A DNA stretch of 61,379 nucleotides, filler included, from Hausera hauseri (taxonomy: Eukaryota): assembly GCA_046269625.1 (NCBI GenBank). It is 11 parts of 11 records of this genome, joined end to end, with 100 filler letters (N's around TTAATTAATTAA, not from the genome) between each part and the next. Parts side by side here need not be neighbours in the genome. Positions count along the whole stretch, not along the records: positions 23,394 to 28,541 come from JBJURY010322162.1; positions 28,642 to 33,519 come from JBJURY010405923.1; 9 more parts are not named here. The stretch is one strand, 5' to 3'. Every line of letters begins with the position of its first letter. Position 1 is the stretch's first letter. This document shows positions 1-61,379 of this stretch, in pieces. The notes under the pieces were generated by a model, which saw only the letters and a list, made by a program, of their open reading frames with translations, made no database searches and was not told the origin of the DNA. Both the position numbers and the translations under genes were made by a program.

Positions 1-867
1 GTGCCCACTTATATACCAATCTATCACGACTCTAAGTGTATACGCATTTGTTCATCCCTTTAATTCAATAAAAGACCAAGATAAAGTCTCTCCCACAGCT
101 GAGTTAACGGGAACTGAACAATTATTATCACAATATTTAAAGGAAATGAACTTTGTTAATAAAAATTTAGGAGATATTTTGCGTTTTCAACCATTTTTAC
201 AATTCTATCAAATTTAACTGTCAATGAAAAATGAAATATTATGTTGATTACTAAACAATTATGAAATCTCATCAGAAAATAATTGAAAATACTCAAAAAT
301 GATTTTGGAACAAAAATCAGTTCAAAAATGTTGATGAAAAGTTTATTGAGATTTTCAGTATTTACAGTTTCTCGTATTTTGACAGTTACATGAAAATATT
401 GAATGTTTTTGTCTGATATTTCATCCTACTTGTTAAGGCTTTCAAAATGTTAAAAAATAATTAAATACTAAACCAGAACCAAATTGTGGTAAAGTATATC
501 AAAATTAAGCATAAAACATCCAATAAAACCAAACATAACTTACATTTCAGTAAATAATTCCGTGATATTGCTGAATATGAATTCTAAAAACTAATTACAA
601 AAAACCGATTAAAGAAAGAATAAACAATCAAAAATATATAAAAATCAAAAACCTGGAAAATGCAGGTAGGCAACTATATGCCAAAGACTGTAGTATTCCG
701 AATTTGATCAAAATGTGTTTAACAGTAACGAATTATTCCTAGCTAGTCTATTTGCAATCTCATTTGCAACTTTACTTTTCTATTTAATTGGTTGAGTATG
801 TCCATAGAGTAAAGTTATTAGGTGTACCAAAATAGATTACGAAAAAGTAAATCGAAATTAAAATTAC

Positions 868-3800
868 CTGATGAAATTGTGGATATCATATGTCTGAGGT
901 AATTCGTAAATGATGAATTATCAAATGGAATAAACTGAAGGTAGATCAGATAGAATTGAAAACATAACAAAGTATTTACCGTTTTTGAAGTGGAAATAAC
1001 TGGATGTTCGGGAAAAACAGGCCCAACATTAAAACCAAATGTTGACCTTGTGGAGTTTGGATTAACTGTAGCCGTTGAAATTGATTGAGATAGTATATTT
1101 GAACTTGTCGAAGTACTCTGTTCAGAAGTACTTGTATCGGTTGATATTTCTGTTGAGATAGTGCTAGGAGAAGCTGTCACTGTAGTTGTGGATGTAGGAG
1201 ATGTTCTTTCTGGTGTGACGGTGACAGTAGGAGTACCTGTATCAATTTCCAAAGCAATCGATATTGGTGAAGTTGACACAATGCGACGTTTCGGAGAAAC
1301 AGGACCGACCTTGAATTCTGAAGCTGATGTTGTCATATTTGGTGTAATTATGATAGTAGAAGTTGTGCTAGGAGTAAATGTGGACATATGAGTGGTTGTT
1401 TCAGGCATGCTTGAAGTGCTAGAAGAAGTTTCTTCAGGGGTACTTGTTTCAGTTGAAATTTCGGTGGATGTTGTTGTTTCAGGTGATGTTGAAGTGGTAG
1501 ACGTACTTTCTTCAGAGGTACTTGATTGGGTTGAAACTTTGGTGAATGTCGTTGTTATATGTGATGTTGAGATGGCAGAAGTACTTTCTTCAGAGGTGCT
1601 TGTTTGGGTTGAAATTTCGGTGGATGTTGTTGTTTGAGGAGATGTTGAGGTGGTAGAAGTACTTTCTTCTGGAGTCCTTGTTCGGGTTGAAATTGTGGTG
1701 GATGTTGTTGTTTGAGGTGATGTTGAGGTGGTAGAAGAACTTTCTTTAGGAGTGCTGGTTTGGGTTGAAATGGTGGTGGATGTCGTTGTCTGAGGTGATG
1801 CTGAGGTGGTAGAAGTACTTTCTTCTGGAGTACTTGTTCGGGTTGAACTTGTTGTGGATGTCGTTGTTTGAGGTAATGTTGAGGTGATAGTAGTACTTTC
1901 TTCAGGAGTACTAGTTTGACTTGAAATTGTGGAGGATGTCGTTGTTTCAGGTGATGTTGTGGTGGTAGATGTAATTTCTTCAGGAGTACCTGTTTGGGTT
2001 GAAATTGATGTGGATGTCGTTGTTTGAGGTGATGTTGAGACGGTAGAAGTACCTTCTTCAGGGGTACTTTTTTGGGTCAAAATTGTCGTGGATCTCGTGA
2101 TTTGAGGTGATGTTTTGGTGGTAGAAGTACTTTCTTCAGGGGTAGTTGTTTGGGTTGAAATTGTGGAAGATGTCGTTGTTTGAGGTAATGTTGTGGTGGT
2201 AGAAGTACTTTCTTCAGGAGTACTTGTTTGGGTTGAAATTATCATGGATGTTGTAGTGTCAGGTGACGTTGAGGCAGTAGAAGTACTTTCTTCAGTAGTA
2301 CTTGTTTGGTTTGAACTTGTTGTGGATGTCGTTATTTGAGGTGATGTTGAGATGGCAGAAGTATATTCTTCAGGAGTACTAGTTTGGCTTGAAATTGTGG
2401 AGGATGTCGTTGTTTGAGGTGATGTTGAGGTGGTAGAAGAACTTTCTTCAGGAGTACTTGTTTGGTTTGAACTTGTGGTGTATGTTGTTGTTTGAGGTGA
2501 TGTTGAGATGCTAGAAGTACTTTCTTCAGGTATACTTGTTTCGGTTGGACTTGTGGTGGATGTCGTGATTTGAGTTGATGTTGTGGTGATAGTAGTACTT
2601 TCTTCAGGAGTACTTGTTTTGGTTGAAATTGTTATGGATGTTGTTGTTTCAGGTGATGTTGAGGTAGTAGAAGTACTTTCTTCAGGAGTACTTGTTTGGT
2701 TTGAACTTGTTGTGGATGTCGTTGTTTGAGGAGATGTGGAGGTGATAGTAGTACTTTGTTCAGGAGTACTAGTTTGGGTTGAAATTGTGGAGTATGCCGT
2801 TGTTTGAGATAATGTTGTGGTGGTAGAAATACTTTGTTCAGGTGTACTTGTTTCGGTTGAACTTGTGGTGGATGTCGTTGTTTCAGGTGATGTTGAGTTG
2901 GTAGAAGTACTTTCTTCACGTGTACTTGTTTCGGTTGAACTTGTGGTGGATGTCGTTGTTTGAGATGATGTTGAGGTTGTAGAAGTACTTTCTTCAGGAG
3001 TACTAGTTTGGCTTGAAATTATGGAGGATGTCGTTGTATGAGGTGATGTTGAGATGGTAGAAGTACTTTCTTCAGGTATACTTGTTTCGGTTGAACTTGT
3101 GGTGGATGTCGTTGTTTCATGTGATGTTGAGGTGGTAGAAGTACTTTCTTCAGGTATACTTGTTGCGGTTGAACTTGTGGTGGATGTCGTTGTTTCAAGT
3201 GATGTTGAGGTGGTAGAAGTGCTTTCTTCACGTGTACTTGTTTCGGTTGAACTTGTTGTGGATGTCGTTTTTTGAGGTGATATTGTGGTGATATAAGTAC
3301 TTTCTTCAGGAGTACTTGATTGGTTTGAAACTGTTATGGATGTTGTTGTTTCATGTGACGTTGAGGTAGTAGAAGTACTTTCTTCAGGAGTACTTGTTTG
3401 GTTTGAACTTGTTGTGGATGTCGTTGATTGAGGTGATGTGGAGGTGATATTAGTACTTTCTTCAGGAGTGCTTGTTTGGGTTGAAATTGTGGAGGATGTC
3501 GTTGTTTGAGGTGATGTTGTGGTGGTAGAAGTACTTTCTTCAGGTATACTTGTTTCGGTTGAACTTGTGGTGGATGTTGTTGTTTCAGGTGATGTTGACG
3601 TGGTAGAAGTACTTTCTTCAGGTGTACTTGTTTTGGTTGAAATTGTGGAAGATGTCGTTGTTTGAGGTGATGTTGTGGAAGTGGATGAATTTCCTTCAGG
3701 TGTACTTGCTTGGGATGAAATTGATGTGGATATCGTTGTTTGAGGTGATGTTGAAATGGTAGAAGTGCTTTCTTCAGGGGTACTTGTTTGCGTTGAAATG

Positions 3801-4095
3801 GTTGTGGATGTTGTTCTTTGACTTGATGCTGAGGTGGTAGAAGTACTTTCTTCAGGGGTACTTGTTTGGGTTGAAATTGTCGTGGATGTCGTTGTTTGAG
3901 GTGATGTTGAGGTGGTAGAAGTACTTTCTTCAGAAGTACTTGTTTGGGTTGAAATTATGGAGTATGCCGTTGTTTGAGTTGATGTTGTGGTGGTAGAAGT
4001 ACTTTCTTCAGGAGTACTTGTTTGCTTTGAACTTGTTGTGGATGTTGTTGTTTGAGGTGATGTTGAGGTTGTAGAAATACTTTTTTCAGGAGTGC
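868..4095 (-). CDS. Mucin-like Ser/Thr-rich protein: large repeat exon running off the contig end, followed by small 3' exons
   Basis: ORF 818..2245 (T/S/P/E/Q-rich) stays open upstream of its first Met in the part checked, and the repeat continues to 4095. A 45-nt GT..AG intron lies at 935..979 and a further donor at 867, so the ORF tail is intronic read-through. Confidence 0.8.
1400..4095 (-). repeat. Coding tandem repeat, 78-bp unit (26 aa, consensus TSTPEESTSTTSTSPQTTTSTTISTQ), about 34 imperfect copies
   Basis: The anchor motif ACTTTCTTCAGG recurs every 78 nt, e.g. near 1430, 1508 and 1586. Confidence 0.9.
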
Positions 4096-4195
4096 NNNNN
4101 NNNNNNNNNNNNNNNNNNNNNNNNNNNNNNNNNNNNNNNTTAATTAATTAANNNNNNNNNNNNNNNNNNNNNNNNNNNNNNNNNNNNNNNNNNNN
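4096..4195. other. Artificial contig spacer N44-TTAATTAATTAA-N44; also at 14099-14198, 18661-18760, 23294-23393, 28542-28641, 33520-33619, 40046-40145, 45458-45557, 49913-50012, 56606-56705
   Basis: Identical 100-bp spacer with stop codons in all six frames, occurring 10 times. Confidence 0.99.
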
Positions 4196-4261
4196 AATTA
4201 ATTTATATATTTGAAATCAGATCTATTCTTAGAAGTAAACTACCGTCCGTTGTTAGATATA

Positions 4262-4810
4262 CAGTGGTGGCAAAAAGTTTGTTGAATTAGCAAATATTTG
4301 TAATTATTACAAGATATACTTAGATATCTCATCAAGCATAATATAAAAGTTTTGACTGTTATAAAACATTTATTACATACAAGTCCAACGTTTACCAAAT
4401 AATCCAATCAATATTTCATTGTACCACCTCGAGCGTTAATCAGATGTTCGATTTGTTTGGGCAGTGATTTGTATAGATTTTGAACTTCTTCGAGTGAAAT
4501 AACATGATTCCAGCATTTAATAATACTTTTATTAGTTGTTGTTTGGTGGCAGGTTGCTCCTTAAACACAAGGCACTTCAATTTATACCAAAGGTTTTCAA
4601 TTATATTGATATCAGGAGATTGGGCAGGCCAATCGAGCCTCGTGATGCCCCTCTCCTGAATCCAATGTTGAACAAGACGTGCACTGTGACAAGGAGCATT
4701 GTCATCTTGCAGAATAAAACGGTTCATGTTTTTATCTCTGTTATTATCCAAGCAATCGATCATTTAGGATATTAATGTAAGACTGACTGGTTAAGTTTCC
4801 CTGAAGATTT
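4262..4810 (-). mobile_element. Tc1-like (DD34E) transposon, 3' part with one TIR
   Basis: TA|CAGTGGTGGCAAAAAGTTT end at 4262. Translation ILQDDNAPCH...WPAQSPDINIIENLW, frameshifted near the C-terminus. The 5' half is replaced by unrelated sequence. Confidence 0.85.
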
Positions 4811-4929
4811 ATCATGTACTTTATATATATTATCCGTGACCTCACTACTTTTGAGTCTTCTAATCTTATCTTTATACACCGGCCCTTGTATATTCATACG
4901 TTGAAACACTATTTTAACGTTAACCTTAG

Positions 4930-6333
4930 TTATTTTCTTATCCCGTTCCCTGTTCTTACTGTTTCGACACCTGACCCAGACCTCGTAAAGTACAATTTAC
5001 AACCCCTATTAAATTCTCCAACATTTTTCATAATTATGCAATAATATAAAAATACATCTATTTTATACGTAGAAAAAACATCTAAGTTAATTTTCGCACC
5101 ATACCTAGCCATTTTTAACGGAGTGCTCCTCTCCGGGGGATTCTCTCCACCATTGATTTTGTGGCTCCAAACATACATACTGATTTTATCAGGCATACAT
5201 CCATACATACACACAACACAATCCCTGGCAGTATCCATCAAACCAAAAAGACAACAATAACCAATAATGTTACTATTTACACAACACTCAAATACCTTCA
5301 ACGTTCCTGGAATGATTAAATGTTTCTCCTTCTCTTGCATGTCACCAACGTAATCACGGATCGGAACACCGCTCACAAGAACATTGAATTTTGGATCAGT
5401 GTTTCCCAATAATTCTCGTAATTTATTTTCCACTTTCTTCAAGCAATTTTCGGCTTGTTTCTTTTCTTTCTCGACTTTCAACAGAATTTCACCGCGGTTC
5501 TTTAGTATGATAGGATCTTTCATTTGTCTACTGAGTTCAGCTAATTTCTCGACTGTTTGTTCATACTCCTTTACTTCAGCCATCAGTAGAGATAAATTCA
5601 TTTCCAGATACATGAGCTCGCGATTTTTTTCTTCTAACAAACCAAGGAACGTTTCAGCTTTCTCAGTGGAATTTAACCGGCTTTTATATGGATCTTTATC
5701 AACGGTATGAGACAGATAATTCGTCATCAATGCTTTACGCATTTTTCGTTGCTGCTCGTCAATAAGCACTCGCATTTTCTTTTGATAAACATCTTCCATT
5801 TTGTCTAATATTTCTTGAATCGCTTTAATAGTTTTAGACCCATATTCCGATTGCAAATCCGATATATCGTAAAGGGAACAATCGTCAAAAATCGACTTGC
5901 TAGTTAATGTTTCAAAACGTCGTCGTAATCGTTTCAATTCTCGCTTATTTTCATACATTTGTTCTTCCAGTAATTTGATATTACTGTCACAGTTTTGCAA
6001 AACTTTAACGGACAACTGAACAATTATACGATTTGAATCTTCAATAATAACATCAACAAATCCATTGTCGGAAACCTGGATTTCTAATTGAAAATAATTC
6101 TGTAATTATTTTTGTAAATAAGACGATTGGGACATTTTAAATCGTCTATGTTTCTGAAGCCTTTTTCTCTTGTTCTTCAATATCTGCCCAAGGGAGATTT
6201 GGTATGCGTAATCTCCAAAACTTTGTCTTTTGATAGAGACATAAATCTCTTGGTTGCGTTTATTATAACGCACAAAATAATTTTCTTTTTGATACTGGTG
6301 CATCCAAACTTTCTGAACGCACTTATAAGGCAT
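4930..6333 (-). pseudogene. Intronless coiled-coil ORF of unknown function (~467 codons) broken by one TAA
   Basis: ORFs 6106..6333 and 4930..6015 are in the same frame and the codons between them are open (LQNYFQLEIQVSDNGFVDVIIED...). No family recognised. Confidence 0.45.
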
Positions 6334-6772
6334 TTCAAAATTTTTTCATCAATAATTATTGAACATTATTCCCTTTCATTTATTGCCATATATTTATCTA
6401 TATATTTTATTTATATACACACACCAACAAAATCGAGCCACCACCATCAAAGGCATAAATATTCGTATAAATATTCGTCATATTTATAAACGTGAAGGCA
6501 AACGAATGTCGAACATGAGAAAGAGCGAATTCTAAACGGCTTCTTCGCATGTTTTTCAACGGAATAGAATATGGCGTAATGCTACCAACGGACGACTCGT
6601 TAACACTGTAGAATGCCTTCACTTTCTCTAATTCAACTTTAAACTCATTTTCCGATTCCAATTCCCGTTCCTTGTCAAAAATACATCGAAAATTAATGAT
6701 AATAGTGATATTCCAAATGTAATATTTGAAAACAAATAACAATATTTTCTAAGTAAAGAGGGGAAATTTTAT

Positions 6773-8082
6773 TCACACGACAGAATTTGCAATGGTTGTT
6801 GAAGTATCGGCACATTTATTTTGATTTCTCTCATGTTTCAACGAAATTTTCGTCGGCTTCCTGTTGGATTTCTTAATAGATCGCAACGGTGACCGCAAAT
6901 GTCTACGCATACATCGTCTTGACATGGAATGGGGTGGGTGTAATTTCGATGATTTCGTTGTCAAATAGTCGATAATCCGAATGGACGATATTCGTGATGG
7001 ACTTTTATTAATATGGTTCAAAACGTCAATGGCCTTGTCAACACCAGTCAGAAATGCCCCATGGGAACATTGCTGAGCACCTTTACTATCGACCGTCCCT
7101 TCCCCGCAAAATAACAATCTGGAATTTGACGATGTTGGTAAACTAGATGCATAGGCATTACGATCTTCATCAGATGTTGTTATAATTCCACTCGTGTAAC
7201 TTCCTAATGAAAATGGATCTTCCGACCATCTCGTTACGACAAAATTAATGGGTTTGGGAAACGGTTTTCCGTTTAACTCTTTGAAATACATGCCATTCAA
7301 ATATTCAATAAATCATTAATAACATCCTCGTCATTTCTCCCCGTAATTGACAGTCCAGACCCAGCCCAAACGTAGGCAACTAACACACCTTGTTTTCCAT
7401 AAAAGTCAAGATTTAAAATGTGTAAACGAGTATCGGGGCATTCCAAATGTGGATAATTGCGTTCCCAGAAAATATCGGCTTTGAGAAAATGCAAAATGAC
7501 CTTATTATGAGTTTCGACTCCAGGTTTCGATATTCCCAAATTATTAATAGCCTTCCGTTTATTTAACGGCAAAGGCGGAATAAAATTGACGGCACTTGTA
7601 GAGTCCAAATTCTTCAACACACCAACAGGAAGTGAAACTATACAATATTTGGCTTCCAAACGTCTGCCGCTGTGCAGAGTAACTTTAATGTTTCCTTTGT
7701 GACCCGTTGATTTTAATTTCACTTGGGACCAACCAATTTTCTTGACAATCGAACAATACGATACATTCAGATCTTCAACAAGGAATTGAATAAATTTCGA
7801 AAATCCATCAATGACCAAACGGTCTTCCCAATAATTGGTTGGGCGACTGACTACGCTGATCTGCGGTCCTTTGTTCTTCAAATATTCGATTTTGTTTTGA
7901 AAATATTTATGATATGAAAATTGCAAACACGTAAAATTCTCCATGGACTTTTTGTAATAGGCCCGTTGGGAATAATCATTAATCTCCAAATTGTACATCG
8001 ATGGAAAATTGTCAATGGGATTGATGTAATATAAATAACGACAAAGTAAGGAGTCGAATATTCCCCGTTCTCTACAAGACAA
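6773..8082 (-). CDS. Flavin amine oxidase (polyamine oxidase/LSD1-type), C-terminal half, one frameshift near 7298
   Basis: Motifs CIVSLPVGVLK, FIPPLPLNKRKAINNLG, NKVILHF...FW, VTRWSEDPFSLGSY, LLFCGEGT, HGAFLTG. Adding one T in ATTTGAAT restores ILNGMY. Confidence 0.8.
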
Positions 8083-8885
8083 AAAATGGGAAAGCCCGTT
8101 GGTTACTTTTAAACATCATTTCCAAAATATTCAGGAGGCATTTCCTGCAAACATTGTGAAAACATTGACGCAATCTAACGCCCATTTCTTTGTTAATAAT
8201 TACCAAACACATAAAACATTCAAAAATCGCGTCACTTGGAAAAATGTCCATTGAGCAAAATTGCGATATTTCTTCTCTTCGGCGATTCTTTTCTATTAAA
8301 TTAAAAACCGACTGAGCCCTCATCATTTCTACCTGAAAGGTGAAATTAAAAAACAAATGGAAATTGACGATTTTTCCCGTCCACAATCGAGATCCAATTG
8401 AAATTCGTCACAAGTCATGAATCGATGGCATGAATTACAGAAAATGCAGTTGTACAATGAACAATTCGGACAGGCGTACTGGATATTCGGACTGTCGTAT
8501 TCCATAATACAACTGCAATTTGGCATAAGACACTTAAACATTCCCGACAAATTTGCAATTAATAAACTCTCATATTTTTCAACGTCATCATTTCTGATAA
8601 CCTACATTTCTGTCAATCAACGAACATCAGATAATGATTACTTTTCTGATTTCATAGTCTTTGATATTTATATGACAATTATTCACTGGGCACGATATAC
8701 GATTGTCAAGATGGTGGTGTATAAAATTATCCAAACAAAGACTGAAATTGAATAAAGGATAAATAAGTTGAAAAGAAAGTATTGACTCACAGACAAACAG
8801 AATGTGAACAACTTAATTTGATTATTTCCATCGAATCCCCTTCACGTTGGCATAATAAACAAATACTTTGTAATTCATAATCCAT
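8072..8885 (-). CDS. RING1-IBR-RING protein resembling RBCK1/HOIL-1-type RBR E3 ligases, with 3 short introns
   Basis: Spliced translation MDYELQSICLLCQ...SCSHSVCL|LCLDNF...SCPVNNC...EIRK|VIRNDD...CLMPNC...CPNC...CIFCNSCH...C, then FECFMC...CFHNVCRKC. GT-AG introns at about 8743-8790, 8602-8641 and 8334-8369. Confidence 0.75.
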
Positions 8886-11652
8886 AAATTTTACTGAAAA
8901 TCACAAGTTCTGAATAATTAAACCAAAGTTACCATACAAACGTTACTACATATCATATGATATTTGTTTGGATTCTTAACTAAGGTATTGTTTATTGGTT
9001 AAATCGGACAATAGGTTTTATTAAAAACAAAAATGAAAAACAAAAAAAAAATAGACAGAACTGCACAGACTATTTCGTAGACAAAATATTCTTTTTTAAT
9101 ATCACATTTCTGACCTAAAAAATCATCGTTGTATGTAAATCACGGATTGATTATTTATATTTTTCTGCAAAATTGGATACCTTATACATTGTTAATTTGG
9201 TCACTTAAATTTTCAAATGCTCCATTGAATATAATAAGTAGAATAATTACTAAATTTTGTATATAATGAATTTAGTTATTGTCTGAAAAAATAATGAAAG
9301 TTTCATAATATTTATAAAACTAATAAATTGTCTTAATCTGAGATATTGTAAAAATATGAAATTCACACATGCACATCATTTTATAATAATTTGTCTTAAA
9401 ACTGGATCAAAGTACTATTGTCAGAAAATTACCTATTTAATTGACCCAGAAATTGTTTGTATGTAGTGTAATGATTAATGTATGCATTAGAATTTAAAAT
9501 GTCAAATTATTATATATAGTATAGTCTATAGTGTAAATCGTAAGTTAAATAACTAAATAATTATTTATAATAATAACAATATTAAGAGAAATATGTCATG
9601 ATGTAACCATATACCAAACCGTAAGTATCAGTTTTTGTTAGACATTTCCTGGCATTACAAAGAATTACATTATTAAATTACTTAGGCCATGTTCAAAATG
9701 TATAAAAGGACTTCAAAAGTGCTTTTGCTATCTATACAATAGAACATAAAAATGCCATACTAGTAAGGGTGTAATGTATTTTTAAATAATTTTGTGTAAA
9801 CGTTTATGAAAATAGGATTTCACACCTTAATGTGGTCCTGTGGCTAAACATTATGTCGAACTAAACCCATGAAGTTCATTTAATTAACTATGTGAGGAAT
9901 CATATTATTGCCTAACTAAACATGTTATAAACTAAAATACGAATTGTTGAGTTTTAATTTTAATTATTATACTGCCATGCTTACATAAAATTCACATTAA
10001 TAAAAAATTACATACAGTTCTTAGCATTACGCGAACTTATTAGCCAAACTATGTACACAATTCTTTTGTATATAATTTTGTACATAACGCATCTTTAGAA
10101 GGAGATTAAATATTTTGCGAATGTACAAAAATTCCTACTTTCAGTTGACTAAAATTTAAATTTCCGCGGCAACAAACACAATTAAGTCGAAATAACAAAT
10201 ACGAATAAAAACAAATTAATGTATGTCGCTTTTTCGGTGTATCATTGGGTGAATATTGGTTTCATAAAACGGTATGTTAAATAATTTAATTTACCTTATT
10301 TAGATAATAAATAAAGAGGTTTCATAAAAATGTAAATGATATAAATATTATTGTTATCTTGACTTTGTTTGGTGATCCCAAGTTACTTAAAGGCGCTGTG
10401 AAATTCTGCATGAAAATTCAATTTGTGTTTGTAAAATGCTTTTCATATGGTACTTGAGAACCAGTGATTCGGTCAATATATTCCCCTTCGTCTCTTCCTT
10501 AATTTAGATAGGCAGCCTTTTCTACAAATAAACTTTCTTAACAAATTAGTAATACGCGATTTCTGTTTTCTTTCAAATAATTAATATTTGAATAAAACTT
10601 GATTTCCAAACCATATAGTATCATTTTCTGTACTTTTGAATGAAATTGAAAAATGTTTCTAAATTATTTTTTGTGGTAAATAGTAAGTAATTAAATATTT
10701 TGTCAACATAAATGCAAATTAACGTATAAACAGAACATTTGATTTCATCTGATTTCGTTTCAATTTTGTAACCTGATTTGAACAATTTGCTTAGACGAAA
10801 TATAATTTCGTCACGTTTTATTAATTCATGTGTAAATTACATTTTATTTAATCGTAATATTACATGCTTACAAACTGATATATGTGACTTCTTGAACCCA
10901 AGGAACAAATAATAACGTTTGTTGTTGTTACATTGATTTATTATTGCAACTGTTACGATATTACTTTAAGTTGTTATTTTATTGTTTTCCATCTCTATAT
11001 CTTGATTATTTGGTTCATTCATTTTGATTAAACATTTTTCTTTGACTTTATATCCTTGTTTGTTAAAGTAATAGTAAACTATTTAAATTTTACGAGTTTT
11101 TGTTTGAACAAAAGCACAAATAATGTATTTAAAGTATTGTATATTGATTCTGTGTAAAAATCATTGCAACTTTCCGTTTATTATAATACACAAATATGCT
11201 GAAATCGTCAAAGTTACAACAGATAATCGAAAATTATGGATTCATAATAATAATGACTACATGGATATTTATTAAGCTAAAAAATATTTCAAAAATCAAA
11301 CGTTTCATAATCCATGTACAATACTGTAGAATACGATCCGTATCACAAAGTCTTACATCCATCAATTAATAATGTATATCGAAATATACAAAAAGAAAAT
11401 CAACTAAATTCAAAACAACAGGCGATCTCCATTCAACAATCAAACTAAACTAGACCATCTAAAAGTCATTCGACACGAAAATCCACGAGGTAATAAAATA
11501 ATCGTAAATAACACAGAACAAATAATAAAACGATACAAAAAAATGTTTCTTTATGAAATTAACAGAAAACATTTCATAAGTCAAAAAATATAATTATTAT
11601 TATGCTACTAGTCATTACATCTTTCTCTACATTTTGTTCGCTATTCGATATT

Positions 11653-12575
11653 TCAGCTGGCTGACTGTTTGCCCATTTTGATGCCGGATACCTAAACAAA
11701 AGAATATTTCAGAGATAAAAATTATTCGGGCAAACTTCGATTAATCGATATAAATGAAATTTCGAAAACTGTCTCAAAAATCACATTTTCGACATTTCGT
11801 TTACATAAATTAAAAAAATTCGTATTTATTTAACAATATCGCACACCATTGTATTGCAAAATGCACGTTGATATGGCAATATAAATTGTAAATATAATTC
11901 TTGTCCAAACGTATCGAAACACAACAATAAAGAAATGAAAGTCTCATACCTGCAAAATACCAACAATCACCCCGAAAAGTCCGATTGCACTTCCAAATAT
12001 TTCCACAATTAAAATCTTGACAAACAATGTCGAATCAGCAGCATCGGCCAGAGCAGCACCGGATCCGACAATTCCAACGCAAATACCGCAGACAAGATTA
12101 CTCAAACCGACTGTTAATCCGGAACCAAACATAGCGTATGCGGCTTTGTAACTTTCTTGCAGAACTTCCCTCGAGACAGTATCGGGAATAAATTCCTTGA
12201 TATTTTGCGAAATAACAATCGCCATAATGATTCCATAAATAGCAACCGCTTCACAAAAATAATGCTAACAAGATTCTTTGTTCTTATTCTTGGAGCTTTT
12301 ACTCCAGCTCCTAAAATACTAACACCAGTAGTATAAATTCCACTAAATAGTTCCTATAAATATTTTCATTTATATGCAAAACCAAACCTAGCAGCTCCCA
12401 ATACTGACAAAGAAATACATAATCCAACTCCAGAATAGGCCCATAAATATGGCGATGTGCTTTGAAGAAACCAACCAAAATCAACTCGATAACCCTGATC
12501 ACTTAGACAGTAATACAATCCTTAAAAACATTTCAGAACAAAAAATGCATGAAACAGTCAAAAATACATTGCCAT
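11653..12575 (-). CDS. ATP6V0B: V-type proton ATPase 21 kDa proteolipid subunit c''
   Basis: Exons 12520-12388 ([31 protein letters not shown]), 12342-11950 ([25 protein letters not shown]...[26 protein letters not shown]) and 11691-11653 ([12 protein letters not shown]). One base is missing in the A5 run at 12255-12259. The first exon is uncertain. Confidence 0.93.
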
Positions 12576-13497
12576 CGTTGTCAAATTCTTCTGATGGCTT
12601 GTCTAAATAAAAAAACCCATTTAAAAATTCATTGAGATAATTACTATTAAAGTTCTACGTATTGATTACCAGTCTGACCTCAACAAATGTGCTGTTATTG
12701 AAATTCGCACACTGAGTGTGGATTCATAGAGCTTTACAACTCACAGTGCACTGAAACAGTAGAATAAATAGACACACAAATTATCTCTCAAACATTCACA
12801 ATCGACCCAACTTATTATGAAAAACTATCAGGCCCGATAACTAGCCACTTAGCTCCGTGTGTGCATATTGACCCAAACTATCTGTGTAAACTGTTGGTGA
12901 GTAAACGGCTCACTAAATAACACGCACACAGTCAAACAAACCCAATTTAGGAAAATAGCTAAAACGAAGATTAAATTTTACTCATCTTCACATTTTTGAA
13001 CTCTTGAAAAATCCGAATGAAATTCTGTGAAGTTGATTTTTTGTATATTGAACGTTTTTATCATTGTTTTAAAATTTTCATAAATAATTTATAGACAAAT
13101 AGATTTTACCACTTAGGACAACTTTTCCACGACTAAGTGCAATTTCAAATCATGTTAAAATTATTTTAAAAGTATTGCTAATAGTACATATGTAAACTAT
13201 AGCCTGCTCGATTTTGGAAATTGTTCCTTTCTAATTAGTAGAAATTTTGAAAAGGAAAATTGGTTAGAGAAAATAATAAAATTTCGAAGCAGTGGAATAA
13301 ATTCAGAAATTATTTTTGTGGCTTTTTGATTGATAAGTTATACAGATTTTGATGTTTTACAGATTGACAACAAACATACTTCGCAATACAACTTTTCTAG
13401 ATCTATTTTTTTACGTAGATTACGCATTTCAAGTCAATTTTTCCCAAACGAGTGTAGCTTTTCTTATATCAATAAGATGATAGGATTGACACATATA

Positions 13498-14098
13498 TTA
13501 GGTTATGTCAAAAGTAATGTCGTTTTTTTTACTAAAAATGAAACGTGAAAAATTAAATAACAAACAAGTATTTTATTGGACAATTTAATCTCCATCGCGT
13601 TGTATCACTTCATGCCACCTGGAAACCAAATTTTCTATACCTGATTTGTAAAAATCTTCAGATTTGGATTCGAAATACTCATCAAGTGCCTTTTTGAGAG
13701 CATCGATTGAAACAAATTTTTTCCCTAAAAGATAATGTTGTAGGGACCTGAAAAGACAATAATCTGTAGGTGCAAGATCAGGACTATAAGGTGGGTGAGG
13801 AAGAAGATCCCAGCCAAATTCCTTAATTTTTTCCAGCGTCTTTTTTGCTGTGTGTGGTCTTGCGTTGTCCTGATGCAATACAACCCCTTTTCTATTTGCA
13901 ATTACTGGCAAGTTTTCTTTGATTTTTTCATGTAAACGGGTCAGTTGCTCTCCATATAAATCGGTATTAATTGTAACACCAGGTTTGAGCAACTCATAAT
14001 AAACGATACCTTTGCGATACCACCAAACGCATAATAAAACTTTCTTACCATGAATATTGGGTTTTGCAGTAGATGTTGAGGGTTGTCCGGGGGAAAGC
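13498..14098 (-). mobile_element. mariner (DD34D) transposon, 3' part with TIR
   Basis: HGKKVLLCVWW, LHQDNARPH, LPHPPYSPDLAPTDY. TIR-like TA|TTAGGTTATGTCAAAAGTAATGTCG at 13498. Confidence 0.92.
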
Positions 14099-14198
14099 NN
14101 NNNNNNNNNNNNNNNNNNNNNNNNNNNNNNNNNNNNNNNNNNTTAATTAATTAANNNNNNNNNNNNNNNNNNNNNNNNNNNNNNNNNNNNNNNNNNNN

Positions 14199-15170
14199 TG
14201 GAATAATAGTAATTATGTTAAACGAAAGAACAATAGCACGCAGAAGTATGAGCGATACTATAAAAATTGAAGTTTTTAACAAACATCAGCTACATAGGCT
14301 GAATTAGACGTAGAAACGAAATTACGTTTTAGATTAAAAAATAATGGTCAGAAGTCGAATAATAAAAAGAAATATGCTAAGGATGGAAGAACATTGCCCT
14401 GTGTAGATTCTGAAGGAAGATTAAGATGTTTTAACTGTAATAAATATTGCCACATCGCCAAAATGTGTCGATCATGCAAGCGGAAATTCCCTTAGTCCAA
14501 AGATAGTAACAAGTATAAGAAAGGCTACATGTCAGCCGCACCGGATGAATCGTTAGACAAGAAATACGAAACGGAGGATAAAGTTAGTAAACACGAAAAT
14601 AAAGAGAAGGATAAGAAGAAAGAAAGTGTTAATTATGTTAACGATATATTATCTCAATGGATGAAGATGCAATTAGATATGGAATTGAAAGATTACAAAA
14701 CTCGGCAGAAGAGGTTGCGAGATAACAGTATTTACATGGTAGAAGAAGAAACTAAAGGTAGAAAACCTCATCAAAGTTGAAAGAAAGGTAACAATAAATT
14801 GTGAGAAGTGAAGTATAACAAGAGAAGAAAAAAGGATGAGAAAAGAGCATCCTTCGCAAATCCACATTAGAAGAAAGCGATAATAAAGTACAACCTATAA
14901 AAACATTTGAGGGAACAGTAATTGAACAAGTAGTGTGGGATATAGAAGCTTATTTGGATGTTGAAGATGATATCATAGAAGCGGTAGTTGCAATCAACCC
15001 TGAAAATATAATTGACGTAAATAAAGCAACAACATCGATATTTAAACTAATAGATAATAAATTATCAACAGTTGAACTAAATGAAATCTTATTCCAATTA
15101 TTAATATTAGCTCACGACCATAGTCCCGTACGAGAAATAACACGAACAGACACAAAGAAGAAACTATAGA
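14199..15170 (+). mobile_element. Degenerate retroelement gag region with CCHC zinc knuckle
   Basis: CFNCNKYCHIAKMC (CX2CX4HX4C) at 14427-14468, followed by A-rich charged coding sequence with stops and frameshifts; intronless. Confidence 0.65.
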
Positions 15171-15177
15171 TAATATA

Positions 15178-15834
15178 ATGAGGAAATTAGAACCACCTGA
15201 AGAAGGAATGCATCCGTTAGGTGACACTCAGGACGTTACGGTCAAAACGGAAGCTAGAAGAAGAGGAAGGCCCATAGGAACGAAGATACGTTACATTTGC
15301 TATAAAATCGATAGAAACGACGAGATTGTACGCCGTTTACTGTTGACAGAAACGGATACAAAATCAAAATCTGTAAACACAGATCCTCTATTACCGACGT
15401 TACTAGCAAAATTACATACATTATTTACGTCTTTTGATATGCAGGTCACAATACCTGATGAACTGTTTCAAACCATACGCAATAGCATGCCACGAATCAT
15501 CAGGAAATTTTACGAAAACATTAGTGAAAAAAGGATTAATGAATTACATGACCAAGACATTCTAGAAACAGTGTTCGCCACCGGAATCACAAGAGAAAAA
15601 GTATTGACAGCCATAGCTTATCTACTATATAAATTAATGGCTATTAATTACCAAGCACAGAATCTGTAGGAAATTGAGCGTAACGTAAAGACAACGATTA
15701 AAATCCTACGAGGTACGCTGGAAAATTGGGTTCAATGTAGAGGTGGTTGGATGCAAAGTTTAATGAATAGTAGGATAAGAACCGAAATTCATGAAAGGTC
15801 ATCAGGTATGCTAACCATGACCCTATGTAGGTAA
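15178..15834 (+). pseudogene. Bcl-2 family (BOK-like) domain with one internal TAG, downstream of gag
   Basis: BH1-like VFATGITREKVLTAIAY at 15571. In the same frame past TAG 15667-15669 is BH2-like LRGTLENWVQCRGGW, ending at 15750. Spacing matches BOK IFSAGITWGKVVSLY...RKTLATWLRRRGGW. Confidence 0.72.
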
Positions 15835-17667
15835 TGTCATTATGATTTTGTATTATCAATAAAAATTTCACGGATTCACTATTTTAAAGTACTATATGAT
15901 ATAGAGTAATAGTAATACACATATTTAGTAAGTATTGGAATGTAGTATTGATATTTTAGTGATGCATTTGTCTTGTGGAACATGAATGGTGATTTGATTC
16001 AATTTATAAAATGACGTGTGTGCATATCATATTTTAACTATATACATCCAAAATTAAGTAAAATTTGCATTACTACATTTAGTTGGATTTCCCGAAAGCT
16101 GTACTTCGGATTCTAGTTCGTTAATAATTGAGTTAGACTATAAATGTCTAAATGTAGCAGATATAGTTTGTTAAATAACGTGAATTCATAAAAAAGTACA
16201 ATCGATATATAACTGATAATCTATATATAAATAATCAATCAAATCATGAAATCAACTGACAAAAGGAAGGGACAATATTTTGATATAATCATTGTATTAT
16301 GTGAGATTAGAAAAAATGTTATAGAAATTACCAACTAATCATCGAACTATTTCCGAGGTCTATTAAAATGCAAGTCGAATAATACCCGAAGAATCCATAA
16401 ACAAATATACAGCCTCATCCGAGGTAAATAATTGAAATAATTGCAATTAAAATAAATACGAACTAATTTTCATTCATCTGTTTGTTATTGAAATGTTTCG
16501 GTCACGAATTACTGTCTTTTGTATAGAAACGGCAATTTGTAATTTTAACGGTTAACAAAGGAACAGAAGGTGTTGATTTGAGGAGGGTGTGGCATAAAAT
16601 TATGTATTGTTTTCTGTTTAATGGGGATAATTCGATGGGGGTAATTGGTTTACAAGGGAACGAATTGTACAAGTAAATCTGGGAGACTTTTTATAACAAA
16701 ATATCAGAGAGACGTACAAAATACAATGCTCATTAATTATGTGAAAGAAATTTTTGACAGTATTTCGCATCTGTTCAAATCCCCCCACACTTCAGAAAAT
16801 TTTTTATAAATTTTCTCGAGTTTTTTTGTTTTTCTCAAATATTAATTTGCATCCATTATAGAAAAACAAACAAAATGACGTTAGACAATAGAGATGATTG
16901 TTTGTTTAAATTTTTTGATAATACTTGTCAATATTTTGTATTGTTTTGATAAGTTAAATATTTTGTTTGTAGAAAAATTTTTCCGACCATTAAAATTTGA
17001 CTCATAACATGTGATCATTCATGTGTAAAGTTAATATTTATATAGAAGGAAGAAATATAACAAAAGAAATGAAAATTTGCATGTTAAGGGGAAAATGGAA
17101 GAAGTGCCAAATGGTTTCATCAGCATCATGTTCAGAAATCAAGCAGGAATAAGTGCTAGAAAATGAAAGGGGGCTGGAATTTGCAATAATCAATATTTAA
17201 TTTGACTTCAGTTTCATCTGTTTCAGTTTTAATTTGCGATGACGACTCGATGACTGGCCAAGTTTGCTCACGTGACTTGACTTCCTTGCAAAACCTATTA
17301 TTCGATGTGTAATAAACTTGGAAATCGATTCTTGATGAGACGATTGAAATCTTATTTCCGTGAAAGCTCGACAGAAGCTGTTTTCATGGGGCTACCGCAA
17401 CATTTCAGTAAAATGTAACACTGCAACAACATGGCTGCATATTCATCTCTTGGAACTTCTTTATTATCCCCAAACTCTTTCTTCGAATGTATTTTGCAGG
17501 GGTTAAATAGTGAACAAGTACCAAAGCATAGGGTGAATAATGCAAACAGGTCATCCAATATGTAATAAGCCATGTTCATTCATTATTTTGAAGCCGGATG
17601 TTTATTTTATCGACCAAACTCGTTGATTACTGCATATTCTAAATCACTTGAACTACAATTATTCACC

Positions 17668-18180
17668 ATGCGATCTATATTTTATTCCTTAATATCATTT
17701 TTATTCATAATATTACATGGTTCGGATGGTTGGTTTTTCAATCAACGTTATTTACTACTTACTGAACTTGTACGTAGTCTAATTTTCAATTTAGGTCGCA
17801 TCGATAAGGCATTTTCCTTATTCAAATATTCGTGCTCGTGTGGTAATATTTTACCATCGAATTCTGCTCATTTCCTTTCAAATGCTCTCATAAATGCCGG
17901 CTATCGATCAATAATGAAAAAGAAATGGGTCAGTAGATGCCCGTTAAAACGATTGGTGAAGTCTGAAGATGTTCGAGAATGGGTTCGAAAAAAACTCCGA
18001 CGATATTATCCACATGAAATATCTCGACGACGTGGGACAAAATATTATGTGGTATTTCAAGCTCGATCGTCGTTCAGCGATGGACATGTTTTGTTGATGC
18101 GATTTATTGATGGGAAATATTCGGATTTTGCTGGTACAGGGAATAATCCCGATTGGACAATTCAAGAATTTTATAGATGA
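17668..18180 (+). CDS. Small secreted protein, possible papain-fold amidase-like (Tae4/Amidase-type) family
   Basis: Signal peptide MRSIFYSLISFLFIILHGSDG. Motifs CSCG...NSAHFLSNALINAGY and GHVLLM. Probable in-frame 48-nt intron at 17747-17794. Confidence 0.5.
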   Translation: MRSIFYSLISFLFIILHGSDGWFFNQRYLLLTELVRSLIFNLGRIDKAFSLFKYSCSCGNILPSNSAHFLSNALINAGYRSIMKKKWVSRCPLKRLVKSEDVREWVRKKLRRYYPHEISRRRGTKYYVVFQARSSFSDGHVLLMRFIDGKYSDFAGTGNNPDWTIQEFYR

Positions 18181-18760
18181 ACAGTATTTATTTTGGTCTG
18201 GGTTTAGACTAAATATGATGAATTTGTTTTGATGTTGTATATATATGGACAGAGATGGTCATAAAAATAAACATTCGAGTCTCGAATGTTCATTTAGCTA
18301 TCTACTGAATGTTGCGAATTACCGATTATTTATATTTTATCAAAAAATCTCCAATACGTATTGTGGAGGTCATTGGAGTATGATAGTAAATTAAATTACA
18401 ATCGATAGTAAATTATTCAAATATTGAACATCGATAAGGTCAGTTTTGAAATTGATTGGTTGAATTTTGAATACGAATGTTTATTGATTATTTTGAAAGT
18501 CATCTGATCAAATTGTAATTCATAAATCGAAGTACCACTGATTTAATTTAAGAAAGTCACTGGTAATATAAGACTGTGGTGCTGGCGTCGACTGTTGCCC
18601 TCCGGCCCATTCGGTTGGGCACGGTCGGGTTTTCCGCCGCCGGCGTGTCGGGCGCATAGANNNNNNNNNNNNNNNNNNNNNNNNNNNNNNNNNNNNNNNN
18701 NNNNTTAATTAATTAANNNNNNNNNNNNNNNNNNNNNNNNNNNNNNNNNNNNNNNNNNNN

Positions 18761-18837
18761 ACCCTTCCACTGGACGTACACAGTCGCTAACATCCAGACG
18801 GCAATTATAAAATCCCACTTTCTCTCACATTACAATT
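18761..18837 (+). repeat. 77-bp exact terminal direct repeat of this contig (second copy 23217..23293)
   Basis: ACCCTTCCACTGGACG...CACATTACAATT is identical at both contig ends. Confidence 0.95.
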
Positions 18838-19106
18838 TACTGCAGTCAATGATGTTTGAGGAACGACACGACTCGCGACATTTCTGGACATGTCAATAGC
18901 ATTTCGACTACCGCGCAGTCGACCGGAATGCGGAGATCTTAAAAAAACCAATGAATAATTCGAATTTTCATAACCACAATTTAGTTCGTCAATTTTTAAA
19001 TAATAATACTAATATTCGATTGAGGTTCAATGTCGATAATTGCGGTACTGCCATCAAAGTTGGTTCATTCGACGAAAATATTTCATCCAACACCATTTTC
19101 AATTCG

Positions 19107-19196
19107 ACCACTCCTTTTCGTCACTACAAATACCTGTTTATGACATTCGGTTTGCGAAATGCCGTACAAAATTTTCAGCGCCACATTGATTCAATT
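19107..19196 (+). mobile_element. Gypsy reverse transcriptase fragment fused in frame to the BI-1 fragment
   Basis: TTPFRHYKYLFMTFGLRNAVQNFQRHIDSI matches the RT TPFG...MPFGLxNAxxxFQR motif. Confidence 0.8.
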
Positions 19197-19198
19197 CC

Positions 19199-19549
19199 AT
19201 TTAATTTCATGAGTGTTTTCAAATTTGATCATTTAGATAAGGATGTTCAGAATCATTTACGAAATGTTTATAGTACACTGGCCATTGGTTTCGTAGCAGC
19301 TACTGGTGGTGCGTATGTACGCTCAGTGCCCTACTTAATCGATAACGGGTGTTTATCTTCTTTGCAGGAATTTTGTTCACGGCATTGAATGTACTGTTGA
19401 TGGTTGGATTCGTCAATTTGCTTATTGGATCTCGCGTTATCATAACAGCTGAACTATATTTGGGACTGGCGGTGTTCTGCTTGTTTGTTCTTTTTGACAC
19501 GCAGCTCATCGATGAGAAACGACGATTGGGCGATACGGATTTTATTTGC
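19199..19549 (+). pseudogene. TMBIM6: Bax inhibitor-1 fragments (N-terminal and C-terminal pieces, middle deleted)
   Basis: FKFDHLDKDVQNHLRNVYSTL...GGAYV and ELYLGLAVFCLFVLFDTQLIDEKRRLGDTDFI match BI-1 (HLKKVY; FVLFDTQLIIEK..GD.DY). Confidence 0.85.
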
Positions 19550-19789
19550 CTTTTTTTTAATATTTTATATTCTTTTGGCATATTTTGGAAAAATTTAAAA
19601 TAAAAATTGATTGTTTTCGTCCATTGTGAATTTTGCTATATCAATTTTAGATATTCATTTGCCAATTTTCTGTTGGAATTTTATATTATCGTTTTGGAAT
19701 TATTTTGTACATGCAGCGATTTATCAGTTAGCACTTTATAAATTGGTGTCAGACGTCTTTACAAAACTATTGTTTTATAATTGCATGTC

Positions 19790-20826
19790 ATGATAAAATA
19801 TTTTGCCATCAATAAAAGTCCTTCCAAACCCCATGCAATATCCAACTCAAGTCACGATAAAGGAAATACCAATCATTCTGAAAAGTCAAATCAGTCTCCT
19901 GAAAATGCCGAGTTCTATTCGAAAGAACGAGAAGAGATGTGGATAAAAATTTATACAAAGAAGCATTAGAATATCAAATGCAGTCGAACCATTCAAAATT
20001 AATTACGTGTTTGGAAGAAATTCTTTTTTCTCAATCATTGCAGAAAAATGATTTGGAATTCCATTTATCGGTCATTCAGGCAGAAGCGTACAAATTACTA
20101 GCCCACACGTACTGTAAAATGGATAAGTACGACGATTCGTTTGCGTTCTACAAAATAGCCATTAGATTGAATGAGAGATTTAAATTTATGGCGCGGATAT
20201 GCCGTCACGTGTGAACGATTGAAATATTCGAAGAAAGCCGTTGTTGGATACGAAGAGGTGTTGAAAATTAACGGTAGTTACTGGCCGGCATTGGATTTAT
20301 TGATAATTCTCACGTATTCGTTGGTACAGTTTGAGAAATGCCTGAAATTGTGCGAAATGGCTCTCGGTTTGGATTCACAATATGAGGCGGTCATTTATGT
20401 CGTTCAGTCGATTTTCTCATTTCAGCCATTTCTGAAGTTTTTTACGAATTTCGGTGAAATTGATCAAATTTTTTGGATTCGTCAATTTTCTCGAAGATAA
20501 ACAGTAAATTTGACGCTATCCGATCGAACATCCATGCTGAACGAATCGAAGAAGAATTGTGGAGTAAAGTTGATGTTATAAATTTTCTGAATTGGTTGAA
20601 AATAATCAATTGGGAATGTTTGACAAAGGCCATACTAGACATGTTTCAATATTTGAAACTATTAAATAAATTGGAGAGTATTATTAATTGTGGCCGTTTG
20701 TTGACAGATAACGATCTGAAATTGTTCATAGACCCTTTATCAAATTGTAACAGTAGGGATGATAAAGAACTTATCGAAGCCGTGAAAGAGAATGCAATGG
20801 AATGTGCTCCAGAGAATTATTCATAG
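19790..20826 (+). pseudogene. CABIN1: CABIN1 N-terminal TPR region, frameshifted and truncated
   Basis: MIKYFAIN; LYKEALEYQ; DLNLW...YEEVLKINGSYWPALDLLIILTYSL...ALGLDSQY...IFSFQPFL, compared with CABIN1 DVNLW...HWPCLDNLITVLY...IFEEQPCL. Confidence 0.75.
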
Positions 20827-21339
<513 letters not shown>

Positions 21340-21387
21340 GTAAGTCGACTGATGATGTATTTATATTTTCTGTAAATGATATTATAG

Positions 21388-21511
21388 TTCAATTTGTTGC
21401 CACGTTTATGCTTTAGTCCAAAAGTCAGATAGGAAGTACGATGAAGCCATGAAATATTATTTGAGAGCATTGAAAATGGATAAAATTAACATTCCGATAT
21501 TGCGCAATTTG
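21388..21511 (+). pseudogene. NAA15: NatA auxiliary subunit NAA15/NAA16 TPR fragment
   Basis: [40 protein letters not shown] versus NAA15 [40 protein letters not shown]. Preceded by intron-like 21340-21387 (GTAAGT...AG). Confidence 0.8.
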
Positions 21512-23293
21512 AGGGGAAACGCGGCCACCCTGCATTTTGGGGCCCGCCGTGCCGAGGCGGAGGTCCCGACCGTCAACCCTGCTCCGGTTGGTCGGACGAC
21601 GCCTTTCGCATCGTCCCTACACCACGCCACTAGACGCACTACTTATTCCCCCTCTATTTTCCTTTTCCTCAATAATACCCATATTTACACAATCACAGCA
21701 CCACATTTACATATTGCAACTCATCGTACCTTCATTTCTTTTTCACTTAACTCTTCAGAATTTTATCTCACTCATAACGGCGCTATAATACCTCTCACCG
21801 GAACCCTACCATTTTTCTCGAGCAACACTTGTTTCCACATACATCCCCGTATCCGTGGTGGCATGTACCCTTCGCCAACCATTGACACCACGGATAAAAC
21901 CGCCACAAAACCAAAATCTGTCATATTACTTCAAAAACCCACTCCTAATCCTGTTAGAAACTTCCAACTCATTACCTATTCAGCTCCTTTCCCTAACTGC
22001 ACCGAATTTTTCATTGCCAACCAAGGCTCCAGCGAAACTTGGTTGCAATTCCATTAACTATAGCTATAGGTAAATAACATCACCGACTCTTTAACTAAAG
22101 CACATAATCTTCTCTTCCTACTGCCTAATAGTATCAAAGCACGCATTCACAATATTATCGAAATCTTCGAACTTCCAGACCCATATTCCCAACTTTCTAA
22201 CGCAGTTTTTAAGATTACAGAACCTTCCATAGACACGATCATACGTTTCTTCCACGACATCGTTATAGGCACCCAACAGCCATCAGAATTCTTACGTACT
22301 TCTTTAGCACATCTCCATACCCTCGGCGTCACTAAGGAACACAACCAAAATCTACTGCACCACTATTTCCTTAATGCGCTACCTATCCAAATCCGGGTCC
22401 TACTTACCGTGGTGGAGGACTCGACACCGTTTGAGAAATTGGCCGAATTAGTCGATAGAACACGATGTCCTACATGTAAATTCTCCACCAGTTGTTTCAG
22501 CAGCAGTTGCCGCTAACGATAATACATCCATAGAACAATAGCTTAATCAGCTCCGTGCTGAAAATATTGCACTGCCTGCAACAATCAACAATATCAATAA
22601 TGAACTAAGCAAACTTACCCTATCCCGCCGGAGGGATTTTGCCGCTGACCGCGTCCGTTCTGAGTCTAGAAACCGCTCACCATCACCGGCGCGTTTGTCG
22701 ATCTGCTGTTACCACAGCAGATTTAACACTAATGCTCCGAACTGCTGCCTAGGGTGCAAATTTTATAACAAGAATTTTTCCTCGGACACCTTTGTTTGCA
22801 TCTACCATGCAAGGTAAAAAAAACCAAGCTCGTAAATGTATTCAAGGCTGCACTTCAAATCCAATACGAACGACGGACGTACTGTCTTTCCTTCTAATAG
22901 TCGTCCTAATTCACCCTTTCTAAAAACTAAGTTCGCAGCCAGAAGTCACGGCAAACTATGGCAAAGGCACTACTTCACTTTCTGAACGCCGACATGTCTT
23001 TTTTGCTGTCTTTACTGTAAAGGCTGCAATCACTGCTCCTACAACGCAATCTATTGACTTCCTCATCGATACAGGTGCAGCGATTTCTTTATTACCACAA
23101 ACCTTTCCTATACAAAATTCTCCATTTAAAATTAAGCCCTTATACACTGCTTCAGGCCAACCGCTGCACATTTCTGGCATGGCTAAATTATCTTTCACGT
23201 TACCAAATTTTCCTTTACCCTTCCACTGGACGTACACAGTCGCTAACATCCAGACGGCAATTATAAAATCCCACTTTCTCTCACATTACAATT
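21511..23293 (+). mobile_element. Gypsy (CsRN1-like) retrotransposon copy A: GC-rich leader, UBL-RIRGG, gag, protease (degenerate)
   Basis: Gag motifs QQPSEFLR, YFLNALP, KLAELVD and CCYH...C...C; protease FLIDTGAAISLLP. Homologous to 44341-45457 and 52797-56605. Confidence 0.88.
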
Positions 23294-23393
23294 NNNNNNN
23301 NNNNNNNNNNNNNNNNNNNNNNNNNNNNNNNNNNNNNTTAATTAATTAANNNNNNNNNNNNNNNNNNNNNNNNNNNNNNNNNNNNNNNNNNNN

Positions 23394-24529
23394 ATTCATA
23401 GGTTAGCAACACTTCGCCCGTAACTCGACCGAAAATTCCTTCTCTCATTGGAATTATTGGAGAAGCCAGTTCTGGGTTTGCATATATAAGAGTCATTTTA
23501 GTTCTCATAATTTCTGTATCCAATTTACAGTCATTCATTATCATTTTATCATATAGTTCCTTTATTCCTACTTGTCCTTTATAGTAGAAGTAATCGTCTC
23601 TATTTTTCAGATAGTCTTCAATCCGAACATCCTGCATTTCTAATTTGTAGGTTTTTGCGTTTATTTCCGTTTCGGCTACAAAGAACGCTTCGTAGTTTGT
23701 GGCGAACATTACTACATCGCAGCGAGTCATCATTTATTTTTTTATAAATTTTAGTCTATGCGATTCCGGGATGTTCCGATACATCTTCGCGTTTTCTTGA
23801 ATTAGTCTCCGATTTGTCTACATAACGTTTTCCGGTAGTTTCATTAAACTTTAACACTTTAATTTTGATAAAGTTACAGCTTCTTGCCGAGGGAGGTTCC
23901 CATATTATAACCGAACTACTAAAAGCACAAGTTCCGTCTTGTAAATGGCATTTTTGATTCTCAGTGTATAACTTAGTGATACTATGGAACATCACCTCCT
24001 GTGATCGCATTTCTAATTCGTAGAAATCCACAACCACCACGTTTGATTCCAATCCTTTTCCGGTGTCATATTTGGTTCCACTACAGTGTCCGCTATGCAT
24101 ATCTAGTTTTCCGGCTACCACTTTATATGCCGTAATTATTTTCCCTGGCTGCATCTTCAATTGCATATTATCCCATTGTATTCTTCCAGTTTCTTTGGCT
24201 TGCTTACAGTGTTGGCGTTCTAAATTCATCGGAATTAGTGGAGTTGTTGGCTTAATTATAGAGGAGTGTCCATGTACTAAACCGCAGTAAAAAATGCTTC
24301 GTGATTGTCTCAGCATGCATTCCATCCCATCCTACGATATCAGTTCTCGTTGTTGGTATAGGAAGTAGTGTTTCTCCTTTGTCTCCAACTTGTGTAGTCT
24401 GGCATTTTCGCACACTTCCAAATCCATTAGGGAGTACCTCTGTCTTAGTTTAAATTTTTTGCAATCGTAGACAGTTACGGCGCCTATGTGTTTAATTATT
24501 ATCATCAAGGTGAGTAAGTTAATCAGCAA
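23394..24529 (-). pseudogene. Viral-type envelope glycoprotein (chuvirus-like, class III fusion type) with internal signal peptide
   Basis: LLINLLTLMIIIKHIGA|VTVYDC...YSLMDLEVC...FYCGLVHGHSS...VAGKLD..GHCSGTKY...CHLQDGTC...IIW...NPELA...GRVTGEVLLTYE, the Cys/motif pattern of chuvirus-like G proteins. Confidence 0.72.
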
Positions 24530-27500
24530 ATTTGATTCGTTCTTTCGGCCTCCAACATCTGCAGTTGTCAAGTTACTTAATATATTATCGAGTTTACTAC
24601 TGCTTCGTTTGTCTTCTTCCGTATCACATAGCCCTGACCAATTTACTTCGCAGGGCAATCTTCTCGCAGCTTTTCGTGCTAAGCTTATAGCTTTATTGAT
24701 TTCATTCTGCCGATTAGGATTTATTTTGATGGCTAAGTATAGTAATACTTTTCTCAATTCTTCTTTAGTGTTTTCTACAATGATCTTTTCTATTATCGAC
24801 TCGTCGGTTAAGTTACTGTTTGATAATTTGAAACGCGAACTTCTCATCATTTTGGCTGCATCAAAAATTATTTTTTCTTTATCCTCTAACACATCACCTC
24901 GAAGGCTTGAATAATTTACAATTCCTATTAAATTCTTCATTATCTCGTTTAATTCTTCATTATCTGTACTAAAGGTCGGAATTGACATTTGCTTAATTCT
25001 CTAATCAATTCTCTGTTATAATCTTCTTCTTCTCGCGTTTTCGTGGGCTTACCTACTAGACGTTTCGGTTTTTGGCCTCTGGAAGTCATTTCACTCAGTG
25101 GTATTAAATTTATATCATATTGTTCCTTATCTTAGTCCGTTTGTAAGTACTCAAAATTCATTGCAGTATCTTGAAATCCCATAACTTGTCCTACGCATTT
25201 TTCTGACTTGGCCTTACGCGTAGCTTCCTCTCTGGTTTGTTCGTTAGTTACTACTACCACTACCCGGTTCGTTTCGCCAATAATGATCCCGACATCTATT
25301 AACTGCTATAGGTCATCGAGTATTCTGCCCCTAAAGTAGAATCTATAGTTTAGCTCATTTGTTCCACCATTATTTAACAACCATTCTTGCGCGTCTCTTA
25401 CATATGAATATGTAGTTAACTCACATTCTTTTTCATCCATCCATTCGGATGATACCATTACTTTCATAGCTAACTAAGGTTTATTCCTTAAAATTTTAGC
25501 ATATTTCCTTACCAAAGGTTTCGTCACCGTGCTATAAATCGTGTTCTCACTGGATAATTTAGTTAAAGTTGGAATAAGTTGTCTTAATTTATTTTCAATA
25601 ATATTTACGTTAATTAATTCAATCAAATCCTTTTCAGTTAGCGCTGAATCCAGTAGCATCTCCACATCGAATCTTCTGTTCTGTGGGCACGTTTCTATCT
25701 CATTCAATTGTATTGGAGTCATGGGCTTTTCGGTCAGTATTGCATCGAAGTATGCATCCCATTCCGGCTCGTTTCCGACATCTAGAAGTCCAACGTCTAT
25801 CGCAATTGTTTTTGCTCTCTGTACATTTTTCCGAATTTCTTTCAACCTGGGTTGTATTTCCTTCATCTGCGTAGTTCGGAAACCTACTCCATTCCCACAA
25901 GCACATTGAGTCATTTTCAGTAATTCTCCGAATTCGTTAGAGTCGATGAGTTTCTTTTTGGGGATAATCTGTTAATTCAATGATTACATATTTTTGCCAT
26001 CTCTGTACAAATTCTCGTTTATTCTTGATTTCTGACTCGGTAAAAGCATATTTGTTTCGATAGATTTCGAGCTCTTTTGTTATTTCATTTAACATTGTCG
26101 CTCTTTGTTTCGTTTTGATACATGTTTCTTCTACTTTCTGTATCTTTGGCATCAATTGCCTCATTTGCTCATCACTGATTTTTGCCAACTGATTTTGCTA
26201 ACTCATACATCCCATTTATAACCTTTAAGTCAGGGTCCATTGCATCCGACAATTTCTTTACGAACTTGTGTTCCAGAAAACTAAAATGCAGATCGTCTCT
26301 GATTTTTGTCAACTTGGTATGGAAATTCTGATCTAATTCGGCCATCCATTCTCGTGGTTTGTGTAAGAATTTTATTGCGTCCGTTAACGTATCTCGATGT
26401 CCTGGACAAATGTCCAAGATTTCAATGTCTTGGGCAGAGATTTCGTCGATCGGTTTTCCCGTTAAATATTGGACTCCTTCTAGTCGAACAACCCTTAACC
26501 TTGAGTTCACATCGTAAATCATATTTTGCTTTTCCGTAAAGTTCGTCTCCTCAATCAGTTTGTAGATCTCCTCCAATATCAACGCTTCTAGTTCCTTTTC
26601 CATAAATTTTAGTCGTCGTAACGCTTCAAATTGAGTACGGATGTCTATTCCTATTCGCATTGTGCCTAAATCATATGCACTTTCTTCTAATTGCTTCTTT
26701 ACTATTGGCTCGCTTTGCGGAAATTCCTTTTTCCGGTCTTATACTAATCTACTTAATCGCGTTACTAATTCGGACCATTCCTACAATTGATTTGCGATAA
26801 TTGTCTTGGCTAGTATAGCCTTATCTAGCATCTTATATGTATCCTTTAACTCATCGTCTGGTCCTCTTAGGAAGTTCATAATCCGGCCGACATAACTAAA
26901 CTCGTCCTTGTACTCGTCCAACTCTGTGATACAAGCTTTTGTTATATATTGAGTCTCCTCGCTATTTGGGGACATGATTCGGTTCCTCAAGCTATAAATC
27001 TGTGCTCGCTTTTCATTTTCTATCTTAATTCAATTTTCTAGGCTTGTATATTGTTTAGGCGTAGCAAATGCGATTTTTATCATCTCCGTCAAGGGAGAAA
27101 TATCCAACGAGTTTATACCCAATATTTCTAAATCGATCTTACTGCGATGGTTAACCGGTTTTTCCCTAATCCGGTTAATCACTAAGTGACGAATTTCATC
27201 CATCATACGTTCTAAGTTTCGGACCACTCTCTACAATTTCGGCTTTGCCTCTAGAGCAGACAATAGCGTCTGAGCCTTGGTGACTTTTACGTCGACTCTA
27301 TCTTCATTTTTATTCCACCCTTTCGAAAATTCTACTCCGCTTTTAATCCAGGATTCTAATTCCTGCTTCCGTTTTAACAACGTTTCGGTCGATATTTCTT
27401 CTGGCTGTTCTAGGTCGATTGCTTCTGCGAGCTTACCTTCACTGTATAGTTTTCGGCTCTTATATAATCTCTCCGCATACTGTTGTTCTTTTCCGGATAT

Positions 27501-28541
27501 ATCTACTTGTTCACTGATTTGCTTGAGCCGTTCTAAATTCCGTTGCAATACTTCCGGATTATGACATCTAATTCTCATTTTCTTTAACTCATCGGCGTTT
27601 TTCCACGAACGCCGGACTTTCCACTTTTTTGGATCGAAATCCTTAGTATTCTCTGTTTCTTCGTCACTAATGGGAAGCGGACAAATCTCGTTGATTTCAT
27701 TAATTGACTCTATAGACTCCGGTACTCCGACAGGTGTGGGTGAACCAATCTCCGGTTTATTCAAACTATGATCCAGGTTACTTTCTACAACGATGTTCGG
27801 ATTTTCTTTTTCTTCAACTTTCTCTCTAGTTATTTTGGAGCGTGAACGACTTCTACCTCTCGTTTCTAAAGAAGGGCTACGGCCTTTATATTTCGTAATT
27901 TTAAGTATTAATGGTACCATAAATTCTTTTTCTGCTGCGTCGTCATCCGTGGACTTCTCTACTCTTTCAACTGTGAACTCAGGCTCTACATATAAGTCGA
28001 CTTCTGTCGATGTGCCTGGTTTCTCAATTGGTTTATTACTTATCGGAACACTCTTTTTCTATGTCATATCGCTTCGTTTTTGTGCAATCGGGTTCTACTG
28101 AACCGTGGTATACTTTTAGTAGTCTTAGTTTATCTTTGTACTCTTTTTTAGCCGCCAGAATTTGTGGATTATTGGATTCGGGCTGAGCGTCTAGGTATTT
28201 CCGCAAGTCTTGTATATCAATTATAGTGCCCGTACCTCCAAGAAGGCCATACTTTGCTTCTAAGTTTTCGTCCATTCTGATCATACTGGTCTTATTTGGC
28301 TCAGTGAATGAAACACTACGTGGGTTTGGATATGATCTTAAAATGTGTCCTTCTTTTCCTCAAGTAAAACAAACTAAGTTTTCATTTCTACTGACTCTTT
28401 GTCGACCGTCTTCGTTCACCGGTGACTTAGATTTATTTATATTTTTATTAAATTGGTTTGAAAAGCTTTGAACATTATCTATATTTCTTAGATTATCATT
28501 ATTTCGGTTATCGCCGTTCTGGTTTGAGTAATTCGAGCCTT
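23394..28541 (-). mobile_element. Degenerate env-bearing retroelement, copy 1: gag knuckle remnant, long insert, chuvirus-type glycoprotein
   Basis: Broken knuckle LVCFT*GKEGH near 28340-28380, followed by collinear ORF pieces homologous to 28642-31600 and ending in the glycoprotein. Confidence 0.75.
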
Positions 28542-28641
28542 NNNNNNNNNNNNNNNNNNNNNNNNNNNNNNNNNNNNNNNNNNNNTTAATTAATTAANNN
28601 NNNNNNNNNNNNNNNNNNNNNNNNNNNNNNNNNNNNNNNNN

Positions 28642-31600
28642 AATTAAAGAGAATAAGAATTAATTGCCTCGATCCGGAAGTATTACAACTTAAGAAAATG
28701 AGTGAACAAGTAGACATTTTTGGTAAAGAACAGCAGTTTGTGAAAAGATTATACAAAAGATTGAAATTATGTAGTGAAGGGAAACTCACTGATGCAATAG
28801 ACTTAGAAAAACCTGAAGAAGTATCATTAGAAACGTTAGAAAAAAGGAAACACGAGGTAGAAATATGGATAAAAAATGGAATCAAATTTCCAGAAGCCTG
28901 GGACAAATACACGGAGGATATCGGAGCAAGAGTAGAAAAAAACGCAGACATCACGGACTACATTAAAAGCCAATCCTAGATTAAAAAGAGTAACACGCAA
29001 CTTAGAGTGCGTCATGAATGGAATTAGATTTGAAATGATTGAACGACTCAAAGAAAAACCGGTTAATGAACGAAAAGAAATTGATTTAGAAATATTGAGC
29101 ATAGACCAAGTAGATATTTTTCCCTTAATAGAAATGATAAAAATCGTTTCCTCTGTGCCTAAACAATATGGGAACTTAGAAAATCGTATTAAGATTGGAA
29201 GCGAGAAACGGTCGCAAATTTACAGTTTTAGAAACAGAATTATGCACATGAATAAGGAGGAAACACAGAATATAATCAAGGACTGTACCATTGAATTTGA
29301 TGAGTATGAGGATGAATTCAATTGTGTCAATCAGATTATGAGTTTTATCAGAGGTCCTGATGACAAATTAGAAGACGCATACAAAACGCTAGACAAACCA
29401 ATACTAGTAAAACATGTAATAGTTAATCAGCTAAATGAATGGTCCAGATTAATATCCAGACTAAGTAAATTAGTGCATAGCAGTATAAAGGAATTTCCAG
29501 AAAGCGAGCCTACAGTAAAGAAACAACTAGAAGAAAGTGCATGGAACTTGGATACAATAAGAGTGGAAATAGATATCTGGACTCAACTTGATGCATTGTG
29601 CCAATTGAAGTTCATGAAACGAAAGCAAGGAACGACGATATTGGAAGAGATATACAAAACTATTGAAAAAACGAGCTTCACAGAAAAGCGGAATATGACT
29701 TGCAATTTCTATCCAAGATTAAGAAACGTCAGCCTAGAAGGAATTCAACATTTGACAGCTAAACCTATTGGAGTGGTCTCGATTCAGGATCTCGAAACTT
29801 TATATGTTTGTCCAAAACATAGAACAGCTATAGGGAAAGCAATGAAATTTATACCAAATCACAAGAGTGGATGACCGGAACAGATCAAAATTTCCACACC
29901 AAATGATCAAATAAGAAACGACCATCATCTCAATTTTGGGAAGCTAAATTTGTAAAGACATTGCTCGATGTGATAAATCCAGACTCAAAAATCCTTAATG
30001 ATATGTCAGAGTTAGCACTGCTAATAGTAGAAATGTCAGAAATTAGTAAAGAGAAGAAAAGACAGTTGATGCCTCAAATACGTCAAGCCGAAGAAATGTG
30101 CATTAGATCCAAATAAAGAGCGTAGGGTTGGACGAACTAACCAGAGCTCGAAATCTATAGAATGTGGGATACTATTACAGAGTCAGAAATGGCTGACAAG
30201 TCACGATTTGTGCAAAGTTGGCAAAGAGACGTAGCGTCTGAATTAACTAATTATCAAGAAAAAGGATTGATACAGGCCGATAAATTATGCCAGTTGCTAA
30301 CATTATTGCATCAGACCTCCGGAAATGGACGTTGTTTCCGAACAGCACAAATGGTTAAAATGAAACAAAAATTATGCGAACTAAGAGAATTGATATGTGA
30401 TACAAACGCAGTCCGACCAGCGGACATGCCAGTGATTGATTATAGACCGCCAGATAATGAAAATGATCCAGAATTGGATGTGTACTTAGATGCAATGGTT
30501 GCCGAGAATCCGAAAATTCCTGTACATTTGTACGAAACTGAGACGTGCCCACAGGATCGGTGATTCAGTATGGAGATGCTTTTAGATTCAGCGCAGACTG
30601 AAAAAGTCTTAATTAAATTAATTAATGTAAACATTAACGAAGTTAAGTTATGACAGTTAGTTCTTACCATGCCTAAATTATCTAGTGAAAGTACCATTTA
30701 TAGTGCCGTGCCGAAACATTTAATAAAGGAATATGCTAAAATCTTAAGGGCTAAGTCTGAAGAAACGATTAAAGTAAGGGTATCGTCAGACTGGATGGAC
30801 GAAAAGAGTGCGAGTTCACTACGCACTCCTATGTAAGTCACGTAATACAGTGGCTAATAAGCAATGGTTGCGGATATGAATGGAATTATAGACTCTTTCA
30901 GAGGTAGAATATTAGACGAACTGTACCAATTAATAGACGCTGGGATCCTCCCAGACGAAAAAAATCGTATAATGGCAATGGTCGCCACTGAGGAAACGAA
31001 AGAAACCACGCGAAAGGCTAAAGCTAATTAGTGTATAGAGCGAATTATGGAAGTTCGAGACGCAGCAATGTATTTCGAATACTTGCAAACAGGTGAAGAT
31101 AAAGAACTGTATTATAAGAATTTAATACCCCTTAGCGAAGCCATATCGGTTATGGCAAAACAGAAGCATCCTGTCGATAGACCACGGAAAATGCGAGCAG
31201 GAATTGATTATAATGGAGATCTGGTTAGAGAATTAAGACAAATGTCTATACTTACCTTCAGAGCTGAGAATAAGGTGTTAAATGAACTCATGAAAAATTT
31301 GATACGCATAGTAAATCATTCTAGTCCCCGTGGCAATATAATAGATGAGAAAGTAAAAGCTATATATAATGCAGCCAGAATAATGAGAAATTTCAGTTTT
31401 AGAGATGTACTTATTAATATTGAAGAAAAGAGATGCATACAATAACTTCCGGTATTATATCAAAAAGCACTCTAACAGATCAGATAATGATCGAGAAACT
31501 TATGGTAGAAAATACCATGGAAGAGTTACGAAAAGCCCTCCTCTATCAATAGTAATAGTAGACTCGAAGATATGGTACGAAATTTAACCGGAAATAATCG

Positions 31601-33519
31601 AGGAAACGAATTAAACTGGCCTTAATATATACCAATCCTGAGCTAGCATAGCAGATAATTCCAATAAAGGAAGGAGTTTTTGACCAAGTAACCGGAGAAG
31701 TTTTATTGACTTATGAATGCGAGAAAAGCGATGTCCTTATTAATATTGAAAAAAGAGATGCATACAACAACTTTCGATATTATATCAAGATATGCCGAGA
31801 TTAGTGACGCCGATTACTAGTTTTACTGGCCAACTCAACTCAACCAACAATTCTGAAGGATTGTAAAACGAGTTTAGGTGAACCAATGCTTTGACGTGGC
31901 GAAACGGATTGGATAAGTTTACCAAATTGAGGTATAATCACTCTACTCATTAAGCGAACCGGAACAAATTTAGTAAAAGGAACAACCGATGTTAAATTTC
32001 AAGACACCGCAGCCAAAGGTGTTTGCATGCCAAAAGAAGTTGAAGCATTTAGACAATTTCTTGCTTTTCCACATCATCGTACACATAAACTAAACCGGGC
32101 TATGCATACGATATTAGAAGTTACACTTTATCAAGTGAAATGAAAATCAATACTTGGCGTTAACATTATCAAAGAGTAACCACAGATATCTTATATAAAA
32201 TTTGCGGAAGACTTTTAATTTTTGGACAATCCGCATAATGATTTTTAGCAGTCTAGTTCTTAATCCAACTATTTAAATCAGTAATTCAAGCGATTATAAA
32301 CTGTTATGAGATATTCACCCTAACAGGATTCTCGTGAAAATTATTAACAGCTATTATCACACCATTTGGCAAATTCCTAAAAGCTGTCGAAGAAAGCCGA
32401 TGGAAGGCAGATGTTAAACGACATGTTGGCTATCATAATCGGAAACGTAAAAGAAGACACATATGCAATTACAAACGCAAATTCGTAAATATCAAACCGA
32501 GAAGAGAAAACTCTGATGATGACGACTAGCCTAAGGGAGGAGACGCCGTCTCCAAGACAAATAGACACAAAACCTATTCCGTTACAAAAGCACCGTTACC
32601 AATATTACCGCCAACTGCATCTATATATAAATATTGTGAGAAGCAATCTATGAGTTAATATCAAACGGATATCTATACAAAACCGTAGAAAATATCTATA
32701 GAAAGCCATATAAAGAAACAAAACATTACGATGTGTTACGTAAAATGCACAAAACTAAATGAACCTCTGCCTCATATCGTCGTTCAGCAGTTGACGACCA
32801 TGAAACATTTTATTCCCTTAGAATACCCAGGATGAAAGAGGCACGCCCAACACTTTCAAGAGACCACGAAATGCATGTGTTTAGAAACCAAGAAATGCAG
32901 TAACCAGTTAGAAGCCAACAAACGGAAATTGTCCATTGCGCGAGCAATGAACTGTATCCAAATGGAAAGCTAATGTAATTAATCGACCAGACAGTGGCAA
33001 TCACAGAAGTCAGAATTAATGAGTATAAGGTATCAACGATTCAACATCGAAAAATAGCACCGAATTGCTATCGCACGATAATCGAAGGTAGACCCTTCAC
33101 TAAAATTCAGTTAGAAGATTGGGAAGTCTACGCATTGGTAGACACAAGATCCGAAATATCGTTTATAAAGCTTGACTCAATACCTCAGTTTCTATGGAAA
33201 CAACTATATGTACCTCCAAGAACAGATCCAGGAAGTATTGGAGCTTTTGGACAATCATCAAAAAGTAAATATAGATGGAATCCAGAAATTCACATAATGG
33301 GGCAATCGTTTCGCAATGAATTCTTGGTAATGGAACAGTTAACGTATGACGTAGTATTAGAATGTGATCTGTTGAAACAACTACCAAATGTAGCCATAGA
33401 CTTCCATGCGGGAAAATTAATAGAACTCCGTCCGATAAAATGAATTAAAACTATTAAAGGTAGGAAATTTGGAGAAGAATGGATCCCAATGGGCGAAAAC
33501 ATCACACATAGAAGTGAAA
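28642..33519 (+). mobile_element. Env-bearing retroelement, copy 2 (more decayed; env N-half deleted), followed by aspartic protease
   Basis: Collinear with copy 1 (GKEQQFVKRLYK, FIRGPDDKL, ETCPQDR). Env remnant NPELA...VTGEVLLTYEC near 31630-31720, hydrophobic TM-like region near 32210-32370, protease VYALVDTRSEISFI near 33126-33165. Confidence 0.78.
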
Positions 33520-33779
33520 NNNNNNNNNNNNNNNNNNNNNNNNNNNNNNNNNNNNNNNNNNNNTTAATTAATTAANNNNNNNNNNNNNNNNNNNNNNNNN
33601 NNNNNNNNNNNNNNNNNNNTGGAAATAATATTCTTAAATGTAGGTTATACATTCATAGTTGTCAAGTCAGTAAAATAAAGTAATTTTGTCAATTTAAATT
33701 CATGAACGATCACAAATCAAGTTATGAATGTCAGTAATATCACCAACTTGTGTAACAAAGTAAACGTTACAGAATCACA

Positions 33780-34665
33780 GTAGCAAAAATTTAACGCTGT
33801 TGTTTCAAAATATATTGCAAAACATCTACGACCATTGTCTACGACTGAATCCACATTATTCAGTGAAATGATTTCAGCTAATAATTCCAGTATGAAGACA
33901 CCTGGTCGCAAAGCAATAAAAACTATCTTTCTTCAACAAAAAGATTATGTTCGTTACATAATTCTAAATGATATCAGTCTTGTTACTAAATTGTCCATTA
34001 CTAGTGATATCTGGACATACATTAATCCGTAACTGCTCATCTTATTAATGAAGAATGACAAATGAAATCCTATCTACTGGCAACCACAGAATTTTCAGAG
34101 TCCCATAGCGAATTTAATATTGCACAAAAGCTAAATTCAATATTTTCTGAGTGGAATATAAATGACAGCCGAATTACTGTTGCAGTAACTGACAGTGCTC
34201 GTAATATGAAAGTTTTAGTTACTGAGTTTAAATTGATTAAACAAGCATGTTTCGCACACTCACTACAGTTATATTTGAGGAAAGGATTACATATTGTTAG
34301 TGAAGTATTGAGCGCTGAACGCTATATATATTCATCATTTGTGCTGCCGTGCGTTCAACAGCTGCTCGATGAAACTGACTCACAAAATAAATACGAGTAG
34401 TATTTTGACTTATGTATGCCTTCAAATATACGAAGATATCAAGCAGCGTTTTCCTATTGACAATCTGCTTTACTCACCTATGGCATTTGCAACATTATTG
34501 GATCTCCGATTCAAAAGCCTCTCTTTCCTTACTAATGTACAAAAAGATATCTTGATTTTCCGTTTTAAAATTGAGTTAATTAGACGTTTACATCAAGATG
34601 GTTTGAAAATAAACTTCAACCTATGGTTACAAAAACGCCTATTGTACGAATTCGTCACATATTAA
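33780..34665 (+). mobile_element. hAT (Ac-like) transposase remnant
   Basis: LSITSDIWT, SHSEFNIAQKL...EWNI...VTDSARNM, CFAHSLQL, ATLLDLRFK; frameshifts and an internal deletion. Confidence 0.85.
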
Positions 34666-35403
34666 CGAACATAGTCATAAGAAGTGCAAATTTAGCGCAA
34701 TGAATGAGTTAATATCTAAATTGTATCCTAATATAACAATAATAGATACTCAGTCAGCTTCACCAATTGCAACACGAAGTTTTACGGAACCAGGAACAGT
34801 TGAACTACTAACTTTCCTACAATATAATGAATGGTGATTAATAACGAAATAAAATTAATTGTTAAAATCAATTATGAGGCGAATCAAATTTCACTATTGA
34901 GTTTAAGGTTATTTAGTTGATATAATAAAACAAAATCATGTTACAAAGTAAGGTCAAGACGCGTTTCGGAATTACTGAGGTAAATTTGTTGTCATTAGCA
35001 ATCAAAAAAGCTTTAATTATTTTTTGTTATTTTATTTAGTATTACATAACTATCATTACGTGACTATTTCTGACAAGCGAGATTCAACGGTTCTCATTTT
35101 ACCATTTTGGACAGCCCTGGAAAATTTCTCTTTAAATTACTTTAAATCTACTTTCAATTTGTACTCAAAGGGTCAGTCGTTTAATACAAAAATTAAGCGG
35201 GTATATTCCACCTTTTATGTACAAATCGAAACATTTTTCAATCACTTTTCCATATGGGAATCTTTATCATTTGAACTCTAGCAAATTCAATCCCATTTTA
35301 GAATTCGAAAAATCATTCGTTTTTCTTCACTAAAGAATTCCCGTAATGCGTTTTTTCACAGCTTTAGCTTAACTTTTAAATTTGAAATATGTAGCCTTTA
35401 TTA

Positions 35404-36740
35404 CAGCTATGGCCAAAAGTCTGGTAACTGTCAACAAAATGCATCTAATATCAAACATGGAGATAATAGCAATAATACAAACGGCAAATTAATTTTTTTA
35501 CTGTGTGGGTGTAAAAATACTTTGTGTTCTATATTTACCAACCTTAACCAATCAAAATTCTGCCAATTCTGCCTGCGATTTCTTACATTATGCTTGTCAG
35601 TCTGATAATTTGCTATGGAGCTGTCTACTAATTTAAGAAGTCAAGTCGTTTTGCTACATCAATCTGGTATGGTGCAAGTGTGTATAGCTGAAATGCTTGG
35701 TCTCACTAAGCGTGTGATATCATCTACACTGAAGAGGCACCGTGAAACGGGTGATGTTGCAACGAAGCCGAGAAGTGGCTGACCACGTGTCATTACACCA
35801 ACGACAGATTTCATTATTCGACGCCGGAGCATTATCAACCCAACCACACTATCAAGAAAAATTGCTGCTGAATTCCAAGTCAGTTCTCGTACCATTAGAC
35901 ATCGTCTACGTGACGAATTTGGACTGAAAAGTTATCAACCGGCAAAGAAACCGAAGCTCAGCGCCATAAATGTTCACGATCGTCTTGAATTCTGCATGGC
36001 TCACAGACACTGGACACCACAAATGTGGGAAACTGTATTGTTCAGTGATGAGACGCAAATGTTACAGTTTGTTAACGCGGGCCACACATGGGTTAGACGT
36101 CCCGTTGGTGCGCGGTATGATGCTAAATACGTTGTTCCCACTGTAAAGCACTCTATGTGTTATGATCTGGGGTCGTATTGCTGCTTCAGCTGGAGGTTAT
36201 CTGTGTTTTCTACCAAAGAACACGACAATGAAAGACACAAACTATTTAGAAATTCTTCAGGAGTATTTGCGGCCCATGATGACTTGTCGTAATGCTACTA
36301 TCTTCATGCACGATGGAGCTACGTGGCACCAAGCCAAGATGGCCAAAAAGTGGCTTGCGGATTCTGGGGTTGAGGTATTGGCTCCGTGGCCTGGAAATAG
36401 CCCGGACCTCAACCATATTGCGAATCTGTGGCACATTTAGAAAGTTAAAGTTGCTGCCCATCATCCAAGTAGCTTACAACACCTAATCGACGTAATAAGA
36501 CAAGTATGGTGCAAGGAAGTGTCCGTGGAAGTATGCCTAAAGCTGGTGCATAGCATGCCGAACAGAATCAACGAAGTAATAAAAAAGGGTCAGCGCACTA
36601 AATACTGACAATTAACTATACTTTGTGTAATTCTCATCATTTTTCATTTGTATAATTATCTTGGTATGTTTGATATTAAATGCAATTTCTCATAAAAATG
36701 TCTATTTTTTCAAAAGTTACCAAAATTTTGCCCACAGCTG
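35404..36740 (+). mobile_element. Full-length degenerate Tc1-like transposon (1337 bp) with 26-bp imperfect TIRs and TA flanks
   Basis: Left CAGCTATGGCCAAAAGTCTGGTAACT; right (reverse complement) CAGCTGTGGGCAAAATTTTGGTAACT. Motifs VLFSDET, FMHDGA, WPGNSPDLNHIANLW. Confidence 0.93.
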
Positions 36741-37959
36741 TAGTGTAATTTTCTTAGTGGGAAAATTACTTTATTGGTTATCTTTTGTATGGCTGTATTT
36801 TATTAATGAGGTTGACTGTTTGAGAGAAGATAAATTAAGGCTAATGAATGGTAATTGTTCATTGCTGGGCATTATTTCCCGGGAAATTCAGTCATTGTAT
36901 AAATGGATCTCGTTGAACAATTCAAAGCAATTGATTATGACTGACTGATTGAAGATATTCACGGATTTCAAGCAAATGAGATTCTAATTAACCCACTAGA
37001 CAGTCTCAGCTCAAAATACAAATTCAGAATGTTCTTTTTTTCTGTTGTCAGGGCATTTTCGTCATCCTACAAAATGAGTGTCCGAAATAAATAGATTACC
37101 AGCATTTCGCACTTGTTCATGTTTCCCCTACTTAGCTCAATAAAACTAACAAAAATTTTATCAAAGTTCAAAATTCTCAAACTTTGTGGGGAAATTTGAA
37201 CATGTCTGCGATTTCGTTAGTTTGACTTCATTTACAAAAAGTATTTTCATATTATTTATCATATTTTATACATAAATTCGATTCAATGCCACTGGTGCTT
37301 CTTAACGTTACATAGGGTAACGTATGTTCATTTCGTGATTATTTTTCAACTATTTTAGCAAAAGTAAAATCTAATGATCCGGAAATCGGTGGAAGGAGAA
37401 TTAAGTGGGCTGAGAAATACGTGATAAATATCCCGGAATCTTGGTACTTAAATATGGTGCTTAGATAATGATGGTGATGCTTTTTTGGATTAATGTTCTT
37501 TGAAATGGCAAATCCTTCTCCTCGACTTTCGTTTCTCTTCTCGTGTCGATGACTCTGAGAATGCCAGTAGTTCATAATACTAAAGTTATCTTTTCATAAT
37601 TGCTTCTATTTGAGAAAAATCAATAAATGAACAAGATTATATTACGTAAATTTAATGAAAGTATGAAAATACGTTTACTCTAAAAATTATACAAAAACCC
37701 AAAAGATAACTTACAATTATTGTAATAGTACATGAACGTGTATGAATCAGGATAATGTTAGTACTGTATTGTGACAATCACATACATGGCTATATATAAT
37801 ATTCCTGTATTGATACAATTTTCAGGAAAAATAAAAATGCATTAAGGAGTACAGAAAAATAAGAAAGCAATTTAAAATTGCAGTAGGATAAATAAAAATC
37901 AATTTAAAATCACTGCAAGGTTTGTTTGTCAAATTGAATTAATTTATCATTGTTTATTT

Positions 37960-38320
37960 TGTTAATCGTTTCTGAGCAACTATACCATCATTTTATGAAC
38001 TTAATTTTTTCAAACTATCGATATTGTTAACTAATAATGGATTGTCAAAATATGCTGTTTTGCCTACACCTGATGGTCCGATAAATACGTATGTTATAGT
38101 TTCGCTGTGTCCTAACTTTTCCCAACTATAACAATAATTTACACTTGAATTTATATGATACTTCTGCAGGAACGGTTTAACGATGTTGTTAAACTGCTTA
38201 GGCTCCGAATTTATTGCGTGCATGTACTTATTGCGTTATTCTGTGGGGTTTAATAATTCCGACTATTTATATAATTTACTCTTGATTTTACTTTCTTAAG
38301 GTAGTCAAATCCCCCTTAAT
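37960..38320 (-). pseudogene. Possible endogenous CRESS-DNA virus Rep (SF3 helicase) fragment
   Basis: Walker A FIGPSGVGKT, then YFDNPLLVNNIDSLKKL and, past a stop, NDGIV (Walker B-like). DYLKK upstream resembles RCR motif III. Confidence 0.5.
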
Positions 38321-38834
38321 GGGCAATGAAAACTATACAGAATTTTAAAATAAAAACTTTATTAACAAGAAAATAAAATCACTATCAACTTACAGTGTCT
38401 TAAAAGGAAAATCGTCTAATCGACTTTATGAATTTCGGCAAAAGTTTGAAATCGCTTCGGCAACTCTTCGATTTGAATTTGTCAGCTTTCTCTCGCAACT
38501 CTATCTTCAGAAACGATACTCAAGAATTGTTTTATAAACTGATTTTCGAATGAGTTTATATAGTCTTATGCTGTGTAGGCGTTCACATTTCGACCGAATT
38601 ATTTTACATTTCTGATTAAATTTTCGCACTTTGATATCCGACAATTCTATTTTAAATTCTAAATAATTCTAAAATTTTGCAGCCATGCTTTACATTATTC
38701 TGGTTATTAATAAGGTTTATTTACAATATTACAACATTTCTTCTCCTTAAATGGAACTCTCGGATGTGCCCATTGCATCAGAATAAGTGCAGCCTTCATT
38801 TGAATGTCTCAAGAGATTTAGCCTTCTTTGAAGA

Positions 38835-39236
38835 TCATTTTCTGATCCTGAATCTCTTGTTAATCTCTGGGGGTTCGCTTCTAGGTAGTAGCTTGTATTT
38901 GGTCGATTTTCTATGACTCTTATTTCCCCCATTCCAGTAATATTTTAGTTGCGTCGCCTCTGCTCGACATACTGGACCGATGGTTTTGCCGTTATCCAGA
39001 GTCCCCTTTTCCAGACAGTCTCGGCAATATCGATGCCGACAGCTTCGGTTGGCTAAAACCACATATCCCTGCTTGAGGTTTGCTTCACTTACTGGATAAG
39101 CTTCCACTTCAGCTTTTTCGTCTAAAACCACATCCGTTACTATCCTGATTTTCTCAAATAATAGACTTGTCCGATCTGGTGTAGGTAACCATATAGTTCT
39201 ATCGCATGGGGTCGATCGAACTCCTTTTCGGATCAT
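38835..39236 (-). pseudogene. Degenerate intronless RING-finger ORF
   Basis: CRHRYCRDCL...GPVCR; the first and seventh Cys positions appear mutated. Confidence 0.5.
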
Positions 39237-42200
39237 TAGCTACTGGATCTAGGGTCCATTCTACCATATCTTGTTTATCTAGATTGGGGATTTTCTTCAT
39301 TTTATACTGCCTTTTAGTTGGACCTTGACGTAAGTATCGATGGGTAGGGTTAATTTCTTGGTTCCAGTTTTGGAACGGAACAGTATGTTTTTTTCCGATT
39401 TTGGATCTTCCTTTGCGTATGCGTTTTCATGAACCTCTTTGTAGTGCCTATCACATCTACGCTAACATTTATAAACTTATTCAATTCACTAAATTTTTAC
39501 CAACTGACATTTTCGGAAGTTGTGAATACTTGATGAATTCAAATGTGTCTACTTCGGTAAACGTAAATTGGAATAGGCGTTTGTTGACAATATTATTTAT
39601 GGCTAATAGAGTGGTTAGGAATTCCTGAATCTTTTAAGTAGTTCCATTTTGACGTTATGTACTTTATTAACTCCTCACTTAGTATCTTTTGCATTTTTAT
39701 CATTAGCCATATGGTATTTAGCTTTATTCAGTGCTAATTTTAAGTTCCGCCAAATACTTTCAATTTCTCCTATGTATTTATCGGTTTGATCCTGACGTTT
39801 TTATAAGTGAAATTTCCGATATCCATGATATAGCTTTTCTTGGTACCAAAATGCATTTAATTTCGACTGAACATTAATTTGATTTAGGTGTTTTGTCCAT
39901 ATGAAAATATTAGAATAATATATCCAGTCTAGTTAGCTGGGACAAATCTTTTAAATACGTTTAGTAGGGGGAAAATACCGCTTCTGGCTCAACCCCCCGG
40001 GGGGGTTGGATCGATAAATCGATTTGCACATGTGCCGATCGATAGNNNNNNNNNNNNNNNNNNNNNNNNNNNNNNNNNNNNNNNNNNNNTTAATTAATTA
40101 ANNNNNNNNNNNNNNNNNNNNNNNNNNNNNNNNNNNNNNNNNNNNTCGTATTAATTCCACTTATTCGAAACACCTCATCACTCCAATTATTATCAAAGTT
40201 CTTGATAAAAGGTGTTGTGCTTTGTTTAACGATTCGAACATAATATTCAAAACACACATGGGCCCACTTGACCCGTAAAATTATGTTATGGAAGGTGTAA
40301 TTCACTATATTTAGTTTTTAAAATTTTTTCAATATATTTTGCTATGTTTCCTGTTGATTTTTGAATGTCACCACATTGTTTCATTTTTAAGTAAATATTC
40401 ATGTAAAAATAATTTTATTTAATAAATAATTTATTTATCTGACTAATGGTATGCATTTGTGAGATGAATTTTGTTCCTAAATTTGCTATAATATTTTAAA
40501 ATTAAATTAAATTATTTTATATTTATTATAGTCCAATTGAATAGATCTCGTCAAGCGGATTCGGAATATATAAAAAATTATGTCTGTCTTATGGACCAAA
40601 AGATATTAAGGTTGAATATTTAAAGGGTGTATTAGTATAATATAAAGTACTGCAAAAACAATAGCACACGTACGTGGATTCTATTGTTCACAGTAATGTT
40701 AAAAAAGCTATGGTGAGCTAGCTGATAACTGCGCTGTTATAGTAACTAATATATTTTATAATAATATTATCATTTTTTTCTCTGTCCTCCAATATTTTTC
40801 TATTCGATTCATAGCATAATGAAAATTCTTTGATATTAAAACAATTGTTGAGACGAACACATATAGAACAAACAAAAGCACAAATGTAATATGTTTATTA
40901 AATTTAAAATAACAACATATATAATAAAAAGGTAAGTAACAACTTTGAAAATTAAAAACGGTATTTATAGTAACATTTGTGAATGATATTCACATTTGTT
41001 ACTATTTATAATTTTTCCTCAATGTAAAGTTGATTAATTATAGCAAAATTACTTTTGAAAAAATTTAATTATAGGTTACTTCTGTAGAGGGTTTTATGTT
41101 TATTAAATAATTTATACAAACTTATTAAAAAATTTATATAATTGTATGTATTTAATTTCTTTGCTTTTTAAAATATCCATATGTTACAGTATATTTTATT
41201 TTAGTGTTTCTTAAAATTTCCCCTAACATTGCATAATTTTTTATTATTCGCTTATTGAAAATTGAAATATTTTTTCAATGTTTTTAATTCCTATTAAGCA
41301 ATTTACATCGCTTTCTAAATCAATGGATATTTATTGAATCGTGTTTTCAATTGAAAAACTTTCCAAAAGTTTGTCTTTAATTACTTTAATTTTAGTTTCG
41401 TTTTTTAATTTAATTTTATTTAAATTCAAAGTTGTATTACTTACTTTTTGCATTTCAGAGATTGAAACTGAAGTTCCGGGCATAATCTTTTCATTATCAG
41501 TTTCCATTAGTTCCACGGTAGAGTCATTGAAATATTTTAATATATCCCTTATAAAACGACATCCTTCGTCGTTTTCTACATATCGTAACAAGTGTTTTAA
41601 ATCTTCCATTCGATGGGAATTATCTATATAGTAAAAATGAGTGTTTTATTTATATTTTGGTTGTCATAGAAATATTGATGTTAATAAAAGACCTATATAT
41701 TAAAACTTTTTTACCCTATGGTTTTCCATTAAACAAAATTTGATGAGAACATTATACTATATATTTATCGAAATCGATAGATTTTATGTTGAGCTTCACA
41801 TTTTTATATAGCAATTATTTTTATTTTTATTAATGAATATAAGTGAAATAAATTTCAAGCATAACAAAAGCTTTTATACGTAATTTATTTTAAATGGTAC
41901 AGAATAAAAAAGTGACTTACTTTACAAAGTAATTTAAAATACTATATATTAGAGTGCATCATAGAATGAAACAAACTATATGATTATTTTATCATCTTTG
42001 TGTTATCGTATGATTTTACACTATTATTCAATATTATATTTTATATATTTTTATTAATTTTAGATATTTGTAAATAGATGTTTCTTGGCATTGCTTTTGT
42101 TTGTTTTTTTTTGTACCAAATGTCTTTTTACCAAACCACTTAATACGTATAATAAGTGCTGTTTGGATTTAAGGAACGCCCATGTTATTTGTTGTTTATG

Positions 42201-44340
42201 GTTTGATTTGGTAACGGTTCACTGTTTATTATATCAGTATAGGTGTTTGTCAAGAATATTTCTACGCAAACAGCAGGCGATTTAAAAGATCGGAATATAA
42301 TCTGAGAATTCATCAATTTTACAACGATTCATTTAATCTACAGAATCGTTCGTTTCTCTACCGAAAATTTACCATTCGACCGGCAATAAACTATTTTCAA
42401 CAAATATTGGAAGTTAGAAATCCATATCCGAACGCTTGTATTGACGTTTGTTGTATCGATAATTTGTTTTAATTGTATTCTGAAAAATTCTGCAAAATCC
42501 TTCCCATGTTGTTGTAGTCTTTTTTGAAATTTTATTTTTGATTATTAATTAGAAAATGCTTAATGAACCTTTTGGTATTTGTGAAATTCAATAGGATATT
42601 CTTATACTATTATGCTCCAGTAACAATGTGCAGTGATGTTGAAGTGACTAAGACTATATAATGGTAATTCTAACAACCCTCACACAATATGATAACCAAT
42701 TGCAGGCGTGTCGAATGAATTTAAATTTAAAGTCAGTGGTTTGGGATTATCTATTTTAATTATATATTTTTATAATTATAATACAACATTTACAAACTGT
42801 ACATTGCATTTTTCATGTTCCTTAAATCAAATTGACTTGAGATTTCACATGAGGTCAACATGTTTGGGTTATGAATACCCTTAGTTATGGTTGTGCTTAC
42901 CTTAGCAATGGAGTACATTCGATAGCGGATGTCACGGACTACAATATATCCAAAAATCATCAAGATCGGATTTTGTTATCCTGAGATATGATCATTTTTC
43001 AGATTTTTGGTCGTTTTTAGGACGGTTTTTTGTCCATAAATTTTAGTCTATAAAATATTTTAATGTGTTCTTTTGCATACATGTAGAGCTTGATGTGGGT
43101 AATTGTTTGACACATTTCAAATTAATTATGTTAAATTAAAGTAATAATATTTTTGAAAAGCTTGATTTTCACCCTATGGTCCCCCTGGCAAAAATTTTAA
43201 TAAAAAATTTATATTCGAATTTGAAACTGATTTTTTGCTATATAGTCATTTCGAGTATGTGGATTCAGAATATCGTGTTTATATTTTGATTGGACAATTG
43301 GAACTGTGCCAAAAATTGAATTAAATGTTTTAATAATTTTTTAATTTTTTTCAATCACTTTTATAAGATAATTTTATAATATTTATACAACATTTACAAA
43401 TTATACATTCAATTCAGATGTATTTATTGTCTGATTTAATTATAATTCGTCCTGTTTCACAAAATTTACAATCTGAATTATTTGAAGCCATTTTTATTGT
43501 ATATTTTTATAATCGAAGTGTTGGGAGTAATTGTATTATGTTTGCAATGGGTTGGATTTTCATTTTTTTTAATTTTTTATGAGTGAGTGGTGATGGGTGG
43601 CGAACGAAAGAAAATTTTTAAAAAAAATTCTGTGACTCTGGCCCATATAAGCCATAATACAACTACTGTGGAACACAATCAGGCGATCGGTCTTTTTTGT
43701 TTTTTTGCTGGGTTTCGCTCTGATACATCAAACTTTTCACGCCTCTCAATACTTTTCACTACCAAACCTTTAAAAACATCTCACTCGTGGTCCTCAGTCA
43801 TGACTAAACTTGAGCTACCTGCTGGTAAATATATTTAATTTTTCTAATATTTAAGGTTAAACTTGAACTTATATATTAACTGTTCATAAAATAGTCATTA
43901 ATTTCACAAATCCTCGAGTTTTGACACTTTAGTACGTTTTCCTCAATTTTTAACATGGCTTTTGATATGTGACTTTAAATTTAAGTAATATTATAATCTG
44001 ATTTTTTGGTACGTAATAGAGCTTATTGATTGTAACAATATAACCCATATATTAAATTTATTGAATAAGAGTAAGTGAATTAAAAATGAAAAAATTCGAT
44101 TTTCACCCTGCGGCCCCCCCGCCAATGAAAATAATTTTGATGAAAAATGTATTCTTGAATTTTGACCTGGATTTTTGATTTATAAACAATGCGAGTATGC
44201 TGATTCCAAATATCGTGGTTATATTTTGATCGCAGTTTTGTACCCCTACAAACCTCATTGGGAATAAATTGCTCCTTTTTTCAACATTACATTTTTACAT
44301 AACAGATACATACCTAAATTGTAATTTGTATCTCTGAATA

Positions 44341-45457
44341 GACCCGCCCGAGGGTCCCGGTCACCCCGGATCTTCAGGTACGTCACATTGCGGCTGACTA
44401 CCCTGCCCAATGTCCGATGTCAGTGGGCATTACGCAACGGCCTTTTACATCACAACATGACCCACTAGGGCCCACACCAAAACTCTCCTTTCTTTTCTTA
44501 AATAACTACCAACTATTCAAACACAGAAGAACATGTTTCATAGACGCATCCTACTTGCACAATTATGTATTACACTTCGCTAATACCTCTGATTTTTATC
44601 TCACTTACAACAACCTACCTGTAATTAATTTCAATTTTTGAAACCTTTCTGTTCCTTCAACCCAATATACCGTTATTCAAGTACACATCCGTGTGCGTGG
44701 TGACATAGATTCTTCATCAACTATTGACACTAATAACAAAACTACCTCTTAACTATCACCTTTTACTTTTCATCAGAAATCAACGATCATCACCACACCA
44801 TCTACTATCACCACTTGTACACCTTCCATTCCGCCAGCCAAAGACGCTTCTCAGTGCACAGAATATTTTATCGATCACGAAAAATCCAGCAAAACCTGGC
44901 TTAGCTTTCACAAACTTTGGCTGCAGTCTAACAACGTTACTGATCCCTCAGCAAAAGCTCGTAGTTCACTTTGCCTCTTACCAAACACAGTAATGACTTC
45001 TCTTCACGATATTTTTGACATCTTTCAACAATCCGACCCGTTCACACATCGCTATAACGCAGTCTTGAAACTTACCAAACCGTCTATGGATTCCATAATC
45101 CATAGATTCTTTAATGATAACGCCATGGGATCACAAAAGCCTTCTGATTTCCTGCGTACGTCGTTGACTCACGTACAAACGCTACGTGTAACTATGCAGC
45201 ATAATTCAAACCTTTTGCGACAATATTTCTTAAACGCGTTGCCTATGCAAATAAGGGCACTGCTTACCATTGTCGAGGAATCTACGGCGTTGGATAAATT
45301 GGCGGAATTGGCTGATACAGCAGATGAAGTGCTACAATCGAATTCTTAACCCATTGTATCAGCAGCAATCACAACAAGCAACAATCAACTCAATACAACA
45401 ATAGAGCAACAGTTGAGCCAATTACGCGCTGAAAATTTAGCACTACAACAGACAATA
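44341..45457 (+). mobile_element. Gypsy (CsRN1-like) copy B: leader, UBL (RVRGD|I), gag
   Basis: FLFLNN...SDFYLTYN...QVHIRVRGDIDSSSTIDT; MGSQKPSDFLR...YFLNALPMQIR...DKLAELAD. Confidence 0.85.
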
Positions 45458-46396
45458 NNNNNNNNNNNNNNNNNNNNNNNNNNNNNNNNNNNNNNNNNNN
45501 NTTAATTAATTAANNNNNNNNNNNNNNNNNNNNNNNNNNNNNNNNNNNNNNNNNNNNATTGATTTTTATTGATTTATAATTTTCCCCATATAAATTTCCC
45601 ATACAATATTGATTATCGATCCTGGGGGGGGGGTGGCGCAGTGTCCTCCCTTCCTCCTACTCACAGAAGAGTGCGGTCATAGAAATTGCACAGGTCTGCC
45701 GTTTGTTAGGTATATACAAATTTATTAAATATAATAAAATTTCCCAACCCTAACACTTCCACAAACTACGAATGATCAAACCAAGCAATAAATTTTAATA
45801 TGCATTACTGTTGCCGATAACGATATACCAATTACAAATTGCTTACCGAAGCATTGAATATTACATCTCTTGGATAATTTGAAGACCCAGAAAAATTATT
45901 ATTATTATTATTCAAGAAAATCTCAAAACATTTCGATAGATAAATTCCAAATATAGCCATCTTATTTAAAACATTTACTAACATACCGTTGTATCAACCA
46001 TTATTTTTTCAGGTTGTTTCTTGATTTTGTTTTCCGGAAAACTAAACAACAGATAATGACGAAAATCGCCTGATTGAACGGTAAATAATAATTGTGTAGA
46101 CGGATTACACTTTATTGAAAATAGTCATTAAATTTGTTATTTAAAAGAATGATAGATATTAATACCTAGTATCATAAATGTCCTGTTTCAGTGGAAATTA
46201 GTAAAATAAAAAAATGAAAAATTTTAAAATCAATAATATTGTGCCATTTGTTTATGCAATTAGAAACCGTATTCGATCAACTACTATTTAATCGTGGTTA
46301 CATAAAATCAGACGTCTCTTAAGATCCTCGATTACAGAATGTAAGATAAAAACCTTTTAGAAAAACATCGGCAGAAACCCATTAAGATTTGGAGTA

Positions 46397-47656
46397 CAGC
46401 TCGCGACAAAATAACTGGCAAAAAGTACATTTGGTAATGATGTTTTCTCCCGAATAAACAATGACTCAGAGACAAAGCCATGGTGTTATTACATTATCTA
46501 CTGTGTGCGCTCCAGGGTATAGATGACAAATGATTACTGATATAAGAAAAATTGCATAATGTAAATTCATTTTTTCGTGTGCAGTGGAGTGCAACAATCG
46601 AGAACGACTTCGCATACTCTATGACGGAGACATGCACAATGCTATGGATTTGCATCAAGTCAAACATTCTTCTGCGTAAAGTATACAACAATATGACCCG
46701 TCTGGAAGCAGAAAGAAGCGCAGGATGACGACCACCATCCCTGGATATGAATGATCGTTGAAGTGTGTCTACTTTTGCTTAAAAGCATCCCTTATGGTCA
46801 GCACAAAACATTGCAAACAAACAGAGAAAGGAGGCCTTTCTGTATCTAGGCGAACCATTCGGCGCCATCTGAAAGCTAATGGCTTTCAAAAGTTGATAAC
46901 AAAACGTGTTCCTAATCTCACGCAACTGCGCAAGGAGAAGCAAGTCCAATTCTGCCAAGAGTATCTGGAGAAAAGCATTGAAATCGTTTTTATCACTGAT
47001 GAATCTGCCTTCTACATCCATCGTTACAAAGCAAAGCAGTAGTCCAAGAGTGGTCGGCTCCGAAAACCAGCTAAAAAGTTTGAATCTGGAGTCCTGGCAT
47101 GAGGAGGAATAAGCTTGCAATGTGAAACACCTCTTCATATCATTCAAGGAACCCTCAACAGTGAAAAATATTGTCAGTTGCTTCAGGAAACTCTTACCGG
47201 TAGATAATGAACATTATCCAGATGGATGGGTGCTGCAGCAAGATGGTGCTAGCTGCCATACCTCAAATATTAAGCAACGATGGCTAAAGGAACAAGGTGT
47301 TCCCATACTGCAATGGCCATCAAATAGCCCCGACCTCTAACCGATTGAAAACATCTGGCAAATCATGAAGGATCGTTTGGAGAATAGAGGGCCGTTCTCT
47401 CATGCCATTTGGAAGGATGAAATTGTAAAGGAATGGTCGTCAATCAGTGATAACTTACGTAGTAATTTAATTACGTCTTTAAAACACGTTTTGAATTGTG
47501 TATTGAGGCTGATGGAGATGTTATAAAATATTAATAAATTACTGTTTTATAGTGTGCCTCGTTCTCTTGCCTTTGCATTTTATCAGATTGGAAAATTTTA
47601 TAAACCATCAGTAATACAATGAAAAATCTGTTTGCCAGTTATTTTGTCGCCAGCTG
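46397..47656 (+). mobile_element. Degenerate Tc1-like transposon (1260 bp), 26-bp TIRs with 1 mismatch, TA flanks
   Basis: CAGCTCGCGACAAAATAACTGGCAAA ... TTTGCCAGTTATTTTGTCGCCAGCTG. Motifs FITDES, LQQDGASCH, WPSNSPDL*PIENIW. Confidence 0.93.
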
Positions 47657-48089
47657 TAAAAATAAACATAATAAGTAAGAGGACAGTATCATCCTCGACC
47701 TATTTTTGAATAAAACAATATCCATTCATATAACGAAAAGGCCACAAAGAAGACGTTTTTTCAGAGCTTCGTTACTTAATTACCAATGTTAGAAAGCCAC
47801 TGTGACGTCACAGTGCGAACGTAAACAATCCTTTTGCTTGTTATAGTTGTAATAATATCATTTATTGATTATTTTTCACATTCAATGAATTTGACGGTAA
47901 GTTCAATGTTTTCTATATAATCTGATATTGAATCAATGCTGCCTCGTAAGCCGTAAAATAGATAACTTTGCCTTTAGTGGCTGTATTTACGATAGGTAAT
48001 TCACCTCTAGTTCTTGTGTTTGTTTTTATTTAAATCCGGAAATTGGCATATGTACCAACTATATCAAGCTGTGTCTGTTCCTGAAGCTA

Positions 48090-48680
48090 ATGACGGGAAA
48101 CTTTGCATAATTTTTCAGTGCGACAATCACAGCAAGGAACAAATTGTGTTGAATCCCAGACTTGATTTATACCAAAAGTTACTACAGACCGTAATGGAAA
48201 TGGTAAGTGAGCGAGGAAAACTATGTAGATATGCATACGCGACTCAAGGAGTATGAAAAACAGACACTGCAAAAAACAAATATTTTGGCATCGCAGCTGC
48301 TACTTAGATGCTACTATCAAGAAACATGCAATGAGCCCGAGATCGTTATGAATATGCAATGTCTACTAATTCCTATCCAGACAAAAGACGTGGACAAAAA
48401 AGATGAATAAAACAGTTGAACCGTAAATTTCTGCCATTCACAAGGTCTAGCACTGGGCCGTTCAACAATAAAGTGTTTCGTTTGCCAAGAAGACAATACT
48501 GAAAAATTGCATAAAGTATCAACACATAACTCTGGACAACGCCTCAGGTAGGCTGTGGATAAATCCAATAACCTTTCGTTCACGACCAGACTTAATATTT
48601 CTATTTCAACCTCTGATGCTCATGCTATTCATGGTAAATAATACAAACACTGTTGTACAGAACATGTCTTCTATGCTGCA
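48090..48680 (+). pseudogene. Decayed ORF resembling uncharacterised large invertebrate DNA-transposon proteins
   Basis: Two repeats of a C(I/F)xCQ...YxxC-type unit, including CFVCQED...DAHAIHGK*YKHC; many stops. Confidence 0.3.
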
Positions 48681-50659
48681 CGACAGCCAAATTACACTAA
48701 CAATTCATCAGAAAAATTTCAATGGATGACATTGAAAACATACACAAGTATGACTGGAAAAGAAGGTTTGAAAGATCACACTCCATCGTTCAACAGGCAG
48801 TGGTTAGAGGACAAGATTCTTAACTAACTATAGCGTATCAAATCAGACCTGAAGAAAAATATAAAGATGCCTCTCCACTAGTTAGTCAATGAGACGAGCG
48901 ACAAACGGCCGACACTTCTTTGACCTTTTCGTAGTGACGAGATGGAACAAATACCAATAAAAGAACATATTTGAATGGGAACACGTTAATTAAGAATCAT
49001 GTTTAAATGAAAAGGACTACAGAAGAAACATATAACTAATCATTTACATATTGAGGAATCGCATCCAAAGTTTTAACCCTGATAGTCTCCAATTATAAAT
49101 GAGTTATGTTCAACTATAATAATTTTAATTATAAAAGCTGCTCTGATTTTATAGCAACCAATCAATACTGATAGAAATATCTCATTTTTATCCCATACCT
49201 CTTAATTCCGTGGCAGGGTGGTATAATCCTGCAAACAGTGAAAAATAAGCCATGAAACAGGGAAGCGATACATTCTGTTACTGGGAGTTCAGCCATACCA
49301 TTCCTATTTCATTCAGCTCTCCTATAATGAATACTAGCTTATTTTGACGCCGAATAACACAATGCATGCCTCCCAATATTCTCAGCCTGTAAATTTTTCT
49401 GGCAAGCCCATACCGACTGCTCTGTTAGGCATACTCGACCGCAATTCTGACAAGTGTAAAAAGCTATTAGTGAATCATTCCCGGTTATTCATTCATGGGA
49501 CATTCGGGAATTATCATTGATTAACATTGGATACCACCGTATCCTGTAGTCACCATGATGCTAGATTGAATCGAGTCTTTGTCTATCGTCTGTTTTTAAT
49601 GATTTATTCAATCAGCGTAAATTATCACACTAGAAAATACGAACCTGCTCTCGTTTGTCATGACTGCAATTAACATCATCTAAACGCATCAGTAAGCAAA
49701 TTATTCTACATTTAAAATATATTTACAAAACAAAACTTAGTACATAAATTCGAACGGCTTTTAGAACATAAAAAATTAATAATTATAGCTTCAATTTAAC
49801 AATCACAAAGGAAAAAAGAATTTATTACCTGAAACTTCTTCCTGCTCACCTAATTGTTCAGCGTGTCGTTCAGCCATATTTTGGATAACTAATATTTCAA
49901 TTAGATAACTTCNNNNNNNNNNNNNNNNNNNNNNNNNNNNNNNNNNNNNNNNNNNNTTAATTAATTAANNNNNNNNNNNNNNNNNNNNNNNNNNNNNNNN
50001 NNNNNNNNNNNNCGAGTCATGTTTGGAATACAAAGAACATTGATGATATTTTCAGATTTCTTGAGAAAACAAAGATCCAACGAATTAACTGAAAGAATCC
50101 GATCCGGGTTGTACTATTGGACAATAATCATAAATTGAAATCACTTCTCCTTCAAGAATTCCTCAAAATCCAAGTCAGCAACACAGAATTTCTATCAGTT
50201 CATCGGTGGACATCACCGAACTTAATTCCGTTTGTCTTCATCAATTTAGAACTGAATCCAATTTATTCGTTGTTATGGCCACATTTTATTGAAGGCATTG
50301 GTATGATTTGGTTACTCCTTAGTGGCGGTGAAGTGGAATATTCCAAACAAATTCTGTCGTTACAAATATTCTGTCGTTAAAATTATACGGTTTAAGAATA
50401 TTGAAATGGTTTAAACTGAAACTGATAATGGCGACAACATCGAATGTGAAGAAAGTAAACCAAAAGATGATTCGATCAAAAATGATTTGATGAATCGAAT
50501 TCAAGATGAATTTTTTTTGAACTAATAAATTTTTCATGCCGACCATTTTGGAGATTTCATTTTTGCTTGCGGACATTTCGATACGTTTTGAACATTTTAA
50601 CTGATCATAGGATTCCCACAGTTCTAGTTTTTCAATTGATTTTTAATTTATGGATATTA

Positions 50660-51690
50660 TTTTTCACAATAATAATTGGTGACAGAAGCACTGCATATTC
50701 CGGACATTTTAAAACACTTACATTGGAACGGAAAACAAAACGATTAAAGGAAAGACTTGTTCGCCATGGTCATTAGAGAAAACTAAAGCCTTATTTGAAC
50801 TGAAAGATTTTCCAGAAAATCATGTTCCAAATACAAGTTACTGTCATAATCCTCATATTATGATGCCTTCACAATTTTGCTTCACAAGATTACATTCTGC
50901 AGAAGCCTGTAACATTCCAATTTGCTCCTCCATAAAACAACTTTGTGTGGGAAATCAATTTTCCACCCACATGGGGAATAATGCCAGTCTTGCACAAGAT
51001 GGATCACTGAATGATAAGTTTATTGAAAACATTTCATGTTCATCAACTCAGACGGGAATATCACAATTTTCGCTTATACAGTATTCGTTGGACGTCTATG
51101 TTACTCATGCAAAATTTCGAATACTTTCACTAAATAATACTGCGAAATTAACGTTTCTCTACAAGGCATATTCCAGTTCGTCATTTAATGAATGCGAAAA
51201 TGTAAAATTATTTGATGGCACCATCATTTTCTTTTGCACATACATCATGGATATAATTAAAGTACAAACATTGGACAATGAATCATCAACACTGGTTATC
51301 AGTTACTTTGAGAGTTATGCAAATTTTAACAAGTCTGACCGTGTTGCAGCCGATAATACTTTCCAAGGATATATAGATCAAATAACCATGAGTAAATATG
51401 GTAATCAATGCGTACCATGGATAAACTTCAAAACGTTTTTATCGGTCGGAACCTCTTTGAATAAATTATATCCGGATAATTATTGCATGTCACTTTTAGA
51501 TCCAATAAGTACATTGTGTATTGTTGAATATTCGAGGTGTTTTTGCCAAGGAATACTGCGTTATGGAGAGGTGTTCAGATAATTCGTTCTCATGCGCATT
51601 AACCGAAATTGTGGTCGATTATGACGGTCGCATCAATGTTGCAGTAACAGGTGAATTTTGTCATAACTGGTATGATCTAATAGATTAGTA
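50660..51690 (+). pseudogene. Multi-kringle-domain protein (degenerate or partly spliced)
   Basis: SYCHNP...FCFT...EACNIPIC; FQG...SKYGNQCVPW...DNYC; DYDGRINVAVTGEFCHNW. Confidence 0.6.
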
Positions 51691-52649
51691 TATTTGGTTC
51701 TGTTGTTTTCTATTAATTCGTGAAAGTATAATTACAAAATGAATAAAGCCACTGAATAAAGTTTTTATTGTGCTTTAAAATTTTATAATTCAAACAATTC
51801 AATCAATTGTCAATTATCAATATTTTTATTATACCATGAATATTATACACACAATATTTATATACACAATATTTATATACAATTTGTTTACATAATAATA
51901 CTCTTCTGCCTCCTAGGAGGGAATATTGAAGAAGTGTGAAATGACGTAAAAAATTATTTGCAACGACATTTTGGAAATTTGTAAATTGAGGAAACATACA
52001 CTGAATCGTCAAGATTGTCATCCAGGAATAATGGATGGTAAAATATTTTTGTTAATGTAGGTCTGCAAATCTAGGACGGATGGATACAAGAACTGATGAT
52101 TTCTGTAATATCTGGAAACTGGCCGCTCAGTGCTTTCGCTCCTTGTTATCAAGCGGTTTCGCTGATCCAAAATCGCCAAACTTAACATTGAGAATACATC
52201 CCGTTGTTTTGCTTTCCAAAATGAGAGTCACAAGTCGGAGATTGCTATCTCCGCTTAAGGTTGAATTTTCAACTTTGAGGAAACGAGCTGCGCCCGCGAC
52301 CGCTGCACCACACTACCCTCATATTCGTGATTTTGGAATAACAATTACTATTCAAAATAGTGTCAACTATTGTAGAAATTTAAATTTTATCTCAAAGGGC
52401 CTTGGTGTTATACAACAGATTATGGTTTTCCAAAAGGGTATTGTGAAGTACCTCTTGTGTATTGGCTTCAACAGGTGCAAAATGTGAGCCAAGTGGATGT
52501 TCAAAGGCTGTCAGTGAAAACAGAGAGTGTACATCTCCAAAAATAAACGAAATGCTTGAATTTAAGGACCTTATATACATAGAGTTAGCAGAAACACAAC
52601 AGATTGAGGCAGTTGAAATAAATGGTCCACCTTCATCGTCATCTACGGC

Positions 52650-52792
52650 TGCAGTTTCTCTTTTTGAAAAAGAATATGTTGATATTAGAATCAAAAGCTC
52701 GAAAAGTCGGGATTACTGCTACCAATTCCCTCTAACTCCTTTGACATTATTTTCTAAAACAAGTTTTGTGCACTGGTATGTTGGATATGGAC
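52650..52792 (+). pseudogene. Scrambled alpha-tubulin C-terminal fragments directly upstream of Gypsy copy C
   Basis: FD/LFSKTSFVHWYVG versus alpha-tubulin FDLMYAKRAFVHWYVG. LFEKEYVDI versus LEKDYEEV is a weaker match. Confidence 0.55.
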
Positions 52793-52796
52793 CTTT

Positions 52797-55700
52797 GAGG
52801 GGGAATTAGTTACCCCGCAATATGGGACCCGCCGCGGCGAGGCTGAGGTCCCGGCCGCCCACCCTGCGCCATTGGGTCAGACGGCGCCTTTCGCTGCCGC
52901 CCCACAGCGCGCCCCTAGGCATATCACCTCTCCCTACTCCATCTTCTTTTTTTTAAATAACAAATATATACACACATACACAGCATTACATTTACATACT
53001 GCAACCATTTACACCTTCATCTCTACCTTACTCCATTCATCTGATTTCTACCTCACATACAATGGATCTGTCGTGCCTTTCGCTGAACCCCGCCATCCTT
53101 CTACAACTTGCGTCTGCTTTCACATTCACTTCCGTACACGTGGTGGCATGGATTCGTCACCCGCAATTGATACCACGGACAAACTCACTAAACAACAGAT
53201 CCCCATCATTCACTTATCCAAACAAAGTGCTTCAAACACCCTACACAACACACCCTCCTCACTCATTAACCCTGCACCGAATACTTCCTGGACAGCCAAA
53301 ACTCTACTCAAACTTGGCTAAAACTGCACCAATTTTGGCTCCAATCACAAAACGTCGTCGACTCTTTATCCAAAGCCAACAGCCTCTTTCTCCACTTACC
53401 AGCTTCCATAAAAACTAAAATTACCAATATCATCGATATCATTCAGCACACCGACCCATATACTGAACTTTATAATGCCGTTCTCAAGCTTACTGAGCCG
53501 TCAATCGATTCAGTCATTCAAAGGTTTTTCAACGATAACGCCATGGGCCTTCAGAAGCCTTTTGAATTCTTATGCACATCCTTGTCTCACATCAACATCC
53601 TTGGCGTCACATATAAGCATAGTCCAGAACTTATTCACAGCTACCTTTTAAATGCATTGCCCCTTCAAATAAGAGCTTTGCTTACCGTCGGCGAAGACTC
53701 CATGGCTCTTGACAAGCTAGCCGAACTGGCAGACAAAGCATACGAAATACTGCACTCACACACAACACCAACTGCCTTTGCAGCATTAACAACAGACCAA
53801 CAACAACAAAATGCAATGCTGCAGCAACAAAATGCGCAATTACGAACGAAAAATGAAAAGTTACAGAAGACAATTAACAACATAAACGAAAAATTAAACA
53901 AATTAAGGCTACCTCGACACGGTTTATCTAAGGCTGCTTCCCCTAATGTACTTAATCAACGTCAAAAACGGTCGCCTTCGCCTGCGCGTTCATCTATTTG
54001 CTATTATCATAGCAAATTTAATAACAATACTCAGAAATGCTGCATCGGTGGTAAATTGTATTCCCATCATTTTAATACAAGCAACATCGTTTGCATCTAT
54101 TACTCAAAATTTGGCACAAAAGCACAAAAATGCCTACCTGGCTGTATATTCAGCACACACAATAAGACCAACACTAATAAGCTAGCACAAAACAGTAAGC
54201 CAAACTCACCAGTTCTAAAAAACTGATTTCGCCGCTAGGACACATGGCAAGTCCTAGAAAAAGCAACAACATGCAAAAACATAGCAGACACATTTATTTT
54301 GCTGTATTTACGTTGGAAGCAGCAGTTGTCACTCCAACAAAGCAAGATATTAACTTTCTTATAGACACCGGCGCAGAAATCTCCTTACTGCCACCAACAC
54401 ACCACATCTAAAACAATTTTACTTCAAAAAAGCAACTGTTCACTGCGTCCGGTGAACCTTTACAAATTTGTGGAGTTACTACATCAACATTCACTCTTTC
54501 ACACTTCACAAACGCATTAATATGGAAATTTACAATAGCCAGTGTACGCACACCTATATTGGGTTCAGACTTTCTGTCCCACTACAATTTACTTGTAGAT
54601 TGCAAACAATGTTCCTTAAAGTGCGGAAATAATCTTAATCAAATTAGCAGCATTTCGGCGACCACTCCGGCGATCGCTTCCAACAAACAAATACTGAAGC
54701 AAACGACTTCCGATTTAAATTATTTTTGTAATCATGCACTATACAGAAATTTTTACTACAGTGACAAATACGATACTGCCAACTGCGTGGCACTAATTAC
54801 TGATAGCACAGCTGCCAACATCATCTTCAACACAAGCATCCTGCACCAAATACCACCTAGTCACAACACCTTGTCTATAACTCATACCTCAACTGCATCC
54901 AGTCACGATGCATCGACACCGCCTGATAACTCTTCATCGTTGTCTTCTGATCTACAACAATACATTTCGTCTTCCTGCACGCGTCTTTTGCAAAAGGACA
55001 AATCATTCGTAACACCTCAATCCACCTTTTATCATATAGTAACAGCACATCAAAGACCAATACGTCAAAAGGTCCGCCCGCTATCGCCTCGTCTCAGACA
55101 GGCAGTGGAGGTTGAGTTTCCCGAAGTGGAAAGATCAAGAATAATCAGAAGATCCAAATCCCCTTGGTCTTCACCACTGCATGTGGTTCAAAAAAAGATG
55201 GTACCTTTCACCCATGCAGTGATTACCGCCAACTCAACACCATAACAACAATGGATGCCTATGTTCTACCATTAATCAGCGACATTCTTCACAGGCTCCA
55301 GGGTTCGACCATCTTTTCCTGCATTGATCTACACAAAGAATACCATCAAATTCCGGTGGCCCCAGATGACATTCCGAAAACGGCTGTCATTACACCTGTC
55401 GGCCTTTTTGAATAACTTTTTATATCTTTTGGACTCCGTAGCGCCTTCCAGACCTTCCAAAGGCATATAGATACAGTTCTCTCAGGTTTAGACTTCGCCT
55501 ATCCCTATATTTATGATATCTTAACTGCATCATCTTCTTCGAAGTAACACTCTGAACACTTTCGTTTAATCTTCCAGCCCTTGCACCAAAACAACTTGCA
55601 AGTCAATTTCTCCAAATGCTCCTTTTCTCAACATATGGTCAACTTCATAGGACATGTTATTAGCTCCTCCGGACATTCGCCTCAGCCAGACCGCATCACA

Positions 55701-56605
55701 CAGCTCAAAAACATACAACTACCACGTACATCCACAGAGATGCGTTCTTTCCTCGGAACCTTGCACTTCATTCATAAGTATGTTCTACACTGCTCCACTC
55801 TAACCGCTCCATTTGCATCACTAATCTATGTCAAGAAGAAACAGCCCATTCAGTGGACCACCAAGTTAGTCAACGCTTTCAATTATCTCAAAGACAATTT
55901 AAAAGCCGTCGAAATCCTGGCCTATCCAAATTCCCATGCAGTACTCTTCCTAACCACGGACGCATCCACAACAGTTGCAGGTGCTGTCCTCCATCAAGTT
56001 AAAAATGGATCCCATGAGCCATTGGAATTCTTTTCTCGAAAATTGACAACACAGGAGTAAAGATATTCCATCTTTGACAGAGAGTTGCTTACAATGGTCC
56101 TTGCCGTAAAACACTTTAAACATCTGCTTCCCGCACGAACTTTTACGATACAAACGGACCATAAGCCCTTGCTTCAAATTCTTACCATAAAATCACCTTC
56201 TCCACGTCAGGAGAGGCAAATTTCCTATTTGTCAACATTTAACTTTCTAATTAAGCACCTAAACGGAGTCGATAATTTAGTAGGTGACTTTTTGTCCCGA
56301 TCGGTCAGCTCGATTGATTTTACACCAATTTTTCCTCAATCCAAACTTTAACAAAACCAGCCACTTCCTGCCATCCTTAAATCTTTTAAATCGTGCAAAA
56401 CCATCGACGGTGTGGCCTTTGACACTTTTAAATCTAATAATTCCAAAGTCATTATTTCTGAATCGCTTCAAAACGAAGCATTCAACAGCATTTGTTCGTT
56501 GCATCATCCCGGTGCCAAGGTCACATTTGACTCTTACAACGCCAAGTAGTATGGCCGTCGATGCGCTCTGACGTGCAGGCATGGGTTAGGCAGTGTGTGG
56601 CATGC
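52797..56605 (+). mobile_element. Gypsy (CsRN1-like) copy C: leader, UBL-RTRGG, gag with tandem CHCC motifs, -1 frameshift, PR-RT-RNaseH-IN (stops present)
   Basis: CYYHSKF...KC and CIYYSKFG..AQKCLPGC; FLIDTGAEISLLP; SPWSSPLHVV, DYRQLN, IPKTAVITPVGLFE, YIYDIL (YxDD mutated); LTTDAS; TDHKPL; integrase HPG...CVAC. Confidence 0.92.
54217..54223 (+). promoter_or_regulatory. -1 ribosomal frameshift slippery site A-AAA-AAC at the gag/pol junction
   Basis: CTA AAA AAC TGA ends gag, and the -1 frame is open from there to the protease DTGA. A similar CTAAAAACTAA occurs near 22920 in copy A. Confidence 0.7.
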
Positions 56606-56705
56606 NNNNNNNNNNNNNNNNNNNNNNNNNNNNNNNNNNNNNNNNNNNNTTAATTAATTAANNNNNNNNNNNNNNNNNNNNNNNNNNNNNNNNNNNNNNN
56701 NNNNN

Positions 56706-57400
56706 CTAACGTAAGTCTTCTGGTGACCAACATGTACGTGGACTGTGACCTAGAAGGAGACTCACCAATTGAAATATGTACGGCAGGAATTGTTCGACTT
56801 CTTTCTGAAAGACCGTTTCGAATATCGGTGCCAGTGCAGTTTTAAATTCACTGACGTAATTGGGATTGTTACTGCACACGACTTTTATGCACAGCGAAAC
56901 GGATTCCATTAGGAAATGACTGAATCGTGGTTTCTTTGGATTTTTAACGGCTAAATCCAATTTTCGTAGTGAGAATGGCAAAATTTTATCCAACGGAAGC
57001 TGACTAGTTTTCAACAAACTCAAACAACGCATAATGGCCTGCATTGCACAGTTATGCTCTTCTGATGCTTCGATATCCCGACAGTTATATTCTGGTGAGT
57101 AAGACGGATGAGAAATGCTTGATCAGTCATTGGTTTTAGCATTTTGTTCGGCTCAACGGTGGCTGCACTGACAGTATCTGATGTTTCGACTGAATTGTTG
57201 ATGGAGAAATAAAATAATTCCTGGATTTCACCGAGATGTAAGTATGGGATGTAAAATTGCAACTGTTAGCCGTCGATTATGACACAACCAGTCTCTCCTG
57301 GTTTAATTGGTTGACAAAAATAGTTGATCCTACTGGATCCGTGACCGTTATACAGTATTGGACTTCTGCCCGTTGTACAGCGACTGCGTACAGATGTGGG
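56706..57400 (-). pseudogene. CSE1L: Exportin-2 fragment; the upstream part is disrupted
   Basis: MQAIMRCLSLL...KNPKKPRFSHFLMES...VFQKEVEQFLPYIFQLVSLLL versus CSE1L MKAIMRSFSLL...KNPSKPHFNHYMFE...QEFIPYVFQVMSLLL. Confidence 0.85.
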
Positions 57401-57432
57401 CATCTGACACCAGTGTGAATTTTGGTTGAGAC

Positions 57433-58041
57433 ATGCCTATGATTCGATCTAACATGCCCTCTTTATCTGCCAACGATACGGGTCCTGATCGTCTGATGGT
57501 TGAAATGCAACACGATAAATGTAGATATGTTTCTGTTAATTATCAGACTGAATTCAATCAAAATCAAATGTTACCAATGTACTCCAAGAATTGTCCTTCA
57601 TCGAAAATGAATACAAACTATCAAAACGGTCAATTTTTCCCACTAATGGAAGTGTCCCAATCACGTTATTCAGATCAAGTCTGTATTCCACACTATCAAT
57701 ATCCTCACTTCTTCCCAGATGAAAATCAATTAATGTTTTGTGATCAAAATTTGAATTATCTAAGTGAGGGTGTGAAATCTAGTAGAACTCTAATCGACAG
57801 TTGCTCATTAATCGAACAGGATATTCATAATTATGAAGCAGAATTACAATGTTCGCCACAAAGTCCTTCAAAAACACCAAATCAAATATACAAAATTCAC
57901 ACTAATCAACTTCTGGATTTGTGTAAATTGATCAAGAACACATACATTAGTCTAATTGACCGTATTGTGGAAGATGATGTGTTGTCTAGCAGAAATACAT
58001 GTAAACGTGTTGAGAAAAGTCCGTTTGGGTATTATTTTTGA
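57433..58041 (+). CDS. Hypothetical protein fragment (Q/N-rich N-terminus, helical C-terminus)
   Basis: 202-codon open frame only; no family recognised. Confidence 0.3.
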   Translation: MPMIRSNMPSLSANDTGPDRLMVEMQHDKCRYVSVNYQTEFNQNQMLPMYSKNCPSSKMNTNYQNGQFFPLMEVSQSRYSDQVCIPHYQYPHFFPDENQLMFCDQNLNYLSEGVKSSRTLIDSCSLIEQDIHNYEAELQCSPQSPSKTPNQIYKIHTNQLLDLCKLIKNTYISLIDRIVEDDVLSSRNTCKRVEKSPFGYYF

Positions 58042-58059
58042 CCAGAATCAATATCTCAA

Positions 58060-60291
58060 TCAATTGAAAGTTTCATACGAAAGTAATAATAGCGACACTT
58101 TTGTTTTTGTCAACCCACTGCCGTTTGTCGTCGAACGGATACAATGTTTTCTTTTCTGAGCTGATTATCATAATGTGGTAATTTTTAGTTCCCATTCGCT
58201 GATCTTCCACTATGGTGCTCCAACCGGTTTCATAAGAATGTAGGTAAGTGTCAAAGTACAAGTCTGCCTGTTTGAGATTTATGCCTTTGCGTGTGAGGAC
58301 TGGTTTGGTTTGGATTTTGAGGGAATATGATTTCGGCCGTAGGAAAATAACCTCTTGATACTAAACCCTGCTATTACTCTTGTTTTTAAATTTTCCAATC
58401 ATGGCTGTGAAACAACTCGAGTACAGCGGATTACTCTTGTCATAGTTCGACGTATCTAACTGCTCGTTTGCTATCACTGCCGGTAAGAGTTGCGATTTTA
58501 AGTGAATACCACGACATTCAAGAAATCAGCTGTCTGTCTCACCAGCAACTGTATTAAGTTCACAGTGAAACTAGTGCCAATATGTCTCAAACTCGTTATA
58601 ATTCAGCTCATCCATGCGTAACTTGGATAGATCAAGTACGTCCTGATCGACGTATAAGGGCTTATCTAATGTGACCATGACTTTATCGAGGAGAATGGTA
58701 ACCAGATCATCGGTTATTATAATGCTCTCTTTAAACTGGGCTTTACTAGAATATGTAGCTTGATTTTTAATGTTATTACACAGTCTCAGATTTGACCTAT
58801 TCAGCAGATTTGCAACTGTTTTGCCGTACAAGCTATTGTACTTAAGCTTAAAACATAACAGTGATCCCGAACAAATTTAGTGCCCTGTCCGTGGCAAAGG
58901 TAACATGCTGTGGCGTTTCTGAACTGTATCCATTCAGCTGATGTTAATTGAATCATTGGCTTTTTGGAATTTCATACCAGGGAAAAACAAGCTTCTTAAC
59001 AATTTCCTCTAAACATGCCAGAAATTCAACTATGGAATTTTCACCTACAAATTGCCTATATTCAATATGTGTTGGTGTTACTAACAAGAGACCGACTGCA
59101 TCAGGAAAATGAATATGCTTGATTTTATCGTCAGGCCACAGAACAGATTCAAAGTCAGCATATACGACGAAAGGAGGACTTATAGATTTGGCCCAGTCGT
59201 TAAACTCGCAAAACTTATTTTCGGACATTTTGTACAACGTAGTGCACTTAGAAGAGGACATGCACATCGGCAAATGCCTAGTATAAGCTATATCAAGCCT
59301 AAAGCCACGCGAGCATTTTTCACACCAATGTTTACATTGAATACGGATTTTCTTACTGTTTATATTTAATACCGCCTGTGATTAGGGACACCAACATAGT
59401 GAAACCTGTCATTATTTTCGAAAATCGACAAGTTCACTACAGAACCTTTCGGATTTTTGCTTATATTCAAAATATCGACGAATGGATTTTTTACTGTGTC
59501 CTCATCAAAATCTACATCATCGTCCTCATGAAACAAAAAGACATTAATTGACAACTGAGGATTGTGTGCATATTTTCATGGGCATATCATCTAAAGAATA
59601 TTTCACTTCACTTAAGAAAGGAGTGTAATTGTCAATCCTTTATCTATGATTTTTATCAAATACAGAATTTTTGGTCACATCAAGAATGGAGTATAAGAAA
59701 CACTAATTGTCCTAATTTTGAACATTAATAACGGCCTTTTCATTTTTCAAAGTGTCGGGTGTTGGTATATATGACTTACCAGACAAGTAGGGTAGTGAAC
59801 TTGTTCTGTCTATATGAAAACAGTATTTTAATATCTTACCCACCTTCCACCCACTACTCATTTCAGCAAAATTCTCAATTTTCTCTCGTAAACTATCAGC
59901 TACAAAAATAACACCGCTCATAAGGGTCAGCCCTATGTGAAATGTAAGTTTCCTTTGTATCACCTTCAACATTCTCAAACAGAATCTCAAGACCGTACTG
60001 AACCTTGCAGGATAAAAACTGAGAAGTGTACAGGTGTAAGGTAGTTAGTATTTTATCAGGTGGTAAAGTAGAATTCAGTTGGTCAGGAGCCACATCAAAA
60101 CAAAGCTTGAAATAATTATTACCAACAACAGATTGTACATCGAGTCTAATTTTTCGTACAGGCGTATCAATATGTTTGTCAAGTTTACGTTTTCTATTTC
60201 CATTGTGATCAGGCTTCATTGTCCGTTTGACTGGTTGTTGTTGGTTAAATGTTAGTAGTATAAAATTGCCGGTTCTAGGCCACCCTCCCAT
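58060..60291 (-). mobile_element. Polinton/Maverick-type protein-primed DNA polymerase B, degenerate with an internal deletion
   Basis: SSGWKV...YIPTP..LKNEKAVINVQN; PFVVYADFES; KLKYNSLYGKT; KPLYV...LDLSKLRM; GETDS; DTSNY; LRPKSYS; LYPFDDKR. Confidence 0.85.
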
Positions 60292-60555
60292 TGCGTAACT
60301 TCCGGTCTGAAATTGCGCTACTTCCGATTTAGAGCTGCGTCAAGTCTGGTGCAAATTGCGCCACATGCGACAGAAATTGCGTCACTTCCGCTGAAAATTG
60401 CGTAATTTTCACCCGAAGTGACGCAATTTTCGGGCAGGAAATTACGCAGAAGTTGCGCAACAGCGGTATCCTGATGGAAAAATTGCGGAAATGGCGTAAG
60501 GACACCGAGAAATTGACCTGAAAGAAAAAGTGGTTCTTGGGGAATTGCGTGTGAC
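60290..60555. repeat. Cluster of short AAATTGCG(T)/ACTTCCG motifs in both orientations upstream of pPolB
   Basis: ATTGCGTAACTTCCG, AAATTGCGCTACTTCCG, AAATTGCGTCACTTCCG, inverted GAAGTGACGCAATTT, and further partial copies. Confidence 0.55.
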
Positions 60556-61379
60556 TGAAGAAAAAAATGCAATTTTCTCTTCACGGTTGACCTAGACACA
60601 TTACGGCGGTTCGAGTGGTATAAGGATTGTAGGGATAAATCTTCTGGATGGTCCGTAAAAGGTTATGCCGGTTCTGGAACAGTTCCGTTTTTTCGGTGAA
60701 AATGACCGGAAAGTCAATATCTCAGCCCATAGGAGTCGTACGGAGTTCGTTTTGGCGTAATTCGATTCGTCTCAATGAGCTGAGGCGGATGGATTACAAA
60801 GTGATATGATTGGTTTGTGCGGGCCGGAGTTATGAGCAGAAAACTGAGCAAAAAAATAAGTTTGAAATAAGTACTGCTCAAAATTCTTACATCACACAGG
60901 GCTTTCATCGATTTCATCGAGTAATATTCGGTTAGATCTATCGACTGGTATGTGAATTGTGCGCCCCAATGAGTAGTTTGAGCACAAATCAATTGTGCGC
61001 TAGAGCGATTTAAAGGAGAAAAAACGGGGAAAATGACCATAACTCCGGAACGGTAGTGGATAGTGAACTGATCCGTATAGCGTTAGAACGGTGATATGGA
61101 GAAGAATCGAACAGTGCAATGATCATGAATCTCCGACTCACCAAGTTTGAGCAGTGAGCAATTTAGCACTTTTGAGGTTTTATGGGCATTGCATCGGAAC
61201 GAAAACCCGTATTGTCGGTTTCTTTGCACAATTGGTCTTGGTATGGCAGCGCCATTTGAACGATATATAACATGTTCGTACAACTCTTCTGGCGGCCCGA
61301 CAAAGGGTATGCCGGTTCTGGAACAGTTGAGGTTTTTCCGGCAAATTTCCAATAATGTACTGTAGCTCAGCCGACAACA

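Follow-up and report, generated by a model that had tools for sequence, protein, structure and literature searches.

A decayed copy of a probable Burro-like Gag-Bcl-2-Env polyprotein gene in the genome of Hausera hauseri

According to the available part of PMC6431247, which cites Jurka 2007 and Grohme 2018, Burro/GYPSM1 elements are giant gypsy-like LTR retrotransposons of planarians. Their single polyprotein has the order Gag, knuckles, Ubl, BCL2, Env, PR and RT; CCHC knuckles number two or three in the Gag, MATH and BCL-2 are separated by a Ubi2/SUMO-like motif, and a mononegavirus-like Env lies between BCL2 and the protease, followed by dUTPase and RT (PMC6431247). ORF1 is 4,873-5,140 residues long, decayed copies occur in Dugesia japonica, in Dugesia tigrina MATH has an ORF of its own, and meddling with host apoptosis has already been proposed for these elements (PMC6431247). 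The IAP region of Burro1 is reported, in the part of PMC13465017 available, to shield stem cells from apoptosis. Among BEL-Pao elements, those named Anakin bear a chuvirus glycoprotein (PMC7642597). For Bcl-2 proteins themselves, the glycine of the BH1 NWGR signature was reported to be necessary for the pro-survival activity of Bcl-2, KSHV Bcl-2 and F1L (PMC2836074, available in part), and vaccinia F1L is described as functional despite a divergent BH1 (LGVR) in which the glycine is retained (PMC9609553, available in part). In the literature searched, which did not include Grohme 2018 and Lee 2026, we found no functional test of the Burro BCL2 module, and no other report of a retroelement Bcl-2 beyond Burro was found there; compact Burro relatives or BCL2 tests may already be on record in the figures or supplements of those two papers. 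A first-pass annotation of the DNA studied here had proposed the capture of a Bcl-2 family gene by a retroelement as undescribed. This claim of novelty fails because polyproteins of Burro/GYPSM1 with BCL2 between Gag and Env have been described (PMC6431247).

The stretch of DNA analysed, hereafter the window, is 61 kb long and consists of 11 unrelated contigs of 4-10 kb each, separated by linkers in which runs of N flank a sequence with stops in all frames, so that neighbourhood across linkers is meaningless. The contig under study (14199-18660, JBJURY010568895.1) has a Bcl-2-like remnant at its 5' edge. Since this contig begins at 14199, the element is truncated at its 5' end and the upstream capsid is missing. 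The zinc knuckle, the RGRP motif, TGITREK, the TAG and the BH2 motif were all found where the first-pass annotation had placed them, and the A-rich stretch it described has an A content of 42% over 14200-15834. Other contigs of the window bear host-type genes (V-ATPase proteolipid, kringle, MAP65/PRC1 and amine oxidase) and a mucin-like repeat, a Ser/Thr-rich ORF at 818-4095 (-) in which a 78-base unit is repeated in tandem about 33 times. These genes and the repeat are indicative of an AT-rich animal genome.

A phmmer search of 1,835,955,588 cluster representatives returned a single match, P0002 (E 9.9e-42), with 43% identity over P0002 577-761. P0002 is a singleton of 1130 residues in one open frame, located on a 4786-base contig and ending inside Env. 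It comprises an Arc-like capsid at 25-178 (dArc2 match, E 0.0068), a single CCHC knuckle at 197-212 (Pfam zf-CCHC E 2.5e-4), a weak ubiquitin-like stretch at 473-522 (Pfam ubiquitin E 0.031; ubiquitin/Rad60-SLD leads in Atlas with 0.77), RGRP at 585-588, a Bcl-2-like domain at 651-748 (Pfam Bcl-2 E 0.055), a hydrophobic stretch at 784-802, about 35 residues past BH2, and a mononegavirus/chuvirus-type Env at 793-980 (Monjiviricetes_fusion PF24664, E 6.3e-19). The most hydrophobic 19-residue window of the protein starts at 784. In P0002 one frame thus runs from the capsid through the knuckle and the Bcl-2-like domain into Env, which bears out the proposal that the Bcl-2-like domain belongs to a gag-type polyprotein of a retroelement and provides the linkage to gag in another copy that had been set beforehand as a check. 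Word-seeded protein searches yielded none of 475 candidates at E<=0.1 with P0001 (the window's frame +1 read through with the TAG as X) as query and, with P0002 as query, none of 4193 longer candidates and only P0002 itself in the near-length set (7998). A DNA pattern search gave 1 match among viral contigs and 283 among metagenome contigs, but no match could be confirmed. Atlas gave no usable match for P0002 600-770, and no direct match to any Burro protein was obtained in what was a weak search.

We aligned the window copy to P0002 piece by piece. The end of the Gag capsid with the nucleocapsid (14298-14492 (+), frame +3) aligned to P0002 172-210 with a score that none of 500 shuffles attained. 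It contains a CX2CX4HX4C zinc knuckle at 14427-14468 (+) (Pfam zf-CCHC E 0.046), the sole motif of its kind in a six-frame scan of the 61 kb window, whose counterpart at P0002 197-210 has E 2.5e-4. The charged linker after the knuckle (14496-14837 (+), frame +3), which is of low complexity, aligned to P0002 212-328 (2/500 shuffles), and a helical, acidic middle (14840-15166 (+), frame +2) aligned weakly to P0002 349-444 (9/500). Three of four upstream pieces therefore lie in P0002 order; the fourth was at chance level, its score being reached by 166 of 500 shuffles. About 95 residues of P0002, approximately 445-537 and including the ubiquitin-like stretch, have no counterpart in the window copy. 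Both copies then share an RGRP motif, which we take to be AT-hook-like (15262-15273 (+), frame +1; P0002 585-588), and Pfam returned no AT-hook match in either the window copy or P0002. The Bcl-2-like domain follows at 15454-15756 (+) in frame +1.

The single coding run from knuckle to Bcl-2 that had been annotated did not hold, as the path from 5' to 3' passes through frame +3 (knuckle), frame +2 (acidic middle) and frame +1 (Bcl-2-like part) and meets four stops, at 14493, 14778, 14802 and 15667. The first frame change lies near 14840-14860 and the second between about 15145 and 15240. The last of these stops is the annotated in-frame TAG at 15667-15669 (+), which was confirmed between the BH1 and BH2 equivalents; the other three lie upstream of it on the aligned path. 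An intronic position of the TAG was considered and rejected: the three in-frame GT..AG options would remove the aligned BH1 helix, and the TAG is not intronic because it falls inside an ungapped stretch of the alignment to P0002. With two frame changes and four stops, the window copy is dead and unable to make the protein.

A TAA at 15832-15834 (+) closes frame +1, and neither a signal peptide nor Env comes after it: the downstream frames did not align to P0002 765-960 (88-159 of 500 shuffles reached the scores) and Pfam found nothing there. A T-rich, repeated, non-coding stretch without assigned strand follows at 15835-16136, where summed contig depth in run X1, the public run described below, is 2349-2837 compared to about 7 beyond 16286. 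It shows variable joints and loose ends among X1 contigs, has no second copy on its contig and no recognised LTR or polypurine tract, and is possibly the end of the element or a separate repeat. Pfam, with stops read as X, detected no pol on the contig, as annotated, and on the rest of 14199-18660 neither Env nor other Pfam domains; no LTR pair was found within the contig. Its single-copy flank holds a 170-residue ORF with a hydrophobic N-terminus at 17668-18177 (+), for which there was no Pfam or PDB support; by eye, we presume that its NSAHFLSNAL...GHVLL resembles an NlpC/P60-type amidase in which another residue stands in for the catalytic Cys. Judged by the alignments to P0002, the Gag-Bcl-2-Env polyprotein gene is represented in the window by a copy that is cut at its 5' end, internally shortened, frameshifted and devoid of Env.

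We considered whether a processed host BOK/BAK pseudogene had instead inserted by chance beside a gag remnant, as could be imagined for a broken copy that has neither Env nor pol. The window pieces are colinear with P0002, which upholds the linkage to gag and refutes a lone processed pseudogene. In P0002 the same domain sits within a single open frame, flanked by Gag and Env. The window domain is far less identical to BOK than to P0002, and many diverged copies cover the region in X1; together these make a chance insertion extremely improbable.

Copy status was assessed in the one public run listed as containing the stretch, X1, which may be the source sample and in which summed contig depth is not copy number; no RNA run containing it was listed. 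Over 14200-18650, X1 contained 3687 contigs, most of them below 95% identity and many lying on other repeats there. Summed depth was 237-864 over 15094-15838 compared to 4-7.5 in unique flank bins. Among the best-supported 40 of 314 rows, 16 differences fall in the Bcl-2 frame, and at each of them 3-36 diverged X1 contigs, which account for about 95% or more of the depth, have another letter. By codon position 1/2/3 these 16 differences are distributed 9/4/3. This spread and the many diverged contigs fit a repeat family of which the window copy is decaying without selection. The window copy is an ordinary dead repeat with no protein function.

To place the domain itself, we compared P0001 with known families. 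Its residues 123-209 matched Pfam Bcl-2 (PF00452) over positions 17-100 of 100 with E 6e-5. The score of 24 bits falls under the curated cut-off of 31.4 bits, as does the score of P0002 (E 0.0048 and 17.9 bits when its segment was scanned alone). Bcl-2 was the top Pfam family for both copies, with nearly the whole profile covered. Among PDB entries, BOK (6ckv) ranked first for the window domain with E 0.027 and BAX second with E 0.73, so that the label 'BOK-like', with 17 bits for BOK against 12 bits for BAX, is tentative and BOK is at most a candidate donor; a profile of the two sequences brought no improvement (BOK E 0.16). The PDB alignment placed BH3-, BH1- and BH2-equivalents, IPDEL (15451-15465 (+)), TGITREK (15580-15600 (+)) and WVQCRGGW (15727-15750 (+)), in the order and spacing expected for Bcl-2. 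No other BH2-like motif than the last occurs anywhere in the window, all six frames considered, and its W..RGGW is found in both copies (WVKCRGGW in P0002).

Convergence of an amphipathic helical Gag-accessory domain that happens to carry a W..RGGW motif would also be compatible with scores below the cut-off and PDB E-values of 0.027-0.16, and the structure models (mean pLDDT 38.2 and 42.4) are too poor to assess the fold. Foldseek with these low-pLDDT models gave no matches at E<=0.001; BAK/BFL-1-type proteins made up 13 of its 45 listed rows at E 0.9-2.3, values that are not evidence. The VIA fold search, in which no Bcl-2 protein occurred among the 50 rows listed, is uninformative either way given the poor model, and an NCBIfam scan returned nothing relevant. 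Against convergence, two sequences that are 43% identical each have Bcl-2 as their top family over almost the full profile, their BH equivalents are correctly ordered and spaced, and the BCL2 of Burro occupies the identical slot (PMC6431247). We therefore regard convergence as improbable and the Bcl-2 homology of the domain as very probably genuine.

The layout was then compared with that of Burro. As in Burro, P0002 has an N-terminal Gag with a CCHC knuckle, a putative ubiquitin-like stretch, weakly matched, lies directly before the Bcl-2-like domain, and a mononegavirus-type Env comes in frame right after it, whereas the window copy ends before Env; the stops and frameshifts of the window copy likewise recall decayed Burro copies. 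Unlike Burro, P0002 has one knuckle rather than two or three, and its Env lies at about residue 790 compared to an ORF1 of 4,873-5,140 residues. At E<=1, Pfam gave no match to MATH, Smc, midasin-like, BIR or ankyrin domains in the known P0002 stretch, and such domains may lie beyond it. A Burro-like element would be expected to exceed 30 kb with its LTRs and to have an RT of the gypsy clade; the contigs here are 4-10 kb, and no RT or LTR was matched directly. The likeness is one of layout, and membership in Burro is putative.

Two further contigs of the window, 23394-28541 (-) and 28642-33519 (+), carry decayed, gag-like elements that are 67% identical over 2.8 kb. The former has the N-terminal part of Env (E 3.1e-20) and matches P0002 716-1119; the latter has the C-terminal part (E 2.3e-9) with a retropepsin (E 1e-4) downstream, which reproduces the Env-before-protease order of Burro on a contig itself without detectable Bcl-2. 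By their profile matches, this genome contains elements in which Env comes after gag-like sequence and before the protease. A Bcl-2 domain in these elements, suggested by eye, was unsupported (E>1; hhalign probability 1.3%). The helical stretch before their Env signal has a faint, non-significant likeness to the last helices of the Bcl-2 domain. In Anakin, as presumably in the element represented by P0002, an LTR retroelement has taken up a fusion glycoprotein of chuvirus/Monjiviricetes type. The P0002 element differs from these BEL-Pao elements in that its capsid is nearest to the gypsy-derived dArc and its Env lies behind the Bcl-2-like domain in the gag frame, and the abstract on Anakin mentions no Bcl-2 (PMC7642597).

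Other mobile sequences of the window were recorded. Three related gypsy-type gag-pol remnants with 65-70% DNA identity lie at 21500-23293, 44750-45457 and 52750-56100 (+), one of them with a DUF7041 match (E 4e-4). The first and last 77 bases of contig 18761-23293 are identical, likely an assembly overlap or circularity artefact, and on it, at 18900-19385 (+) and on a different contig from the element, a short, weak Bax inhibitor-1-like fragment (Pfam E 0.07) adjoins RT-like sequence. An intronless RING-finger remnant in a purine-rich decayed coding run at 38835-39239 (-) (Pfam E 7e-4) may be another retroelement accessory domain. Segments at 13585-14098 (-), 4440-4763 (-), 35783-36292 (+) and 58571-60044 (-) are, by eye, presumably fragments of mariner and Tc1 transposases together with remnants of Polinton-like DNA polymerase B.

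The BH1 NWGR signature is missing: TREK in the window copy and SRNK in P0002 stand opposite TWGK of BOK, so that we do not class the domain as a canonical pro-survival Bcl-2 member. There is no glycine at the aligned BH1 position in either copy, which makes classic anti-apoptotic action uncertain, and the G-D of BH3 is replaced by P-D in both. The domain resembles host BOK and BAX in its BH2 W..RGGW, its aligned F.TGI..K BH1 zone and its best PDB matches, and differs from them in its low similarity (17 and 12 bits), the lack of an NWG/TWG motif and its fusion into Gag. Poxviral Bcl-2-fold proteins inhibit innate-immune signalling. The domain may have lost any apoptotic role and served as a membrane-proximal scaffold, a matrix-like Gag-Env tether or an inhibitor of innate-immune signalling. 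The missing BH1 and BH3 glycines in both copies favour such a role, and so do the two related Env-bearing elements with a helical stretch at the same place; because these show no detectable Bcl-2, such elements may be able to do without the domain or let it drift. On the other side, BH2 W..RGGW was retained in both copies at 43% overall identity, Burro has other apoptosis modules (BIR), one with a function reported in the available part of its source, and F1L is active with a divergent BH1 (LGVR), though its glycine is kept (PMC9609553, in part). On balance we consider a non-apoptotic role the less likely reading, though a serious contender. In the parts of PMC9609553 and PMC2836074 available, EBV BHRF1, KSHV Bcl-2 and vaccinia F1L likewise are host-derived Bcl-2 domains with divergent BH motifs in selfish elements; these viral mimics are stand-alone genes of large DNA viruses that keep the BH1 glycine, whereas here the domain is part of a polyprotein and has none.

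We favour the explanation that the window copy is a dead, 5'-cut, Env-less remnant of a gypsy-type polyprotein whose captured Bcl-2-like domain damped cell death at host membranes, and we hold this explanation as a whole to be likely. Its two parts differ in strength: the identity as a remnant of a Burro-like polyprotein is highly probable, and the anti-death function in the open element is tentative, falling a little short of even. By its layout, the remnant would derive from a compact element of Burro-like type, presumably of the gypsy RT clade. Host Bcl-2 proteins bear a tail anchor. The polyprotein of the open element would be synthesised in the cytosol, and P0002 784-802 would be the Env signal sequence, since the Env profile begins there. 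This signal would leave Gag-Ubl-Bcl-2 on the cytosolic face, anchored at the place of the host tail anchor. The membrane-held domain could then bind host BAK/BAX-type or BH3-only partners and buffer killing, and cells expressing the element would thereby be helped to survive.

Apoptosis regulators carried by retroelements are essentially known from planarian Burro alone. A bolder possibility, which we think unlikely, is a compact Env-bearing gypsy lineage apart from the giant Burro, possibly non-planarian, in which the Env signal acts as the Bcl-2 tail anchor and provides a membrane-bound death inhibitor in every particle-producing cell; an Env-less Gag-Bcl-2 derivative may then have spread in many copies. 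If such a lineage exists, Bcl-2 carriage would be old or repeated in animal retroelements rather than a planarian oddity. P0002 is short and its Gag-Ubl-Bcl-2-Env frame is open, and its domain would lend itself well to probing how retroelements use Bcl-2 and whether an Env signal serves as its anchor.

Follow-up and report, generated by a model that had tools for sequence, protein, structure and literature searches.

Burro/GYPSM1 elements of planarians are giant Ty3/gypsy elements in which, according to the available text of PMC6431247 (whose section 7 cites Jurka 2007 and Grohme 2018), env shares the frame of gag and pol and stands between them, preceded by ubiquitin-like and Bcl-2-like domains. 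GAG-ENV-POL errantiviruses with an HSV/gB-type envelope are reported from Nematoda, Bryozoa and Platyhelminthes (PMC13524379, citing Sacco 2022). The main text of that paper mentions neither Burro nor Bcl and leaves accessory modules undiscussed, though its ORF-map figures may show them. The mosquito Anakin elements carry a chuvirus glycoprotein in a BEL/Pao element (PMC7642597). A literature search for retrotransposons with both Bcl-2-like and env domains, largely among openly available papers, returned only PMC6431247 as relevant.

Here we describe two elements, A (23394-28541) and B (28642-33519), which lie on separate contigs of a 61,379-nucleotide stretch of DNA from Hausera hauseri (the window), assembled from contigs joined by N-linkers. 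A and B very probably represent two subfamilies, now decayed, of a Burro-like Ty3/gypsy retrotransposon present in many copies, the active form of which would have encoded one polyprotein in the order Gag, accessory region, signal, Env, transmembrane anchor, protease and Pol. The features discussed below are as follows.

28330..28541, minus strand: element A, gag tail rich in Asn and Arg, with a decayed CCHC zinc knuckle at its end (six-frame translation)
25621..28329, minus strand: element A, lineage-specific accessory region, charged, predicted helical, broken by stops and frameshifts (homology to B, dN/dS 0.12)
25255..25620, minus strand: element A, helical segment and putative ubiquitin-like domain common to env-bearing relatives (HMM, hhalign)
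24548..25000, minus strand: element A, all-helical domain where relatives place a Bcl-2-like domain (shuffles, hhalign, AF2)
24476..24532, minus strand: element A, hydrophobic internal signal or signal-anchor that shares one frame with the accessory region and env (hydropathy)
23394..24475, minus strand: element A, env N-terminal half, Monjiviricetes/gB-type fusion glycoprotein (PF24664, env HMM)
28642..31546, plus strand: element B, accessory region homologous to that of A (contains a putative ubiquitin-like remnant, 30678-30986, and an env duplicate, 31401-31463)
31607..32547, plus strand: element B, decayed env C-terminal half including the transmembrane region (env HMM, PF24664)
33087..33419, plus strand: element B, retropepsin whose catalytic motif is non-canonical (PF00077, relatives' proteases)
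14199..15810, plus strand: element C, on a separate contig, a third and more distant family member (tblastn, HMM)

Gene order on two contigs

Contig A, read on the minus strand, runs from a gag-knuckle remnant through about 1,280 accessory codons and an internal signal into the N-terminal half of env. Contig B, on the plus strand, runs from the accessory region through the C-terminal half of env to a retropepsin. The contigs overlap in the insert and in env, which places env after gag and upstream of pol, as in the GAG-ENV-POL errantiviruses, and upholds the order gag-insert-env-protease proposed in the first-pass annotation of this DNA. The full order is put together from both contigs, between which one base in three differs.

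The two elements align at 24838-27587 (A, minus) and 31392-28644 (B, plus) with 67% nucleotide identity over 2793 columns, and in a second block (23394-23504 and 31718-31608) with 70%. Because pS between them is 0.72, A and B are related, diverged subfamilies and not copies of one element; of the 'two copies of a retroelement' first annotated, the relationship holds and the identity does not. The family is high-copy: contigs aligning to A at ≥85% numbered 11,889 in run X1 and 725 in run X2, and spanned all 30 bins. Both contigs fall inside the coding region, and no RT, integrase, LTR, PBS or target-site duplication was found on either.

The knuckle of element A (28330-28371) retains two of its four ligands, and the rest of gag lies beyond the contig end. 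When the whole window is translated in six frames, this knuckle is the only place that shows the pattern C-x2-(C/stop)-x3-GH. Pfam and gag and knuckle HMMs built from relatives detected neither gag nor knuckle in A, so what survives of the gag claimed at first is this single decayed motif. The junction between knuckle and insert shifts frame in A, and B does not reach it.

Relatives encode a Ty3/gypsy-type polyprotein

We found 99 env homologues, and scanned 15 long or N-extended matches with Pfam. All 15 carried PF24664; a protease followed env in the same protein in nine, RT-RNase H-integrase followed it in four, and a Pfam gag marker preceded it in four. All of these parts are present in relative P0019. 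The best PDB match of relative P0007 is Ty3 Gag-Pol (E 4.9e-119), and BEL/Pao-specific Pfam domains were found in none of the 15. Intact relatives thus have gag, accessory region, env, protease, RT, RNase H and integrase in one Ty3/gypsy-type polyprotein, from which we infer a downstream pol and a single ORF for the active form of A and B.

Reading frame and decay

The ORFs 24332-25000 and 23756-24331 of element A are one frame interrupted by a single TAG, as had been noticed at first. The signal sits in the first of them, continuous with the insert, and the TAG falls about 47 codons into the ectodomain. The passage from insert through signal into env is open in A, in keeping with the in-frame env of Burro, while continuity at the gag and protease junctions is taken from relatives. 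A hydrophobic stretch precedes the start of env in A and in all 14 relatives examined, and the hydropathy of the A signal (2.81) lies within their range (2.15-3.68).

Across 935 aligned codons of A and B, taken from tblastx blocks, which favour open frames, dN/dS is 0.12 and there are 11 stops, six in A and five in B, none of them common to both. Frame changes are likewise unique to one element, at three places in A and four in B. Given this lack of any common stop or frameshift, and the dN/dS, the accessory region and env were most likely a single reading frame originally, and the A/B coding region bears the mark of past purifying selection.

The same domain order could have been expressed with env or pol as a separate ORF, through frameshift, readthrough or splicing, although we judge this improbable. 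It would accommodate the gag-insert and env-protease junctions, which are not shown to be open in the window, and it would be uncommon for Gag and Pol to be made in equal quantity. PMC13524379 also handles GAG, ENV and POL as ORFs. However, no break common to A and B occurs across insert and env, the relatives are single ORFs, and env is in frame in Burro (PMC6431247). Together with the hydrophobic stretch, these observations favor the single polyprotein with an internal signal that was originally suggested.

Both elements are dead relics: each has many stops and frameshifts, and B has a deletion as well. A part of the frameshifts may stem from errors of assembly, as frame changes too close for an intron to fit are also present in host-type genes of the window. 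The description of the element as potentially infectious is not supported for these sequences: unlike the errantiviruses of PMC13524379, neither A nor B has intact ORFs.

The protease of element B

Element B has lost approximately 1.2 kb, including the signal and the N-terminal half of env, and carries a 63-nt duplication (31401-31463 and 31727-31788, 90%). Its retropepsin gives a PF00077 (RVP) match at 32979-33443 with an E of 1e-4, above the cut-off of that family, and the contig ends about 100 nt past the protease, short of any RT. The 250-codon spacer between env and protease contains 8-15 stops in every frame, so that continuity between the two is not shown within B.

This closed spacer, the rearrangement of B elsewhere and the abundance of other gypsy elements in the window would suit a protease belonging to a separate gypsy element, nested in, or situated after, either a solo envelope or an element of the usual gag-pol-env order. 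We consider this quite unlikely, because the B protease resembles those of env-bearing relatives and not the other gypsy proteases of the window. Relatives P0003 and P0101 supply its nearest counterparts, both of them pre-RT proteases, and its E is 2.4e-9 against the relatives' pre-RT proteases versus 1.3 against a neighbouring gypsy protease. Moreover, the spacer length falls within the range of nine out of nine relatives (88-332 aa), the spacer has no match elsewhere in the window, and the stretch of A from knuckle to env contains no pol. These comparisons support the assignment of protease and env to the same element and speak against the nested insertion that the first-pass annotation had named as one possible refutation.

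A class III-type envelope

PF24664 (Monjiviricetes_fusion) matches element A over profile positions 20-244 (E 3.7e-19) and 263-378 (E 3.2e-7) and element B over 530-602 (E 1.5e-10). The env HMM, of 666 positions, covers 4-378 in A and 343-504 and 524-629 in B. In A, env has a stop at 24332-24334 and a frame change near 23810, and runs beyond the contig end. Herpesvirus gB accounts for 36 of the 37 matches of the env profile to the PDB at E≤10 (best E 0.011), supporting a class III/gB-type envelope, as anticipated. In metagenome scans the env piece gave four matches among 62 candidates, each of 40 residues at E 6e-4, which we dismissed as chance; the one viral-contig candidate for relative P0002 gave no match.

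The likeness to the GAG-ENV-POL errantiviruses extends to the gB-type env, which has a signal on one side and a transmembrane helix on the other. Judged by eye, the A envelope is, in its motifs and in the spacing of its cysteines, nearer to six Schmidtea rows than to Bryozoa or mosquito BEL rows (PMC13524379 supplement 2). A BEL/Pao (Anakin-like) element, the lead first raised, or a chuvirus glycoprotein gene endogenized directly is highly improbable: PF24664 includes chuvirus-type G, is shared as a broad family with Anakin, which has such a G (PMC7642597), and Wenzhou crab virus 2 G (P0062) is among the env homologues, but the top matches are gypsy-type polyproteins free of BEL/Pao domains in the Pfam scan, the relatives have env ahead of the protease and a pol of Ty3/gypsy type in contrast to the BEL/Pao backbone of Anakin, and in a quick tree A groups, with moderate support (SH-aLRT 87, unstarred), with 17 of the 19 rows that are polyproteins or N-extended, separate from the group with the named chuvirus G.

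Accessory modules

Compared by description (the available text of PMC6431247), A and B resemble Burro in having a Gag with a CCHC knuckle, a long accessory region, ubiquitin-like and then Bcl-2-like positions, and a mononegavirus-related env in frame with the protease next. The modular insert resembling the accessory region of Burro had been overlooked in the earlier annotation.

An HMM built from five relatives has its top match in the window at the ubiquitin-like segment of A (E 2.3e-4), for which hhalign gives 64.5% (E 6.3e-5). Profiles searched against the PDB matched the ubiquilin UBL at E 0.012 and 0.0077, and the accessory profile of relatives and element C matched the ubiquilin UBL at E 0.012 and Bcl-xL at E 0.015; these E-values are only about 0.01, and the relatives' segments were chosen by eye. 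The evidence weakly supports a ubiquitin-like module before env in A and B, which is consistent with the ubiquitin/SUMO-like domain before env in Burro.

At the Bcl-2 position of A, seven of 498 shuffles score equally high, and hhalign gives 52.8% but 0.5% against a wider profile. The relatives' HMM does not match this domain, nor is there a clear BH2 motif. Its AF2 model has a pLDDT of 54.5, and in a fold search the top match (VIA Z 6.8) is an unrelated protein; the viral Bcl-2 homologue ORFV125 ranks sixth (Z 5.7, rmsd 4.4, 82 aligned), level with other helical proteins that are unrelated. Foldseek returned nothing at E≤0.001 and the ESM Atlas no usable match. Element C, by comparison, has a gag knuckle at 14427 and a supported Bcl-2-like domain at approximately 15379-15771. 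Element C is matched by the relatives' HMM (E 6e-29) and itself matches relative P0002 by tblastn (44%, E 3e-43), and the env HMM finds no match downstream in it. Pfam Bcl-2 matches in element C (E 5.7e-5) and relative P0004 (E 9.6e-4) are both below the cut-off.

At ~1,280 codons, knuckle and env of A are roughly two times as far apart as in the five relatives measured (232-623 aa). Approximately 800 accessory codons of A and B remain without homologues, a difference from Burro, and the covered, decayed part has no Pfam match to the MATH, BIR, ankyrin or Smc motifs of Burro. With the long insert as query, sequence searches of Pfam, PHROGs and the PDB returned nothing beyond weak rows at chance level, the ESM Atlas had no usable match to its ORF, and metagenome scans yielded none among 80 candidates. 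Word-index protein searches with the insert and the env piece were empty, which is weak evidence. The AF2 model of the long accessory region of B has a pLDDT of 39.8.

Proposed polyprotein and implications

We propose that the active polyprotein comprised Gag, a helical region of unknown kind, a ubiquitin-like and probably a Bcl-2-like domain, an internal signal, a gB/class III-type Env, a transmembrane anchor, protease, and RT, RNase H and integrase. The steps that follow are putative and draw on general membrane biology. The internal signal would carry Env into the ER, where host signal peptidase would release its N-terminus; the transmembrane helix would bring the chain back to the cytosol, and the protease of the element would cut out Pol and Gag. 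The signal stub could hold Gag and the accessory region at the Env-bearing membrane, leading to enveloped particles, and apoptosis or the ubiquitin pathways of the host would be the target of the accessory modules. The sequences of A and B are incapable of any of these steps today.

The novelty implied at first does not hold, as the gene order is already known: env between gag and pol has been published for Burro (PMC6431247) and for GAG-ENV-POL elements in three phyla (PMC13524379). Our analysis joins these two observations, the accessory-rich polyprotein and the errantiviruses, which the two papers treat apart, and finds ubiquitin-like and Bcl-2-like modules, at the strengths given above, before env in unnamed database polyproteins and in three elements of the window. 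We tentatively raise the possibility that the Burro design is not confined to planarians and marks a broad lineage of enveloped gypsy elements with anti-apoptotic accessory proteins, of which this genome would hold three or more subfamilies, in a group of hosts without an earlier report and with a new kind of 800-residue helical accessory protein. Intact natural relatives, such as P0007 and P0019, render the processing model testable. The shared modules suggest that retroelements may, like true viruses, interfere with cell death in their hosts.

Domain order and reading frame

Remnants in the order gag, insert, env and protease are divided between two of the eleven N-linked contigs that make up the window, as the first-pass annotation had observed. 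The relevant features are:

23394-28541 (-): element A
28330-28371 (-): decayed gag knuckle of A
25255-25620 (-): accessory match in A
24332-25000 (-): accessory ORF of A
28642-33519 (+): element B
30678-30986 (+): accessory match in B
32979-33443 (+): protease of B
14199-15810 (+): element C, a more distant family member on a separate contig

Nucleotide alignment matched A, read on its minus strand, to B at 67% over 2793 columns, plus 70% over 111 nt in env. With stops read as X, Pfam identified PF24664 (Monjiviricetes_fusion) on A at profile positions 20-244 (E 3.7e-19) and 263-378 (E 3.2e-7) and on B at 530-602 (E 1.5e-10), as well as PF00077 (RVP) as the protease of B (E 1e-4). An env HMM of 666 positions, built from 36 homologues, placed A at 4-378 and B at 343-629. 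B has lost ~1.2 kb, corresponding to the signal and the N-terminal half of env, and carries a 63-nt duplication. The reported continuity of accessory region, signal and env in A was also confirmed: no stop interrupts the accessory ORF before it passes into a hydrophobic segment and then env, and the only TAG in this frame lies inside the ectodomain. Gag is visible in A solely as the knuckle, the one occurrence of the pattern in six frames of the window, which neither Pfam nor the HMMs matched.

Database relatives and class of the envelope protein

A full HMMER search with 23801-25000 returned 99 proteins (E<=0.001), of which 15 long or N-extended sequences were scanned. All 15 contain PF24664; a protease follows env in the same chain in nine, RT, RNase H and integrase lie further downstream in four, and a Pfam gag marker precedes env in four. 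In P0019, gag marker, env, protease, RT, RNase H and integrase share a single ORF, and the top PDB match of P0007 is Ty3 Gag-Pol. A hydrophobic stretch lies upstream of the env start in A and in 14/14 relatives examined, and a second lies past the ectodomain in most long relatives. Neither contig contains RT or LTR sequence; from these relatives we infer that the A/B family would have had pol and a single ORF.

Database records of ten relatives comprised nine unnamed and one labelled as a bacterial MAG. Although P0007 (HBK71150.1) carries a Flavobacteriaceae MAG label, this complete gypsy polyprotein with env is probably from a mis-binned animal contig. Further hydrophobic segments occur C-terminal of integrase in P0003, P0007, P0022 and P0101; in P0003 and P0007 a signal-like/anchor-like pair flanks ~250 residues that match no Pfam family and may represent a second membrane protein.

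An env profile (37 sequences, A among them) was compared with PDB. Herpesvirus gB accounted for 36 of 37 rows (best E 0.011), supporting, at the level of sequence and not of fold, assignment of the A/B env to class III. A quick-method tree of 79/100 env rows (those <190 aa left out) placed A in a group of 39 rows (SH-aLRT 87, unstarred) that also contains 17 of the 19 polyprotein or N-extended rows; a named chuvirus G (P0062) fell in a different group.

Origin of the protease

The protease of B could instead derive from a nested insertion, and its spacer from env is indeed closed in every frame. However, its nearest neighbours among 24 protease-like segments are the last pre-RT proteases of P0003 (E 2.4e-9) and P0101 (E 9.3e-8), compared with E 1.3 for the neighbouring gypsy protease, and the spacer, at 250 codons, is within the 88-332 of 9/9 relatives. 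A family protease HMM scored B at 2e-11 and the other two proteases of the window at 1.9e-5 and 3.8e-3. A nested insertion is thus unlikely, and the protease is best read as part of the env-bearing element, as first proposed. Tandem protease-like segments occur between env and RT, and sometimes past integrase, in P0003, P0006, P0008, P0015, P0081 and P0101.

Past selection, decay and abundance

Codons were compared in 13 ungapped tblastx blocks (935 codons), a choice of blocks that favours open frames. A contains six stops and B five, none in common, whereas stops number 218 and 158 when the frames are shifted (1844 codons). Past selection is recorded in a dN/dS of 0.12 (bootstrap 0.07-0.17, 278/300 replicates computable), with pS at 0.72, near saturation. 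Frame changes private to one element occur at three places in A and four in B. Given the absence of common stops, the private frame changes and the dN/dS, we conclude from these comparisons that A and B parted as working elements and then decayed separately, and that accessory region and env most likely formed one ancestral frame. Assembly errors may account for some of these lesions, because host-type genes of the window also show frame changes without an intron. An amine oxidase gene (6773-8115, -) and a TPR gene (19903-20826, +) each have a frame change with no room for an intron, reflecting assembly indel error or a pseudogene.

Contigs matching A at >=85% numbered 11,889 in run X1 (551 at >=99%), which may be the source sample, and 725 in run X2, from a different organism and study; these counts, which measure neither copy number nor expression, indicate that A belongs to a high-copy family. 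Together they cover all 30 bins of A, and none spans the whole stretch.

Accessory region

The insert between gag knuckle and env appears from its sequence to be modular. An HMM of segments from five relatives, chosen by eye, had its best match in the window in A (25255-25620, E 2.3e-4; hhalign 64.5%), followed by B (30678-30986, E 0.17) and a next match at 0.54. A wider profile was built from stretches of seven relatives and element C, with one row misaligned. It found 92 PDB sequences (E<=1), and the best 60 of these are Bcl-2 family chains in 56 cases (best E 0.015) and ubiquilin UBL domains in the other four (best E 0.012). Pfam Bcl-2 matches on P0004 and element C were below cut-off. The corresponding position of A is helical and holds a candidate Bcl-2-like domain; 7/498 shuffles score as high (hhalign 52.8%); it had no match by the relatives' HMM, 0.5% against the wider profile, and an AF2 pLDDT of 54.5 with no clear fold match. 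Element C, 44% identical to P0002, encodes a gag knuckle and a Bcl-2-like domain, and the env HMM detected no env downstream of the element.

The knuckle-to-env distance is ~1,280 codons in A versus 232-623 in five relatives; P0020 has >1,300 residues upstream of env. Protein, Pfam, PDB, ESM Atlas, metagenome and HMM searches found no homologue of the upstream ~800 codons of the insert.

Other features of the window

818-4095 (-): open frame of ~1,090 codons, 78-nt Ser/Thr-rich repeats, mucin-like
21789-23293, 44753-45349 and 53270-56300 (+): a different family of ordinary gypsy elements, with DUF7041-type gag and protease; RT in 53270-56300
13585-14098 and 35783-36440: transposase-like ORFs, judged by eye
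4930-6105: MAP65/ASE1 gene
50713-51582: kringle protein gene
56706-57122: CSE1 fragment

The MAP65/ASE1, kringle and CSE1 sequences are consistent with an animal host.

Comparison with known elements

Burro elements of planarians encode gag with CCHC knuckles, Ubi2/SUMO-like and BCL2-like domains and then env, which is related to mononegavirus fusion proteins, lies in frame between gag and pol, and was termed the first such case (PMC6431247). Burro1 transcripts are under PIWI control (PMC8532177), GAG-ENV-POL elements of gB type are reported from Nematoda, Bryozoa and Platyhelminthes (PMC13524379), and Anakin, a BEL/Pao element with a chuvirus glycoprotein, is described in PMC7642597. By eye only, the env of A resembles the Schmidtea rows of the GAG-ENV-POL set (PMC13524379). 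The A/B elements would work like Burro, a likeness of workings and not a claim of strict membership. The first-pass observation is thus confirmed and its interpretation supported in part: the domain order and in-frame junction stand and the implied novelty does not, since the kind is already published.

Drawing on our knowledge of viral polyproteins, we propose that in an intact element the internal signal would direct the chain into the ER, signal peptidase would release Env, the anchor would return the chain to the cytosol, and the element's protease would release Gag and Pol; the accessory modules may target apoptosis or ubiquitin pathways. The A/B elements are a new but dead member of a published kind, and the weight of the finding lies in how widespread the accessory modules seem to be and in the unexplained insert.
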